Shown piece after piece: positions 1-64,000 of a DNA stretch of 64,000 bases. Source of the DNA: Planctomycetota bacterium (GTDB taxonomy: Bacteria > Planctomycetota > UBA8108 > SXIK01); assembly GCA_965223265.1 (NCBI GenBank), contig OZ244999.1:4800001-4864000 (forward strand), written 5' to 3'. Within the stretch, counting starts at the first letter, position 1. Each line of letters opens with the position of its first letter. Position numbers and translations under genes: made by a program. Below the pieces are notes generated by a model. That model was not told the DNA's origin. It saw only the letters and a program-made list of their open reading frames with translations, and ran no database searches.

Positions 1-217
1 CCTCTATATAGAGCGCCGCCGCGTTGTCATCTGGATGGAGATTCTCCGGCCGCAGGTCCACGGCTCGCAGCGGGAAACCGGCACTGCGGTACAGCTCCAC
101 CGCCGCCACGAATCTGCTCCGTGCGCTGCGGTCCCAGACCTTCCACGCTCCGTACGCCCCGGCGATGACGCAAACCAGCGGAAGAACGATCAGCCAGAGC
201 TTGCGACGTGCCTTCAC
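1..217 (-). CDS. Hypothetical membrane-anchored protein, N-terminal part (runs off the left edge)
   Basis: Read manually: GTG at 217 after a GGAGGG RBS gives MKARRKLWLIVLPLVCVIAGAYGAWKVWD...DDNAAALYIE, open to position 1, with an N-terminal hydrophobic helix. Not in the ORF track because it is truncated. Confidence 0.6.
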   Translation of the reverse strand, partial: MKARRKLWLIVLPLVCVIAGAYGAWKVWDRSARSRFVAAVELYRSAGFPLRAVDLRPENLHPDDNAAALYIE

Positions 218-287
218 GACACCCTCCACCGCTCAACTCCACGACCGCCCCCCATCCGACGTCGCCGCGTGGCGGCAAATCTTGAGA

Positions 288-2183
288 TCAAAACTCACTC
301 TCCTCGGCGCGCAAGAACTGGCGCAGCACCGGCAGCGCCTCCTCGATGGACCAATTCTCAGACCAGCGCGTGACGCCATGGCGACGACACAGCTCAAGGA
401 GCCGCCGCAGGTAAGGCCGCGCTCGTTCTGCGTCTTCGACGCTGAGAACGGAATCGATTTCAAGTCCGCCGCGATTCCAGCGGGCGCGATGGCCGCCCGA
501 GAGCCGCATCGGCAGGTCCCCCACCGCGGCGCGATAGGCCCAGATCGACGCGCGCTCGACGCGCGCACGGATGTCATCGTCTTCGGCGAGCTCGAACGCG
601 CGCCGACACGCCTCGAGGCCCCGAGCCGCCGTCTCCCGGTCGATCCCATAGTCTGCCGGATGAGCAAAGCAGCTCTTCTCGAAACCTCCTGCGAGCGCGT
701 TTTCGTGCATCAAAGCGATGAACTGGCGGATCGCTGGTGCAGCCTTGCCGTAATAGAGTCGCACGAACTCATCGAGGAGCTCGTCGCCGCGAAGATTCGG
801 GTTCCAGAGTAAACGCGATGCCATGTAGTTACGGACGCCAGAAAACTCCGCCCCGACTGCGTTCCCGGCCCCTTGCATGAAGACGCCGCGGGCGCTATTG
901 GCGACGAAAAAGCGAATGTTCGGCTCGATCGTGTGTAGGTTCGGGCACGGCAACAAATAGTTGTGAAAGTTCGTCATGTACGACCAGATGCAGATGTCGT
1001 CGCTGATGCGCCCCCAGCCGCGCAGGTCATCGCGAAACGCTGCGTTCAGCTTCGAGTCTGGATGGTCGATCGGCTGCAGCTGACTGCACTCGATCGACGC
1101 GAGCTGGATCTGGACGTTGTCAGCCGGTCTCAGGTCGAGCGGTGGCTTCCGCGTGTACCAATAAGCCAAGGTGCCGACCTTGATGCCCGGATGGTCGCGT
1201 TTCACTGCCGCCGCGACCGCATTGACGAAAGTCAGCAGTGACCCCATCGGCGAGCCCTCTCGCGCGTCGATCGCAGCACACGGCGCGCAGCGGCAGTATT
1301 CGTCGTTGTCGTTCTGGCTTACCGAAATGTTACTCCACTCGGGCTCGCGTTCGATCTGCTGCAGAACTGCCGCCGTAACGATTTCAAGGACCTTCGGGTT
1401 CGTCAGACACGGCTCGTTGTCGCGAGAGTCGTTGTGCACCTGCGCTAGGCGCTTGCCATCCACGAGGCTGTAATACTCGGGATGCTCCTTGCCATAGCGA
1501 CGCGATGGAATCTGGCTGGCGAACGAATGGTTGATCAATCGGCGCGACGTGACACCGCCGAAGCGGGCGTGACGCGGCACGGTATTGATGCGCAGGCGCG
1601 CCGCGAACGCCTCGTTGCCGTTGACCTCGCCGTAGTAGCTGTAACGAAAGGCGAGAGGTGGACGATAGATGCGATCGACCGGATCGATCTTCCGCCACTC
1701 ACCCAGCGCCGGCACGTGCGTGCAGTCGGGCGTGAGAAAGCGCACGCCAAGATAGTCTTCGAGAAAGGTGTACACTCCGTAGAGCGTGCCGCGCGGCCGT
1801 CCGCCGGCGATGGCGATCGAATCATCGCGGACGACGATGCGGAGATCCTCCGGCCCCAGCCCGACGGTCGAGAATCCGGCGCGGCTCTGCCGCATCAGCG
1901 CGCTGTCGCCAATATAAACGTGTCGATCACTTCGCTGCGCCGCGGTCACGATCCGCAGTCGCGCCCCCGAAGCCTCGGCAAAAAAGTCACGAAACTCCTC
2001 GGCGGCGTAGCGCTCACTGGGGATCGCGTCGGCAGCGACGTAGATCGTCCAGTCGCGGACGTCCGCCAAATTGACACTACGTGCCGGATCAGCCGCTAAC
2101 ACGTCCACCGCAACCACGAAACTCGCCACTGCAACCATCGTTGCACGCGCAGACGTTCGTAAGTTCCTTTTCTTAGTGCGCAC
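288..2183 (-). CDS. DUF4838 domain protein with GH67/GH20-like N-terminal domain (secreted, putative glycoside hydrolase)
   Basis: SERYAAEEF, IAGGRPRGTLYGVYTFLEDYLGVRF, HPEYYSL, CLTNP, SQND, CRCAPC, TLAYWYT motifs typical of DUF4838 proteins. Start chosen at GTG 2183 behind GAGGAAG (ORF track starts at 2279). Confidence 0.8.
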   Translation of the reverse strand: MRTKKRNLRTSARATMVAVASFVVAVDVLAADPARSVNLADVRDWTIYVAADAIPSERYAAEEFRDFFAEASGARLRIVTAAQRSDRHVYIGDSALMRQSRAGFSTVGLGPEDLRIVVRDDSIAIAGGRPRGTLYGVYTFLEDYLGVRFLTPDCTHVPALGEWRKIDPVDRIYRPPLAFRYSYYGEVNGNEAFAARLRINTVPRHARFGGVTSRRLINHSFASQIPSRRYGKEHPEYYSLVDGKRLAQVHNDSRDNEPCLTNPKVLEIVTAAVLQQIEREPEWSNISVSQNDNDEYCRCAPCAAIDAREGSPMGSLLTFVNAVAAAVKRDHPGIKVGTLAYWYTRKPPLDLRPADNVQIQLASIECSQLQPIDHPDSKLNAAFRDDLRGWGRISDDICIWSYMTNFHNYLLPCPNLHTIEPNIRFFVANSARGVFMQGAGNAVGAEFSGVRNYMASRLLWNPNLRGDELLDEFVRLYYGKAAPAIRQFIALMHENALAGGFEKSCFAHPADYGIDRETAARGLEACRRAFELAEDDDIRARVERASIWAYRAAVGDLPMRLSGGHRARWNRGGLEIDSVLSVEDAERARPYLRRLLELCRRHGVTRWSENWSIEEALPVLRQFLRAEESEF

Positions 2184-2373
2184 AGGTCTTCCTCGCTCAT
2201 GTCGGTCGCTTGTAGACTCAGTGTACACGAACCCGCGCAAGCCCGAAACCTCACCGCGCCGCAACGTGTCTTCCTCCACTTCGGAAACGCTGGTATCCGG
2301 TTATACTACGAAAGTCACGCGCGGCATGATCGCTCGCGGTTCACAGCTCCACCCAAACTTGGAGAGAAACTCC

Positions 2374-3705
2374 ATGTCATTCACTCCCAGTGCACCAACC
2401 ATCGCCCTTTTTCCGCGCCTGCCGTGGATCCTGCCGACACTCCTCCTTCTGTGCACGCTCTCCAGCGCCGCCCTCGGCGCGGAGATGAAGGTCGGCGCGG
2501 CATTTCGCGTCATCACCCCCGACCCACTCCTTCCCATCTCGGGAGGTGTCGGTACACCGAGCCCCGTGAAAGAGAAAAGGGGCGACCTCTTCGCACGCGC
2601 CATGGTTTTTGAGCAAGCAGGCACGCGCGTCGCCATCGTCGGCGTCGATTACCTCGGTTTTCCGGCTGTCCTCTGCGATCAAGTACGCTCTCGCGTCCGC
2701 GACATCCCCGCGGAAAACATTCTGATCGGCTCGACCCACAACCACAGCGGCCCCGACATGTACGGCTTCCCGGATGGCAAAGGCGGACGCAGTGGTGATC
2801 CGAAGTACACGCAGTGGGCCATCGGCAAGATCGCCGAAGCGATCAATGACGCCGCGGAGCACCTGCGTCCCGCAGCGCTGAAGATCGCAGTCGGCGACGC
2901 CAAAGGTAAGATCGCCTACAACTACTACGCTCCGCAGCTCTACGATCCGCGCTGCGGAGTCATCCAGGCCGTCGAGACTTCGGGCCCAAACCAAGGCAAG
3001 GTGATCGCCACGCTCGTCAACTACGCCAGCCACCCCGAAGTGCTCGGTCCGAAAAGCGGCATCTTGAGCCCAGACTTTTGCGGCCCGCTCTATGATCGCA
3101 TCGAGGAAGTTGCTGGCGGTGTCGCGCTCTACATGAACGGCGCCCAAGGCGGCATGGTCACCGCAGACTGCCGTGGCCCAGATGGCAAAGACATTCAAAC
3201 TTGGGACGAGTGCGTTCGCATCGGACGCTTGCTCGCCGACGAAGCGCTGCGCATCGTCGGCGATACGCAGCTGCAGAAAGATCCCGGCCTCTACGTCACC
3301 AGCCGCAACTTGGAGCTTCCGGTCACCTCACCTCTCATGCAGCAGTTGATCGCACTCATGGATCTGGGCGGGCCAGGCTCGCGCGGCGCGAAGAGCGCCG
3401 CAAGCGTCACCACACGTCTCAACCTGGTGAACATCGGCACGGCCCAGCTGCTGACGATCCCCGGTGAAGCACTGCCCAACATCGGCTACTACCTCAAACG
3501 CAACATGCCGGGCGAGCATGACTTTCTGCTCGGACTGACCAATGATGCGTTCGGTTACATCCTGGCGCGCGTCGATTTCGATAGCTTCAAGCGCTACGAG
3601 TATATCTCGCGCACGAGTTTGGGGGAGATGACCGGGGAGATCTACATGGAGCGCGCGCTCAAGCTCGTCGCCGAGTCACCGCGCCCGGACGGCGCGGGAG
3701 AATGA
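2374..3705 (+). CDS. Neutral/alkaline ceramidase-family protein (secreted)
   Basis: Signal peptide, DLFARAMVF, IGSTHNHSGPD, NYASHP, NGAQGG, IPGE motifs of the ceramidase_alk N-terminal fold. ATG 2374 follows GGAGAG. Confidence 0.7.
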   Translation: MSFTPSAPTIALFPRLPWILPTLLLLCTLSSAALGAEMKVGAAFRVITPDPLLPISGGVGTPSPVKEKRGDLFARAMVFEQAGTRVAIVGVDYLGFPAVLCDQVRSRVRDIPAENILIGSTHNHSGPDMYGFPDGKGGRSGDPKYTQWAIGKIAEAINDAAEHLRPAALKIAVGDAKGKIAYNYYAPQLYDPRCGVIQAVETSGPNQGKVIATLVNYASHPEVLGPKSGILSPDFCGPLYDRIEEVAGGVALYMNGAQGGMVTADCRGPDGKDIQTWDECVRIGRLLADEALRIVGDTQLQKDPGLYVTSRNLELPVTSPLMQQLIALMDLGGPGSRGAKSAASVTTRLNLVNIGTAQLLTIPGEALPNIGYYLKRNMPGEHDFLLGLTNDAFGYILARVDFDSFKRYEYISRTSLGEMTGEIYMERALKLVAESPRPDGAGE

Positions 3706-4020
3706 CGGTCGTCGGGTGCGACAAAGTGGTCGGCACACGTCTCATTGGCTCGATCTGCGCCCCCATCGAGCGTCTATCTCGCGAATCTCTTTTCTTTGTG
3801 CCAAGAACGCAACCTTGCAGCGGAAAGCGAGACGTCCTCGAGCGCCTGAGCTTCTTTGTCTGATCTTCGTTTGCTTCGTTCGCTTCTGTTCAAAAGATCA
3901 GAAAAAGAGTCGAACACAAGGAAACTAAGTCAACGAAAAGCGCTGTCCAAAGTAGCAAGCAAGGCCGTGTGCTGTCCGGAGGTGACAATGACTGCTACTT
4001 TGCCCATGGTAAGTGCTAAG

Positions 4021-4064
4021 AAAAAGGCCCACGCAGTGCGCCTCCACGGCGTGGGCCCTTTTTT
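4021..4064. terminator. Probable bidirectional intrinsic terminator
   Basis: AAAAA-GGCCCACGC...GCGTGGGCC-CTTTTTT between convergent genes. Confidence 0.7.
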
Positions 4065-4106
4065 CTATACCTTGACCGAGAGTGTCGAGTGAAAGCAGCT
4101 GCCAGC

Positions 4107-6026
4107 CTACTGACAGCTATCCTCACACTCACTTTCGGGCAGCGTGATGCAGCTTGTTCCGAGTGCGTGCGGCGGATTGGCTCCGCCGACAAACTGAAAA
4201 TTGAGCGACGCGACGGGGTCTGAAATATCGTGACCACCATCACCGTTAAAGTCGGCTACGAGCAGGCCGGCAGCGTTCAGTCCGTCGCCGGCAAGCAAGC
4301 AGGCTGCGGCCAACGGGATACCTGCGAACTGGAAATTCAGGTCCGCAACCGGATCAGAAATATCTATGCCACCGTCACCATTGACATCTCCCGGCAGCCA
4401 GGAGGCCCCGCAGCCACTGCTGTCAAACACGACCGCAGCCGAAAACACGCTCGTCTCCGCACCGTCCAAAAGCACGGGTTCCCCGGGAACTGTCGCCGTA
4501 ACAACGATCGACTGACCCGCGAGCTGGTCCGCGACCGCCGAGACGTCGAATAAGAATGCCCCCTCATTCGGAGCACCGTCGTCGGGACCACCTTCCTCGA
4601 ACGACGCGACCCACTGCAGCCCCTGCGGGTTTGTGCCTACGGTGCCCGGATCAGCAACGTAGAGATCGACAGTCGCGAAGGTAAAATCCACCGCCTCAAC
4701 GACGAGCGGAATCTGCCCTTGAATCGTGCAGCCGCTGGTGTCGCTGATCACCGGTGCGATGTTGTCTACACGAGCCAGAATCTGCGCGTGGATCGTGCGA
4801 TCCACACTTTCGTAGAGAGCTCCCGTGTTGTTGAATAGCGAGTTGCCACGGAAGGTCACGGCTGAATCCGACGGAAAGTTCAACAACGTGCCCGTATGGT
4901 TGGCAATGATGTTTCCTTCAAGCTCATCGCTCGTTCCATCAAAATCGCTGCCGATGAGGAAGCCCGGCATCGGATCGCCGCGGAAAAACTCATTGTTCGC
5001 GATGGAAGTGGTGCCGTCGACGCCGACACCGACATAGTTGCCCGAGAAACGCACGTTCGGGTTCGGCGAGCTGAAAACCTGGAACACTTCGTCCTTCATG
5101 CCGCCGATGACGTTTCTCTCGTCGGCATCGGCGACGCCATCGCCGTCTGTGCCAATCACGAGGCTAGCGAATCCACCGCCTTCAATGGCGTCACCTTCGC
5201 CGACTGCGCCGCCGTCATCCGCCACCGTCACGCCGTCCGGCAGAATACCGATGTAGTTGCCGGCGATCTTGACGTTCGCCGCACCTTCAACGATCGTGTT
5301 GACGTTGAAACCGGCGATGACGTTGAACTCGGCGCGATCGTCGACGCCGTCGCCGTTGGTGCCGAACGCATGACCACCTGCTGTGCTGCAGGCGCCAAGA
5401 CCGATCTCACCGCCGGCCACCGTGCCAGCGTCCGGGCTCAGGCCGATCCAGCAGCCGCCGACCTGGCCGCCTGCCGCGCCGTCGCGAAAATTGATGCCGT
5501 AGTTCAAACCACCTGCGGCGGTTTCGTAGGTACTGAGGAACGAAATGCCGCGGATCACGATGTTGTCGCCGAAAAGCGTCATGATGTCGCCTTCGTTGCC
5601 ACCATCCTGAAACGTGTGGTTGCCATTCGTTGCATCGATCACGATTTGCAGAACTGCGTTGTTGCCACCGAGGATGTCGTTCGTGTTGGGGCTCGCGCCC
5701 GGCTGCGTGTAGCCGTCGATCGTGACGTCACTGGCGCTGACCGTGAAACCGTTGAACGGCTCGGCGATGGTGTGCGGCCCGTCGCCCGCGATATTGAAGT
5801 GAATGGCGTCGTCAGTGCCCAGCGTCCCCGTGACCTGATCGCTCTCGCTCGGGTCAAGTGGGCGACCGAGTTCGCCGTTGACGGCCAGGATGGCCTCCGT
5901 CAAGGTCAATACCCCGTCCGCCTCGTTCGTGGTGTTCGTCGTGTTGACGGTGAGAGTCGCCGCTGAGAGGGACAGGCTCACCGAAAAACCCGCTGCAATC
6001 AAAACGGTTAAAGGCATGCGTAACAT
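4107..6026 (-). CDS. Secreted beta-helix repeat protein (CSLREA-like N-terminus) with C-terminal dockerin-like domain
   Basis: Signal peptide; TVNTT...LTLTEAI...AVN; repeated IG..GDG..D..E.N.I.G units; C-terminal PGDVNGDGGIDISDP...ADFNGDGGHDISDP duplicated Ca-binding loops. RBS GGAGGT before ATG 6026. Confidence 0.75.
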   Translation of the reverse strand: MLRMPLTVLIAAGFSVSLSLSAATLTVNTTNTTNEADGVLTLTEAILAVNGELGRPLDPSESDQVTGTLGTDDAIHFNIAGDGPHTIAEPFNGFTVSASDVTIDGYTQPGASPNTNDILGGNNAVLQIVIDATNGNHTFQDGGNEGDIMTLFGDNIVIRGISFLSTYETAAGGLNYGINFRDGAAGGQVGGCWIGLSPDAGTVAGGEIGLGACSTAGGHAFGTNGDGVDDRAEFNVIAGFNVNTIVEGAANVKIAGNYIGILPDGVTVADDGGAVGEGDAIEGGGFASLVIGTDGDGVADADERNVIGGMKDEVFQVFSSPNPNVRFSGNYVGVGVDGTTSIANNEFFRGDPMPGFLIGSDFDGTSDELEGNIIANHTGTLLNFPSDSAVTFRGNSLFNNTGALYESVDRTIHAQILARVDNIAPVISDTSGCTIQGQIPLVVEAVDFTFATVDLYVADPGTVGTNPQGLQWVASFEEGGPDDGAPNEGAFLFDVSAVADQLAGQSIVVTATVPGEPVLLDGAETSVFSAAVVFDSSGCGASWLPGDVNGDGGIDISDPVADLNFQFAGIPLAAACLLAGDGLNAAGLLVADFNGDGGHDISDPVASLNFQFVGGANPPHALGTSCITLPESECEDSCQ

Positions 6027-6123
6027 CGCTACCTCCGGTTCCCAAACGCCTGAAAAACACACCCAGGCGACCCAACTCATCCCGGGCAAAGAGCCTTGAA
6101 TTATCTTCCCGACTCGTCCGAAG

Positions 6124-8346
6124 TCAACGCGATTTCACCGCTCCCTCCAGCTCGGCGCGCAGTACGGGAACCCGCCTTTCAACGAACTCGCGAATCTGAT
6201 CGTAAAACTCGCGGATCTCGCTGCGTCGGTCGTCGCGAGTGACACCGAGGTGAGCCTCGATCAGGGTCAGGTCGTCGAGGAGAAGGGTCTCCAGCGCCGC
6301 CGCAGCGTCAAGGATTCTCGGCGCGACGTTACGGCCCTGGGGATCGAGAAAGTCGCGCAGTGTCTCGAGGTACGCGGCATCGAACTCTGGCACCAGATGA
6401 AAACCGCGCGACACGATGCCCTGGCGCGGTGTCGTCACCGGCAACTGGTCCTGCCAGGGCTGGAACGTCTGGTCGAGGTCCCAGGGGAACACTCGCCAGC
6501 GATCGGGCGGCGCTGGCACGTACAAAAAAAAGTTATTCCGGAAGCCGTCCCAGTTGGAGATGAACACGCTCACAGCGCTGTAGAGCCCAAAGCTCTGAGC
6601 ATCAAGGCTTTCGAACACCGCGGGCTCCCTGATGGTGCGGCTCAGCGATCGAAGCTCGGCGAGTCGTGCATCGAAAGCTTCACGCCCAGTGTGCAGATTC
6701 GTCTTCTTAGTGAAGACGTCCTTCTCGAGCTTGTAGAGGTCGGCGCAGTCGTCGAGGCCGCTCAAACGCAGGAAGGCTTCGTTGATCTGCTGAAGTGCGA
6801 GTCGTTGTGAATGAACGGGAGCTCCGTCACCCGCCTCGACGGCGCGGAACCAGTCAACGCGCGGCGCGGTGAGGCCAAGGTCACGGCAAAGCTGCGAGGA
6901 GAAGTGCTCGATGATCGGCGCGATGCTCGTGCGCTCGACTCCCGTTTCGGGGTGCAGGTTGAGCGTGCGGTCACCCCGATACTCCTCGCCCTTGAGGAAT
7001 CGCAGCTTGTGTCCGGTGTCCGACGGTATGACGCGCGCTCCATCGAAGTTCAAAGCTGCCGCTGCGCCCAGCTCGAGGAGGACGAACCCGCTCTGTTCGT
7101 CGGCGGTGAACGGAGTCGGAGCAGCGGGAAAGAGCCAAATGAGAGGCAGCTTGGACGCAATTTCAGAGTCATAGACAAATGTGCTAAAGAACGGTCGCGG
7201 CTCGCCGGAGTGCGGCAGCGAAAGCGAGATGTCGCCCTCGAGCTCGACACGAAGGCGGTAACGCACGAGCGTCTGCGACGGCTGCGGTGGCAACGTCGCG
7301 GCGAACAACACCGAACTTGCGGTTTCATCTTCGAGCACCATGTCGACACTCGAAGGCGCTTCAGGCGGAGAGGTCTTAGTCGCCATCGTCAAGGCGTACC
7401 ACTCGAGAGTGGCGCTGGCGATCTCCGCAGCTGCAAAGTCGAGCCTGGCGCGAACAGTGATTTCGTCGCTCGAGCGCGGCTGGGCAGGTGTCACGGTGAG
7501 CGTCTCGATGGCGGGAAACGCCGGCACCCCGGCCGCTGCGTTGGCAGCCCCGGGCGTGGGCTGCGGCAGACCGTCCTCGGTGCGTGCGGTCGACGCGCGC
7601 CAACTGTGAAAATCCTCAGCGGGCAAGCGAACATCGATGCGCTCGAGAGAGGCCCCGTAGCCGTCAGCGCCAGTCGGCCACGGCGCGCGGTCGTCGTAGC
7701 GGAGCGATTCCACGACACATTCGCCACTCTCTAAGGTCAAGCGCTCGCCGCCATCGGCAAGCCATCCCTCGTAGGGACCGAACACGCGTTCGAGGCTCTG
7801 CTCCCAACGCCCCGGGTTCTTGGCCAGTACAGCGAAGTCGCCGGGCTCGATCGTCGAGCCTTGCGGAAACGTGAAATCGATTCCATTCGTGAAGCGGTAG
7901 CTACTCAAGTCAACGCTGACGCTGCTCAGATTTTGCAGCTCAACGAATTCCTCGTCGGCGAGTTCCGCCGGGTCGTAGTGGATCTCGGAGATGATGACGG
8001 CGCTGGTAGTGTCGCCGGCCCCGTCGCAGTCCAGTGCATCGCACGTTGGATCAGGACCCGCGACCAGCGGCCCCGGCGCGGGAGGCGGTGAACCATTGCG
8101 AAAGAGATAACGAAGAAGCGACATGGCATCGTCGAAGACGACGGCACCATCATCGTCGACGTCAGCAGCATCAGCACAGCCGAGCGGTACGCCAGCAAAC
8201 AGCGACAGAATGATCGCCACGGGATCGCCGACGTTGAGGGTGCCGTCGCTGTTGGCATCGCCACGGCGAAAGTCGGCGACAAGCGGCGACGAGAGTGCCA
8301 CTAGAGTCAACGCGACGACAGCGAGGCAACGGAATCTCACGCGCAT
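6124..8346 (-). CDS. Secreted dockerin + lamin-tail domain + CotH-kinase-family protein
   Basis: Signal peptide, FRRGDANSDG..DAADVDDDG dockerin, VIISEIHYDP/EEFVELQN/GASLER/PTPGAAN lamin-tail motifs, NWDG..NNFFLY and PWDLDQTF CotH motifs. Confidence 0.8.
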   Translation of the reverse strand: MRVRFRCLAVVALTLVALSSPLVADFRRGDANSDGTLNVGDPVAIILSLFAGVPLGCADAADVDDDGAVVFDDAMSLLRYLFRNGSPPPAPGPLVAGPDPTCDALDCDGAGDTTSAVIISEIHYDPAELADEEFVELQNLSSVSVDLSSYRFTNGIDFTFPQGSTIEPGDFAVLAKNPGRWEQSLERVFGPYEGWLADGGERLTLESGECVVESLRYDDRAPWPTGADGYGASLERIDVRLPAEDFHSWRASTARTEDGLPQPTPGAANAAAGVPAFPAIETLTVTPAQPRSSDEITVRARLDFAAAEIASATLEWYALTMATKTSPPEAPSSVDMVLEDETASSVLFAATLPPQPSQTLVRYRLRVELEGDISLSLPHSGEPRPFFSTFVYDSEIASKLPLIWLFPAAPTPFTADEQSGFVLLELGAAAALNFDGARVIPSDTGHKLRFLKGEEYRGDRTLNLHPETGVERTSIAPIIEHFSSQLCRDLGLTAPRVDWFRAVEAGDGAPVHSQRLALQQINEAFLRLSGLDDCADLYKLEKDVFTKKTNLHTGREAFDARLAELRSLSRTIREPAVFESLDAQSFGLYSAVSVFISNWDGFRNNFFLYVPAPPDRWRVFPWDLDQTFQPWQDQLPVTTPRQGIVSRGFHLVPEFDAAYLETLRDFLDPQGRNVAPRILDAAAALETLLLDDLTLIEAHLGVTRDDRRSEIREFYDQIREFVERRVPVLRAELEGAVKSR

Positions 8347-8577
8347 AGTCTCAGACGTTGTTCGTAGACGGGGCGGACGAAGCTCGCGATGCGAGATGGC
8401 AGCAGACCGAGGCCGCGGCGAGGATCCAACCAACCTTGCGGCGAACATCGACATCGAACACGCCAACATGTCGCGATGCACCGATGTTAATGGAGAGCCC
8501 GATCACCGCAAGGGCGGAAACGCGAGCCGAAGCGCGCGATCGAGGCGGAGGAGGCTCGTGAGTCGACTTCGTCGACG

Positions 8578-10209
8578 TCAACTTTCGGGGCTTGAAGTGT
8601 GCCGAACGTCCTGCCAAGCCAGCCCGAAGCGTGCCAGGTATTTACGCAATCGATCTGCGTCGTTGGGCCTCGCCTTGCGCGCCCGCGACTTCGCGAAGAG
8701 CACGCGTCCCGCCTCGGAGAGGGTTCGACTTTGTCGGCACACCTCGAGCACGTCCGCGAGTTGCACGCGCTCGAAGCGGTCGAGCTCGGCTGCACGGTCC
8801 GCGCCGAGAACATGCACGACGACTGCGTCGCCACTCTGACGGTTAGATCGCGCGTCGCTCCAACTGGCCGACAGCCGATCGATCTCAGCCGCTACCGTGT
8901 CAACCCGGATGCGGCCGTCGGGCGCCAGCGTCGACATGCGGGTGACCGCAGAGCCAAGATCACGAAAGTTCGCGCTCCAGCGCGCCGCCGGCGACGTCGC
9001 GAAGGAGAGGAACGCCTCGCGCGCCTCGCGATTGAACGTGACGTTCTTGCCACTCGATGCGGCAACGCGCCGAAGCTCGTAGTCAAGGTTCGGCTCGAGG
9101 TCTTCGATGCGCTGAGCCAAACCGGGCAGCACAAACGTCCACAAATTGATGCGCGCGAGTAGATCGTCACGAAACTCCCCTGCAGCGACTTGGCGCCTGA
9201 GATCTCGATTGGTGCCAGCGATGAGTTGAAACTCGCTGTCGCTCTCGGCGTCGGAGCCGAGCGGGAGGAACCTCTTTTCTTCGATGGCGCGCAGGAGCAT
9301 CGTCTGCTCGTCGATGCCGAGCTCACCGATCTCGTCGAGAAAGAGGATGCCGCCGCTCGCCGCCTTGAGGAGACCTGGACGATCGGTGGTCGCTCCCGTG
9401 AAGGAGCCTTTGACATGCCCGAAGAGGGTCGACATGGCCGCGTCGCCGCGCAGTGTCGCGCAGTTGACTTCGACGAAGCGCCCTTCCACCTGCCTGCGGT
9501 TTTGCTTGAGCTCGAAGATCCGCCGCGCCAGCTGCGACTTTCCCGCGCCGGTCGGCCCCATGAGCAGGATGGGTTCCTTCGAGTGAATCGCGACGCGTTC
9601 GATCTCATCGATCAAACGATTGAACGCAGCGTTACGGGTTTCAATGCCCGACTTTAGGAACGACTGCGCTTCCTGCTGCTCGGCGGCGAAGCGGGTCGCG
9701 ATGCGGTCGTAGCGCGACAGGTCGAGATCGATGATGCTCAGCGATCCGGCGCTGGAGTCCTTGCGGCGCTTCGGCGGCGAAGCCTGTAGCAGCTTGGCAG
9801 GAAAATGACGCGACTCTGTTAACAGGAAGAGGCAGATCTGCGCAACGTGCGTTCCCGTTGTGATGTGGACGAAGTAGTCCTCGCTCTCGGGATCGAACGT
9901 GTAGTCGCCAGCGAAATCGTGCAGAGCCCCGTAGACCTCCTCGAAGTCCCACGGGTTGCCGAATTCTATGTTGTGGTGACGGACGGTCGTCTCCGGCGAG
10001 ACCGACCGCACGTCCTCATCGACCACTCGCCCCACAGGCGCATGCTTCTCTTGGTAGAGCAGTTCCAGCCGATCGACGAGAAAGTCATCGTGCTGGCAAA
10101 GAGCGACGCTCGGACGCCACGACTCCCACCTGCCGGGACCGGAGCCGGCGTCGAGGTTTGGCCCGAGGAGTCCAAGGACGACGGTTTGGTTGGGTCTGTG
10201 AGGGCTCAA
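8578..10209 (-). CDS. rtcR: Sigma54-dependent transcriptional activator RtcR (CARF-like N-domain, AAA+, HTH)
   Basis: WESWRPSVALCQH, PWDFEEVYGALHDF, HITTGTHVAQIC, GPTGAGKS, GSFTGA, FLDEIGELG, NDADRLRKYLARFGL; divergent from rtcA. Start estimated at TTG 10209. Confidence 0.93.
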   Translation of the reverse strand: MSPHRPNQTVVLGLLGPNLDAGSGPGRWESWRPSVALCQHDDFLVDRLELLYQEKHAPVGRVVDEDVRSVSPETTVRHHNIEFGNPWDFEEVYGALHDFAGDYTFDPESEDYFVHITTGTHVAQICLFLLTESRHFPAKLLQASPPKRRKDSSAGSLSIIDLDLSRYDRIATRFAAEQQEAQSFLKSGIETRNAAFNRLIDEIERVAIHSKEPILLMGPTGAGKSQLARRIFELKQNRRQVEGRFVEVNCATLRGDAAMSTLFGHVKGSFTGATTDRPGLLKAASGGILFLDEIGELGIDEQTMLLRAIEEKRFLPLGSDAESDSEFQLIAGTNRDLRRQVAAGEFRDDLLARINLWTFVLPGLAQRIEDLEPNLDYELRRVAASSGKNVTFNREAREAFLSFATSPAARWSANFRDLGSAVTRMSTLAPDGRIRVDTVAAEIDRLSASWSDARSNRQSGDAVVVHVLGADRAAELDRFERVQLADVLEVCRQSRTLSEAGRVLFAKSRARKARPNDADRLRKYLARFGLAWQDVRHTSSPES

Positions 10210-10275
10210 GGTTCTCAACCTGCGGCGCAGAGCAAGTGACAAGCGAGGGGCGAAATCTCTTGCGACTCCGAAGAA

Positions 10276-10312
10276 GTATATCCTACAGGATAGAGTATAT
10301 CCTTTAGGATAT
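10276..10312. promoter_or_regulatory. Tandem palindromic upstream activator sites, probable RtcR binding sites
   Basis: TATCCT-AC-AGGATA (10279-10292) and ATATCCT-TT-AGGATAT (10297-10312), 19 bp apart, about 100 bp upstream of the sigma54-like promoter. Confidence 0.7.
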
Positions 10313-10412
10313 GAATGACTCACTCCGCCTCGGACGCACCAGCCCGGCGAGAAACACCCTAAAGGTCTTCAACGAAAACATTTACAATTGCAAGGAAAGT
10401 TTCTCAGGAGTG

Positions 10413-10428
10413 CGGCACGCGATGTGAT
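10413..10428 (+). promoter_or_regulatory. Sigma54 -24/-12 promoter of rtcAB (variant -12 GA)
   Basis: cGGCACG-CGAT-GTGA: GG at 10414-15 and GA at 10426-27 have the correct spacing; the context (RtcR, UAS, AT-rich stretch between them) fits. Confidence 0.55.
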
Positions 10429-10442
10429 ATAGAGTCCTCACG

Positions 10443-10552
10443 TCTGGCCCGGCGCCGCTCCATGTGGCGCCGGGCCCGGGGCCAGAGAGGGTCAGAAACT
10501 GACCCAGGTTCACTTCGGCGGCAGCCGGAGGCGGGACCGACGCCGTTTCCCA
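10443..10552 (+). ncRNA. Candidate structured RNA or leader upstream of rtcA
   Basis: Three consecutive hairpins: 10446-10476 (11 perfect bp), 10489-10505 (7 bp), 10513-10530 (7 bp with GGCA GNRA loop). Confidence 0.35.
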
Positions 10553-10584
10553 AGACACCGCAACCTTGAATCGGAGCCTTCCCC

Positions 10585-11619
10585 ATGACGAATGACTGGA
10601 TCGAGATCGACGGCGCCGCAGGCGAAGGCGGCGGACAGATCCTCCGCTCGTCGCTCGCCCTCTCGCTCGTGAGCCAGCGCCCGCTGCGTCTCGACCGCAT
10701 TCGCGCTGGCCGCAAGAAGCCAGGGCTTCTCCGTCAGCACCTCACCGCGGTGCGGGCCGCGGCCGAAGTTGGCGATGCAACGGTCGAGGGAGCCGACCTC
10801 GGCTCTCGGCACCTGACCTTTCGCCCACGAACGGTCTCTGCGGGTGAGTTTCACTTCGCCGTCGGCACGGCCGGCAGCGCCACTCTCGTGCTCCAGACAG
10901 TCCTGCCCGCGCTCCTCACCGCGCCGGGGCCCTCGCATCTCACGCTCGAAGGGGGCACGCACAATCCGTTCGCCCCACCGTTCAACTTTCTTGATCGTGC
11001 ATTCTTGCCGCTCGTTCGTCGGCTCGGCCCTCGCGTCGATGCGGTCCTGGAACGCCCAGGGTTCTATCCAGCTGGTGGTGGACGCTTCCAGGTCACGATC
11101 GAGCCGGTCAAGCAACTGGGTGGCTTCGAACTCCTTGAGCGCGGCGCCGACGGCCGTCGTGTGGCGCGCGCGATATTCTCGAACCTGCCCCAGAGCATCG
11201 CTCAGCGCGAGCTAAAGGTTGTGAGCGACCGGCTCGGGTGGACAGGTGACGCTCTGCGGCGTGAAGAAATCACCAACGCGGAAGGCGTAGGCAACGTCCT
11301 GACCCTCGAAATCGAATCGGAGCACATCACGGAAGTTTTCACCGGCTTTGGCCAGCGCTCCGTGCCGGCGGAAGGTGTGGCCAGGCAGGCGATCTCGGAA
11401 GCACAGAACTACCTCAAGAGCCCTGCGCCTGTCGGCCCCTACCTTGCCGACCAGCTGCTCCTGCCACTGGCGCTGGCTCAGGGTGGAACGTTCCGAACGC
11501 AAGCGGTGACGCAGCACACGAAAACCAACGCGCAGGTCATCGAACGAGTGCTCCCGGTGGCGATCGAAATCACACGCGCCGCCCGCGACGATCACGTGGT
11601 TTCGATTCGGCCGCTGTAG
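10585..11619 (+). CDS. rtcA: RNA 3'-terminal phosphate cyclase
   Basis: IDGAAGEGGGQILRSSL, RKKPGLLRQHL, GTAGSATLVLQT, GGTHNPFAPP, GFYPAGGG, LADQLLLPLALA, TQHTKTN. Confidence 0.95.
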   Translation: MTNDWIEIDGAAGEGGGQILRSSLALSLVSQRPLRLDRIRAGRKKPGLLRQHLTAVRAAAEVGDATVEGADLGSRHLTFRPRTVSAGEFHFAVGTAGSATLVLQTVLPALLTAPGPSHLTLEGGTHNPFAPPFNFLDRAFLPLVRRLGPRVDAVLERPGFYPAGGGRFQVTIEPVKQLGGFELLERGADGRRVARAIFSNLPQSIAQRELKVVSDRLGWTGDALRREEITNAEGVGNVLTLEIESEHITEVFTGFGQRSVPAEGVARQAISEAQNYLKSPAPVGPYLADQLLLPLALAQGGTFRTQAVTQHTKTNAQVIERVLPVAIEITRAARDDHVVSIRPL

Positions 11620-11704
11620 CGCAAGAGCTCACTTGGGTCCAACGCGCGAGATCAAACGTCCAACAGAACAGACAGAAAAGCGTTCAAATAGAAAGAGTGG
11701 AAAC

Positions 11705-13102
11705 ATGAAGAAGCGAGAACTGGTCAACCTGGGAATCCCGAAGGGTGAGTCGACCCGACTCGCCGGGCTGGCGGTGCAGGCAGCGCTGGAGAGCGGCATG
11801 AACAACGACGCGATCCGCAGTCAGCTGCAGTCACTGGTGGAGGATTCCGCATCCTTTCTCCAGCACGAGATCTTCGGCGATCTTGCCGCGGCACTAACTG
11901 AACATCGTCGCCTGCAGGACCTCTATGTGCCGCGCGAAGAGCCGGCCCCGTATCGCCAGTGGGGTACGGATCTTGAAGAGCAGTCGGTGCGCCAGATGGA
12001 AAACGCCTGCAAGCTTCCGGTCTCGGTGCGCGGTGCGCTCATGCCCGATGCCCACCTTGGCTACGGCCTGCCGATCGGCGGAGTCCTGGCGACACGCGGC
12101 GCGGTGATCCCGTACGCGGTGGGCGTTGACATCGCTTGCCGTATGAAGATGACCGTGCTCGACCTGCCAACCGACGCACTCGAGAAGCAGCATGAGCGGC
12201 TCCGTAGCGCACTGACGCGCGAGACCCAGTTCGGCATCGGCGCCAAGTTCAAACGGCGACGCCAGCACGAAGTGCTCGACGAAGACTGGGGCGTTACGGA
12301 CGTGACACGGCAGCTCAAGGACAGGGCTTGGTCGCAGCTCGGAACGAGCGGCAGCGGCAACCACTTTGTTGAGTTCGGAACGCTCGAGGTGCACAACGAG
12401 GCTTGCGGCATCGAGGCCGGCGTTTACCTGGCGCTCTTGAGTCACAGCGGTAGCCGAGGCGCCGGCGCGACGGTCGCGGGCCACTACAGCCGCATCGCGA
12501 TGGACCTCCACCCGGAGCTGCCGCGCGAACTAGGCCATCTGTCGTGGCTCGATCTCGACTCCGAGGCGGGCCAGGAGTACTGGCACGCCATGGAGCTCAT
12601 GGGCAAGTACGCGGCAGCCAACCACGCCTGCATCCACGAAGCCATCGCCGACCATCTGGGCGTCGACGTCCACCTCGACATCGAGAACCACCACAACTTC
12701 GCGTGGAAGGAAGAGCACGATGGCGAAGAGGTCATCGTCCATCGCAAGGGAGCGACTCCCGCGGGCGACGGCGTGCTGGGAATCATTCCAGGCTCGATGG
12801 CATCGCCAGCCTATGTCGTGCGCGGCAAAGGCAACCCGGCATCACTCAACTCGGCATCCCACGGCGCCGGACGTGTCATGAGTCGAACGGAGGCGAAAAA
12901 AACGCTCAAGTGGAAAGACGCGCAGCGGTTGCTCGCCGAGCGCCGCGTTTCGCTCCTGTCGGCTGGGCTCGACGAGGTACCGATGGTCTACAAAAACATC
13001 GATGAGGTCATGGCAGCGCAGGACGACTTGGTCGAACCGCTGGCGCAGTTCCAGCCACGCCTCGTGCGCATGGCGCCAGCGGGCGAACGGCCGGAGGATT
13101 GA
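11705..13102 (+). CDS. rtcB: RNA-splicing/repair ligase RtcB
   Basis: MPDAHLGYGLPIGGV, VGVDIAC, QLGTSGSGNHFVE, HSGSRG, NHHN, VHRKGATPA, IPGSM, SASHGAGR, DEVPMVYK. Confidence 0.95.
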   Translation: MKKRELVNLGIPKGESTRLAGLAVQAALESGMNNDAIRSQLQSLVEDSASFLQHEIFGDLAAALTEHRRLQDLYVPREEPAPYRQWGTDLEEQSVRQMENACKLPVSVRGALMPDAHLGYGLPIGGVLATRGAVIPYAVGVDIACRMKMTVLDLPTDALEKQHERLRSALTRETQFGIGAKFKRRRQHEVLDEDWGVTDVTRQLKDRAWSQLGTSGSGNHFVEFGTLEVHNEACGIEAGVYLALLSHSGSRGAGATVAGHYSRIAMDLHPELPRELGHLSWLDLDSEAGQEYWHAMELMGKYAAANHACIHEAIADHLGVDVHLDIENHHNFAWKEEHDGEEVIVHRKGATPAGDGVLGIIPGSMASPAYVVRGKGNPASLNSASHGAGRVMSRTEAKKTLKWKDAQRLLAERRVSLLSAGLDEVPMVYKNIDEVMAAQDDLVEPLAQFQPRLVRMAPAGERPED

Positions 13103-13109
13103 CGGGCGT

Positions 13110-13176
13110 CAGGCACACTCCCGTGGCCGTCCGGTCTTTACTCAGTCTACCTCACGCGGAGTATGCCTGCTACTTT
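13110..13176. repeat. Degenerate inverted pair of the GTAG-type REP element
   Basis: CAGGCACACTCCCGTG-GCCGTCCGGTCTT and CACGCGGAGTATGCCTGCTACTTT match the array unit at 55450-56050. Confidence 0.75.
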
Positions 13177-13303
13177 GCTCGAACCGGCGACGCATCGATC
13201 GTTCGTCGCGACCGGCGCGCCAAATTGCCCTTGGTGTCGACAAGCACAATTTGCTATAGGTTCGGAGAAATACCCCTCCGATGGCGACAGGAATGGTGAA
13301 GAG

Positions 13304-16003
13304 ATGCGATCCACTATACGAAAAGAAGAAGAGCTGAAGCTTTACGACCGACTCTCCCGATTGACGTATCGCCAAGCCTGCGCACTCTGCGGCGAGAATG
13401 GCGATCGTCTGATCGCGGCCGGCGGTAAATACCACATCGATCTCGACGAACAAGTCTACCTGCGTGGCGACCTTTTTCGAGTCAACGTCTCCGATGCGAT
13501 CGTCACGGTGACCACGATGGCGAGCCAGCGCCATCGCCTAAAGTGGAACTGTTCGACATGCGATCGAGCCTGTGAGCACCTCGGAGCGGCGCTCTCGCTG
13601 ATCCTTGAAGAAAAAACAACTCTCGGACTCGCCGCACCGCCGGAGGAGTCTATCCCGACGGAACTATTGAGCGCACAGGAGCTCATCGACACCGAGTTGA
13701 AGGCACGAGACGAACGCTCACGAAGAGAGCGGATGCGAGTGAAGTCGACGCAACCGCGCGTTCTTTGGACTGATTATCTTGTGACCAACCCCGCTTCCGG
13801 CAAGACTTACCGCGTAGCTCTCCGCGGCTGGGAGCCTGGAGAGTCTTTCTGCTCGTGCCCTGACTTCCGTGTGAACACTCTTGGCACTTGCAAACACATC
13901 ATGAGAGTGATGCGAACCGCGCGGCGCAAATTCTCGCCCGCGACATGCCGCAGGGCGTACGCTCAAAGGGAACTGGCAGTTCACCTGCGATACGCTGAGG
14001 ATCTCGAACTGCGCCTTCTCGTCCCGGACGACCTCGGCGCCGCGCCTCAAAGGATCGTCCGGCCATTCGCCGATCGGGCGATTTCGAACGTGCGCAAGTT
14101 AACGTCTTGCATACGTCAACTGGCAGCCCTCGGCGTCGATGTGACCGTGTATCCCGATGCCGAAGAGTGGATCCAGTTTCGATTGATGCAGGAGCGCATT
14201 GGATCAAAGGTGAAGGAGATCCGTCAGGACCCGAAGCGACACCCACTGCGCCATGAACTGCTCAAAGTCGAGCTTCTCCCGTACCAGCTCGACGGCATCG
14301 CGTTCGCCGCTGGGGCTGGGCGAGCCATCTTAGCCGACGACATGGGGCTCGGAAAGACCATTCAAGGCGTCGGTGTCGCCGAGTTTCTCGCGCGCGAAGT
14401 GAGGATCGCGAAGGTCCTCGTCATCTGCCCAGCATCGCTGAAAGCACAGTGGCAAGGCGAGATCGGACGTTTTTCGGATCGAGACTGTCAAGTCGTCCTC
14501 GGCAGCGTAGCGGCGCGCGCCAGGCAATACGAAAACGATCGATTCTTCACCGTCTGCAACTACGAGCAAGTTCTTCGAGACGTTCTTGCGATCGAGCGAG
14601 TCAAGTGGGATCTGATCATTCTTGACGAAGGTCAGAGGATCAAGAACTGGGAAGCCAAGACGAGCCGCGTTGTCAAAGGACTCAAGGCACCTTTCGCGCT
14701 CGTTCTCTCTGGGACGCCGCTCGAGAACCGGCTTGACGACCTCTATTCGATTGTGCAGTTCGTCGATGATCGAAGCCTCGGACCAGCCTTTCGTTTCTTC
14801 CACCGCCATCGAGTCGTCAATGAGACTGGGCGTGTCCTTGGCTACCGCAACCTGCGTGAAGTGCGTGAACGCCTGCAGCCAGTATTCCTCCGCCGTACAC
14901 GCGACGAAGTGATGAAGGACTTGCCACCGAGGATGACGGAGATCATCCGCATCACTCCCACCGCCGAGCAGCAAGACCTCCACGACGCACAGGCTCGCAT
15001 CATCAGCAGCATCGTCAACAAGTCGTACATCAGCGAGATGGACCTACTGCGCTTACAGAAGGCGCTGCTGATCTGTCGTATGGCTGCCGACAGCACCTTC
15101 TTGGTTGACAAAGACGCGCCAGGCTTCTCGTCAAAGCTCGACGAGCTCGACGAGCTATTTGGACGCTTGGGGCAGGACCCTAAGCGGAAGGCCGTGCTCT
15201 TTTCTGAATGGACGACCATGCTCGACCTCATCGAGCCGCTCGCCGAAAAGCATGGCCTCGACTTCGTTCGCCTCGACGGCTCAGTGCCGCAGAGGAAGCG
15301 CCAACAACTGGTGCACAGATTCAGCAAGGATGCGGCGTGCCGCTTGTTCCTGACGACGAATGCAGGGTCCACTGGACTCAATCTGCAAGCGGCAGACACG
15401 GTGATCAACGTCGACCTACCGTGGAACCCCGCAGTGCTGGAACAGCGGATCGGCCGTGCTCACCGTATGGGGCAAAAGCAACCCGTTCAGGTCTTCATCT
15501 TGGTCACCGTCGAGACCATCGAAGAGAACATGCTCGCGACTCTGTCGGCGAAGCACTCACTGGCGCTCGCCGCTCTCGACGTCGACTCGGAGGTGGACGA
15601 GATCGATCTCATCAGTGGCGTCGAGGAACTCAAGCGGCGGCTGGAAGTCTTGCTCGGCGCGCGACCTGAAGCCCCTCCGGAAGTGAGATCAAAGACGTCA
15701 TCGACAGCCGAGGCGGATCGACTCGCCCGTCAGGAAAAGGTGGCAGCCGCGGGCGGCGAACTACTCAGCGCGGCGTTCTCGTTTCTCAGCGAGCTGATTC
15801 CATCCTCAAAGAAAGACGCGACGACGACTCAAGACCAGGAGACGCGCCACCTCGCTGCGGCGGTCAAAGCCAGCCTGTCCGACGCTGTTGAGAAAGACGA
15901 CCAGGGACGCCTTCATCTCAAGGTCACCTTGGCGGACTCAGGCGCGCTGGACTCGCTCGCGGAGTCACTGGCGCGGCTGATGGCGCAACGCGGGGAAAAG
16001 TAA
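13304..16003 (+). CDS. SNF2-family helicase/ATPase with N-terminal SWIM zinc fingers
   Basis: CSTC..CEH and CSCPDF...TCKH SWIM motifs; LLPYQ, LADDMGLGKT, ILDEGQRIKN, LSGTPLEN, FLRRTR, GLNLQAA, QRIGRAHRMGQ. Confidence 0.9.
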   Translation: MRSTIRKEEELKLYDRLSRLTYRQACALCGENGDRLIAAGGKYHIDLDEQVYLRGDLFRVNVSDAIVTVTTMASQRHRLKWNCSTCDRACEHLGAALSLILEEKTTLGLAAPPEESIPTELLSAQELIDTELKARDERSRRERMRVKSTQPRVLWTDYLVTNPASGKTYRVALRGWEPGESFCSCPDFRVNTLGTCKHIMRVMRTARRKFSPATCRRAYAQRELAVHLRYAEDLELRLLVPDDLGAAPQRIVRPFADRAISNVRKLTSCIRQLAALGVDVTVYPDAEEWIQFRLMQERIGSKVKEIRQDPKRHPLRHELLKVELLPYQLDGIAFAAGAGRAILADDMGLGKTIQGVGVAEFLAREVRIAKVLVICPASLKAQWQGEIGRFSDRDCQVVLGSVAARARQYENDRFFTVCNYEQVLRDVLAIERVKWDLIILDEGQRIKNWEAKTSRVVKGLKAPFALVLSGTPLENRLDDLYSIVQFVDDRSLGPAFRFFHRHRVVNETGRVLGYRNLREVRERLQPVFLRRTRDEVMKDLPPRMTEIIRITPTAEQQDLHDAQARIISSIVNKSYISEMDLLRLQKALLICRMAADSTFLVDKDAPGFSSKLDELDELFGRLGQDPKRKAVLFSEWTTMLDLIEPLAEKHGLDFVRLDGSVPQRKRQQLVHRFSKDAACRLFLTTNAGSTGLNLQAADTVINVDLPWNPAVLEQRIGRAHRMGQKQPVQVFILVTVETIEENMLATLSAKHSLALAALDVDSEVDEIDLISGVEELKRRLEVLLGARPEAPPEVRSKTSSTAEADRLARQEKVAAAGGELLSAAFSFLSELIPSSKKDATTTQDQETRHLAAAVKASLSDAVEKDDQGRLHLKVTLADSGALDSLAESLARLMAQRGEK

Positions 16004-16427
16004 ACCGCGGCGAAGCCGGGCCGCCAAATGCCTTCACTTTGGGCACCAGCACAGAGGACCGCGTCCAGCCAAGTTCAGGGCCAGCGGTCTCCAACGAGAG
16101 TGAACCACGCGCGATGTCGTTTGCCCATCGAACTGGACGTGAGCTGCGTGATTCTACCGGCATGTCACGGCATATGCCTCCCAGTAGCAGCTCTGGTGGC
16201 CTTGTCGAAACGCGCGGCAAGGCCTGCGTCTATTCGCAGTCCAACTTTTGGACGCGAGCGACGGAGAGATTGATGGTCACATCAGACTCATACACGTCAG
16301 CGATGATAGACTTCTATGGCCACGACTGCCAATGACGCGGCCGGCTGCGGCATCGACTTGCGCAGTGACGTGAGAGCCGTTAGAGAGTGCCGCTAACGTA
16401 CCGTCGCCCCCCTGACAGGAGTCACCG

Positions 16428-17081
16428 ATGCGCCACCCCTACTCAATCTCATTGATCTCTATGTTCGTCCTCGTTTTCGCCGGCGACGGAGTCGCCGCGG
16501 ACGGAAAGACGATTCCACGGAAGCTCATCGACAAGAACGAAGTCGACGAGGTGAGGGCGGCCATTCGCAGGGGAGCGGACGTGAACGCTGCTTACGATGA
16601 CAACGGTCTCAACGCGCTTCACATAGCAACCGCGATGCGAGCCCACGATGTCCTCGAGGTGCTCCTCAAGCACAAGGCGAATCCGAATGCCGCCAGCACA
16701 GTCGGCTGGACGCCGCTCATGAACACCGCGCTGAGCAACAGTCCCCGCATGGCGGCGACGCTCATCAAGCACGGCGCCAAAGTCAACCAACAGGACAAAA
16801 GCGGCAGTACGGCACTGTCGTACGCGGCGCACCTCAACTTCACAAAGGTAGCGCAGCTCCTCCTATCGCAGCGCGCCAAGGTCAACGTCGCCGACAAAAA
16901 TGGCGAGACCCCGCTCTGGAAGGCTGCGGCGCGCGGCAACGTCGAAGTGCTCCAGGTGCTTGTGAAGCACCGAGCCAACGTCAACGTCAAGGACAAGAAC
17001 GGCCGCTCCGCGCTCGCCGTCGCGAAAGAGAAAAAGCACGACAAGGCGATCGCGTTCTTGAAACGACACGGCGCGCGTTGA
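16428..17081 (+). CDS. Secreted ankyrin-repeat protein
   Basis: Signal peptide followed by about five ankyrin repeats (GLNALHIA, GWTPLMNTA, GSTALSYAA, GETPLWKAA, GRSALAVA). Confidence 0.9.
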   Translation: MRHPYSISLISMFVLVFAGDGVAADGKTIPRKLIDKNEVDEVRAAIRRGADVNAAYDDNGLNALHIATAMRAHDVLEVLLKHKANPNAASTVGWTPLMNTALSNSPRMAATLIKHGAKVNQQDKSGSTALSYAAHLNFTKVAQLLLSQRAKVNVADKNGETPLWKAAARGNVEVLQVLVKHRANVNVKDKNGRSALAVAKEKKHDKAIAFLKRHGAR

Positions 17082-17358
17082 GACGAACCCATACCTGGCC
17101 TGCAGTGCCGTAAGGACTACGAAGCCCGCGGGCGAGCGGAGTTCAATCGCGCGACTCCTTCTCCAGCCGACGGCGCGGCTGCTCGACTGCCCGCTTCTTG
17201 TCGAGGATGCCGCGAATCTTGAAGGCGTTGACGTAGAACTTGGCGCGAGACTTCGCAGTCCGACCCAGCCGCTCGCGTCGGCGCGTTCCTCCGTCGTCCA
17301 CTCGACCTCGCCCCTGGAGCGAACGGCACTTCGACCAAGAAGTCAACTCCGGCCCTGA

Positions 17359-17802
17359 TCACGGTGCCCGCAGGCGCGTCGCGAGCTCACGAGCACTGAG
17401 GTGCGTATAGTCCTTGTCGATGCTGCGCTGAACCAGGCGGGCGACGGGATCAGAGATCTTCTTTCTGAGGAGCCCCAGAAAGTGAGGTGCCGCAGCAACG
17501 ACAAGCTCGCCAAAATCGCCGCGAGTGCGCCCCTTCGAGAGTAACTCTGCGATTTCCTGCGCGAACCGCATCGCCTCGACCTCCTTGGGGTCGGTAGGGC
17601 TTTCCATCCCCGGTTTCAGAGACGTGTTGCCGCTCTGCTGGACGCGGCCGACGCCATCGGTCACGAGGTCGCTCGTCTTGGCACGCGCCTCGGGTCGATC
17701 CAGCTCGTGTGCAAGCTTCCATGGCTTGTCCCAATCCGTGAGCGAAAAGATCCGGGCTCGACTCGCGTCGCAAACCAGTATCCAAGTCTCTGTTGCTTTC
17801 AT
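17359..17802 (-). CDS. Host-attachment (AtsE-like, baeRF-related) protein
   Basis: TWILVCDASRARIF, LVTDGVGR, FAQEIAELL, LVVAAAPHFLGLLR, IDKDYT motifs of the Host_attach family. Confidence 0.8.
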   Translation of the reverse strand: MKATETWILVCDASRARIFSLTDWDKPWKLAHELDRPEARAKTSDLVTDGVGRVQQSGNTSLKPGMESPTDPKEVEAMRFAQEIAELLSKGRTRGDFGELVVAAAPHFLGLLRKKISDPVARLVQRSIDKDYTHLSARELATRLRAP

Positions 17803-18408
17803 TCTTCTCTTTCTGCGACGGAGGTGTTCGTCGTCAGCAACTGGATCAACACTCGATCTCCTCGCGGCAAACGGACCGCAGAGCGTTTCGACGCGGTCCG
17901 CGAAGTCGGTGCTCATTCGGCATGCGATCCATTCTCAATCCGTCGTCACTTCGGGCGCGTCATGGGACTCAGGATGCCCCTCCGGGGGATGTGGTCGTGT
18001 GCCCGCATGCCGCTCCTCATGCTCGACAGGTTCGCCGCGCGGCGGTTCATGTCCCCGCGGGCGTTTCTTCTTTCTACGTTGCTTCGACTCGCCGCTCGGG
18101 CCCGAGCGGCTTCGGTTGGAATGGAGCATGACGCTGGACCACACGCCTTGGTTTTTCGACGCAAGCTTCTCGCTTTCCGCCTCGAGGACCCATCATTAGG
18201 TCCAAGCGAACCAACTTAGTAGCAAATACCACGCCGTCGAAACGGACGAACACGCACAGGAGAATCTCTCGAAGGCGGTGCACGGAACGTGAATTTTGCC
18301 CACTGGTGGGGAATTTCCAGCTCGCGGCCTGGGAGTCTCGCACTTGATGCGAGCGCTTCGCCGACCGAGGATAGCCGCTAAGATCCTTGGTCGAGGAGTC
18401 TTCTAACG

Positions 18409-19176
18409 ATGCACGACATTTCGAAGTTGTCCTCCGACAGCCCCATTACCTGGTTCGCCGCATCCGTCGCACTGCTGTCGCTTCTCAGTGGATGCGCTTT
18501 ATTCAAGCCAAACGTCACCTCTCTGTTCAGCGGTACCGATCTCTCCGGCTGGCGCGCGCTCGACGCCAAGAACGGCTCCACCGACGCATGGCTCACGGCG
18601 GGCAGCGTCACTCTCGATGAAAGCGCCGAGCGCAAACGCTTCGTCATCGAGCCCGGCGCCGGCCTGCTCGTCAACGGCCGCAGCGGCCGCACCGCGAATC
18701 TCGTCACCGAGCGCGAGTTCGGCGACCTGGAGGCACACATCGAATTCTGCTGCCCAAGCGATGCGAACTCCGGCATCTACGTCATGGGCATGTATGAGAT
18801 TCAGATCCGCGAGCGCTCGCACAAAGACGTACCCAAGCTCCAGATGCGTGACTGCGGCGGCATCTTCGGACGCTGGGTGGATGAAAAGTACGTTGACGGC
18901 CATCCGCCACTCGTCAAGGCAATGCGCGGACCTGGAGAGTGGCAAAGCTTCGACATCAAGTTCCGGGCGCCGCGCTTCGATGCGAACGGCACCAAGATCG
19001 AAAACGCGCGATTCGTCGAAGTACGTCTCAACGGTCAAGTCGTGCAGAAGGACGTTGAGCTCAAGGGTCCAACGCGCGGACACTTGCCAGGGGAGGAACG
19101 CGCCACCGGGCCGCTGTTGCTCCAAGGGGATCACGGCGCCATCGCGTTTCGCAATCTGTGGGTGCGCGAACTCTGA
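18409..19176 (+). CDS. DUF1080 (3-keto-disaccharide hydrolase family) lipoprotein
   Basis: LLSGC lipobox; LFSGTDLSGW, EFGDLEAHIEF, NSGIY, YEIQI, GEWQSFDI, LQGDHGAIAFRNLWV. Confidence 0.85.
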   Translation: MHDISKLSSDSPITWFAASVALLSLLSGCALFKPNVTSLFSGTDLSGWRALDAKNGSTDAWLTAGSVTLDESAERKRFVIEPGAGLLVNGRSGRTANLVTEREFGDLEAHIEFCCPSDANSGIYVMGMYEIQIRERSHKDVPKLQMRDCGGIFGRWVDEKYVDGHPPLVKAMRGPGEWQSFDIKFRAPRFDANGTKIENARFVEVRLNGQVVQKDVELKGPTRGHLPGEERATGPLLLQGDHGAIAFRNLWVREL

Positions 19177-19609
19177 CGAGTCTGTCCCAGAGACGACAGC
19201 ACGGGCTTTTGGCGCCGGCGCCGATGTCGCGATGGCCGGCCTTCAAGGCTCTCGAACGCAGGAAGAATCGGCTCCACTCCTCGCACGGCCGCTGCTCGGC
19301 GCTTGAGTCCTCTGACTCGCTTTCCGCATCTGCCCCCCGTTCGCCACCACATTGTCCTTGCCAACGAACAGGACACTCAACATCATATGCGCGCACGAGG
19401 AAGTAAGGAACCGAGCTTCGAGAGGCGTGGGCTAACCTAACAGCCCGAGATCGCTTCGAGGAGCTCTCATTCGCACGGCCTGACGAGTCGGCTTCAGTTC
19501 CCAGCGCAACTCGACCGCAAGCGCGCGCTCGCACGCCGTTCGGTTCTACGCGGGTAGCTGGTTGCCTCTGGATGGCCAGACGTTCAGCGCTTCGAGGCGG
19601 AGGAAAAGC

Positions 19610-22600
19610 ATGTACGGATGGCGCTCGCGCAGTTCATGGAGTCTTTTGGCAGTTGTGTTGACCGGAGTGATCGCTGGCGGGCTCGATTTCGCCCACGCCG
19701 ACGTCGAGCTAAATGTCGTGGCCAACCCCGACCCCGCCGCGCCAGGCGAGCAGATCCGCGTTCAGATCACCGTCGCCAACAACGGCGCGAGCTCCGAAAG
19801 CGATCTAATAGTCAGTATGGATTACCCAGCGGGCATGAACTTCGTCGCCGAGAGCCTGATCACCGGTCCGTTCACGTTCAACTGCACCAGTGCCTCGTGT
19901 ACGTCTGGGGAAACCATGGTTTGGGACGTGGGAATTCTCGCTCCAGGTCAGTCGCTGACCTTCTCCTTCCCTGCGGTCGTGGCGAACGCGACACTCGCAG
20001 GCACGGAGATTAATTGGCTGGCCGCGGTGTCGAATGCAGGCGGCGAGCTCGCAACCAGCTTGTCGGTCATCACCGTAGATCCTGAGCCAGCACTTTCGGT
20101 CTCGATCGATGAGCGCGACGACCCTGTCGTCGCCGACGGCGATCTCAGCTTCACGATCCGCTACGGCAATCGATCCGCCGCCAGCGTCACGTCGACGCAG
20201 CTGCGCTTTCCGATGCCGGCGCAGACGATGTTCGTCTCCGCGAGTCAAAGAGGCATACTCGCGGACGGTGAAGTCAGCTGGGATTTGGGGACATTGGCTG
20301 CGGGAGCGGTCGGCGAACGGACGGTTGTCGTGCAGGTAGACGGTCCCCCGTCCAGTGGCAGTCTCATCGCCTCCGAGGCCATCATCGAAGCGATCAGCAG
20401 CGCCCTGCCCACCCGACGTCGGTCGAGCGAAGTGACACGGGTGGCGCCGAACACCCCGCTTGCGCTCAGCTTATCCGTTTTCCCTCAGTCAGCGCAGCCG
20501 GGGGAGACGACGATCGTAGAGATGACCGTGACCAACACCGACGACGCACAGGTGTTCGGTGGTCGCATCGATCTGTCGTATCCAGCGGGCATGAACTTCG
20601 TAGCCGAGAGCCTGATCAACGGCCCATTCACATTCGGCTGCTCCAGCGCTTCGTGCATCGCAGGAGAAGTCGTCGTCTGGGAATTAGAAACGATGAACCC
20701 GGGTCAGTCCCTGACCTTTTGGTTTCCAGCCGCGGTAGCTAATGCGACGCCGAGTGGCAGCGCGATACCGTGGCGCGCGAAGATCTCAGATGATAGCGGC
20801 GCCGAGTCAGAAGAGTCGACAACGACAACGGTCAGAGAGGATCCGGCGCTCACGCTCGCCCTCTGCGAAGACGCGGATCCGATCGCCGCCGGCGACGACC
20901 TGACCGTCACCATGCGCTACGGAAACAGCGCGGCAAGCAGTGTGTCGTCCGTGGCGCTTTCTTTCCCGGTTCCGTCTGGGACCACGTTCGTCTCTGCCAC
21001 CGGGGACGCGTCGGTTTCCGACGGCGTCGTGAGCTGGTCATTAGGGACGCTCGATGCGGGCGGCGTCGGTGAGCAGCGCGTCGTGCTCTCAGTCAACGAG
21101 AACCTGACACCCGGCACGCTCGTCGAGTCCGAAGCCGCGATCGGAGGCACGAGGAACGCTCTGCCGACGGAACGACGCGCGACGACGGCAACGGTCGTCG
21201 CACCGACGCGTGGTCTCGAAGTCAGCCTCAATGTGACACCACAGCCGGCGCAGCCAGGTGAGCAACTGGACGTCGAGATCACCGTGGCCAACAGCGCCGC
21301 ATCGCCGGTATTCGGCGCCCGGGTCGAGCTGCGCTATCCGCCCGGGCAAAACTTCGTGGCGGAAAACCTCGTCACCGGCCCATTCACGTTCAACTGCAGC
21401 AGTGCTTCGTGCGTTTCGGGAGAGAACGCAGTCTGGGACCTAGGCACCCTAAGTGCAGGGCAATCGATGACGTTCTCAATGCCATCAGTTGTTGCCCAAG
21501 CGACACCGGCCGGCAGCGTGATTCCATGGCAGGTGCTTGCCCTAGACGACAGCGGCGCAGTCACCGCGGAGTCGAAAGTCACCACCGTCGACGCTACTCC
21601 GGAGCTGTCGATAACGATTGACGAAAGCCGTGATCCCGTTCCAGCTGGAGAGGAGCTCACGTATAGCGTCATCTATGGCAACGCTTCGGACATCAGCGTC
21701 ACCGGCGCGGTTTTGTCGTTCGCTCTTCCAACCGAGAGCACGTTCACCTCTGCGTCTGGCGATGGTGAATTCGCCGACGGGAGCGTTCGCTGGTCGCTCG
21801 GCACGCTCGGTGCTGGAACGGTAGGTGAGGAGAGTGTCGTCGTCTCGGTGGCTGGGGGACTCCCGAACGGTACGCTGTTGGACTCGGAAGCTGCCATCGA
21901 AGGGACCGCCGGATCGCTGCCGACTCAGCGGCGGGCGACTGCTGCCACGTACGTTGCGCCCGACACGCCGTTAGGGCTCACGCTCGATGTCGTTCCATCA
22001 TCCCTTCTGCCCGGCGAGTCCGTCGACGTCCGGCTGGCGGTGACGAACACCTCCGCGGCGCAAGTCTTCGGCGCTCGGGTTGACATGAGACATCCAACAG
22101 GGCTGAACTTCGTCAACGAGGCTGCGATCACCGGACCATTCACGAACAACTGCACGAGCGCATCGTGCATCTCCGGTGAGAACATGATCTGGGATCTCGG
22201 CGTTCTCGATCCGGGCGCCACCGTACTGCTCGGTGTTCCATCGACTGTTGCGAACTTGACGCCTAGGGGCAGTGTCATTTCATGGAAAGCGATGGCAAGC
22301 GAAGATTCGGGCTCCGTCGTTCACCGATCAACAAGCGGTGGAATCACCGAGACCGATGTGAGTGTTTTCCTTCGTGGTGACTGTAATGATGACGGCTCCG
22401 TCGATATTTCCGATGGCATCTTCAACCTCAATGCGCTCTTCGTCCAAGGAAGCGAACAATCGAACTGCCTCGAGGCTTGCAACGCCAACAACGACGATTC
22501 GAACGACATTTCGGATGCAATCTTCCTCTTCAACTTCTTGTTCGTTGACGGAGAACCCATCGAGCCGCCGTACCCGGGATGCGGAGAAGACCCGCAGCCG

Positions 22601-22645
22601 GACGACAGCATCGGCTGCGATCGGACAGCTTGTCTCGACGTCTGA
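19610..22645 (+). CDS. Large secreted DUF11/Ig-like repeat protein with C-terminal dockerin
   Basis: Signal peptide; seven Ig-like modules, four carrying G.NFV.E..I.GPFT..C.SASC..GE...W; C-terminal FLRGDCNDDGSVDISDG...ACNANNDDSNDISDA. Confidence 0.8.
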   Translation: MYGWRSRSSWSLLAVVLTGVIAGGLDFAHADVELNVVANPDPAAPGEQIRVQITVANNGASSESDLIVSMDYPAGMNFVAESLITGPFTFNCTSASCTSGETMVWDVGILAPGQSLTFSFPAVVANATLAGTEINWLAAVSNAGGELATSLSVITVDPEPALSVSIDERDDPVVADGDLSFTIRYGNRSAASVTSTQLRFPMPAQTMFVSASQRGILADGEVSWDLGTLAAGAVGERTVVVQVDGPPSSGSLIASEAIIEAISSALPTRRRSSEVTRVAPNTPLALSLSVFPQSAQPGETTIVEMTVTNTDDAQVFGGRIDLSYPAGMNFVAESLINGPFTFGCSSASCIAGEVVVWELETMNPGQSLTFWFPAAVANATPSGSAIPWRAKISDDSGAESEESTTTTVREDPALTLALCEDADPIAAGDDLTVTMRYGNSAASSVSSVALSFPVPSGTTFVSATGDASVSDGVVSWSLGTLDAGGVGEQRVVLSVNENLTPGTLVESEAAIGGTRNALPTERRATTATVVAPTRGLEVSLNVTPQPAQPGEQLDVEITVANSAASPVFGARVELRYPPGQNFVAENLVTGPFTFNCSSASCVSGENAVWDLGTLSAGQSMTFSMPSVVAQATPAGSVIPWQVLALDDSGAVTAESKVTTVDATPELSITIDESRDPVPAGEELTYSVIYGNASDISVTGAVLSFALPTESTFTSASGDGEFADGSVRWSLGTLGAGTVGEESVVVSVAGGLPNGTLLDSEAAIEGTAGSLPTQRRATAATYVAPDTPLGLTLDVVPSSLLPGESVDVRLAVTNTSAAQVFGARVDMRHPTGLNFVNEAAITGPFTNNCTSASCISGENMIWDLGVLDPGATVLLGVPSTVANLTPRGSVISWKAMASEDSGSVVHRSTSGGITETDVSVFLRGDCNDDGSVDISDGIFNLNALFVQGSEQSNCLEACNANNDDSNDISDAIFLFNFLFVDGEPIEPPYPGCGEDPQPDDSIGCDRTACLDV

Positions 22646-22911
22646 CGGTTACCGCCAGCACGACGCCCCTACGTGGTGCCACACACACGCTGCCCCAAAC
22701 CTACGACTCGGGCAGTGCCGACAACAGCTCTGCCCGAGATCCAGATCCTTGACGCGGCCGGCGCACCGGTCGCTGTGATGGGACGATGCCAATCCCCAAA
22801 GACGCGAAAACCGCTCTGCAGTTTCGACGCTCCAAGTTACGCTATTGGGAGAATCTTTCGGAAATAGGTCTCTGTCCCCGGGCGGGGTCACAATGAATCG
22901 GGAGGGAACCT

Positions 22912-24282
22912 ATGCGTCACATACTGCTGATCGTCTGTCTCTGTCTGTTCGCTGTGTGTTTTTCTGCTGTCGTCAGCGCCCAGCCGAGCGAGCCTGACGT
23001 TCGAGCTTACTCAGCCACCAAGACGGTGGTCCCACCGGTCATCGACGGTGTGGTGAGCCCAGGCGAGTGGGAAGCCGCGGATGCGGCCGCCGGTGACTTC
23101 CGCCTTCTGCGCACGCCTGCGCCGGGCGCGCTCGCCGAAGAGAACGCTCGCTTCCGGATCGTCTGGGACGACGAATACTTATTTGTTCTGCTGGAATCCG
23201 ATCGCCCTGAGTGGGCGCCGCCAGGTGATCGCCCCATCAGCTTCACCACGAATGATTTCAACACGAACTGGTACTTCGACCCTGACCTCGATGGCAATGG
23301 CAACGTCAACCCGCCGACCGGCTATCAAATCGCCTACTCGCAGCGCGCCGGTGAGTCGTCGATTTGCGATGGCGAGCGTTCCAATCTCGGTGTCTTCTTT
23401 GAAGCTCACGTAAACGATCGTTTCGGCAATCAGGGCAACTGGTTTCCTGCCGGACAGGGCCTCAAAGTCATGCAGCGCCTCGACGATTTTGGAGGCGTTA
23501 CAGAGATGAAGATTCCGTGGACGATCTGGAACGCTGCGGGTCCGAACCCGGAAACTAGTGGACTCTTCCATCCGTTTGCCCCGGAGGATGGCGACGTGTG
23601 GTTTTTCAACCTAGGACTCCTTCGAGCCGGCGTCTCTGGGATCCAGTCCCTGCCCATCTGGAATTACAACGCTTCTCAGTTCTTCGTCGACCGGCCTGAC
23701 GGGACGCTCTCGTTCCACGTCCCCGAGGCTGCCGAGCAAATCCAGCAGCTTGCAAATTTCGTCGCGCACTTGGATCTACCTGAAGGTACGGCCACGAGCC
23801 TTCATGCCATGCTCGCCGCAGCACGCGGCCCGCTGACTGACTCAAGCCCTACGAACGACGTCGTCGGCATCAACGTTTTGGCGGCGCTTGCTCACGCCGT
23901 CCGAGGACAAGAGATGGGAAGCCGCATTCCAGCCGCAGATGCCGCAGTGCTCCAGAGCAGTCTGGAGAAAACCATCCACGCGTGGGCGAGCACCGACGGC
24001 CGAGGCCTCGGAGGGCGCAGGAGACCTTTCCTGCGCGGCGATGCCAACTCCGACGATGCACTCGACATCGCGGACGCAGTGTTCGCGTTGAGTTACCTGT
24101 TCATCGGCGACCGAGAAAGTTTGTGTGACGACGCAACCGACGCGAACGACGACGGCGAGATTGACATTTCGGACTCTCTGTATGTCCTACGTCACCTCTT
24201 TGTGGACACCTCGCCGTTGCCGATTCCTTACCCGTTTCTGGGCTTCGACCCCACAGTGGATGCGCTCGGCTGCGAGTCGTAG
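22912..24282 (+). CDS. Secreted CBM9-like sugar-binding protein with C-terminal dockerin
   Basis: PPVIDGVVSPGEW, WDDEYLFV, EMKIPW (CBM9/DOMON-like); FLRGDANSDDALDIADA...DANDDGEIDISD dockerin. Confidence 0.75.
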   Translation: MRHILLIVCLCLFAVCFSAVVSAQPSEPDVRAYSATKTVVPPVIDGVVSPGEWEAADAAAGDFRLLRTPAPGALAEENARFRIVWDDEYLFVLLESDRPEWAPPGDRPISFTTNDFNTNWYFDPDLDGNGNVNPPTGYQIAYSQRAGESSICDGERSNLGVFFEAHVNDRFGNQGNWFPAGQGLKVMQRLDDFGGVTEMKIPWTIWNAAGPNPETSGLFHPFAPEDGDVWFFNLGLLRAGVSGIQSLPIWNYNASQFFVDRPDGTLSFHVPEAAEQIQQLANFVAHLDLPEGTATSLHAMLAAARGPLTDSSPTNDVVGINVLAALAHAVRGQEMGSRIPAADAAVLQSSLEKTIHAWASTDGRGLGGRRRPFLRGDANSDDALDIADAVFALSYLFIGDRESLCDDATDANDDGEIDISDSLYVLRHLFVDTSPLPIPYPFLGFDPTVDALGCES

Positions 24283-24460
24283 TCACCACGCGGCACCACA
24301 CCTCTCGTTGACCTGCGCTTCTCACAAGTCATCTCGAAGACACCGACAAGGTGGCAGCATGACGACCTCTCGCTGTGGTCTGCCCGCCGAGTTTTCCAGC
24401 GCCTGAAGCCCGCCAACGGCGGTATGATTGCGCACGTACGATGGGCCGAAGCTCGTCGAG

Positions 24461-24663
24461 CGCACTCAGAGGCTGTGAGGTTTTTGAAACTTGCCGTCGC
24501 AACTCACGGAACCCTCCGGAACAGCACACGGCGTGTGCCTGCTACTTTGAAGAGCGCGTTGGCGACGTCTCTATAGTAGCAGGCACACTCCCGTGTGCCG
24601 TTCCGAACGTGAGCGCGAGTTCTGACGGCACGTTTCAAGAACTTCACAGCCCTCAAGTGTGCG
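24461..24663. repeat. ~200-bp imperfect palindrome: outer ~45-bp inverted repeats enclosing an inverted REP pair (REPIN/MITE-like)
   Basis: GGCTGTGAGGTTTTTGAAACTTGCCGTC pairs with GACGGCACGTTTCAAGAACTTCACAGCC; inner GCACACGGCGTGTGCCTGCTACT pairs with AGTAGCAGGCACACTCCCGTGTGC. Confidence 0.75.
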
Positions 24664-24689
24664 GGAAACTTCCGGCGAAAGGTTGGGCG

Positions 24690-26147
24690 TTGAATCGAAG
24701 CCACCTCCCCTTGGCGACACCACAGTTGGCATCACAGCCGAAAACGGCACCGATCGCGCGGCGCTACTTCCTCGGTGAGTGTGGCGTTGGCCTTGGGTCG
24801 ATGGCGCTCGCATCTCTCCTCGCTGACCGTGATGCGTTCGGCGCCGCATCGCGATCCACGGCAGCGCAGCAGCCGCATTTTCAGGCGCGTGCCAAGCACG
24901 TCATCTTTCTCTTCATGGCCGGCGGCCCTAGTCAGCTCGAGCTGTTCGACAACAAACCTCAGCTGCGTCGATTCGACGGTCAGCAAGTCCCCGCCGAGGT
25001 GATCGAGGGATTCGACCTGCCGTTCATCGAGCGCGATGCCGCGCTCATGTCGTCGCCGCTTAAGTTCTCGCGCTATGGGGAGAGCGGCGCTGAACTGTCG
25101 GAAACGCTCCCCCACCTCGCCGAAATCGCCGACGATATCGCGATCGTCAAGTCAATCCACACTGACGCTTTCAACCACGCGCCGGCGCAGCTTTTCCTCC
25201 ACACCGGGCACCTGCAGCTCGGCAAGCCGAGCATGGGCTCGTGGACCACGTACGGACTTGGGAATGACACTGCCGACCTGCCGGCGTTCGTCGTACTCGG
25301 GACGACCGCCATCAGCGGCGGCGCGGCGTGTTTTGACTCTGGGTTTTTGCCCACCGTTTACCAAGGCGTGCCGTTTCGCTCGCGCGGCGCACCGGTGCTC
25401 TTCGTTGACAACCCCGTCGGCGTCGACGCGCGCTTGCAGCGCGACACATTGGATACGCTTGCGGCACTCAACCGCCAACGCCTCAGCGTTGTTGGCGATC
25501 CAGAAATCGCCGCACGCATCAGCGCGTACGAGCTTTCGTTTCGCCTGCAGGCAAGTGCTCCCGAGCTCATGGACATCACCCGAGAGCCGGCGACAACGCT
25601 CGAGATGTACGGCGCCGAACCGGGCAAACCGTCGTTTGCCAACCAATGCCTGCTCGCGCGGCGGCTGGTCGAACGCGGTGTTCGCTTCGTCGAAGTCGCC
25701 TTGAGCGGCTGGGACCATCACTCGAACGTTGGCAATGGTGTACAGCGGATGTGCCAGAAGACCGATCAAGCGTCGGCCGCCCTGGTGAAAGACCTGAAAC
25801 AGCGAGGCCTTCTCGACGACACCGTGGTGATTTGGGGCGGCGAGTTTGGACGCACTCCGATGGCAGAAAACAATCCGGCGCTTGGCCGCAGTCGCGGGCG
25901 TGACCATCACCCCAACGCCTACGCCATGTGGTTCGCCGGTGGCGGCGTGCAGTCTGGCCAGACGATCGGAGAGACGGACGACATGGGATACCACGTCGTC
26001 GAAGATCCGGTGCACATCCACGACGTGCAGGCGACCGTTCTCCACCTCTTAGGAATGAACCACACGAAGCTGACCTTCCGCCATCAAGGGCGAGACGTGC
26101 GCCTGACCGATGTCGGCGGTCACGTGATCAAGCGGTTGATTTCATGA
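24690..26147 (+). CDS. DUF1501 domain protein (planctomycete sulfatase-like family)
   Basis: AKHVIFLFMAGGPSQLELFDNKP, PSMGSWTTYGLG, LLARRLVERGVRFV, WDHH, WGGEFGRTP, GRDHHP, DVQATVLHLLG. Start approximate. Confidence 0.9.
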   Translation: MNRSHLPLATPQLASQPKTAPIARRYFLGECGVGLGSMALASLLADRDAFGAASRSTAAQQPHFQARAKHVIFLFMAGGPSQLELFDNKPQLRRFDGQQVPAEVIEGFDLPFIERDAALMSSPLKFSRYGESGAELSETLPHLAEIADDIAIVKSIHTDAFNHAPAQLFLHTGHLQLGKPSMGSWTTYGLGNDTADLPAFVVLGTTAISGGAACFDSGFLPTVYQGVPFRSRGAPVLFVDNPVGVDARLQRDTLDTLAALNRQRLSVVGDPEIAARISAYELSFRLQASAPELMDITREPATTLEMYGAEPGKPSFANQCLLARRLVERGVRFVEVALSGWDHHSNVGNGVQRMCQKTDQASAALVKDLKQRGLLDDTVVIWGGEFGRTPMAENNPALGRSRGRDHHPNAYAMWFAGGGVQSGQTIGETDDMGYHVVEDPVHIHDVQATVLHLLGMNHTKLTFRHQGRDVRLTDVGGHVIKRLIS

Positions 26148-29095
26148 TGACGCGCGCAAGGCGAGGCTCAAATCGACGCCGACGCGAGTCGACGATGTCT
26201 GGGGCCGCGGTTGCGGGCTTGTCATCTCGAGTCACGGCTGTGGCGCTGCGAGCCTGCTTGGCCCTCGCCTTCTTCACAGTCGCGTCTCGGTCAGGAAAGG
26301 ACTATGGAGCAACCACGCTCAGCGCCGCAGAGCCCACATCAAGGCAGGATGAAAGCGTCGCAGACAGAGAGAGAGCTGCCGCCTCCGATCACTGGGCGTT
26401 TCACTCGCCCGTTCGCCGCGCGCTGCCGCGGGTGCGGCGCCAGGATTGGCCGCGTCGCGCTTTCGATCGATTCGTCCTCGCGCGTCTCGAAGCCGAAGGA
26501 CTCGAGCCCTCAGCGACCCCCGACCGCGCCCGCCTCATCCGCCGACTCAGCATCGACCTGATCGGACTGCCGCCATCGATCGAGGAAGTCGACGCGTTCG
26601 TGAATGACCCCGAGCCACGCGCCTACGAAAAAGTGGTCGATCGGCTCTTGGCATCGCCTCACTTCGGTGAACGCTGGACGCTCTGGTGGCTCGATCTTGC
26701 ACGCTACGCCGACAGTAACGGCTATGAGTCCGACCGCACACGCTCCATCTGGCCATATCGCGACTGGGTGATCGAGCAACTAGCGGCCGATCTGCCATTC
26801 GATCGCTTCGCGATAGAGCAGATGGCCGGCGACATGCTTCCGGACGCCTCGGCGTCGCAGCTCATCGCAACGGGTTTCCATCGCAACACGTTCATCAACG
26901 AAGAAGGTGGCCACGACTGGGAGCAGTTTCGGTGGGAGTCCGTCGTCGATCGCGTCCACACTACCGCCACGGTGTTCTTGGGACTCACCGTCGCCTGCGC
27001 GCAGTGCCACGACCACAAGTACGACCCGATTTCGCAGCGCGAGTACTGGGAGCTGTTCGCATTTCTCAACAACACGGACGAGCCCGAGATCGAAGTATTG
27101 GACGCGAGTGTCGAACAACGTCAAAAAGAGATCGATGCGGAGATTGAGCGACGCATCGCTGCACGCGCCAACAACTTTCCATATCCGCCTGAGCTGAACG
27201 ATGCTGCGGCGCGCAATCAACACCTCGAAAGCAAGCTGCGCGCGTGGTGCGACAGCGAGTCGAAACGTGCCATCGAATGGCAAATCCTCGACCCGCTGAA
27301 AGCTTCCTCACTTGGAAACGCGACCTTCACCGAGCTCGACGATCGTTCCCTGCTCGTGACAGGAGATCGCCCGGAAGTGGACACGTACGAGCTCCTCTAC
27401 GAGGTGCCGACCCAGCGCATCACTGGTTTTCGTCTCGAAGCCATCCCTGACAGTCGACTCCCGCACCACGGACCCGGGCGCGGCAGCTTCATGGACGACG
27501 GCACGTTCGTCGTCACCGAATTCAACGTCGAGTCCGTTCCATCTCGACGCCAAATCGTGGCTGTGGCGCCTCCGAAACGACGCTCAGGGGTCGCATTCGA
27601 GTTCTCGAAAGCGCACGCCACTTTTCAGCATAGCGGCCGCACCGTCGACAAGGCGATCGATGGCGACCGACTGACGAGCTGGCACATCAAGGACGGTGGC
27701 GGCAAGCGTCACGTCGCCGTATTCGAGACTACGCACGCTTACGATATCGAGCCCGGCTCGCGCCTCAAGGTCACGATCGTGCAAAACTTCGTGCACCAGC
27801 AGACGCTCGGTCGATTCCGCCTCTACGTCACGGACGCCGCCGCGCCTCTTCACGCCAACATCCGATCGACAGCGATCGACGCGGCGCTGCGGAGAAATTC
27901 TGCGGCGCGGACTGAAGCGGAGTGGCAACAGCTGAAAGCACACTATCTTTCCGTCACACCTGAATTGACTGAGTGGAATAAGGGCATCGACGAACTACAG
28001 GCGACGAGGCCGCGGCTGCCAACCACGATGGTGTTCACGGAGCGACACGAGCTGCGGCCAACCCACGTGCACGAACGCGGCGAGCACTTGCGGCCGACCA
28101 CTCGCGTCTCTCCAGGTGTACCCCAGGTGCTGCACGGACTCCTTAACAACGCGGCGCCGAACCGACTCACGTTCGCGCGCTGGCTCGTCGACCGCCGCAA
28201 TCCACTCGTCGGACGCGTCATCGTCAACCAGCTCTGGCAGGCTTACTTCGGGCGCGGCATCGTCAGCACACCTGAAGACTTCGGCACGCGTGGTGCACCG
28301 CCGTCACATCCCAGAGTCCTCGACTGGCTCGCTCTCGATTTCGCCGACGCAGGGTGGAGCCTGAAGGCGATTCACCGTGAGATCGTCCTTTCGGCAACGT
28401 ACCGCCAAGACTCGCACCTCTCCGCGGCACTGGCCGAACGCGACCCCGACAACGTCCTCCTCGCACGCGGCCCACGCCTTCGCGTCGACGCGGAGGTGCT
28501 TCGGGACACGGCGCTCGCGACCAGCGGCCTGCTCGTGCGCAAAATCGGCGGTCCCAGCGTGTTCCCGCCGCAGCCGGCCGAGGCAGGCGTCTCCTTCGGG
28601 CCGTTTCGCTGGAAGGATAGCGTCGGGGACGATCGCTACCGCAGAGGACTCTATACCTTTCGCAAGCGCGGCGCGCCGTATGCCGCGTTTGCGACCTTCG
28701 ACGCTCCGGCACCGAACACGTGCGCGGCAGCAAGACGCAGATCGAACACACCGCTCCAGGCGCTTGCTCTTCTGAACGACGTCGTGTTGATCGAAGCGGC
28801 GCAGGCAATGGCGATGCGAACCCTCAGCGAGGCGCCAAGCACAGACGCGGCAAGTCGAGCCCGCTACGCTTTTCGGCTTTGCGTCGCGCGGCAGCCGACT
28901 GAAAGTGAGCTCGCGGCGATCGTCGCATTCTTCGAGCGTCAGCAGGCGCGTTTCGTATCAGGCTCGCTCGACGCCGCGGCGATCACGGGCAGCGCTGGAG
29001 AGGGCGCGCCCCAGGCGGAGCTGAATGCCCTCGCTGCGTGGACGACGGTAGCACGCATGCTCCTCAACCTCGACGAGACGATCTCCAAGGGATAA
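26144..29095 (+). CDS. DUF1549/DUF1553 (PSCyt2/PSD1) planctomycete protein
   Basis: HWAF, LIRRLSIDLIGLPP, WLDLARYADSNG, CAQCHDHKYDP, RVIVNQLWQAYFGRGIV, PSHP..LDWLA, SNTPLQAL, LLNLDETISK. Confidence 0.9.
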   Translation: MMTRARRGSNRRRRESTMSGAAVAGLSSRVTAVALRACLALAFFTVASRSGKDYGATTLSAAEPTSRQDESVADRERAAASDHWAFHSPVRRALPRVRRQDWPRRAFDRFVLARLEAEGLEPSATPDRARLIRRLSIDLIGLPPSIEEVDAFVNDPEPRAYEKVVDRLLASPHFGERWTLWWLDLARYADSNGYESDRTRSIWPYRDWVIEQLAADLPFDRFAIEQMAGDMLPDASASQLIATGFHRNTFINEEGGHDWEQFRWESVVDRVHTTATVFLGLTVACAQCHDHKYDPISQREYWELFAFLNNTDEPEIEVLDASVEQRQKEIDAEIERRIAARANNFPYPPELNDAAARNQHLESKLRAWCDSESKRAIEWQILDPLKASSLGNATFTELDDRSLLVTGDRPEVDTYELLYEVPTQRITGFRLEAIPDSRLPHHGPGRGSFMDDGTFVVTEFNVESVPSRRQIVAVAPPKRRSGVAFEFSKAHATFQHSGRTVDKAIDGDRLTSWHIKDGGGKRHVAVFETTHAYDIEPGSRLKVTIVQNFVHQQTLGRFRLYVTDAAAPLHANIRSTAIDAALRRNSAARTEAEWQQLKAHYLSVTPELTEWNKGIDELQATRPRLPTTMVFTERHELRPTHVHERGEHLRPTTRVSPGVPQVLHGLLNNAAPNRLTFARWLVDRRNPLVGRVIVNQLWQAYFGRGIVSTPEDFGTRGAPPSHPRVLDWLALDFADAGWSLKAIHREIVLSATYRQDSHLSAALAERDPDNVLLARGPRLRVDAEVLRDTALATSGLLVRKIGGPSVFPPQPAEAGVSFGPFRWKDSVGDDRYRRGLYTFRKRGAPYAAFATFDAPAPNTCAAARRRSNTPLQALALLNDVVLIEAAQAMAMRTLSEAPSTDAASRARYAFRLCVARQPTESELAAIVAFFERQQARFVSGSLDAAAITGSAGEGAPQAELNALAAWTTVARMLLNLDETISKG

Positions 29096-29305
29096 CCTCG
29101 TCGCAGCGCCGCTGCGCAGCACCATCGCGAGCGACGCTCTTGATTGTCCTCAAGAGATCTTGCACACGCCGCGCGGAGGCTACATGCTTCAAGAGCCGCT
29201 TCAACACGCGTTGGAAAAGCACATCCTCAGGGAGGACCCCGCATGGCGGTGTGTACGCAGCGTCGGGAGTGTCCGCAGAGCGTCGCTGACTCGAGGCGAA
29301 GAATC

Positions 29306-30475
29306 ATGAACGTGCTTGTTCGTCTCACGATCGTCGCAACCGTATGGGTGTTTGTTTCGTTCCCAAGTTCAGCGAGCGCACGCGACCCCAAAGCATTTCG
29401 CCGCGGCACGGTCCATCACAAGGTCGCCTGCCGCGACGCACCGAGTTTGCACTACAATGTCTACGTTCCTCGCTCGCTCCGAAAGGACACCGCGTCGCCG
29501 CTTCTAATCGTCTACTCTTCGGAAGGCAACGCACCCGTCGAATGCTTTCGCGACGCCGCTGAGAAAGTCGGCTGGATCGTGTGCGGCTCGGTCGAGAGCT
29601 CAAACGGGAGGAGCCCGCCGGCGGCGCGAATTTACCAAGCGCTGCGCGATGATCTGCAGCTGCGTTACTCGATCCATCGGCGGAGGATCTATTTGGCAGG
29701 ACTCTCCGGCGGCTCCGACAAAGCGTTCTCTCTCGTCAGGTCCTTTCCCGAAGAGATCGCCGGCGTGATCGGCATCGGAGGCGTGCCTCGCAATCTCCCA
29801 AAGATCTCAGAGTCCCACGCCTCCTTCGTCGGCATCGCCGGGACGCGAGATCCCGCGTACTGCTCGACGCTCTTACTGATGGAACAAGCCGTGAAGCAGA
29901 AGGTTCCCTATCGATTTCTCGAGTGGAATGGCGCGCACTGGTGGCCCGGCCCTGAGGTCCTGCGCAGCGCCTGCGTCTGGCTCGATGGACAGTATCTGCT
30001 CGGCGCGACGAAGCTCACAGAGGCGGAGAAGGACGCGAGACCGAAACGACTCGAACGGCGCCTGAAAAGAATCCGACGTTTGGCCCGCGGCAATCAAGCT
30101 CTCCGACTTGACGCCCTCGAACGCTACGAATCACTGCTCGCCGGAGTGCACCGCGATCGCTCGGCTCGAGCTGAAATCGATGCCGCGATCGAGGAAACTC
30201 TCCTCAAGTTGAAACCCGAAATCGCAGCACGCGACGCGTTCCGCTTGGCGTGCGTTGAGTATACTCGCAGCAGTGAACCTTTCGACCGCAAGACACTGAC
30301 AGCGCTCAAAGCGCGCATGGACAACGTCGCCGCCGAACACCGACAGCGCGTCTATGGCCGCCGCGCCGCGACGGTAGCGCAAACGGTTCAGGACGGACTC
30401 ATCGACGGCAAACCGTCGGTCGTCCGGCCGGGCGAAGGATGTATTCAAGCGTTCCCGAAGATTCGACGCAAATGA
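29306..30475 (+). CDS. Secreted alpha/beta hydrolase (esterase-like) with helical C-terminal extension
   Basis: Signal peptide; YNVYVP, RRIYLAGLSGG nucleophile elbow, GTRD, GAHWWP. Confidence 0.7.
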   Translation: MNVLVRLTIVATVWVFVSFPSSASARDPKAFRRGTVHHKVACRDAPSLHYNVYVPRSLRKDTASPLLIVYSSEGNAPVECFRDAAEKVGWIVCGSVESSNGRSPPAARIYQALRDDLQLRYSIHRRRIYLAGLSGGSDKAFSLVRSFPEEIAGVIGIGGVPRNLPKISESHASFVGIAGTRDPAYCSTLLLMEQAVKQKVPYRFLEWNGAHWWPGPEVLRSACVWLDGQYLLGATKLTEAEKDARPKRLERRLKRIRRLARGNQALRLDALERYESLLAGVHRDRSARAEIDAAIEETLLKLKPEIAARDAFRLACVEYTRSSEPFDRKTLTALKARMDNVAAEHRQRVYGRRAATVAQTVQDGLIDGKPSVVRPGEGCIQAFPKIRRK

Positions 30476-30485
30476 TGGAAGCACT

Positions 30486-31565
30486 GTGAGCGCAAACGCC
30501 TCTGCGAACGACCGCGAGTTCGAACTCTTCTCAACCCCCTGCCCAGAAGTCGAGCCAGAGGTCGCCGAGCGGATCGCGGCCGACGCCTTTGGAATCGTTG
30601 GACGCGCCCAGGAGCTCACCAGCGAGCGCGATCGCAATTTTCACATCACACAGGTCACAACAGCGCCGCAGCAAGAATACGTCCTCAAAATCGCCAATCC
30701 ACTCGAGAGCTGCGAAGTAACAGACTTCCAGACGCGAGCACTCCTTCACTTAGAGTCACACCTGACAGCGCTCGCCGTACCGCGGGTGGTGTCGACTCCA
30801 TCTGGTGAGACTTTCGCGCGCATCGAGATCGCGCCGCGGCAGACGTCGACGGTACGACTCCTCACATATGTTCGCGGTCAGCCGTGCGCCGCGGCGCCGT
30901 CAACGCCAGCGCTGCGCAGAAACCTTGGCGCCGCCCTCGCCCACCTCGGTCGAGCGCTGCGTGATCTCCCGCCGGAAGGCGCGGATGAAGAGCTGATATG
31001 GGATCTAAAGAACGCTTGGCGTTTGCGCTTTCTTCTCGAGAAGATACGCGATGCCAACAAGAGGCACGCGTGCGGCCGCCATCTCGACGCATTCGATGCT
31101 CGGATCGCGCGGCTCCTCCGCAGTTGCCGCTCGCAGTCGATCTACAACGATCTCAACCCCAGCAATGCACTCGTCCACGCTGACGATCCCGAGCGCGTCA
31201 CCGGCATCATCGACTTAGGCGACATGGCCCACGCGCCGCTCGTGGTCGACGTCGCGGTAGCCGCCACGTATCAACTACGCCACACGGACGACCCCATCGA
31301 CGCGGCCGCCGAGCTCATTGCCGGCTACCACGACGTCACACCCCTCAGGTGTGAGGAGGTCGACTTACTCTTTGATCTGATCGCGACACGGCTCGTGATG
31401 TCCGTCCTCGTCTCCAACTGGAGAGCGGAACTCTTTCCCGAAAACAAGGACTACATCCTACGCCACGCGAGATTCAACTGGACGATGCTCGAGCGCTTCG
31501 ACATGCTGTCACGCGAACATGTGAGTCGCCGTCTGCGCAGCGCTTGCGGTGTCGAGGACGCCTGA
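30486..31565 (+). CDS. APH-family phosphotransferase, hydroxylysine kinase-like
   Basis: LTSERDRNF, YVLKIAN, VRLLTYVRG, WDLK, YNDLNPSN, GIIDLGDM; adjacent to a PLP phospho-lyase-like gene. Confidence 0.8.
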   Translation: MSANASANDREFELFSTPCPEVEPEVAERIAADAFGIVGRAQELTSERDRNFHITQVTTAPQQEYVLKIANPLESCEVTDFQTRALLHLESHLTALAVPRVVSTPSGETFARIEIAPRQTSTVRLLTYVRGQPCAAAPSTPALRRNLGAALAHLGRALRDLPPEGADEELIWDLKNAWRLRFLLEKIRDANKRHACGRHLDAFDARIARLLRSCRSQSIYNDLNPSNALVHADDPERVTGIIDLGDMAHAPLVVDVAVAATYQLRHTDDPIDAAAELIAGYHDVTPLRCEEVDLLFDLIATRLVMSVLVSNWRAELFPENKDYILRHARFNWTMLERFDMLSREHVSRRLRSACGVEDA

Positions 31566-31617
31566 GCGCTGTAGCACCGCCTCAATTCTTTTGCACTTCT
31601 TGCGCCTCTGAGAAAAC

Positions 31618-31687
31618 TAGCAGGCGCACTCCGTGTGCCGTCCGTTCTCTTCTCGACCCACGGCACACGGAGTGTGCCTGCCACCTT
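31618..31687. repeat. Inverted pair of the GTAG-type REP element
   Basis: TAGCAGGCGCACTCCGTGTGCCGT...ACGGCACACGGAGTGTGCCTGCCA. Confidence 0.8.
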
Positions 31688-31748
31688 AGCGACGGCTCAA
31701 CCGCAGCCAAACCATCCCACTACAACCACGTCCCATGGAATCGCTACC

Positions 31749-33032
31749 GTGCAGCGACTGATTGAACGACGCCGCCAACTCCTCGGACCGGCCTATCGAC
31801 TCTTCTACGATCGTCCCCTCCACATCGTTCGCGGCGAGGGCGTCTGGCTGTACGACGCCGACGGTAAGCCGTATTTGGATGCGTACAATAACGTTCCGCA
31901 CGTCGGCCACTGCCACCCCACCGTAGTCGACGCTCTGGTGCGCCAAGCCAAGACCCTCAACACGCACACGCGCTATCTTCATGAAGCGGTTCTCGACTAT
32001 GCCGGTCGTCTGACGTCGAAGTTCCCGGGTGACCTGAGTGTCGTTATGTTCGCCTGCACTGGCAGCGAGGCGAACGAACTGGCCGTGCGCATCGCGAAGA
32101 GTGCCAGCGGAGGCGACGGTTTCATCGTCACGGAGCACGCCTACCACGGCAACACGAACGCGATCTCGGAGCTGTCGACGACGCATGCCTACGTGCAGCG
32201 TGGGCCTGAGATCAAGACGGTCCCCGCGCCGAACGCCTATCGTGGACCCTACCGCTCCGCCGCCAGCGACGACGACGTCGACATCGGAAGTCGTTACGCC
32301 GACCACGTCCACCGCGCAGTCGATGCGATGCGCCGAGAGGACATCAAGCCGGCCGCAATGCTCGTCGACACCATCTTCAGCACAGACGGGATTCACCGGG
32401 CGCTCCCTGGCTACCTCCAGGCTACAGCGGAAGAGGTGCGCGCGGCCGGCGGCGTGTTGATCGCCGATGAAGTGCAGGCCGGATTCGGGCGCACAGGTGA
32501 TCATCTGTGGGGCTTCGAGCATCACGCCGTCATCCCGGACATCGTCACCCTCGGAAAGCCGATGGGAAACGGGCACCCAATCGCAGCTGTCGTGACGACA
32601 CCGCAGCTGGCGGCGAAGTTCGCCGAAAGCGCGCATTACTTCAACACCTTCGGCGGCAATCCTGTCGCGTGCGCCGCCGCCAGCGCGGTCCTCGACGTCC
32701 TTGAAGGTGAAAACCTGCAGGAAAACGCTCGCAGCATTGGCGCCTATCTACGCGACAGGATCGACGAGCTGCGCTCGTCCCACGATCTCATCGGTGACGT
32801 GCGCGGTTCCGGACTCTATATCGGTGTCGAGCTCGTCCGAGATCACGACACGCTCGAACCGGCAAGCGCCGAAACCGCCGCCGTCGTCAACGGCCTGCGC
32901 GATCGCGGCGTGCTGATCTCGTCGACGGGGAAGGAAAACAACGTCCTCAAGATCCGCCCGCCACTGGTCTTTTCGCGCCAGCACGCGGACCAACTGGTCA
33001 CCGCGCTCGACACGACGCTACGAGCGATCTAA
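31749..33032 (+). CDS. Class III PLP aminotransferase fold, 5-phosphohydroxylysine/ethanolamine-phosphate phospho-lyase-like
   Basis: [70 protein letters not shown]. Start estimated at GTG 31749 because the upstream part overlaps the REP. Confidence 0.85.
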
Positions 33033-33052
33033 CGGCAAGTCGCTTGGCGGCT

Positions 33053-33577
33053 CTACGAATCCACTGCGGTTTCAGTCGCCGGCACACGAACGGGCGTCTG
33101 CCCTGCGCCGCGAAGAAACGGCGGCGCCGCAGAGCCGTGAACCAGGTGACACGTGCTGCAAGCGTCAGCCTCCTTCGCTCCTTCACTCACGGCCGCTCTC
33201 GAGGTCGCACTCGCCGCCACTGTCGGACAGGTCAAGAGCGATGCGTGACAACCGCTGCAAAGACGCGTCTGCGGCGCCGAGAGAAGCGACTCATAACGGG
33301 AACTGTGAGGGCGGTGGCAGAGAAGGCAGTCCCCCAGAGCGACAGGCCCGTGCGCGAACTTGACGCGGGCGAGGTCTTGGTGACAGTCTCCGCTGCTGCA
33401 GTTGTTGGCGCCAGAGCGGCTGGCCGGGATGCCACCGCGGACCTCGCCGTGACACTGCCGGCAATCGCCTGGGTGAGCAAAGAGAGGCATCGCCCTCCTC
33501 GCAGTCCGTGGCTCCCGCTCCGACGCACAGCTGACGACGAGCACGAGCAATGTGAATCCAACGATTCCGATCACCAA
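33053..33577 (-). CDS. Small multiheme cytochrome c lipoprotein (doubled-CXXCH family), 5 heme motifs
   Basis: VLVVSC lipobox; CRQCH, CSSGDCH, CLLCH, CSGCH, CSTCH; HGPVALGDC. Start approximate. Confidence 0.75.
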   Translation of the reverse strand: MVIGIVGFTLLVLVVSCASEREPRTARRAMPLFAHPGDCRQCHGEVRGGIPASRSGANNCSSGDCHQDLARVKFAHGPVALGDCLLCHRPHSSRYESLLSAPQTRLCSGCHASLLTCPTVAASATSRAAVSEGAKEADACSTCHLVHGSAAPPFLRGAGQTPVRVPATETAVDS

Positions 33578-33627
33578 TGCGCCCGTCGTAGTGCGGGAAC
33601 CGTTCGTCGCAGCTGAGTGGGGAATCT

Positions 33628-34599
33628 CTACTTGTGGCACAGTGTACAGTCCGACCCGTTGTCTGCGTGCGGCGGTCTCAGGTGACAACGACGGCAATCC
33701 GACGTCGCCGGTTGATGAGGCGGCGGCGGAATCGGCGTCGCCAGCTGATGACTCAGTGTCGATGCGTGACAGACGCGGCAGCCGGTCGACTCGAGCGGTT
33801 CGTGGCACGAGAGACAATGCCGTGATTGAGCCCCGCCGAATCCACCGACATGGCTCCGCGGCTCGACCTCCTGGTGGCAGCGGACGCAGAAGTTTTCCTG
33901 ATGACAAGGCGTGCACTGCGTTCGATTCAAACCGGCCTCCAGACCGTGCCCCCGACCGCGAAAGAACTCCGTGTGACTCTGCGGTTTCATGATTTGGTGA
34001 CATGCGTCGCAAGAGCTCTGAGCATGACAGATGCCACATCCTTCCTGGTGGCCACGCGAGCGTGCGATCTCGATGTCACGGCCGTGAGTGCGCAAAAAGA
34101 TATCAGAATGGTGAGATGGAGGTTTTGTGGTCGTACGGATCTCGAGATGGCAGACCGAACAGTCGGCGGCAACATCGTGCTGCCGATGGCAATCCTGGCA
34201 TGCCTCAGGACGGTTGTCTTTCAGATGCCAACGCGTCGAGTCGGCAAGCAAAGCGCCGTGGCACGCTGCGCATGGAACGTCGCGTGCGCTGTGCACTGCA
34301 TGTGAGAATTTGAGATCTGTCGACACCACCCGAGGAAGGAACGTCTGACTTGGATCTTGTTTCTGGATCTCCGTTTCGTATGGATAAGGCGCGCGCGATT
34401 CATCTTCTCCGTGACACGCGAGACAATGCCGAAACGTCGGCATTTCGGCGGTAGCGTCCGTCACACCTCCTTCATGGCATGCCCCACATGCGATCTTCTG
34501 TTCTTCATGCATGCGATGGCTGAAGCGGGCAGGACGGCTCTCGAGCAAGAGCGAACAGCCAATGAGGCCGATGACAACGCAGCACGCCGCGCCGAGCAT
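33628..34599 (-). CDS. Periplasmic multiheme cytochrome c, 13 CXXCH motifs
   Basis: CGACH, CLACH, CAACH, CQDCH, CSVCH, CGICH, CDACH, CTPCH, CVRCH, CLSCH, CRVCH, CRRCH, CTLCH; FSH motifs of the cytochrome c3/c7 type. Alternative start 34629. Confidence 0.88.
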   Translation of the reverse strand: MLGAACCVVIGLIGCSLLLESRPARFSHRMHEEQKIACGACHEGGVTDATAEMPTFRHCLACHGEDESRAPYPYETEIQKQDPSQTFLPRVVSTDLKFSHAVHSARDVPCAACHGALLADSTRWHLKDNRPEACQDCHRQHDVAADCSVCHLEIRTTTKPPSHHSDIFLRTHGRDIEIARSRGHQEGCGICHAQSSCDACHQIMKPQSHTEFFRGRGHGLEAGLNRTQCTPCHQENFCVRCHQEVEPRSHVGGFGGAQSRHCLSCHEPLESTGCRVCHASTLSHQLATPIPPPPHQPATSDCRRCHLRPPHADNGSDCTLCHK

Positions 34600-34619
34600 C
34601 TTTCGTGCGCTCTCCGTGA

Positions 34620-36008
34620 TCAAAACCATACCCTGAACCCTGAAGTGACGACGTGGTACTCGCTGTGCGAATCTTTTTCATACCGGTACTGGCTGTCGAG
34701 ATGAAGCCAGTCGGTCGCTTTCCACAGCACCTTCACATAGTAAAGTCGGTCACGGTCGCGCTCGGTGCCCGTGAATTCATCGAACCTGTAGAGAGAATAG
34801 TCCGTGCCGATGCGGATGCGCCAGGCTTTCGCGAAGCGCTGTTCAGCCTCAACGCCGGCCGCGTAGATCTCGTCATTGTCAGAGTTGAAGAGGTCCCCAC
34901 GCAGAGAGATCCTCCCGCCACGCCACACATCGCGCGCGTCGAATGACAAGTAAACGTTCTGGTATTCGTGATTGAAGAGCCCCTCGTCCGACGAATCCTC
35001 GAGCTCGCGGACGCTGACACCCGTCCCGACGCCAAAGTGCTCGGCGATGGGCTGGTGAGCATCGATCTGGTACTGAAAGAACGGCGCGTAACTCCCCTGA
35101 ACGAGCTGGAAGGCCGAAAGCTCACTTGAGAGGAAATCAACGATGCCGTTCTGTCGCAGCACCCTGCCGTACACCGAAGACCCCCAGTTCTTTGAGACGT
35201 AGCGCAGGTCGATCAGCTGGCGCCGGTCTCGCTCTTCAACCCACGACGCCGAGACGTTCGTCGACCACTCGTCCGTGATCCTATAATCAGCGTGAATGGC
35301 GTACAGGTCGTCGTTGGCATCGGGCGCGGAATCTCTTCGATCGCGGATGAAGAAGTAGTCCGCACCGAGGCTCAAACCGTCGAGAGGCGTCGATTCGACG
35401 CCAACTCCGGTGAGCAAATCACCGGAGGGAGAGCTTTCGTAGAGATGCGCCGGCACGCCGGCGTAGAGATCGGCGGACAGTGTTTTCCACACTTTCGACT
35501 TAGCGTGCGCGCCGTCGAAGAGAATCCCCTCCTCGCGATGAATACGCTGTCGGCCAAATCGCAAATGCTCAAGCACAGAGAAATCAGCCACCTCCGCGTA
35601 GGCCGAGTGCAAGAAGGCGTGAAATCGGTCTCCAAACGTGTTCGAGACATCCGTGAAGGGTACGAAGCCGCGACTGTCGCTCGCGCTGCGAAACCCATCG
35701 ATATCGAGATCATAGCTGCCCTGAAAGTGAAAACCGACCTCGCCATAGGGTCGCTCATGCCGCGCTTCGGGATGCGGGTAGGCCATATCGAGCGTGAGAA
35801 AGCCGTAGACGTCTTGGTCCCTGGCGTCGTCGACCGATGAAGACCGAAACCTGTAACGTTGACTGAGGTTGCCGGAGATTTCCGCAGGCGCCGCTTTTTC
35901 GCTCTCGTCTTCCTGCGCTCCCAGATGTGGCGCGCAAAGTGGAGGGCAGAGCGCCGTGCAGGCAGCCGCAGCACAAACGACGGAAAGAAGGCGGTCCCGA
36001 GTCGCCAT
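34620..36008 (-). CDS. Outer-membrane beta-barrel (putative porin of a porin-cytochrome complex)
   Basis: Signal peptide, amphipathic beta-strand pattern, C-terminal GFRVWF (terminal-Phe BamA signal); flanked by multiheme cytochrome genes. Confidence 0.75.
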   Translation of the reverse strand: MATRDRLLSVVCAAAACTALCPPLCAPHLGAQEDESEKAAPAEISGNLSQRYRFRSSSVDDARDQDVYGFLTLDMAYPHPEARHERPYGEVGFHFQGSYDLDIDGFRSASDSRGFVPFTDVSNTFGDRFHAFLHSAYAEVADFSVLEHLRFGRQRIHREEGILFDGAHAKSKVWKTLSADLYAGVPAHLYESSPSGDLLTGVGVESTPLDGLSLGADYFFIRDRRDSAPDANDDLYAIHADYRITDEWSTNVSASWVEERDRRQLIDLRYVSKNWGSSVYGRVLRQNGIVDFLSSELSAFQLVQGSYAPFFQYQIDAHQPIAEHFGVGTGVSVRELEDSSDEGLFNHEYQNVYLSFDARDVWRGGRISLRGDLFNSDNDEIYAAGVEAEQRFAKAWRIRIGTDYSLYRFDEFTGTERDRDRLYYVKVLWKATDWLHLDSQYRYEKDSHSEYHVVTSGFRVWF

Positions 36009-36014
36009 AAGCTG

Positions 36015-38144
36015 CTACGGCTCCTCGGTGAATCGATAGTCGGGCCACGACCCGAACGCCACGCCGCGATGACAGGCGACACACGAGTTGAGTACGGCGG
36101 GAGAACCGTCGAGGTGCATCTCTTCGCTGACTTTCGGTGAAATCGCACCAAAGGTGTGTGAGGAGATATCGCCGCGGACGACGAAACCGTCGAGGTCGCG
36201 AACCCACTCGGCGCTCCGCGCGGTGCGCGGCATGTGGCACAGCGTGCAGCGTCCGAGTCCCTGTTCGGATCCCGGATCGCCGTACGGTGCCGGCCCGATG
36301 TTCATCGCCACGCCGATCTGATCGAACGTGCGGAGCAGAACGTGAGAGTTGAGCGCTTGTCGTACCGCTGCGGGAAACTGGCCAGCACCCGGATCGGCAA
36401 CTGCGCTCGGTTCAACCGCGTCGAAATCGCCGCGCCCAGAGTGGCAATCAAAGCAGAGGACGTTGTTGTCGGCCGGGGCGACAAGTTGCGCAGCGAACGT
36501 GCGGTCGTGAGCGTCGTGACAATCAAAACAGACGACGATCTGACGCTCGTTCAACGCGTGCGCCGACCTGACATGATCAAAGTAGTGCTGCCTTTGCTGC
36601 TTGGAGTGGTCAAAGTCGCTTCCGAACGGCCGGTCGCGCCACGAGGCGCTGTCGTCCACCGCGAGATCAACGGTGTCGAGGAAGCCGCCACTGGTTCCGA
36701 AGTGCGGCAGAATGTCGCGCCCACTCGGCGTGCCGAAGAACTCGGCCGGACTCTGACCAGGTGTGAAAAACTCCACTGCGCCGCTCAACGCATCGTTCCG
36801 CGCGGGGTAGTCTCCACCACCGTCACCATCGATGAGGGCGTTTCCACGACCGCGGATGTGGCACTGGCCGCAAAGCATCTGCGCCCGCCCAGGGGACAAG
36901 TACTGCGGCTGCACGATGGATCCGCCGCGGTCTTGGGCGTGCTGGGAGCCTGGGCCATGACAGCGCTCACAACCGACGTTCATCTCGTCGAGGTTGCCGT
37001 CGCCATCGTAGTCAAACGGCCCACCCGGATCGGCCACGGCGTGGGCCTGGAAGAGACCGTCGCCGCTGCGCGTTAGTGACATCCCGGTGAAGTGACAGCC
37101 GGCGCAGCGGTTGTCGAAAGAGTCTCGCGGCTCCGGGACACGCAGCGGCCGGTCCCCATCGACCGCTGGCGGCTCCCAGTGCTCGGCGTCGTAATCCGTC
37201 CAGGCGGGCACCGTGACCTCGCCACGCCCGACGTCGCCACGAGTCTCGGAGAACTGCGCCGGCAGGACCTGATAGGTACCGAGCGTTGCGTCCGCCGTGT
37301 GGCGCCCCTGCGCGCTGAGGCGCGTGACGTACAGCTGCTTGAATAGTCCTTCGCCACCGTACGAGAACTCGACGTAAAGTGGCTCGGAGACGCGCGCCTG
37401 GTCGTCACTTTCGACAGCCTGAAAAAATCCCGCTGCATCCCTGCCCAGAAGGATGCTGTACCCCTCGTTGCTGTCGACGCGATACCCGAAACCATCACCC
37501 CCGCCTGTGTTGTCATGGGGGTTCCCGTCCGCGAAGTAGGCTAGGCCCGCGTCGACGACCGGGAACTGTGAGAGATCTTGAAGCGAGGATGGTTCGGAAC
37601 CGGCGGCCGTCACGCGGCGCAGTCCGATCGAATGCAGCGTTCTCATATGTCCTGATGCGTCGGCGTGGCATTCGAGGCATCGGGAAGACCCCACATAGGC
37701 AGCGTCCTCAGGTGGTCGATCCGAAAGTTCGACCGTCAAATCGGTCAGAGCCTCGCCACTGTCGACCACCAACGCGGATCGCGATACGCTCCCGCCAGGC
37801 AAGTATCCCGAAATTGCCGCGCGCGCGAAGAGGAAATAACGCCCAGGGGGAAGCGAAACCGAGAACCGGCCGTCGGCGTCCGTCGACGCGGACGTTGTCG
37901 CGCTGCTCGTGCAATCCTCGAGGGGTTGGAGCGACATCGAAGCGGCGACTTCAGCCGCTGGGATCAAAAAGACCGTGGCGTTGATGCCGGCTCCATTACC
38001 GACGACGCGGCCACTGACGCTTCCGTCGGCAGGCGGAGCCGAGGAGTCTGAGCTACAGCCGAGAGAGAGAGCGCAGACGAGATAGCCGAAGAGTCGAACG
38101 AGTCGAACGAGTCGAGTGCCAAACAGGCAGCGCGCTGAATCCAT
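36015..38144 (-). CDS. Octaheme cytochrome c lipoprotein with N-terminal carboxypeptidase-regulatory-like beta domain
   Basis: LSLGC lipobox; YVGSSRCLECH, CAGCH, CERCHGPG, CGQCH, CFDCH twice, CTLCHMP, CVACH. Confidence 0.85.
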   Translation of the reverse strand: MDSARCLFGTRLVRLVRLFGYLVCALSLGCSSDSSAPPADGSVSGRVVGNGAGINATVFLIPAAEVAASMSLQPLEDCTSSATTSASTDADGRFSVSLPPGRYFLFARAAISGYLPGGSVSRSALVVDSGEALTDLTVELSDRPPEDAAYVGSSRCLECHADASGHMRTLHSIGLRRVTAAGSEPSSLQDLSQFPVVDAGLAYFADGNPHDNTGGGDGFGYRVDSNEGYSILLGRDAAGFFQAVESDDQARVSEPLYVEFSYGGEGLFKQLYVTRLSAQGRHTADATLGTYQVLPAQFSETRGDVGRGEVTVPAWTDYDAEHWEPPAVDGDRPLRVPEPRDSFDNRCAGCHFTGMSLTRSGDGLFQAHAVADPGGPFDYDGDGNLDEMNVGCERCHGPGSQHAQDRGGSIVQPQYLSPGRAQMLCGQCHIRGRGNALIDGDGGGDYPARNDALSGAVEFFTPGQSPAEFFGTPSGRDILPHFGTSGGFLDTVDLAVDDSASWRDRPFGSDFDHSKQQRQHYFDHVRSAHALNERQIVVCFDCHDAHDRTFAAQLVAPADNNVLCFDCHSGRGDFDAVEPSAVADPGAGQFPAAVRQALNSHVLLRTFDQIGVAMNIGPAPYGDPGSEQGLGRCTLCHMPRTARSAEWVRDLDGFVVRGDISSHTFGAISPKVSEEMHLDGSPAVLNSCVACHRGVAFGSWPDYRFTEEP

Positions 38145-38185
38145 GGTGAAGAATCATCAGGTGGTGCTGGATCGACCGAGCGCAC

Positions 38186-38217
38186 CGTTGATTCTACCGC
38201 CATGATACGAATCAACG
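38186..38217. promoter_or_regulatory. Perfect 9-bp inverted repeat in the divergent promoter of the cytochrome locus
   Basis: CGTTGATTC-N14-GAATCAACG. Confidence 0.4.
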
Positions 38218-38312
38218 TCGCAAGAAATCGTTCTGTCTCATTGCCCGTGTGTTTGCTACAGTTTGAGCGCAAGGCAAGAAGGCCTCCGATCATCCGACAT
38301 GGCGGAACCAAA

Positions 38313-39452
38313 ATGGCTTCCAAGCTCCGCACCCGCCACCATCGCATCGCAACTCTGCTCGTCGCGTTCGGACTTGTGGCAGGCGTGGCGATTGTGCCGT
38401 CCCTCTCGCAGGAACGACGCCCGACGACACGTCGGAGCACATCCGCGAAGGACAAAACGCGTCGCGACTTCAATGCCAATTGCCTCAGCTCGGGCTGTCA
38501 CGCTCAGCTCAAGGAGCACGAGCAAGTCCACGGCCCTGTCTCCATCGGCGCTTGCCAAGTTTGTCACGCCGCCGCCGGAGCGCAAGAGGACCACAAGTTC
38601 AAGCCGACACGGTCGCCGGCGGAGCAGTGCTCGTTTTGCCACCAGCCCGCCAGCAAGGGTGAGTCGATTCACAAGGTCTTCGCCGATCGCGACTGTCTTG
38701 CATGTCACGATCCGCACGGCGGATCCACCCGTGCCCTCCTCGTCACGACCGACCAATCAGCGCTCTGTAAGAAGTGTCACGAACCTAAAGCTCCCGGCAC
38801 CACCGAGGCCTCTCCTCAAGCGGCGACGGTCGAACAGACTTTTGAAAATCTGCACTATCAAGCAGGCGGGAAAGCGTGCCTCGACTGCCACCGCGCCCAT
38901 CAGTCAGAATTCGCCAGGCTTCTACACCAACGTGAAGATACGGCATGTTTCAGCTGTCACGATCGTTCCATCGCAAGGGCAAACCTGCCAAACGTCCGTG
39001 ACGTCAAGTCAGAGGTCGCGACCGCGAAGCACGTCCACAAGCCGATCGTAGAGGGCAAGTGCGCCGGCTGCCACGCCTCCCATTCCGTCGACAGCGCCCA
39101 CCTGTTGAAATCGACCTACACTTCAGAATTCTACATGCCGTTCTCAGACAGCGCTTATCGCCTCTGCTTTGAGTGCCATGACAAGTCGCTGGCGACGGAT
39201 GACCAAAGAAGCGCGACGTCATTTCGAGACGGCGCGCGAAATCTGCATGCCGTCCATGTCAACCGCGACAAGGGGAGGACCTGCGCAGTCTGCCACGACG
39301 CACATGCAAGTGCGCTACCGGGGTTGATCCGCCAGAGTGTTCCCTTCGGACCAGGCGGATGGCAACTCCCGATCGGTTTTGAAAAAACAACAACAGGTGG
39401 AACCTGCGCTTCTGGATGTCACAAAAAGATGAGTTACGACAACAGTAAGTAG
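38313..39452 (+). CDS. Periplasmic doubled-CXXCH multiheme cytochrome c (about 11 hemes)
   Basis: Nine CXXCH plus CLSSGCH and CASGCH; CHDPHGG, HKPIVEGKC, FRDGARNLH..HV, GRTCAVCHDAH, GGTCASGCH. Confidence 0.88.
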   Translation: MASKLRTRHHRIATLLVAFGLVAGVAIVPSLSQERRPTTRRSTSAKDKTRRDFNANCLSSGCHAQLKEHEQVHGPVSIGACQVCHAAAGAQEDHKFKPTRSPAEQCSFCHQPASKGESIHKVFADRDCLACHDPHGGSTRALLVTTDQSALCKKCHEPKAPGTTEASPQAATVEQTFENLHYQAGGKACLDCHRAHQSEFARLLHQREDTACFSCHDRSIARANLPNVRDVKSEVATAKHVHKPIVEGKCAGCHASHSVDSAHLLKSTYTSEFYMPFSDSAYRLCFECHDKSLATDDQRSATSFRDGARNLHAVHVNRDKGRTCAVCHDAHASALPGLIRQSVPFGPGGWQLPIGFEKTTTGGTCASGCHKKMSYDNSK

Positions 39453-39492
39453 CCGGTCTCGATTTCTCTCCGCGGCGACGACACTAGAAGCG

Positions 39493-41310
39493 ATGAGAAC
39501 ACCATTCCTCAGACGTTTTCTCCATCCGCTGGGCATCTTCGGTCTTCTATTCGTAGCGATAGGGTTCGGAGGTAGCGTTGTCGGGCTGGTCGTCGACCTT
39601 GTCACCGCCGAGGAACCGCGGCCCTATGAGGGCCTTCTGACCTTCTGCCTGTACCCGTGTGTCATGTTTTTTGGCATCGCGCTTCTGCTGCTGACCTTGT
39701 GGCTCGAGCGCCGGCGAGCCCGCAAACTCGAAGCGAAGCAGATCGATTGGCGGCCGCGGCTCGACCCACGCGTCAAGCGGCACCGGCGGCTCATTGCAGG
39801 GCTCGTCTTCACTGCATTGATGTTCCTTTCCTTGAGCATCGTCGGTGCGATCGGCGCGCTTCGATTCATGGAGTCGAATCGCTTCTGCGGGGAGATGTGC
39901 CACGCACCGATGGAGCCCCAACACGTCGCGCATCAGTTTTCTCCCCATGCGAACGTCGACTGTGTCCAATGTCACGTCGGTCCGGGAGCCGCGGCGTACG
40001 TCGAAGCCAAAGTCTCTGGTCTTCGCCAACTTTCCCAGATGCTAACGGACAGTTACCCACGTCCGATCCGTGCCCACCCCATGGACGTACCGAGTGCAGA
40101 CGCCACATGTATCGGCTGCCACTGGCGCGAGCGCTACCATGGAGAGCAGCTCAGTCAATACGTGCGATACGGATTCGACCTGAAGAACACGCGTCGCGCT
40201 GTACGACTCGTTCTGAACGTCGGCGGTGGAAATTCGACGTTCGGAGCGCGGCAAGGGATCCACTGGCATGCCAATCCTGAGAACCGTGTTTGGTTCCGGT
40301 CGACGGATCCTTTCCACCAGGAGATTCCATGGGTCAAGGTCGAACGCGCCGACGGAACAGTGGCTGTCTACAAGCGTCAGGATGCGAGCGCCGATGACGA
40401 TCCCGATGGCAGCGATGAGGCGATCCATTTGATGAGCTGTCGCGATTGCCACAACCGCCCGGCACATCGTTTCATGCTTCCGGACGACGCGGTCGACCTG
40501 GCGCTGGAGAGCGGTGGCATCGACCGTTCAATCCCGTCGATCAAGACCGTCGCGGTCAGCGCCCTCGGAAAGACCTACGCGACCGTCGACGAGGCGCTTT
40601 CTGGGATTCGCTCCGCCGTGGAGCAGTTCTATAGCGACACGCTTCCGTCCGTCCTCGCCACCCGGCGCGAGGAGATCGAACGTTCGATCGCTGCGCTTCA
40701 TGACATCTATCGAAGGAATGCTTTTCCCGAGATGAACGTGAACGGCTACACGTTTCCTGACAACTCTGGGCATCTCACATTTCCGGGTTGTCTTCGATGC
40801 CACGACGGCAAGCACACGTCCGACGACGGCACGGTTCTCTCCGGCGACTGCCAGCTCTGCCACCGCTTCGTGACGCGTTCACCTGAAGACGGCACGCTCC
40901 GCGAAGTGCCGACCGCGAGCGCCGTACTCCACCCGTTCAAACCAGAGCACCACGAGCAGATTGACTGCTGGACGTGCCACTCGGGTAGCACGACTCCCTA
41001 CGCCAGCTGTATGGAATGCCATCCCAACGCCACAAACGGACACGCGATGGCTTTTCAGTGCTCGATCTGTCACAAACCCGAGTCAACGGATCACGCCGCA
41101 TCGACCTGCGGTCCGTGCCATCCTCTGAGCGGATCGCCTCTGCACCAACACGCAGAGCATCGCGACTGCGTGAAATGTCACACTCCCCACGGATGGAATG
41201 CGGAAATTCCCGCAAGCTGCACGCCATGCCATGAAGAATCCCTCGATGCGAACGGATTCAAGGGTGTGGAGTCGACGTTCTACGGCTTGCCATCAAGAAC
41301 GCGTGGGTAA
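39493..41310 (+). CDS. Inner-membrane NapC/NirT-type (ImcH-like) multiheme cytochrome with extra C-terminal hemes
   Basis: Three N-terminal TM helices; FCGEMCH, SPHANVDCVQCHVGPGA, AKVSGLRQ, GIHWH, CRDCHNRPAH, CLRCHDGKH; 11 CXXCH plus one CX3CH. Confidence 0.85.
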   Translation: MRTPFLRRFLHPLGIFGLLFVAIGFGGSVVGLVVDLVTAEEPRPYEGLLTFCLYPCVMFFGIALLLLTLWLERRRARKLEAKQIDWRPRLDPRVKRHRRLIAGLVFTALMFLSLSIVGAIGALRFMESNRFCGEMCHAPMEPQHVAHQFSPHANVDCVQCHVGPGAAAYVEAKVSGLRQLSQMLTDSYPRPIRAHPMDVPSADATCIGCHWRERYHGEQLSQYVRYGFDLKNTRRAVRLVLNVGGGNSTFGARQGIHWHANPENRVWFRSTDPFHQEIPWVKVERADGTVAVYKRQDASADDDPDGSDEAIHLMSCRDCHNRPAHRFMLPDDAVDLALESGGIDRSIPSIKTVAVSALGKTYATVDEALSGIRSAVEQFYSDTLPSVLATRREEIERSIAALHDIYRRNAFPEMNVNGYTFPDNSGHLTFPGCLRCHDGKHTSDDGTVLSGDCQLCHRFVTRSPEDGTLREVPTASAVLHPFKPEHHEQIDCWTCHSGSTTPYASCMECHPNATNGHAMAFQCSICHKPESTDHAASTCGPCHPLSGSPLHQHAEHRDCVKCHTPHGWNAEIPASCTPCHEESLDANGFKGVESTFYGLPSRTRG

Positions 41311-41323
41311 TTTGAGCGCTGCC

Positions 41324-41353
41324 TTGACCTCACAACCGCCGCGCTCCTACCAT
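41324..41353 (+). promoter_or_regulatory. Candidate sigma70 promoter for the MtrC-like gene
   Basis: TTGACC-N18-TACCAT. Confidence 0.35.
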
Positions 41354-41437
41354 CGAAGGTAGACCGTCGAAAGGTTCGGAGCCCCCGGGATGGGGCAACC
41401 CCTCGGCTAATTGAGGCGAGAATGCGAGCAAAGAGAC

Positions 41438-43582
41438 ATGCCCGAACAGAGCCTTCATCGAACGATCTTTGCGCCGCGAGACGACGCGCGCGAGAGACGA
41501 ACTTCATGGTCGAAGAACTCATGGACGACTCGGTGCGCAGCTCTCTTGACACTCACGGTGGCGATTGGCTGCAGCGAGGACACGGAGAGGATCACGAACG
41601 TCACCGTCGAGTCGGATGCATCGCTTGGCGCTGGCCTGGAGATGACCATCCATTCGGTCGAGATCAGTAGCAACCCTGGTGTCGTCGTCGAGTTCAGCCT
41701 TGCGAGCGACGAGGGTCCGCTCTCCCTGTCCGATCTCGATTCCAACCCGCGCTTCGTTTTGGCCTACATCGACGTCGATCCCGTCTCGGGTCTGTCGCGT
41801 TACCAAGCTTATACGGTCGCCGATGTCGCAGGGGAAGAGTTCGTCTTCGAAGGCGAGGTCCGACAACCAGCTCTCGAGGAAGCCCCGCAGGTCGTGTCGG
41901 ACTCAGGAGGGGTGTTCGAAGAGCTCGGCGACGGCAACTTGCGCTACACCTTCGGTACGGAGTTGCCGAACGATTTCGATCGCAGCGCCACGCACACACT
42001 GGCTGCTTGGGTTTCGCGGCAGAATCGACAACTGGTGTCAAATCCAGTTTTCTCGTTTGTCCCCGGCGGTGGGCCCGTGACACTGACGCGTGAGATCGCG
42101 CCCACGGCGGCGTGCAATTCATGCCACGATCCGCTGGCGATCCATGGTGGCACCCGACGCGCGATGGGACTTTGCGTGGTCTGTCATACCGACCAGACCG
42201 TTGACCCCGAAACAGGTGAGAATCTGGAACTTTCGCAGCTGGTCCACAAGATTCATCGCGGCGGGCAGCTTGCCGTCAAACCGTACTTCGTCGTCGGTTT
42301 TCGTCAGAGCGTCCACGATTACTCGGATCTCGGCTACCCACAAGACAGCCGCAACTGCACAACTTGCCATCAAGAAGACGGGGCCGACGCCGATCACTGG
42401 CGGCTGCACCCCTCACGTGCAGCGTGTGGATCGTGCCATGATGAGATCGACTTCGAGACGGGCGAGAACCATCTCGGCATCCAACAATTCGACGACATCT
42501 TCTGCACCAACTGTCACCGCGGCGAACAGGTTGTCGAGTTTGACAACAGCGTGCCGGGAGCACACGTCGTGCCCTACTTCAGCTCAGCGAATCCAGATCT
42601 GACGCTGGCGATCACTGATGTGATGAACATGACGCCGGGGAACCAGCCAAGCGTGCGTTTCACGATCACGGACGTCTCCGGCCCTGTGGACATCGCGAGC
42701 CTCAGCAGCATCTCGATGCTGTTTGCCGGTCCGACAACAGACTACAGTCAAATCATTGGGGACCATCGCTTTTCCATCAGCGGCACGGGCTTGATGGAGA
42801 ACGCTGTCGGCGACTACACTTTCGCACCGGACGGGTATCTTCTCCCGATCGATGCCAACGGCACTTGGAGCATCGGCATGGAGGCGCGCACAAACGCAAT
42901 TGCAGTAGGCGCACCAGGCGACACTGAGGACATCCGTTTCGGCGCGAACAACCCGGTCGTCCACATCGACGTTGCCGATGGAACCCTCGGGGGTGGCTCT
43001 CCGCTGGCGCGGCGAGCGATTGTCGACGAGGCCGCCTGTCAACGCTGCCATGAGAATATTCTGGAGCACGGCAATCTTCGGACCGACCTCGAGTATTGTC
43101 TCCTGTGCCACAACCTCTGGGCGACCGACGAGAGCCGGCGCCCCGGTGTCGACGCGATCTCAAACCCACCGGAGAGTGTCGACTTCAAGCTCATGATTCA
43201 CCGCATCCACACCGGCGAGGAACTCGAGAACCCTTATGTCGTTTTCGGCTTCGGCGGGACGGAGCACTCCTACAACGACGTTCGATATCCAGGCGATCGA
43301 CGCAACTGTGAGGCCTGTCACACCGCATCGACGGAGTCCTTGCCGCTGCCGGCGACCACTGGGCCGACCGTGGTTCACATAGGCGGCGTGCCGCTCGATC
43401 TCCCGACCGCGATCCGCACGCCGGCAACGAGCGCATGCACGGGTTGCCACGACGGCGAGGCCGCGTTCACCCACGCGCGTCTCAATTCGATCGTCGTCGA
43501 CGAGACAGACGCTTCGGAGAGCTGTAGCGTCTGCCATGGGAGTGGGCGATCTGAAGCGGTCGACGATGTGCATGCCCGATGA
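41438..43582 (+). CDS. OmcA/MtrC-family decaheme cytochrome c lipoprotein
   Basis: VAIGC lipobox; two beta domains alternating with two pentaheme domains: CNSCH..HGG.R, CVVCH, LVHKIH, YPQ..CTTCH, CGSCH, CTNCH, CQRCH, CLLCH, MIHRIH, CEACH, CTGCH, CSVCHG. Confidence 0.9.
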   Translation: MPEQSLHRTIFAPRDDARERRTSWSKNSWTTRCAALLTLTVAIGCSEDTERITNVTVESDASLGAGLEMTIHSVEISSNPGVVVEFSLASDEGPLSLSDLDSNPRFVLAYIDVDPVSGLSRYQAYTVADVAGEEFVFEGEVRQPALEEAPQVVSDSGGVFEELGDGNLRYTFGTELPNDFDRSATHTLAAWVSRQNRQLVSNPVFSFVPGGGPVTLTREIAPTAACNSCHDPLAIHGGTRRAMGLCVVCHTDQTVDPETGENLELSQLVHKIHRGGQLAVKPYFVVGFRQSVHDYSDLGYPQDSRNCTTCHQEDGADADHWRLHPSRAACGSCHDEIDFETGENHLGIQQFDDIFCTNCHRGEQVVEFDNSVPGAHVVPYFSSANPDLTLAITDVMNMTPGNQPSVRFTITDVSGPVDIASLSSISMLFAGPTTDYSQIIGDHRFSISGTGLMENAVGDYTFAPDGYLLPIDANGTWSIGMEARTNAIAVGAPGDTEDIRFGANNPVVHIDVADGTLGGGSPLARRAIVDEAACQRCHENILEHGNLRTDLEYCLLCHNLWATDESRRPGVDAISNPPESVDFKLMIHRIHTGEELENPYVVFGFGGTEHSYNDVRYPGDRRNCEACHTASTESLPLPATTGPTVVHIGGVPLDLPTAIRTPATSACTGCHDGEAAFTHARLNSIVVDETDASESCSVCHGSGRSEAVDDVHAR

Positions 43583-43620
43583 AACGATTTTTTTGCTAAC
43601 GCCAACGAACAGGGGAATTG

Positions 43621-43995
43621 ATGAGTGAATCGACCAGTCTCTATGCGCGTCTCGGTGGCTACGACGCCATCGCAGCCGTCACCGAAAACCTGCTGCAACG
43701 TCTCATGTCGGATCAGCTTCTCGGTCGCTTTTGGGCTCATCGTGGCGCTGACGGTCTGCGACGCGAGAAGCAGCTGCTGATCGATTTTCTCTGCGCGTCC
43801 GCAGGCGGCCCCCTCCTCTACACCGGCCGCGACATGAAGGTGTCCCACGAAGGCATGCGCATCAGCGAGGCCGATTGGTCGGCCTTCATAGGCCACGTCG
43901 AGGCCACGCTCGATCATTTCGAGGTCCCATCGACCGAGCGCGGCGAGGTACTCGCGTTCGTCGACAGCACGAAGGCCGACATCGTCGAGGTGTGA
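43621..43995 (+). CDS. Group I truncated hemoglobin (GlbN-like)
   Basis: SLYARLGGYDAI, QLLIDFLCASAGGPLLYTGRDMKVSHEGMRI. Confidence 0.9.
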   Translation: MSESTSLYARLGGYDAIAAVTENLLQRLMSDQLLGRFWAHRGADGLRREKQLLIDFLCASAGGPLLYTGRDMKVSHEGMRISEADWSAFIGHVEATLDHFEVPSTERGEVLAFVDSTKADIVEV

Positions 43996-44067
43996 GGGCA
44001 GGGCGAGCTGCGTTAGCGTTCAGCTTGTGCTCAGCACCTGACGCCAATCCGTGCGCCGAAGGTCAAG

Positions 44068-46803
44068 TCAGCGGCAAGAACTAAAGGTGCTACAAGCCAG
44101 GCCATCAGGTGTCGTGTCGAGCCCGCAGTGATCGAATGGCGCCGCCGGCACCGGGCCGGATTGAAAGAGGTAAGACAAGAGCGCGAGTGCGTCGTCAAAA
44201 TTGATCGCACCGTTGTCGTCGACGTCGACCGCTCGCGCGCAGGCAAATCCCTCCCCGGCGAAGAGCACTCGCAGGATGCGAATCGGGTCCGCGATGTTGT
44301 GGCGACCATCATCGTTCGCGTCGCCGCGCTGAAACGCACCTTCCTGACAGCGGTCAAGCGTGCCGTCGGCATCGCTGTCGAGACTGAGCGGTGACGATAA
44401 GAACCTCAGAACGGAGAGACTGCTCCCGGCCGCCACCATGACCGCGCCGGTGCCGGCTCCATCGAGCCCCAAGGAATCGACCCAAAGCGGAAAATCACCA
44501 ACGACACGAGACTTCGATTCAGTGAGAGCGCCGGTACCGTCATTGACCAGAACGACGAGCTCGCTCCCCAAGACTTGAACGTCATAGTCGAACCGCTCGG
44601 TGCTAGCCCGTGCCACGTCGATGTCACCGTCGGAATCGAAGTCACCGATAGCGATCGAACTTGCCACGAACGGATCCTCATACACAGCGCCTTCCACGAA
44701 CTCATAACCCTCGCGCTGAAACAGCACGGACGTCGCGCCGATGGTTGTATTGTCGCGAGAAAAAGAACGATCGAGAACGACGTCGTCTTTGCCGTCATGG
44801 TCGAAGTCGCCGACTCTCAGATCTCTCAAAGACCCTCCTACGGGCGAAGAGTCAACTGCCAACGCGACCTCCCGTCCATCATTGCGTAGGAACGCGAGTT
44901 TCGCCCCGCCAACGACGAGGTCGAGGAATCGATCGCCGTCGAGCTGGATCTTCTCGACGAAGAGGGGATGAAAACTGAAGTCGGCGGCGTACAGCTCTTC
45001 GAACTCCCCTTGGCCTCGATGCGTGAGAACGACGAGCGACGAATCGCGGGCGTCAGGCCTGATGACAAAGTCATCGCGGCCGTCCAGATTGAGGTCTAAC
45101 ACGTGAAGCATCCAACCAGGAAGCGTAAAAGATTGCTGCTGAGAATACTCGAATCGCCCGGTGGAAACGAACGCGATCATATCGCGAGAAGACGACTGGA
45201 CGATCAGGTCGGCACGCCCGTCGGCGTCGAGGTCTCCGGTCCGAGCAGTCGCGATCTCGACTGCCGATTCCCCATCGAAAACGCGCTCAAGCCCAGCGGC
45301 GCCGCGATTCTCGTAGACCTGAAGGCGCTGGCGATCTGGCACAACGAAAGCGTCTCTGTCGCCGTCGGCGTCGAGATCTCCAGCCATCGCCGCCACGGGC
45401 CAGTACTGCGGCGTTTCGGTGTCGAGGAAATGGGGGTAAACGTCCCGCCCGAACGCCGCCGATCTCGGACTCCCCATGAGAAACGCAACGGTTCCGGCTT
45501 TCGGGAGGGTGACGGCGAGGTCGACGAGTCCGTCCCCGTTGAGGTCGCATGCATCGAGGTCGGAAGGTACTTCAGTCGCAACGTTCAGCCTCTGGAGCAG
45601 CGTGAAACGGGCAGCGCCGTCGTTCGCCCAAATCGTCACGAAGGTATCACGAATGAGGATGGCATCTTCAGTCCCATCACCATTGACGTCCCCTAGAGCA
45701 ACCGAACTACTGTTCGATTCCATGGGAAAACGGCCCAGCATGAGCCCGGGTCGCAAATGGTCTACGTTTGTGTAGGTGCTCTCGCCAGTGCGCAGGAAGA
45801 CGAGTCCGTCACCGGTCACCACGTCGAGCCAAGAGTCGCCGTTGAGATCTGCGATTTCGACGCCATATCCGATCACGAGGTCCAGTTCACCCGCCGGTGC
45901 AAAGTCGAAGCCAACACGATTCGCGAAGACGGTGCCAAAGCCGTGCTCGATAGCAATCAAATCAGGCAGTTGATCGTTGTCCATGTCAGCAGCGGTGAGC
46001 CAACCCCCGTGCGCAGCAGCACGTTGAGGCGACAGGAATCGCCCCCCTCCAGCGCCTGGCAGGATCCACAATGCACCGCGAGCGCCGACGGCGAGATCGA
46101 CGACTGTGTCCTCGTTGAAATCAGCCGCGACCGCCGAGATCGCCCGAAACGTCAATTGAATTTCAACGACCTTCTCGAACGTGCGCGCGGCGGACTGTCG
46201 CATCAGGATCGCGCGCGTCGTGCGCACGGCCGGCTGAAAAAGGATCAGATCCTGTCGGTCATCGCCATCGAAGTCGACGGTCACAGAAAAACGGCTGACG
46301 ACGGGAATGCGTGTCGTCGAACCGAATCGGCCCTCGGAGTGCCCCCAGAAAACGACCATTCCCGAACGTGTGCTCGCGATGAGATCCGCTTCACCGTCGC
46401 CGTTGAGGTCGTCGACCGTTGAGATGTCGACTCCGTCGACGTCCACGCTCTCCGATTCGAAGGCGCGGAACCGCGGCGTGGATTCACACTCATCCGGAAA
46501 TCGATCGTCGTTGCAGTCAGCCGCCGTTCCGGCGGCGATCTCACAGGCGTCGACGCGGCCGTCGTTGTTACAATCGGCAACGGAGAGCTCACACTCGTCG
46601 AGGACGCCGTTCAGGTCGCAGTCGACGCTTGAGTCCTCTACAATCTCGCAGGCGTCAAGTATCCGGTTGTGATTGCAATCGTCCGCGACCGATGGCGCCG
46701 CCCCCATGCTGCAGTCGGCACCGAGTACGACGCCTGCCGGGCGCATCCCGATGAGGACAGGGTTTGCGATGGCAACGATCGTCAGAGTCAGTGCGACGCG
46801 CAT
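44068..46803 (-). CDS. Secreted FG-GAP/VCBS-repeat protein with Cys-rich DCN repeats and C-terminal dockerin
   Basis: N-terminal DC(N/D)xNxxxDxCE-type repeats, many DLNGDG..DL repeats, FQRGDANDDG..DVDDNG dockerin. Confidence 0.85.
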   Translation of the reverse strand: MRVALTLTIVAIANPVLIGMRPAGVVLGADCSMGAAPSVADDCNHNRILDACEIVEDSSVDCDLNGVLDECELSVADCNNDGRVDACEIAAGTAADCNDDRFPDECESTPRFRAFESESVDVDGVDISTVDDLNGDGEADLIASTRSGMVVFWGHSEGRFGSTTRIPVVSRFSVTVDFDGDDRQDLILFQPAVRTTRAILMRQSAARTFEKVVEIQLTFRAISAVAADFNEDTVVDLAVGARGALWILPGAGGGRFLSPQRAAAHGGWLTAADMDNDQLPDLIAIEHGFGTVFANRVGFDFAPAGELDLVIGYGVEIADLNGDSWLDVVTGDGLVFLRTGESTYTNVDHLRPGLMLGRFPMESNSSSVALGDVNGDGTEDAILIRDTFVTIWANDGAARFTLLQRLNVATEVPSDLDACDLNGDGLVDLAVTLPKAGTVAFLMGSPRSAAFGRDVYPHFLDTETPQYWPVAAMAGDLDADGDRDAFVVPDRQRLQVYENRGAAGLERVFDGESAVEIATARTGDLDADGRADLIVQSSSRDMIAFVSTGRFEYSQQQSFTLPGWMLHVLDLNLDGRDDFVIRPDARDSSLVVLTHRGQGEFEELYAADFSFHPLFVEKIQLDGDRFLDLVVGGAKLAFLRNDGREVALAVDSSPVGGSLRDLRVGDFDHDGKDDVVLDRSFSRDNTTIGATSVLFQREGYEFVEGAVYEDPFVASSIAIGDFDSDGDIDVARASTERFDYDVQVLGSELVVLVNDGTGALTESKSRVVGDFPLWVDSLGLDGAGTGAVMVAAGSSLSVLRFLSSPLSLDSDADGTLDRCQEGAFQRGDANDDGRHNIADPIRILRVLFAGEGFACARAVDVDDNGAINFDDALALLSYLFQSGPVPAAPFDHCGLDTTPDGLACSTFSSCR

Positions 46804-46959
46804 GGTTGGGTTCCTCGCGTCCCAGGGGAACTACCCGGTGCCCACGGCCAAACCGGCCACAAAAGACTTCTTCTCGCGAGCTTGATGCCTCCAGGCTCTT
46901 TCCTCTACGATAAACCCGAGTCCAAACTTTTCATCCCAGTTTCTCGTGAGTACAGCACC

Positions 46960-48288
<1,329 letters not shown>

Positions 48289-48393
48289 GTGTCGGACAGA
48301 GTGGATTGTCGGCGGAGATCGTGTGCGACTCGGTCCATGGGCCGAGTCGCGTGCGATCAAAGAACGCCCCATTTCTGCTCCCGAGATGGTGAT

Positions 48394-48527
48394 CGTTCGA
48401 CCAGCTCCTCGACCGTCACCGCGCCTTCATGGCAGGCTGGAGGTCGATCCTCGTCGAGGACGGACGCCCCGTGCGCCTCGACGCCGTGCCCGCGGACTGG
48501 CAGTCGCCCGTCGAGCTGCCGAACCAA
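48394..48527 (+). repeat. 134-bp exact inverted copy of 50081-50214 (oxidoreductase 3' fragment)
   Basis: CGTTCGACCAGCTCC...GCTGCCGAACCAA is the reverse complement of 50081-50214; both encode FDQLLDRHRAFMAGWRSILVEDGRPVRLDAVPADWQSPVELPNQ. Confidence 0.9.
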
Positions 48528-48932
48528 CGGAGCTGGCAGCAACTCGCTCGAATCGAAGCCATCCAGCCGGATACGGATGATAGTTGCTTACGCCCTGCTG
48601 AAGCGGTGAAATCATTGAGCCTGGATATCGCAAAAGGGGAACACGGCAAGAAAACCTGCCGCGTTCGGCGTCAAGATCACACCGCGCAGAGCGAACAGAT
48701 CGTGAAACGTTGACGCAGTTCGTTCATGACGGCTCCTTTCCTGACAATGGTTGAGCCATCATCGGAAGACATTCTACACCTCCCCATAGTCAGAGTCGCG
48801 GAAGCTCGCAGCTGGGTAACGCCCTTGGTACAATCTTCTGCGTCAAGGCGGAGGGTGACCCTCGACGTGAAGTTCTGGCGCGTCGTGCAAACGCGCACTC
48901 ATCTCGACGAGGTGTTGGCGAGCGGCAGGCAT

Positions 48933-49862
48933 TTGACGCGCACGACGAACAGACCGTATCGCGGTTTCCCTGACTACCAACGGATGCGCTTGTTGCTACA
49001 GGAGACATTCGCCGTCTCCGGTCCTGCGGTTCTCATGACGGTCGGAGACTTGGAATACTGGCGTTGTCAATATGGCGACCCGGCAGTCGCCATGCAGACA
49101 TGCCAACTGTGGGAAAGCGACAACGCAGAACTCGTCGGATTCGCCTGGCCCGAAATTGCCCCGGATGGGTCAGCAGTCGTCGACCTATGTGTTGGTACGC
49201 CCTTCAATGACTTGTTCGGTCACATAATAGCGTGGTCCGAATCCAGCCTTCGACACCAGATGCCGTCCGGCTTGGACAAACTGGACGTTACGACAACGTG
49301 CCTCGAGCGGGACACGGATTGGGCGGCGCTCTTAGTAGACCGTGGATGGACACGCACGAACGAGTTTTTCCATTGGTACCGGGTACGGTCCCTACACACT
49401 CCTCTACCCAACTGCGTCTGCCCTGCCGGTTACAGCCTACGTGCGGTAGAGCTCGAGACCGACGTGCACCAAGTAGTCGCGGTCAACAATCGTTCGCGCG
49501 CAGGGCCTTCTCTGACCGATGCGACGTTCCGAGCGATGGTGGACTCTCCGATGTACCGGCGAGAGCTGAATCTCGTCGCGTTGGCGGCCGATTCCACTGT
49601 CGCTGCGTTCTGCACGGTGTGGTACGACGACCGCAACCGATTCGGCCTGTTCGAACCGGTTGGTTGCGAACCTCACCATCGCCGTCGCGGTGTCACGCAA
49701 GCGTTAATGACGGAAGCAATGCGACGCTTACAGCGTCTGGGCGCGACTTACGCCTTAGTGGCCAGCGCGGCGACTAACGAAGCAGCCAACCGACTGTATG
49801 ACTCGCTGGGTCTCGAACCCCGCAACCAGAAGTGGACGTGGAGGAAGACTCTCTATCGATGA
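48933..49862 (+). CDS. GNAT-family N-acetyltransferase
   Basis: VGDLEYWR, AAFCTVWYD, FEPVGCEPHHRRRG, NEAANRLYDSLG. Start approximate (ORF track 48726). Confidence 0.8.
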   Translation: MTRTTNRPYRGFPDYQRMRLLLQETFAVSGPAVLMTVGDLEYWRCQYGDPAVAMQTCQLWESDNAELVGFAWPEIAPDGSAVVDLCVGTPFNDLFGHIIAWSESSLRHQMPSGLDKLDVTTTCLERDTDWAALLVDRGWTRTNEFFHWYRVRSLHTPLPNCVCPAGYSLRAVELETDVHQVVAVNNRSRAGPSLTDATFRAMVDSPMYRRELNLVALAADSTVAAFCTVWYDDRNRFGLFEPVGCEPHHRRRGVTQALMTEAMRRLQRLGATYALVASAATNEAANRLYDSLGLEPRNQKWTWRKTLYR

Positions 49863-50029
49863 CAAGCTCGCTCACAAAATGGCTTCGGTCGGTCTTCCTT
49901 TCGCGCACAGACTCAGTCGATAGCCGAGACGAAACGGTCGGGCGCGTTTCTCAGGAATCGATTCGACCTATGGAGCCCAGATGGAACCCGCCTGACGCTA
50001 CTCTTCTCCGCGCTCCTTCTGCCCCACCG

Positions 50030-51166
50030 TCACGCCTCGCCGAAGCGCTTGCGAAACAGCTTCACGGTCGGATCACTCGCTTGGTTCGGCAGCTCGACGG
50101 GCGACTGCCAGTCCGCGGGCACGGCGTCGAGGCGCACGGGGCGTCCGTCCTCGACGAGGATCGACCTCCAGCCTGCCATGAAGGCGCGGTGACGGTCGAG
50201 GAGCTGGTCGAACGTCTGCGCCATCTCGCCGTGGCGCGCCATGCGCTGAAAGGCCCAAACCGTCGGCGCCCAAAGCTCCGTCTTGCTGTAAGGCTCCTCC
50301 GATCCGATGCGGATGTGAAAGCCTTCGCCGCGCTGGTCACCGGGGGTGAAGACCCGGAGTGTTCCGAGCGACGTCGCCGCCTGATGGAGCGTGCCGAAGA
50401 ACGGCCGCCCCGATGCATCGCGGTGCTCGAACGTCATCACGCCTGGCCCCTTGTGCCACTTCTCCGCGCGGAATGCGACCGACTCGACCGGGTTGCCGGC
50501 TTCGACGATGGCGCGGTAGATCATGTAGAGCCCATGGATGCCATGCGTTGGATAGTCGTCGAAGGAATTGGTTGCGTTGTAGCAAAGGACCTTCTTGTCG
50601 CGCACCCACGCTTTCGCGGCAGACATGGTGCTGTTGTGTTCGAACGCCGACGGCGTCAGAATCGTCGCCCCGTGCTTTTTCGCCACGGCGACCATCTCTT
50701 CAGCCTTGGCGATGGAGTTCGACAGTGGTCGATTGATCAGGTTCGGGAGCCCGGCCTCGAGGTACGGGCGGTGCAGGATGTGGTTCCAGGGATGGTTGTA
50801 ATAACCACCCGAGATCACGCCGTCGACCTTGCCGAGCATGTCGTCGAAGTTCTTCACCGCTTCACAGCCGAACGTGTTCGCGAATCCCTTCGCCTTCTCA
50901 TGATCGATCTCCCAGCAATGGGTGATGCGCATGTCCGTGAGACGGATCTCCTTCTGGTCGGGACGCGGATTGATCACGGGGCCCCAAAGCCCGGCGAGAT
51001 GCGAGTACGTCGTGACGTTCAAGCAGCCGACGCGAAAAACCTCACCGGTTTCTGAGCGTCCCGCAGCGAGGGCTCTTGAACCTGCGTGCGCGGCAGCGAG
51101 GCCGGCGCCGAGAAGCGAGGACTTCTTGAGAAACGCGCGCCGCCCGAAAAGATCTGCTGGGTTCAT
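50030..51166 (-). CDS. Tat-exported Gfo/Idh/MocA-like oxidoreductase (divergent)
   Basis: GRRAFLKK Tat motif; DDMLGKVDGVI, PYLEAGLP..INRPL, YPTHGIH. Confidence 0.7.
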   Translation of the reverse strand: MNPADLFGRRAFLKKSSLLGAGLAAAHAGSRALAAGRSETGEVFRVGCLNVTTYSHLAGLWGPVINPRPDQKEIRLTDMRITHCWEIDHEKAKGFANTFGCEAVKNFDDMLGKVDGVISGGYYNHPWNHILHRPYLEAGLPNLINRPLSNSIAKAEEMVAVAKKHGATILTPSAFEHNSTMSAAKAWVRDKKVLCYNATNSFDDYPTHGIHGLYMIYRAIVEAGNPVESVAFRAEKWHKGPGVMTFEHRDASGRPFFGTLHQAATSLGTLRVFTPGDQRGEGFHIRIGSEEPYSKTELWAPTVWAFQRMARHGEMAQTFDQLLDRHRAFMAGWRSILVEDGRPVRLDAVPADWQSPVELPNQASDPTVKLFRKRFGEA

Positions 51167-51285
51167 GACGCTAGCTCTTTCTTGTATTCCGAACTTCGTT
51201 TTCTTCGCTCTCTCTTGTTCCACATGTTCCTGCGTCGGCAACCAGAGGTGCGCTCGGCTTCGACGCAAGCGTCAACGCGCGGCCC

Positions 51286-52323
51286 CTACTTCATGTGCTC
51301 ATCGATAAACGATAGCATGCGTTCGTACGCCTTCTCGACTAGCTTTGGATCGCCGCCGCCGAATCCATGCTCGCCGTTCGCAATCGTCACGAGCTCATGC
51401 TCGACGCCGTGCATCTTGAATTCCGCCGCCATGTCGACAGAGTTCTCATACGGAACGTCAGTGTCACTGGTGCCGTGAACGAGAAGCGTCGGCGGATATT
51501 CCTTGGTGACGTTTTTGACCGGCATGTATGGGAAGAACTTCTCGGCCTCGGTGCGCGGATCCCATGTCGAGACTTGCTGCGGCCAAATGCCACGCTGACG
51601 GCAGTACTGGTAGAACGCGCCGCCATTGCCTCGGCGTAGACGGGAGTCGGAAATTGGCGCACCTTTCACCTGTTTGAGCGCATCTGCCGTCGACATCTTG
51701 ATGCGATGGTGACGCGAGTGCGGACTCGGAGTGCTGTACCAATCGCCGATCAGATCGCCGTAGCCGTAAATCGACACGAGTACCGTCGGCCTCGGCTTCA
51801 CCCGATGACCCGTGACGAGGGTCAAGTAACCACCGGCGGAGGCACCGATCACCGCGATCTTCGAAGTGTCTGCATGAAATCGCGCCGCACCTTCAGCGCG
51901 CAGCCAATCGAATGCGTCTTCGACGTCGGCGATGATCTCCGGCAACTTGGTTTCAGGCGCCAGGCGGTAATCGATCGACGCGACGGCATACCCGGCACGC
52001 AGCGCCGGCTTGAGTACGCGACCGTCGATCGACTCGCGGTGGCCGACCATGAGAGCCCCGCCGTGGATCCAGACGAGAAGCGGTCGCTGCTTGGTGTCAT
52101 CCGCCCGGTGAACGTCGAGCTTGATCTCTACCTTGCCGGCCTTCTTGTACGTGAACGTCGACACCTTCACTGGCGCGTTTTTCCTTTCGTCTTCCTCACC
52201 GCGCTTGGCCGCGAATGCGGCGGAAGGCGCCAGACCTGCGCTACTCACTGCGGCGGAAGCTGCCGCCGCAGTGAGCGCCAGAAACTCGCGCCGCGGCAAC
52301 TGATCGTTTCTGTCAAGCTGCAT
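51286..52323 (-). CDS. Tat-exported alpha/beta hydrolase (esterase/lipase)
   Basis: RREFL; WIHGGAL, IDYRLAPE, GASAGG, LVHGTSDTDVP, GEHGF. Confidence 0.88.
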   Translation of the reverse strand: MQLDRNDQLPRREFLALTAAAASAAVSSAGLAPSAAFAAKRGEEDERKNAPVKVSTFTYKKAGKVEIKLDVHRADDTKQRPLLVWIHGGALMVGHRESIDGRVLKPALRAGYAVASIDYRLAPETKLPEIIADVEDAFDWLRAEGAARFHADTSKIAVIGASAGGYLTLVTGHRVKPRPTVLVSIYGYGDLIGDWYSTPSPHSRHHRIKMSTADALKQVKGAPISDSRLRRGNGGAFYQYCRQRGIWPQQVSTWDPRTEAEKFFPYMPVKNVTKEYPPTLLVHGTSDTDVPYENSVDMAAEFKMHGVEHELVTIANGEHGFGGGDPKLVEKAYERMLSFIDEHMK

Positions 52324-52687
52324 GAGTATTCCCTTCTGCTAAGGGCTGCGTTCAAACGTGTGCTCGTAGGCGCATTCTCGACGAAGGCCTCGAACGGCAC
52401 AAGCGACTGTTCGCGCCGCGACCGCTTTCGCCGCTTCGGGAGATGCCCGAATCCAGGATCGTTCGACCGAATGGGCCGCTCGTTCGGTCCGTGGTGCGAC
52501 GGCAACACTCCCGAGTGGAGGCAATCGAGAGTCGCGACTTTCACGGGCAGCGGTGCCGCTGGGAGGACGTCGCTGAGAATCGAAAACGGTCGCCTTCAAG
52601 CCGCGTTGCGTGTTAGGCTGAGCGCACGATCGGGCCGTGATCAAGACATGCAACGGCAACGTGCTCTATAGTTAAGGAGACGATCCC

Positions 52688-54031
52688 GTGACGCAGAAAA
52701 ACACCCATCCCGGTGCCAGTGAGCGTTCGACACGCAAAGTGGGTCGACGCACCTTCCTGACGACATCCGCCCGCACAACAGCCGGGATCGCCGCTGCAGT
52801 CGCAGCTCCGTCGATCTTGGGTGCCGCCAGCCCGAACGAGACGATCCGCATCGCCGCAGTCGGCGTTCGTGGGCGCGGAAGGAGCCACGCCACGGGTTTC
52901 CCGGACATCAAAGGCGTCGAAACCGCGGCGGTCTGCGACGTCGACACCGAGGTCAGAAATCGCATTGCGGGTATGGTCGAAGAAAAGCAAGGCAAAGCCC
53001 CGCTCAAAGTCGAAGACTTCCGCACCCTCCTCGACGACAAGAGCATCGACGCACTGGTCATCGCAACGCCTGATCATTGGCACGGTCCCGCAACGATCTG
53101 GGGCTGCCAAGCCGGAAAGGATGTCTACGTCGAAAAACCTTGCTCGCACAACTTCCGCGAGGCGCGCCTCATGGTCGAAGCGGCGCGCAAGTACGACCGC
53201 GTCGTCCAACACGGCACGCAGAGCCGCAGCGCCATGCACGTTCAAGATGCGATCGAGTTTCTGCGTTCAGGAAAACTTGGCCGCATCCTGCAGGCGAAGG
53301 CGATCAACTCTCAGCGCCGCAGCAATATCGGTCACAAGACCGATGCCCCGGTGCCCAAGGGGGTCAACTACGATCTCTGGCTCGGACCCGCGGCGTCGCG
53401 TCCGTTCAACCCAAACCGCTTCCACTACAATTGGCACTGGTTTTGGGACTACGGCACGGGCGACATGGGAAACGACGGTGTGCATCAGATCGATATCGCC
53501 AGCTGGGCTCTGGGCGATCCGGATCTGCCGACGTCGATCAGCTGCGGTGGTGGCAAGTTTTACTTCGATGACGATCAGCAGACACCGGACACTCAAAACG
53601 TGTTCTTCAACTACGGCGACGTTTCCCTCGTCTACGAGATGCGCATCTGGACGCCGTACCCCGAGCATGGCGTCGACAACGGCAATGTCTTCTACGGCGA
53701 GAACGGCTACATGGTGCTGCACCGCTCGCGACAGTGGCAGGTCTACTTCAAGGACGGCAAGAAGGGACCCTCCAGCCAGCCGAAAAACAATCGCGGCGTC
53801 GACCACCGCCAAAACTTCATCGACTGCATGCGCTCACGGCAGCGCCCGGTGGCCGACATCGAGATCGGTTTCCGCTCGAGTGCACTGGCGCACTTCGGCA
53901 ACATCGCCTATCGTGTGAAGCGACAGCTCCACTTCGACAAGAGCTCGATGTCCTTCACGGGCGACCCCGAAGCGACGCAGCTTCTCGGCCGTGAGTATCG
54001 CAAAGAGTTCGAAGTTGTTGACGCCGTCTGA
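52688..54031 (+). CDS. Tat-exported Gfo/Idh/MocA oxidoreductase
   Basis: GRRTFL; GVRGRG, IATPDHWH, GKDVYVEKP, QHGTQSRS, YDLWLGPA, WDYGTGDMGNDGVH. Confidence 0.92.
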   Translation: MTQKNTHPGASERSTRKVGRRTFLTTSARTTAGIAAAVAAPSILGAASPNETIRIAAVGVRGRGRSHATGFPDIKGVETAAVCDVDTEVRNRIAGMVEEKQGKAPLKVEDFRTLLDDKSIDALVIATPDHWHGPATIWGCQAGKDVYVEKPCSHNFREARLMVEAARKYDRVVQHGTQSRSAMHVQDAIEFLRSGKLGRILQAKAINSQRRSNIGHKTDAPVPKGVNYDLWLGPAASRPFNPNRFHYNWHWFWDYGTGDMGNDGVHQIDIASWALGDPDLPTSISCGGGKFYFDDDQQTPDTQNVFFNYGDVSLVYEMRIWTPYPEHGVDNGNVFYGENGYMVLHRSRQWQVYFKDGKKGPSSQPKNNRGVDHRQNFIDCMRSRQRPVADIEIGFRSSALAHFGNIAYRVKRQLHFDKSSMSFTGDPEATQLLGREYRKEFEVVDAV

Positions 54032-54069
54032 CGCGTAGCACTTAGAGTTCTCTAACGACGATCAACGAT

Positions 54070-54114
54070 CGAGGCGACTCTCTTGGAACGTGGGGAGTCG
54101 CCTCGCCTTTTTTT
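54070..54114 (+). terminator. Intrinsic terminator
   Basis: CGAGGCGACTC...GAGTCGCCTCG followed by a T7 run. Confidence 0.75.
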
Positions 54115-54248
54115 CATGAGCAGTCGTCCCGCGCCGCCGAGTCCCTAGAGACAACTGCACCTGAGGGAAGAATGGCAGCGGAGGACAGACTCACGGTTCA
54201 GCACTTGGACGCTGCGCCAAGGCGTCGAGCGCGGAGGAGCGAGGAGCC

Positions 54249-55022
54249 ATGAACAATGCGCAGCACCGCGGCGACGACCTGCGCGGCCGTGTCGCGCTCG
54301 TCACCGGCGGCTCACGCGGCATCGGACGCGCGTGCTGCCTGCGCTTGGCACGAGCGGGGGCGAGCGTTGCAGTCAACTTCGCACGCCAAGACGTCGCAGC
54401 CGCTGACGTCGTCGACGCGATCCGTTCGGAGGGCGGCACTGCCGCCGCCTTCCAAGCAGACGTCACGTCGGAGAACGCGGTCAAAACTATGGTTGCGGAC
54501 GTCGAACGCGCGCTTGGTCCAATCGACCTCCTCGTCAACAACGCCGGCATCTTTGAGCGCGCATCGCACACTGAGACCACGCCTGAGCTTTGGCGACGCA
54601 CCATTGACACCAACCTCACAGGCGTCTACACGGTCACTTGGGCGGTGAAAGACGGAATGGTGGCGCGCCGGTTTGGCAGCATCGTCAACCTGACATCGGT
54701 CTCGGCGCTGCGTGCGCGTCCAATGTCGATCGCGTACGCTGCAAGCAAGGCCGGAGTCGTGGCACTGACGAAGAGTCTCGCCGAAGCCGTGGCTGGGGAC
54801 GGAGTCCGCGTCAACGCCGTGGCTCCTGGACTGATCGACACTGAGATCCTCGAAGGCGTCGATCAAGGTGTCCTTGACGGCCTCGTCGAGACAACGCCGA
54901 TGAAGCGCATCGGAACTCCGGAAGAGATCGCCGACGTGGTGCATTTTCTCCTCTCGGACGCTTCGCGCTTCATGACCGGGCAGACACTCGTCGCCAGCGG
55001 CGGCCGCGTCATGTTGCCGTGA
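54249..55022 (+). CDS. Short-chain dehydrogenase/reductase (FabG-like)
   Basis: TGGSRGIG, NNAG, YAASK, VNAVAPG, MTGQTL. Confidence 0.92.
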   Translation: MNNAQHRGDDLRGRVALVTGGSRGIGRACCLRLARAGASVAVNFARQDVAAADVVDAIRSEGGTAAAFQADVTSENAVKTMVADVERALGPIDLLVNNAGIFERASHTETTPELWRRTIDTNLTGVYTVTWAVKDGMVARRFGSIVNLTSVSALRARPMSIAYAASKAGVVALTKSLAEAVAGDGVRVNAVAPGLIDTEILEGVDQGVLDGLVETTPMKRIGTPEEIADVVHFLLSDASRFMTGQTLVASGGRVMLP

Positions 55023-55209
55023 CGGGTCGTGGCTGACAGAGACGCGCCCGCAAATCGCCAATCAAACCGGGACTGACATCGAGAGCGATGAAACGCATGT
55101 GAAGCCTGCGAAGAAAAGGTGAGTCAAGAGCCCGCCGCGTCCGGACGGCGGTACATCACCCCCCGACGCCGCGCGGAGAGCTTGTCAAGAGCGCGAAGCG
55201 CAGAGCACG

Positions 55210-55449
55210 CCCTCGCACACGCCCTCGCCCTCGCCCTCGCCCTCGCCCTCGCCCTCGCCCTCGCCCTCGCCCTCGCACACGCCCTCGCACACGCCCTCGC
55301 ACACGCCCTCGCACACGCCCTCGCACACGCCCTCGCACACGCCCTCGCACACGCCCTCGCCCTCGCACACGCCCTCGCACACGCCCTCGCACACGCCCTC
55401 GCACACGCCCTCGCACACGCCCTCGCACACGCTCACGCACACGCTCACA
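55210..55449. repeat. Hexamer microsatellite (CCCTCG / CACACG / CTCACG), about 40 units
   Basis: Direct reading of the sequence; it runs straight into the REP array. Confidence 0.92.
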
Positions 55450-56074
55450 CACAAGACCGGACGGCACACGGGAGTGTGCCTGCTACTTTCAGCACACGCA
55501 CACGCACACGCTCACGCCCACGCTCACGCCCACGCTCACGCCCACGCTCACACACAAGACCGGACGGCACACGGGAGTGTGCCTGCTACTTTCAGCACAC
55601 GCACACGCACACGCCCTCGCACACGCCCTCGCACACGCTCACGCACACGCTCACACACAAGACCGGACGGCACACGGGAGTGTGCCTGCTACTTTCAGCA
55701 CACGCACACGCACACGCTCACGCTCACGCTCACGCTCACACACAAGACCGGACGGCACACGGGAGTGTGCCTGCTACTTTCAGCACACGCACACGCACAC
55801 GCACACGCACACGCACACGCACACGCACAAGACCGGACGGCACACGGGAGTGTGCCTGCTACTTTCAGCACACGCACACGTACACGCTCACGCACACGCT
55901 CACGCTCACACACAAGACCGGACGGCACACGGGAGTGTGCCTGCTACTTTCAGCACACGCACACGCACACGCACACGCACACGCACACGCACACGCTCAC
56001 GCCCACACACAAGACCGGACGGCACACGGGAGTGTGCCTGCTACTTTCAGCACACGCACACGCACACGCACACG
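55450..56074. repeat. Tandem array of seven identical 43-bp REP-like units with hexamer-composed variable spacers
   Basis: CACAAGACCGGACGGCACACGGGAGTGTGCCTGCTACTTTCAG starts at 55450, 55553, 55656, 55741, 55826, 55911 and 56008; spacers are 60, 60, 42, 42, 42 and 54 bp. Confidence 0.92.
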
Positions 56075-56146
56075 CGATCCCGCGCGCGTCTCTCTTGCAA
56101 CAACGGGGCGCGAGTCAAGATGCAAGCGCGACGGTGCTCCCGTCCG

Positions 56147-57184
56147 TCAGAACGATTGGCACCACGCGGCGATGAGCTCGTCCACACTACCGGGCGGCTG
56201 TTCCATCAGCCTGACGACCGCGTCTCGCTGTCGTGCGCGCTCCGTCGCGTCCAAATACTCAAGCGGTGATCTGCCTTCCACCCGAGCCAGAAGGCAAGCG
56301 AGCGTGTGGTGCACCGCACGCTGTTCAAATCCTTCCTGCCACTTCACTTCTCCCAGCGCGATGAGGTACGCCTGCCAGTAACTGCGCGTTGCGGCTGCGA
56401 ACGCGCCCCGGTGTGCGGGCAAGTGATGCGCCTTGCTGAGAAAGTGCGTCATCGAGAAGCCCAGATCAAACGCCGGCTCTCCGAAATGAATCACCTCATG
56501 GTCGAGAAGGACGATTTGGCCCGCGTGGATGAGAACGTTCTTGGGGCTGTAGTCGCCATGCACAAGCGCGTCGCTCCGCGCCCGAGTTTCCTTCATGAGG
56601 CGGCGAAGAAACGGCGCCGCATCGGCAACCTGCTCGGCGGCGTAGCCGTAGTAGGGCTCGAGTCGCAGGGACTCGAAGTACGACCGATCGGCGAAATCGG
56701 CGGCGAGATCGTCGTGGAGGTCAGGATCGGCGCCGTGGATGCGTCCAAGGAGGCGACCGAACTGCTCGACGTAATCGGAGTTGATGTTCCCCGCCAGGAG
56801 GAGCGTCTTCCAATTGTCGTGAGGCTCCGGAACGGCCTCCATGGCGACGATATGGTGCTCCTCGTCGTAGAAGATGAGCGGTGTGATGGCGCCATGCGGC
56901 GCCAGGCGAGCCAGCCAGCGCAGGCCTTCGGCTTCGCGCTCGGCCCGTCCCGGGTCGCTGAACCAATCAACGTCGACTCGGAGCTTTTCCAGAGCCTGTT
57001 TCACGACCCACACCTCCCCCGTCTCCCGCGTCACCTTGAGGGTCCGATTGGAGACGCCACCGTCGAGGCGTTCGACCTGAACGCGTTCGTCCACGCCGAG
57101 GTGCCGCGTCTGCCGCAAGTAGCGCTCGAGCGCTCCGGGTTGTTCGATGTCGTCGACAGCTCTCAACTGACTCCACTCCTCCAT
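56147..57184 (-). CDS. APH-family phosphotransferase (5-methylthioribose kinase-like)
   Basis: [54 protein letters not shown]. Confidence 0.8.
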
Positions 57185-57325
57185 CGTGTGGCAAAACTCG
57201 TGGTTCGTAGCGCCACATGATGCGCCATCGACGGCGCCGACGGAAGAGTTTGATGCGAGGAGAATGCGCCCAGCTGACAAGGCGTGTGGCTCTTGTCCGA
57301 TCGGAGTCGGACGCGGCAGCACGCT

Positions 57326-58471
57326 TCAGCGCTCGTCAACGGGTAGCCACTTGCATCCAGAGGCACCCACATATCTTGACAAGGGCCGAATGAGTTCATC
57401 CGCCGCTACCTGCTCATAGCAGTGTGCGGTCCAGCCAGCGACCCGAGCGACGGCAAAGGTCGGAGTGAAGAGGCCGGGATCGAACCCGAGTCCGTGAAGA
57501 AGAAGCGCGGTGTAGAACTCAACGTTAGTGTCGAGGCCGCGACCCGGTTTGTACTCCGCCAGCAGGCGTACGGCAGTGCCTTCACAATCCTTCGCCAGCT
57601 CGTAGAGTCCAACGTCGCCGTCGCGCGCATAGAGCCTCTCGGCAGCGGCGGCGAGCACGTCGGCGCGAGGATCGCGGACCTTGTAGACGCGATGGCCGAA
57701 TCCCATGAGGCGTTCGCCGCGCTCGAGCTTGGCGCGCAAATACGGTTCTGCGTTCTCCGCGTTTCCGATTTCGAACACCATATCGAGCGCCGGACCCGGT
57801 GCGCCGCCGTGCCGCGGTCCTTTGAGCGCGCCGACGGCTCCGCAAATCGCCGAGACAAAGTCGGAGTCCGTAGCGGTGATGACTCGCGCGGTGAAGGTCG
57901 ACGCATTGAAACCATGGTCAGAGACCGTATTGAGATACGTCTCGAGAGCGCGCGTCCGGGCGGCACTCGGCACGTCGCCGGAGAGCATGAACAGATAGTT
58001 CGCAGCATGCCCGAGATCCGGGTTGGGCGTGATCGGTTCGTGACCGCGTCGCAAGCGGTCGTACGCGGCGACGACGGTGGGCAGCCGCGCGACGAGCCGC
58101 TTGGCGAGTTCATCAGCCTCGCGATCGGCGGGCGCAACGTCGATGTCAAGAGCACCGACGGCGAGCCGCAGCGCGTCGATCGGAGGCGTTTGGGCAGTAG
58201 GGGCCTGACGGAGCGAGTGCGTGACAACCGCCGGCAGAGCGCGTCGGTCGCGAAGCTCGTCAGCAAACCTCGCCAGCTCGTCACGTCGAGGCAACTCCTC
58301 GTTCCAAAGGAGCCAAACCATCTCTTCGAACGAAGCTCGCGGCGCGACTTCCTCGACGTCGAAGCCGCGGAGCGTGAGGCGCCCCTTCTCGCCGTCGATG
58401 TGGCTGACACGCGTCTCAGCGGCGACAACGCCTCGCAGGCCCGGGCGATAGACGATCGATGCGGAGCTCAT
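57326..58471 (-). CDS. Citrate synthase (CitA/type II-like, NVEF variant)
   Basis: GLRGVVAAET, DHGFNASTFTAR, KGPRHGGA, MGFGHRVYKVRDPRA, TNVEFY, IRP. Confidence 0.9.
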   Translation of the reverse strand: MSSASIVYRPGLRGVVAAETRVSHIDGEKGRLTLRGFDVEEVAPRASFEEMVWLLWNEELPRRDELARFADELRDRRALPAVVTHSLRQAPTAQTPPIDALRLAVGALDIDVAPADREADELAKRLVARLPTVVAAYDRLRRGHEPITPNPDLGHAANYLFMLSGDVPSAARTRALETYLNTVSDHGFNASTFTARVITATDSDFVSAICGAVGALKGPRHGGAPGPALDMVFEIGNAENAEPYLRAKLERGERLMGFGHRVYKVRDPRADVLAAAAERLYARDGDVGLYELAKDCEGTAVRLLAEYKPGRGLDTNVEFYTALLLHGLGFDPGLFTPTFAVARVAGWTAHCYEQVAADELIRPLSRYVGASGCKWLPVDER

Positions 58472-58642
58472 AAGTCCTCCTGGTCCAAAAAAGGGGCTTG
58501 ATCTGGCCTCCAGAATAGAAGAGCATTATATGTTGTCTATATTGATTTTTTCATCCAGTATGACTAGTCGACGGTGAAAACTGCCACCGCCGCGCCCTTT
58601 TGACAAAGGGCTTCGATAAAGACTTCCGAATGAAGACTTCCG

Positions 58643-59899
58643 ATGAAGACAGAGTCGACGAAACAGTATCTCACGGCTGCCCAGGCGTCGGCGGAACTGG
58701 GCATCGCGCGCGAGACACTGTATGCCTACGTCAGTCGCGGCTGGATCCGCTCCGAGGCGACCGCGGGGCCGTCGCGCGCTCGCCGCTACCGTGCCTCGGA
58801 CGTGGCGGCGCTCAAGCGGCGCAAGACACTCAGACGTCACCCCGAAGAGGCAGCACGCGCGGCGCTGCACTTCGGTGACTCGGTTCTCGACTCCGGCATC
58901 ACGCTCATTGACTCGGGCAACCTCTACTATCGCGGCGAAGACGCCATTGTCCTTGCCACAACGTATGACTTCGAAGACGTCGCCGCTCTTCTTTGGAACG
59001 TCCCGAACACCGATGGCCAGCTCTTCGACGGCGCCGACGATAACAGTGAGGACGATACCATTGAGCGGCATCTTCAAGCCGTGCGGTCGGCAGCCGACGT
59101 CGGGCATTCCGAGCTGTCGCCGCTCGAGGTCCTGCAGCTTCTTCTGCCACTCGACGCCGCCAGCCATCTGCCGGCCTACAACCTGACGCGCGACGCCGTG
59201 GCTCGCACCGGCGTCCGACTCCTTCACTGCATGTGCACAGCAGCCACGGGCGCGTGGCCGCGCTACAGCATCGCGGAGTCACTCCAACGCGCTTGGCTTC
59301 CAGACGCTGTCGACGCGACTCGCATCTTCAATAGCGTCTTGATTCTCTGCGCCGATCATGAACTGAACGTATCGACGTTCGCGGCACGCTGCGTCGCTTC
59401 GGCAGGGGCCCCGCCTCACGCTGCGGTGCAGGCAGGCGTCGCGGCAATGCAAGGGCCACGCCATGGCGGTGCCTCTCGCCGGGTCGAAGCTTTCTTCGAC
59501 GAAGCCAGAGACGACCCCGAGCGAGTCGTCCACGACAGACTGCGACGCGGCGAGACGCTGCCGGGCTTCGCGCATCCACTTTACCCGGGCGGCGACCCGC
59601 GCGGCGCCTGCGTCATGGAGCTGGTCGCCAAAACTCTCGCCGAACACGCCGCGGCGCAGAGAGCTCTCAAAATCGCGGCGATCGTCGAAGCCAGCGTCGG
59701 CCTGCGCCCCAACATCGACTTCGGCCTGGTAACGGTTGCCGAGGCGCTCGAGCTGCCGCGCGGCACGGCGCTCACGCTCTTCTCCCTCGGTCGCATCGCC
59801 GGCTGGGTCGCGCACATCATGGAACAGTACGACGCCGGCAGAATGATTCGGCCACGGGCCCGCTATATCGGTCCGAGTCCCGCCGTCAGCAGCTCATGA
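58643..59899 (+). CDS. HTH-citrate synthase family fusion protein
   Basis: YLTAAQASAELGIARETLYAYVSRG (HTH_17-like) followed by DHELNVSTF, GPRHGGA, PGFAHPLY..GDPR, PNIDFG, IRPRARY. Confidence 0.85.
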   Translation: MKTESTKQYLTAAQASAELGIARETLYAYVSRGWIRSEATAGPSRARRYRASDVAALKRRKTLRRHPEEAARAALHFGDSVLDSGITLIDSGNLYYRGEDAIVLATTYDFEDVAALLWNVPNTDGQLFDGADDNSEDDTIERHLQAVRSAADVGHSELSPLEVLQLLLPLDAASHLPAYNLTRDAVARTGVRLLHCMCTAATGAWPRYSIAESLQRAWLPDAVDATRIFNSVLILCADHELNVSTFAARCVASAGAPPHAAVQAGVAAMQGPRHGGASRRVEAFFDEARDDPERVVHDRLRRGETLPGFAHPLYPGGDPRGACVMELVAKTLAEHAAAQRALKIAAIVEASVGLRPNIDFGLVTVAEALELPRGTALTLFSLGRIAGWVAHIMEQYDAGRMIRPRARYIGPSPAVSSS

Positions 59900-59924
59900 C
59901 GGCTGACGGGGGAACACTCCACCG

Positions 59925-60278
59925 TCACGACCACTGGCGAAAGATCACGCACACGGTGGTCTGATCGAGGACCGCAAACTCTTTCGCGCCCCACGGCTTC
60001 TCACTCACCTGACGGGAGTTGGGATGGAGCATCTCAGGTCGCTTGGAGGCGACCTCCGCGTAGATCGCCTCGATGTCATCCGTCTCGATCGCGATCTCCG
60101 GGCGGTCTTTGGCAGCGAACTGCGCATCCTCAACGAGGTAGGCCTTGGCTCCGTCCCTTTCGACGACCGCGAGGTTCCCGTCGCGATGGACCACCGTGAA
60201 ACCGAGACAATCGACGAACAGGTCGAAGGCATCGTCCATCTTGTCGAAAAAGAGCTTTGGAATCAGTTTGGTCAACAT
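59925..60278 (-). CDS. VOC/glyoxalase family protein
   Basis: LGF, IETDDIEAIY, KPWGAKEFAVLD. Confidence 0.8.
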   Translation of the reverse strand: MLTKLIPKLFFDKMDDAFDLFVDCLGFTVVHRDGNLAVVERDGAKAYLVEDAQFAAKDRPEIAIETDDIEAIYAEVASKRPEMLHPNSRQVSEKPWGAKEFAVLDQTTVCVIFRQWS

Positions 60279-60352
60279 GGCTCACTTCGCCTTTGCGATC
60301 GACGGGATTCTAGCTCGAGTTTGGCCATTTCGCACCGACCTGGCCGGACGAG

Positions 60353-60446
60353 TTTGCGGGGATTCGAAGGCCTTTTGGACTTTTTTCTACCCTGAGAATC
60401 CTTGTGCCTGTTGAAAAACTCCTGTCCGGGCCTTCGAGGAACGCAA
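60353..60446. repeat. Imperfect ~95-bp intergenic palindrome
   Basis: TTGCG..TCGAAGGCC..GGAC..TTTTTC pairs with GAAAAA..GTCC..GGCCTTCGA..CGCAA. Confidence 0.5.
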
Positions 60447-60552
60447 GGAGCGCCAATGCCCGCGACCGTCCTCCGCCACAATCGAGGCAGGATTGCGTTG
60501 TCGTCGCTCCTTGGCCTCGACGCGAAACGGCCAAACGCCAGTATAGAGAGGG

Positions 60553-60912
60553 TCATCCACTCCGCCCAAATGCCGTTTGGATCAACTCAACCTCTTGGGC
60601 ATCCATGAAGATCTGCCAGTGGACTGGCTGCTGCTGAGGTGATCCGTCTGACCGCGGATTCACCAGTCGTGTTCTGATGACACCCTTGACCAAAATCCGA
60701 GCTCCGGGCTCGCAACTCTGGACGGCTTCTCCGGACAAGTTGAAAGCCCCTGTCGCCCCATCGAGATCGAGCACAAACGGGAAGACAGATTTTCCGCCAG
60801 GCTGTCGAATGGTTCCTGAAAGTGTCTGAAGTTCGTCAGTCGTCGTCGGGCTTTTGGCGGAGCACGAAAGTGCCGCGAGTCCGAAGAGCATCACCAGTAT
60901 AGACTTGTTCAT
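60553..60912 (-). CDS. Hypothetical lipoprotein
   Basis: RBS GGAGG; MNKSILVMLFGLAALSC lipobox. Confidence 0.6.
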   Translation of the reverse strand: MNKSILVMLFGLAALSCSAKSPTTTDELQTLSGTIRQPGGKSVFPFVLDLDGATGAFNLSGEAVQSCEPGARILVKGVIRTRLVNPRSDGSPQQQPVHWQIFMDAQEVELIQTAFGRSG

Positions 60913-61023
60913 GTATGCCTCCGTCGTGCCGAAAAACCACAGAATAGCCTCAGCAAAAGTTCATGTCACACATCCAATTCGCAGGGCTGTTGCCCGTCAC
61001 CGGCGCAGAAGCTCGTCGAAGCG

Positions 61024-62697
61024 TCACCACCGCAGAAGCTCGCCGAGCGAGAACTTCTCGAAGACGACGTCGGCGCGGCTGCCCTCGTAGACGAGGCCAA
61101 CGTGCTGCTCATCGACTCGCGTGATGCTTGGGTAGCCACGCCCGCGCCCGACGTCGAGGAGCAAGCGATACTTCTCGGGCCAAGTCTTGCCTTCGTCGAA
61201 GCTGACCTGAATCGTGTGATGATGGCGGCCATCCTTGGCTTGCGGGTTTGCGAAGAGGAGCACCGACTTGGCAGAACCGCCCTCCTCGTAGTCGAAGCGG
61301 TAGAGGCTGCCGTTACAGCCTGGCTCGATCAGCGTGTTGAGATGCGTGGCGTGCGGCTTCCACGTCGCACCGCAGTTGGCGGTCACGTAGACACCTCGAT
61401 ATCCCGACTTGGTGTCCGTGCGCATGTTGAGCATCAGCGAGCCATCTTTGAGCTCCACGGCTTGGCACTCGTTTCCATCGCTAAAGGCCGGCGCCGACAC
61501 GGTCCAAGACACCCCATGATCGCTGCTATACATGATGTTCGCGAACGGTCGTCCCGTCGCGTCGCGCCCCTCGGTCGGCATGACGAGCGTTCCATCGCTG
61601 AGCGCAATGCCTTGGCTTGGCGACGGTGCGAAGAGCCACCATTCGGGCTTTTTGAGCTTGCGCGTCAGATTCTCGGGCGGCGACCACGTCAGGCCGTCGT
61701 CGCTCGACCTGACCATGAGGAACTGTGCCGACTTGCCGATTTCGAAGCCAGGCTCCGAACCGTCGCCTACCCACTGATGCTTGCCGGGCTTGCCCCACAT
61801 CCACACTGCGAAGCAGAAGATTTCTCCAGTCGCTGGGTCGACGACGATGCCCGGATCGCTGCAACCGTTCTGTTCTTCGGGCAGCTTCCCCCACGTGCCC
61901 ATGTCCATGATGACCCGCGGTGCCTCCCACGTCTGACCGCCGTCAACGCTGCGGCTAAGGCCAATGTCAATATCCTCCTGGAGGTCGCGCGACTTGCGCC
62001 GTCGCATGTCGTAGACCGCAAGCAGGCTTCCTTTCTTGGTCGTGGTGAGCGCCGGAATACGGTAGGTGTGCACGCCGTCGTCGTAGTGACGCCGTAGCGC
62101 CACCCCGATGCGCTTGCGCACTCCCGGTGTCGAATCCTTCGCGCTGAGCTCTCCGGACGTCGTCACGAACGAAGTACACTCCGCGTCCACCTTGTGCGTC
62201 AGGTTCGCCGTCGGCTTCAAGCGACACGAGAGCCAAAAGGCGTGACGTCCCGGTCGTAGCTCGTAGCTGGTTTGAAACGTAATGCTCCGGGCCGGCGGCT
62301 GCGGCTCGCCGAGTCGCCTCTGCGTCGAGAATCCCTCCTCGTTGCCGGTCGCAAACAGCGTCAAGGCATCGACGTCGCCGAGGTCATCCGTCCCGTCGAG
62401 CGAAAACGTCAGCGAAGTCACACGCAGTCCGAGCCGCCTCGCACCGATCTCGCAGGTGAGTCGAAGGAGCGGATTGTGCGCATTTCGGATGAGGACTGGA
62501 TGAACACGCTGCGACGACGTGAGCTGGCCCGGGTCTTCAGCGCCAAACGCCGGGTGCAGCGGTGCCAGGAGCACCGTTAGACCGATCAGGACTCGCCACG
62601 CGCACCACCGCGACCGATTCGTCCGCCGGACGCTGCTCGAACCCATCCAATACTCGCCGCCGCCCCACCCGCTCGCCCTTTCGCTCAAGTTTCTCAT
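61024..62697 (-). CDS. Exo-alpha-sialidase (GH33)
   Basis: YRIP motif, Asp boxes (SVDGGQTW, SDDGLTW, SSDHGVSW, SFDEGKTW), NEC, LNMR, GY.S, LVYE. Confidence 0.9.
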   Translation of the reverse strand: MRNLSERASGWGGGEYWMGSSSVRRTNRSRWCAWRVLIGLTVLLAPLHPAFGAEDPGQLTSSQRVHPVLIRNAHNPLLRLTCEIGARRLGLRVTSLTFSLDGTDDLGDVDALTLFATGNEEGFSTQRRLGEPQPPARSITFQTSYELRPGRHAFWLSCRLKPTANLTHKVDAECTSFVTTSGELSAKDSTPGVRKRIGVALRRHYDDGVHTYRIPALTTTKKGSLLAVYDMRRRKSRDLQEDIDIGLSRSVDGGQTWEAPRVIMDMGTWGKLPEEQNGCSDPGIVVDPATGEIFCFAVWMWGKPGKHQWVGDGSEPGFEIGKSAQFLMVRSSDDGLTWSPPENLTRKLKKPEWWLFAPSPSQGIALSDGTLVMPTEGRDATGRPFANIMYSSDHGVSWTVSAPAFSDGNECQAVELKDGSLMLNMRTDTKSGYRGVYVTANCGATWKPHATHLNTLIEPGCNGSLYRFDYEEGGSAKSVLLFANPQAKDGRHHHTIQVSFDEGKTWPEKYRLLLDVGRGRGYPSITRVDEQHVGLVYEGSRADVVFEKFSLGELLRW

Positions 62698-62910
62698 GTG
62701 CCCTTCCTGTCCTCTCGATGAGCCAGGGAGAGCTCAACGCGGGACACAACGCAACGCGTCCCGCTTTGTTCGCGTCGATGCACGCAACTCCGCCTGCCTC
62801 CAGCCGCGTTCAGTGTGAACAGGAAGCTGAGGAGAAGCAACCCTACCGCCGCCGGTTTCATGGGCTCGTCCGCCATATCCCCTGGCACCGATCACCGGCG
62901 GCAGCAGGGA

Positions 62911-63468
62911 TCACTGTGTCGTCTCGCGGGCGTTTAGGTATTCCTTCGCCCGCGCTTCATACGCCGGCAGCTTGAGTCCGACGGTCTTCGCCTCGGCCAG
63001 TGCATCCTCGTACGCCAATCCATCGTCGGCAACGCGGTGCACTAGCCAGACCGCGCCGACACGGTTGGCTGATGCGCAGTGCAGAAGGACAGGCTTTTTG
63101 TCCGGATCGTTGAGGAGCGCTCGCGCCCGATCGAACACCTCCGGCGTCAGTTCAGAGGGGGACTTGAACGGCAGGCTGTGGTACTCGAGGCCGAGATCGC
63201 GCACGACCTTCTCTTCGTCCCAGTCGAGTTCTTCTGGCTTGCGAAGATTGATCACCGTTTTGATGCCGCCCTCCTTGGCCTGCGCAAAGTCCGCCGCCTG
63301 TGGCTGACTCGCGAGGAATATTCCGCCCTGCGTGTGAAGTTTCTGCACCTGACCGCACTCATACGGCTCCAATTCATCGGAGACAAAGGCGCGGTGCCCC
63401 GAACCGGAGCACGAACCGAGCAGAGCCGCCGCAGCGAAAACACTCACAACCGTCAAGAAACTTCGCAT
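62911..63468 (-). CDS. Lipoprotein with PTP-like (DUF442/BLH) domain
   Basis: LLGSC lipobox after RBS GGAGGA; GIKTVINLR, PVLLHCASANRVG (CX5R motif). Confidence 0.82.
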   Translation of the reverse strand: MRSFLTVVSVFAAAALLGSCSGSGHRAFVSDELEPYECGQVQKLHTQGGIFLASQPQAADFAQAKEGGIKTVINLRKPEELDWDEEKVVRDLGLEYHSLPFKSPSELTPEVFDRARALLNDPDKKPVLLHCASANRVGAVWLVHRVADDGLAYEDALAEAKTVGLKLPAYEARAKEYLNARETTQ

Positions 63469-63485
63469 CGTCGATCCTCCGATAG

Positions 63486-63664
63486 CAGCCCGCCTGAAAA
63501 AGTCATTCGGCTGAGAAACCGGCCTCTTCACGCCCAGATCAGCCGCGGCGAGCCTCGCCGTGTAGATCTTATAGAAGAGGGCTCGGAGATTACCTGCGTT
63601 CGCCGCGGCCGATCTGGACGCGAAGCGGCCAGTTTTCAGCTCGAAGCACTTTTTCAACGGGCTG
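63486..63664. repeat. 179-bp imperfect palindrome (MITE-like)
   Basis: Arm CAGCCCGCCTGAAAAAGT...CCAGATCAGCCGCGGCGA pairs with TCGCCGCGGCCGATCTGG...ACTTTTTCAACGGGCTG. Confidence 0.7.
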
Positions 63665-63836
63665 GGTCTCTCATCATCCAGAAGGGTTGCACCTTCTGGT
63701 CTTGGTCGCGAACCGTTGTCCACCGACGCACGGTGCGCACGCGCCCGCCGACCACGTCCATCGCGGCCACCACCGTAAAAGCAAATCACGTACCACTTCC
63801 GACGCAGACGATCCTCGAATTCCAAGGCGCAAGGAA

Positions 63837-64000
63837 TCAAATCGGGCAGACGAGATTGCCGAGCTTCTCGGTGAGCTTCATGTTCTCCGAGTAGTCCACC
63901 GGGCAATCGATGATGACCACGGTGTCATCGGCGATCGCCTGCCGCAAGGTCGGGACCAAGTCGGCAGCACGTTCCACCCGGTAGCCCTTGGCGCCAAAGC
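63837..64000 (-). CDS. Acetolactate synthase large subunit, C-terminal fragment (runs off the right edge)
   Basis: Manual translation FGAKGYRVERAADLVPTLRQAIADDTVVIIDCPVDYSENMKLTEKLGNLVCPI*. Confidence 0.8.
   Translation of the reverse strand, partial: FGAKGYRVERAADLVPTLRQAIADDTVVIIDCPVDYSENMKLTEKLGNLVCPI

Follow-up and report, generated by a model that had tools for sequence, protein, structure and literature searches.

A Predicted Porin–Cytochrome Chain with an OmcA/MtrC-Family Decahaem Protein in a Planctomycete Genome

The locus at 33053–43582 of the window (the whole 64,000-nucleotide stretch of planctomycete DNA analysed here) most likely encodes a porin–cytochrome chain that takes electrons from quinol in the inner membrane out to the cell surface and reduces extracellular acceptors, a reading to which we give a probability of roughly 0.6. 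Established directly are the genes with their haem motifs, the families to which they belong, the modelled fold of the barrel and the linkage of the parts across the phylum. The locus is an elaborate version of a design already noted in Planctomycetota and not a new kind of system.

Gene Organization of the Locus

Recomputed open reading frames (ORFs) gave two divergent gene sets in this 10.5-kb stretch (Table 1), the minus-strand genes overlapping or lying 6 nt apart. The haem motifs of the six cytochrome genes, recounted in order from A5 to G10, number 5, 13, 8, 11, 12 and 10, or 59 altogether, so that the six multihaem cytochromes in two divergent operons of the original prediction were recovered with the same total. 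In a crude ORF scan of the whole genome, six of the 31 ORFs with at least three CXXCH motifs fell inside the locus.

Table 1. Genes and intergenic region of the locus (positions in the window).
Feature	Position	Strand	Description
A5	33053..33640 (start approximate)	-	about 195 aa, pentahaem, 4 CXXCH + 1 CX4CH
B13	33628..34629	-	333 aa, 13 CXXCH, lipobox GLIGC
C (barrel)	34620..36008	-	462 aa, 0 haem motifs, signal peptide, C-terminal RVWF
D8	36015..38144	-	709 aa octahaem lipoprotein, 8 CXXCH, lipobox LSLGC
D8–E11 intergenic region (divergent)	38145..38312	.	read from sequence
E11	38202/38313..39452	+	11-haem, 9 CXXCH + CX3CH + CX4CH
F12	39493..41310	+	605 aa, three TM segments, 11 CXXCH + CX3CH
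G10	41411/41438..43582	+	decahaem lipoprotein, 10 CXXCH, lipobox VAIGC
Truncated haemoglobin (Bac_globin)	43618..43995	+	125 aa, without signal peptide

Three starts needed attention. A5 closes the minus-strand operon. Its ORF spans 33053–34039 and overlaps B13; the true start is therefore probably GTG 33640, which would leave A5 a 13-nt overlap with the end of B13. E11 likely starts at ATG 38313, and the database form of G10 starts at 41438. From the orientation of the genes, the region between D8 and E11 presumably holds promoters for both sets; a consensus promoter scan of this region found none, with nothing above shuffle level. The original prediction had drawn the feature out to 43995. 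The conduit genes end at 43582, and the remainder takes in a globin gene that had gone unmentioned, 35 nt downstream of G10 (PF01152, 50.5 bits). No globin homologue was found in the related loci searched. The gene is possibly co-transcribed with G10, as a neighbour and no part of the conduit.

Barrel C and Its 13-Haem Partner

The AlphaFold2 model of C is a barrel of 22 strands (pLDDT 87, pTM 0.81), in agreement with the proposed β-barrel ending in Phe. The chain has no plug domain, its first strand beginning at residue 43. A profile search returned zero Pfam or NCBIfam matches for C, which has 492 representative homologues. Its closest structures are the plug-holding barrels of TonB-dependent receptors and usher pores (Z = 16.5–17.8), while MtrB (6r2q_B) ranks only 29th among the structural neighbours (Z = 14.1). 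6R2Q is the structure of Shewanella MtrCAB. Profile searches gave no MtrB/PioB match in the locus or the genome, and no protein of the locus scored above the DmsE/MtrA-family cut-off, so the claim that a recognisable mtrAB pair is missing stands. C together with B13 would serve as the functional counterpart of the absent pair.

A gene for a 12–15-haem cytochrome directly follows the barrel gene in all 30 loci compared, and has exactly 13 haems in 27 of them. Across 30 sequences of the B13 family, not one of the 13 motifs varies, and at least 90% retain the lipobox Cys. B13 is thus predicted to be a conserved lipoprotein rather than a soluble periplasmic cytochrome, and, as the constant companion of the barrel, to act as the trans-outer-membrane wire. 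Its AlphaFold2 model is poor (pLDDT 65), and its likeness is to ActA of ACIII and to c7 domains, not to MtrA. Two periplasmic cytochromes had been expected; with the lipobox of B13 only E11 looks periplasmic or anchored, and the three lipoprotein cytochromes of the original prediction remain in place with B13 as a predicted fourth.

Predicted Lipoprotein Cytochromes G10, D8 and A5

G10 scored 435.6 bits against the curated OmcA/MtrC model TIGR03507 (cut-off 209.3), which upholds the proposed MtrC/OmcA-like terminal module. It contains two PF22113 domains and matches MtrF (3pmq, E = 1.2e-30) as well as OmcA, UndA and MtrC chains, and its lipobox Cys is conserved in at least 90% of 21 homologues. 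Judged by its sequence, G10 is a true member of the OmcA/MtrC family, and we predict that it is the terminal surface reductase. A CX8C disulfide is conserved in Shewanella MtrC and OmcA. Inspection of the G10 sequence after the lipobox found zero cysteines outside the haem motifs, and this disulfide is therefore absent.

The minus-strand operon opens with D8, which encodes a predicted surface or outer-membrane cytochrome with a CarboxypepD_reg-like domain at the N-terminus and a weak match to OcwA (6qvm_A, E = 2e-4). A5 has an N-terminal hydrophobic segment with a lipobox-like LVVSC, a Paired_CXXCH match (57.9 bits) and a C-terminal similarity to the DmsE family (49.7 bits, under the 192.2 cut-off).

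If the lipoprotein cytochromes faced the periplasm and C were an ordinary porin, the locus would encode a periplasmic network that passes no electrons across the outer membrane and serves soluble substrates such as chelated metals or sulfur or nitrogen oxides. The locations of the lipoproteins are predicted only, and G10, D8, A5 and B13 could all face inward, which would count against an outward conduit; in addition, the nearest solved relatives of B13 are periplasmic, and the globin gene downstream of G10 is cytoplasmic. We nevertheless consider such confinement unlikely, since the strict adjacency of barrel and 13-haem genes is a hallmark of porin–cytochrome pairs, C has the size of a TonB receptor yet lacks a plug of its own, and solved members of the G10 family were named cell-surface cytochromes by their depositors.

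Predicted Periplasmic Relay and Inner-Membrane Cytochrome

E11 carries a single hydrophobic segment, at its N-terminus, and lacks a lipobox. It matched Paired_CXXCH (124 bits), the DmsE-family model TIGR03508 under its cut-off (65.2 against 192.2 bits), and 6r2q_A (E = 5.7e-9), a chain whose 333 aa equal the published length of MtrA, although the searched copy of the structure carries a different label for it. We predict that E11 is a periplasmic relay, partly MtrA/DmsE-like.

In F12, a CX3CH motif at residue 132 follows the third TM segment, and CXXCH motifs follow at 157, 206, 316, 433 and 453. These haem and TM positions of the core agree with the ImcH rows in Table S3 of PMC6295460, where the Geothrix row has haems at 134, 158, 207, 316, 433 and 453 and TM segments at 13–35, 50–72 and 102–121. 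The quinol-dehydrogenase region is NrfH-like (TIGR03153, 41.1 bits, under the cut-off; 2j7a_C, E = 2.6e-5). F12 consists of an ImcH-type core with a C-terminal six-haem extension, and is the predicted quinol oxidase; the extended form occurs in 34 of its 120 best homologues. With three TM segments, CX3CH and the ImcH layout, F12 bears out the Geobacter-like inner module of NapC/NirT type that had been proposed.

Proposed Electron Path

We infer the locations and contacts of the proteins, the order and direction of electron flow, and the substrates as follows. The first step would be the oxidation of menaquinol by F12, a three-helix multihaem protein of ImcH type. From there the electrons would pass through the periplasm along the six-haem tail of F12 and the 11-haem E11. 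B13, lodged in the 22-strand barrel that has no plug, would take them across the outer membrane, and the lipoproteins G10, D8 and A5 would take them up outside and deliver them to humic substances, to an electrode, or to minerals of Fe(III) or Mn(IV). We count against this path that C lacks an MtrB/PioB signature, that B13 is not MtrA-like, that E11 and F12 fall under the DmsE and NrfH cut-offs, that G10 lacks the CX8C disulfide, and that a search with G10 did not find the cluster in most close relatives.

The same hardware might instead run inward and supply the quinone pool or periplasmic reductases with electrons from outside, whether from Fe(II), reduced humics, a cathode or another cell acting as partner. 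In principle, porin–cytochrome conduits can work in either direction, PMC6295460 describes Mtr homologues that serve in Fe(II) oxidation, and a homologous barrel and 14-haem pair is carried by anammox relatives. However, the MtrC-type outer cytochrome is often missing from the Mtr clusters of Fe(II) oxidisers described in PMC4245776, whereas three candidates are present here, and the ImcH homologues covered by the 2018 survey (PMC6295460) came from Fe(III) reducers only. We prefer the outward direction and regard inward flow as improbable.

Distribution in Planctomycetota

In a sample of 401 genomes of Planctomycetota, the barrel was found in 85 and OmcA/MtrC-family genes in 40, usually adjoining. 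Of 44 genomes with a TIGR03507 match, 36 also have the barrel, and in 32 of these 36 the coordinates place the two genes at most 12 kb apart. Twenty other genomes have an ImcH-like gene, and in seven of them it lies about 5 kb or less from the barrel gene or in the barrel cluster. One of these seven is a relative from the same family, with the gene order ImcH-like, barrel, 13-haem and MtrC-like. D8-like lipoproteins (29–32% identity) occur in the barrel clusters of genomes G262, G064 and G084, and in G037 an E11 homologue (38% identity) is encoded divergently to the barrel operon. The components are thus seen together repeatedly elsewhere in the phylum. Cytochrome c maturation genes, whose lack the original prediction had named as a point against it, are present in the host genome (CcmC/E/F), which in addition has Lgt, two genes for Omp85 proteins and nine matches to secretins.

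A G10 query matched only two of 40 close relatives, both of them distantly; by this query the cluster is patchy and most close relatives are without it. That the genes are unrelated neighbours clustered by chance, or are decaying and no longer used, is very improbable: this patchiness would fit, but none of the seven frames is broken, no haem motif, signal or lipobox has been lost, and the same parts are found together in many genomes of the phylum.

Comparison with Known Systems

The outward chain proposed here has a close counterpart within the phylum, in the two-gene Pcc cluster of anammox planctomycetes, Candidatus Kuenenia stuttgartiensis among them, as outlined by Shi, Fredrickson and Zachara (2014, PMC4245776). 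In both, an outer-membrane barrel gene is followed directly by a gene for a cytochrome of about 340 aa with 12–14 haems. All five genomes of the anammox-type family carry HZS_alpha, and in three anammox-type genomes the partner is 30–32% identical to B13 and the barrel 25–26% identical to C. These partners have 14 haems (in one, 13 + CX4CH) and the same lipobox as B13; PMC4245776, where it treats the partner, calls it periplasmic, whereas we found the lipobox to be conserved. The anammox cluster stands alone, while the pair here is accompanied by three more lipoprotein cytochromes, one of them OmcA/MtrC, together with an 11-haem relay and an inner-membrane cytochrome of ImcH type. Pcc clusters and mtrC are already on record from Planctomycetota MAGs in published surveys. 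With this homology, these surveys and the 85 barrel-bearing genomes, the lineage cannot be called one not known for such a chain, as had been supposed.

The Shewanella MtrCAB/OmcA/CymA system follows the same logic: quinol is oxidised, electrons are relayed through the periplasm, a haem wire runs inside a large barrel, and a decahaem lipoprotein sits at the surface. G10 belongs to the family of OmcA and MtrC, and E11 shares a region with 6r2q_A. MtrB has 26 strands, as against the 22 predicted for C, and no MtrB/PioB barrel is present here. The barrel partner is a predicted lipoprotein with 13 haems, no protein passes the DmsE/MtrA-family cut-off, the inner-membrane protein is of ImcH type in place of CymA, and G10 differs in its missing disulfide.

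Compared by published layout, F12 shares with ImcH of Geobacter sulfurreducens the three TM segments, the CX3CH after the third and the NapC/NirT-like region, but has 12 motifs against 6–10 in the ImcH homologues of the 2018 survey, as given in PMC6295460. The three-part design of porin, inner cytochrome and outer lipoprotein cytochrome is also that of Geobacter OmbB–OmaB–OmcB, with 13 haems in B13 against 8 in OmaB, and an outer cytochrome of OmcA/MtrC rather than OmcB type.

Uncharacterised neighbourhoods in Acidobacteriota (Bryobacteraceae, Solibacteraceae) and other phyla likewise pair ImcH-like and OmcA/MtrC genes: F12 homologues (33–38% identity) lie near G10 homologues (35–42%) in 20 of 83 loci searched. 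A barrel C homologue was found in none of the 83 at E = 1e-5, and B13 was matched weakly in four; unlike these loci, the planctomycete locus uses the barrel and 13-haem pair of its own phylum. In those neighbourhoods of Acidobacteriota and other phyla, the OmcA/MtrC gene is often followed by one for a small paired-CXXCH cytochrome.

Gene Organization and Host Genome

Positions 33053–43582 carry two divergent sets of genes (see table), in a genome assembled as one contig of 9,179,496 bases; the window itself has ≈61% G+C. The cytochrome genes and the barrel gene of the original prediction were found as described, and its total of 59 haem motifs was reproduced on recounting. On the minus strand, neighboring genes are separated by 6 nt or overlap by 10–13 nt, the overlap between the genes for the barrel (C) and the 13-haem lipoprotein (B13) being 10 nt. 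In a crude stop-to-stop scan of the genome, 31 ORFs carried three or more CXXCH motifs, and six of these ORFs are located at the locus. A consensus scan of 32800–44300 returned one promoter-like and seven terminator-like sites, not above the level in shuffled sequence. The truncated haemoglobin gene starts 35 nt 3' of that for the decahaem protein G10, with which it may be co-transcribed; no homologue of it was found beside the related clusters searched.

Genes of the locus and their positions in the window
Gene	Position	Strand	Transcription order	Features
D8	36015–38144	−	first	709 aa, 8 CXXCH
Barrel C	34620–36008	−	second	462 aa, 0 haem motifs, C-terminus RVWF
B13	33628–34629	−	third	333 aa, 13 CXXCH
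A5	33053 to about 33640	−	fourth	4 CXXCH + CX4CH
E11	38202 or 38313 to 39452	+		9 CXXCH + CX3CH + CX4CH
F12	39493–41310	+		11 CXXCH + CX3CH
G10	41411/41438–43582	+		10 CXXCH
Truncated haemoglobin (Bac_globin)	43618–43995	+		125 aa, 50.5 bits, no signal peptide

The cytochrome c maturation genes on which the original prediction depended are present: genes of the CcmF, CcmC and CcmE types (system I) lie near 4.01–4.02 Mb, while a search of the genome for ResB, the maturation family of system II, gave no match. Two Omp85 genes, Lgt and nine secretin matches are also present. None of the four predicted lipoproteins of the locus has an Asp at position +2 after the lipobox, a lipoprotein-sorting rule that is known from E. 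coli and may not hold in planctomycetes.

Elsewhere in the window, 24375–29095 on the plus strand holds DUF1501 and, after it, PSCyt2/PSD1 (DUF1549/DUF1553), a pairing typical of planctomycete genomes that serves here as a taxonomic hint. In line with the assignment to Planctomycetota, a protein catalogued by NCBI under a MAG of this phylum is identical to the product of a gene in another genome of the phylum. A divergent RNA-repair module occupies 8578–13102, with the sigma-54 activator RtcR, the RNA 3'-phosphate cyclase RtcA and the RNA ligase RtcB. Outside the window, a further multihaem cluster at G000:C1:1901908-1911025 contains three ORFs with 11, 10 and 20 CXXCH motifs. A second, distant barrel homologue (E = 2.9e-22 with the family profile) was found in a 690-aa open frame at G000:C1:6548520-6551026, adjoining a 320-aa ORF with nine CXXCH motifs, and the two may form a second porin-cytochrome-like pair. 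This distant barrel type also occurs in two relatives from the same family.

Barrel C and the 13-Haem Lipoprotein

Barrel C matched no family in Pfam or NCBIfam; its homologues comprised 492 cluster representatives. The model, based on an alignment of 50 homologues (pLDDT 87, pTM 0.81), has 22 strands that start directly past the signal peptide. Its best structural neighbors in VIA-align were the barrels of the TonB-dependent receptors Cir (Z = 17.8), FyuA (16.8) and BtuB (16.6) and the usher pores FimD (17.7) and PapC (16.6), with MtrB (6r2q_B) at rank 29 (Z = 14.1). TonB-dependent receptor and usher barrels hold a plug in the lumen, whereas barrel C, judging by the model, encodes none. Foldseek was less useful, returning generic barrels of 18–24 strands (AlgE, Occ, PapC) at TM scores of 0.35–0.5. 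Among 50 members of the barrel family, Pfam gave only weak matches: Porin_4 in four, OMP_b-brl in two, BBP2_2 in one and MtrB_PioB in one (E = 0.0012). Protein atlas matches, which we treat as leads, were to unnamed clusters from Nitrospirota, Myxococcota and Thermodesulfobacteriota.

The absence of a recognizable mtrAB pair, also part of the original prediction, was borne out. The MtrB/PioB family (PF11854) matched neither barrel C nor anything else in the genome, the completeness of which is 91.65%, and the best score at the locus for the DmsE/MtrA model TIGR03508, obtained by the 11-haem protein E11, was 65.2 bits, the cut-off being 192.2. The locus thus differs from the MtrAB/MtoAB/PioAB module in having neither a PF11854 barrel nor a TIGR03508 protein above cut-off.

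Barrel C and B13 have the composition of the two-gene porin-cytochrome cluster (Pcc) of the Kuenenia type, an adjacent barrel and a ≈340-aa cytochrome with 12–14 haems. HZS_alpha (hydrazine synthase alpha) was present in all five genomes of one sampled family, and in three of these a barrel with a C-terminal Phe directly precedes an open frame of 345–359 aa with a lipobox and 14 CXXCH motifs (in one case, 13 plus a CX4CH). The partners are 30–32% identical to B13 and the barrels 25–26% identical to C; in tblastn, B13 found these three genomes with E values of 7e-38 to 4e-34, and the barrel with 5e-21 to 1e-18. No further cytochrome genes were found near the pair in the three genomes. In the part of Shi et al. 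(2014, PMC4245776) available to us, the Kuenenia cluster is described as a porin and a 338–344-aa protein with 12–14 haems, and from the agreement with that description we infer that the anammox-type pair corresponds to kuste4024/4025. Judged by these sequence comparisons, C and B13 are homologous to the Pcc pair of anammox planctomycetes.

The barrel family was found in 85 of 401 sampled genomes of Planctomycetota and in 66 of 287 genera. A gene with 12–15 CXXCH motifs follows the barrel directly, on the same strand, in each of the 30 loci listed (own included), with 13 motifs in 27 loci, 15 in two and 12 in one. In an alignment of 30 such partners, all 13 motifs were invariant and the lipobox Cys was at least 90% conserved; a lipobox was recognized in 25 by a strict pattern and in 29 by eye. 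In one locus (L118, G064:C9), the frame after the barrel, at 15680–17722, encodes 681 aa with 23 CXXCH motifs and looks like a duplicated or fused 13-haem partner.

The arrangement that we favor for the pair is one in which B13 would sit inside barrel C as a predicted electron wire across the outer membrane. Prediction of the complex between residues 32–462 of the barrel and 25–333 of B13 gave scores on both sides of a mark of 0.32 (0.15, 0.39 and 0.08), which we weigh neither for nor against this arrangement. B13 alone was modelled poorly by AF2 (pLDDT 65.2, pTM 0.47), and Foldseek with this model gave an uninformative result, with no match at E ≤ 0.001, the top rows being ActA subunits of ACIII, and MtrA absent.

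The Remaining Cytochromes

G10 scored 435.6 bits with the OmcA/MtrC model TIGR03507, over model positions 48–672, relative to a curated whole-protein cut-off of 209.3. Its CXXCH motifs, at residues 235, 255, 316, 339 and 365 and at 543, 563, 633, 676 and 705, form two pentahaem domains (II and IV), and PF22113, the MtrC/MtrF II/IV domain, matches in two stretches (171.5 bits). The matching structure chains were MtrF (E = 1.2e-30), OmcA, UndA and MtrC. The lipobox is VAIGC, with a Cys at least 90% conserved among 21 homologues. G10 is therefore best described as a decahaem c-type cytochrome of the OmcA/MtrC family and a predicted surface protein. A CX8C disulfide in domain III is a feature of Shewanella-clade OmcA/MtrC proteins; G10 lacks it, because past the lipobox no cysteine was found outside the haem motifs (none after residue 54). 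This separates G10 from the Shewanella clade, the score with the family model being unaffected.

The 12-haem protein F12 has three N-terminal transmembrane helices (hydrophobic segments 15–33, 48–66 and 100–118), a CX3CH motif at residue 132 by the third helix, CXXCH motifs at 157, 206, 316, 433 and 453, and a C-terminal extension with six more motifs at 492–576. Table S3 of Zhong and Shi (2018, PMC6295460) lists a Geothrix ImcH homologue with transmembrane segments at 13–35, 50–72 and 102–121 and haems at 134, 158, 207, 316, 433 and 453, and the match in position led us to describe F12 as a core of the ImcH type extended by a six-haem tail. No ImcH-specific family model was found, and the class assignment rests on this layout; at the sequence level it is supported by an NrfH-like region at 105–211 (41.1 bits, below the model cut-off; 2j7a_C, E = 2.6e-5). 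Of its 120 best homologues in the database, 34 have the long form and 86 the usual form of 6–7 CXXCH plus CX3CH; the CX3CH motif itself recurs in 119. With 12 motifs, F12 falls outside the range of 6–10 given for ImcH homologues in the part of the 2018 survey available to us (PMC6295460).

Four to five units of paired CXXCH were recognized in E11. Its structural match is 6r2q_A (E = 5.7e-9), a chain of 333 aa that, by its length, is probably MtrA, although its label in the structure set differs. The octahaem D8, a predicted lipoprotein, carries a CarboxypepD_reg-like domain at the N-terminus and faintly matches OcwA, a surface cytochrome of Thermincola; its protein atlas matches were unnamed CarboxypepD_reg plus multihaem clusters, which serve as leads. 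A5 is a small pentahaem protein with a lipobox-like LVVSC.

Proposed Electron Path

We consider outward extracellular electron transfer the most probable function of the locus, at roughly 60%, and to this extent the function proposed in the original prediction stands. Quinol would donate electrons to F12, the tail of which, with E11, would carry them across the periplasm. B13 inside barrel C would provide the crossing of the outer membrane, and G10, D8 and A5 would receive the electrons on the surface, with a mineral, a humic substance or an electrode as the presumed final acceptor. The haem motifs, family memberships, barrel fold and gene linkage are what the analysis shows; the places of the proteins, their contacts, the substrates, and the order and direction of flow are inferred. 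The direction of flow could also be reversed, the locus serving inward electron uptake, which we regard as improbable. Equally improbable, in our estimate, is a network confined to the periplasm, with barrel C as an ordinary porin. Chance clustering or decay of the genes we consider very improbable.

A working quinol-to-surface wire would let planctomycetes respire minerals, humic substances and electrodes. It would also add, beside Mtr and the Geobacter Pcc, a third well-defined design of outer-membrane conduit, consisting of a plugless 22-strand barrel and a 13-haem lipoprotein. With every candidate part side by side in a single-contig genome, the locus lends itself well to testing, and since the barrel recurs in so many of the sampled genomes, one experiment would inform many lineages.

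Distribution in Planctomycetota

TIGR03507 matched at E ≤ 1e-10 in 44 of the 401 genomes, 40 of them above the cut-off and mostly with forms of ≈1000 aa. The barrel was also present in 36 of the 44, and the two genes lay within 12 kb of each other in 32 of these 36 (coordinates read by eye). A gene resembling ImcH was present in 21 of the 401 genomes; setting aside our own, seven of the remaining 20 had it within ≈5 kb of the barrel or in the barrel cluster. As kin are not independent, these counts describe recurrence and do not amount to a statistical test.

The gene order varies. In a relative from the same family, it is a 4-haem gene, an ImcH-like gene (38% identical to F12), the barrel, a 13-haem gene and an MtrC-like gene of 984 aa; in G084, it is the barrel, a 13-haem gene, a D8-like gene, OmcA/MtrC, an 11-haem gene and a 4-haem gene. 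In two genomes (G262 and G064), a D8-like gene shares a strand with the barrel and its partner, and a G10 orthologue (48–49% identical) lies 8–10 kb off on the opposite strand, as here; in G037 an E11-like gene is divergent from the barrel operon. A search of the 40 nearest relatives with G10 gave two matches, both distant, and the cluster is patchy among close relatives.

The original prediction had also placed the locus in a lineage not known for such a chain. This part did not hold, given the recurrence of the barrel and TIGR03507 proteins in the phylum, the anammox pair and published reports. In the parts of these sources available to us, Pcc and extracellular electron transfer are described for anammox bacteria (PMC4245776; preprint 10.1101/855817), Pcc clusters for MAGs of Planctomycetota (PMC10732223; PMC13264449; preprint 10.1101/2022.03.26.485925) and mtrC for one such MAG (PMC10367259), and the 2018 survey names no ImcH homologue from Planctomycetes (PMC6295460). 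We found no literature dissecting the combination of a 22-strand barrel, a 13-haem lipoprotein, OmcA/MtrC and an extended ImcH, genes that survey supplements may nevertheless list.

Soils, sediments and waters harbor abundant planctomycetes, of which the non-anammox members are mostly seen as aerobic degraders of polysaccharides. More tentatively, and with the odds somewhat against it, these non-anammox members might share a phylum-wide, modular system of extracellular respiration. In such a system, the plug of a 22-strand barrel of TonB-receptor size would be a 13-haem lipoprotein instead of a soluble protein of the MtrA type. The lipoprotein would feed interchangeable surface modules, OmcA/MtrC having been recruited in at least three separate lineages. 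The extended 12-haem ImcH would be the link to quinol. If so, many planctomycetes of soil, sediment and water would reduce metals and humic substances and have been overlooked in this role, and the present genome, assembled as a single contig, would be well suited to testing the idea.

Relationship to Other Phyla

A search for OmcA/MtrC homologues confirmed 548 stretches, of which the best 80 were kept; such homologues are common in Acidobacteriota, Chloroflexota and others. Among 83 loci searched, 20 had an F12-like gene near the OmcA/MtrC gene and none had a homologue of barrel C, and strong B13 matches occurred only in the loci of two relatives. Transfer of the whole locus from Acidobacteriota was rejected because the loci of that phylum in this set lack a barrel C homologue.

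A tree was built quickly from 48 rows, unrooted and drawn with a midpoint; for speed, half of the 74 non-planctomycete rows were omitted. In it, G10 and two planctomycete orthologues formed a clade (support 100) adjoining a group dominated by Chloroflexota (98). This clade was apart from the extended planctomycete forms (a clade with support 100) and from two long-branched planctomycete rows. A tree of this kind identifies neither a donor nor a direction of transfer. The locus looks like a mosaic, in which the phylum's own core of barrel and 13-haem protein is joined by an OmcA/MtrC lineage and an ImcH type common to other phyla.

Four OmcA/MtrC homologues (L014, L016, L017 and L026), 39–42% identical to G10, are on MAG contigs labelled Bathyarchaeia/Nitrososphaerota. 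The three included in the quick tree (L014, L016 and L026) group beside Chloroflexota sequences, and the four could reflect either mis-binning or a real archaeal acquisition.
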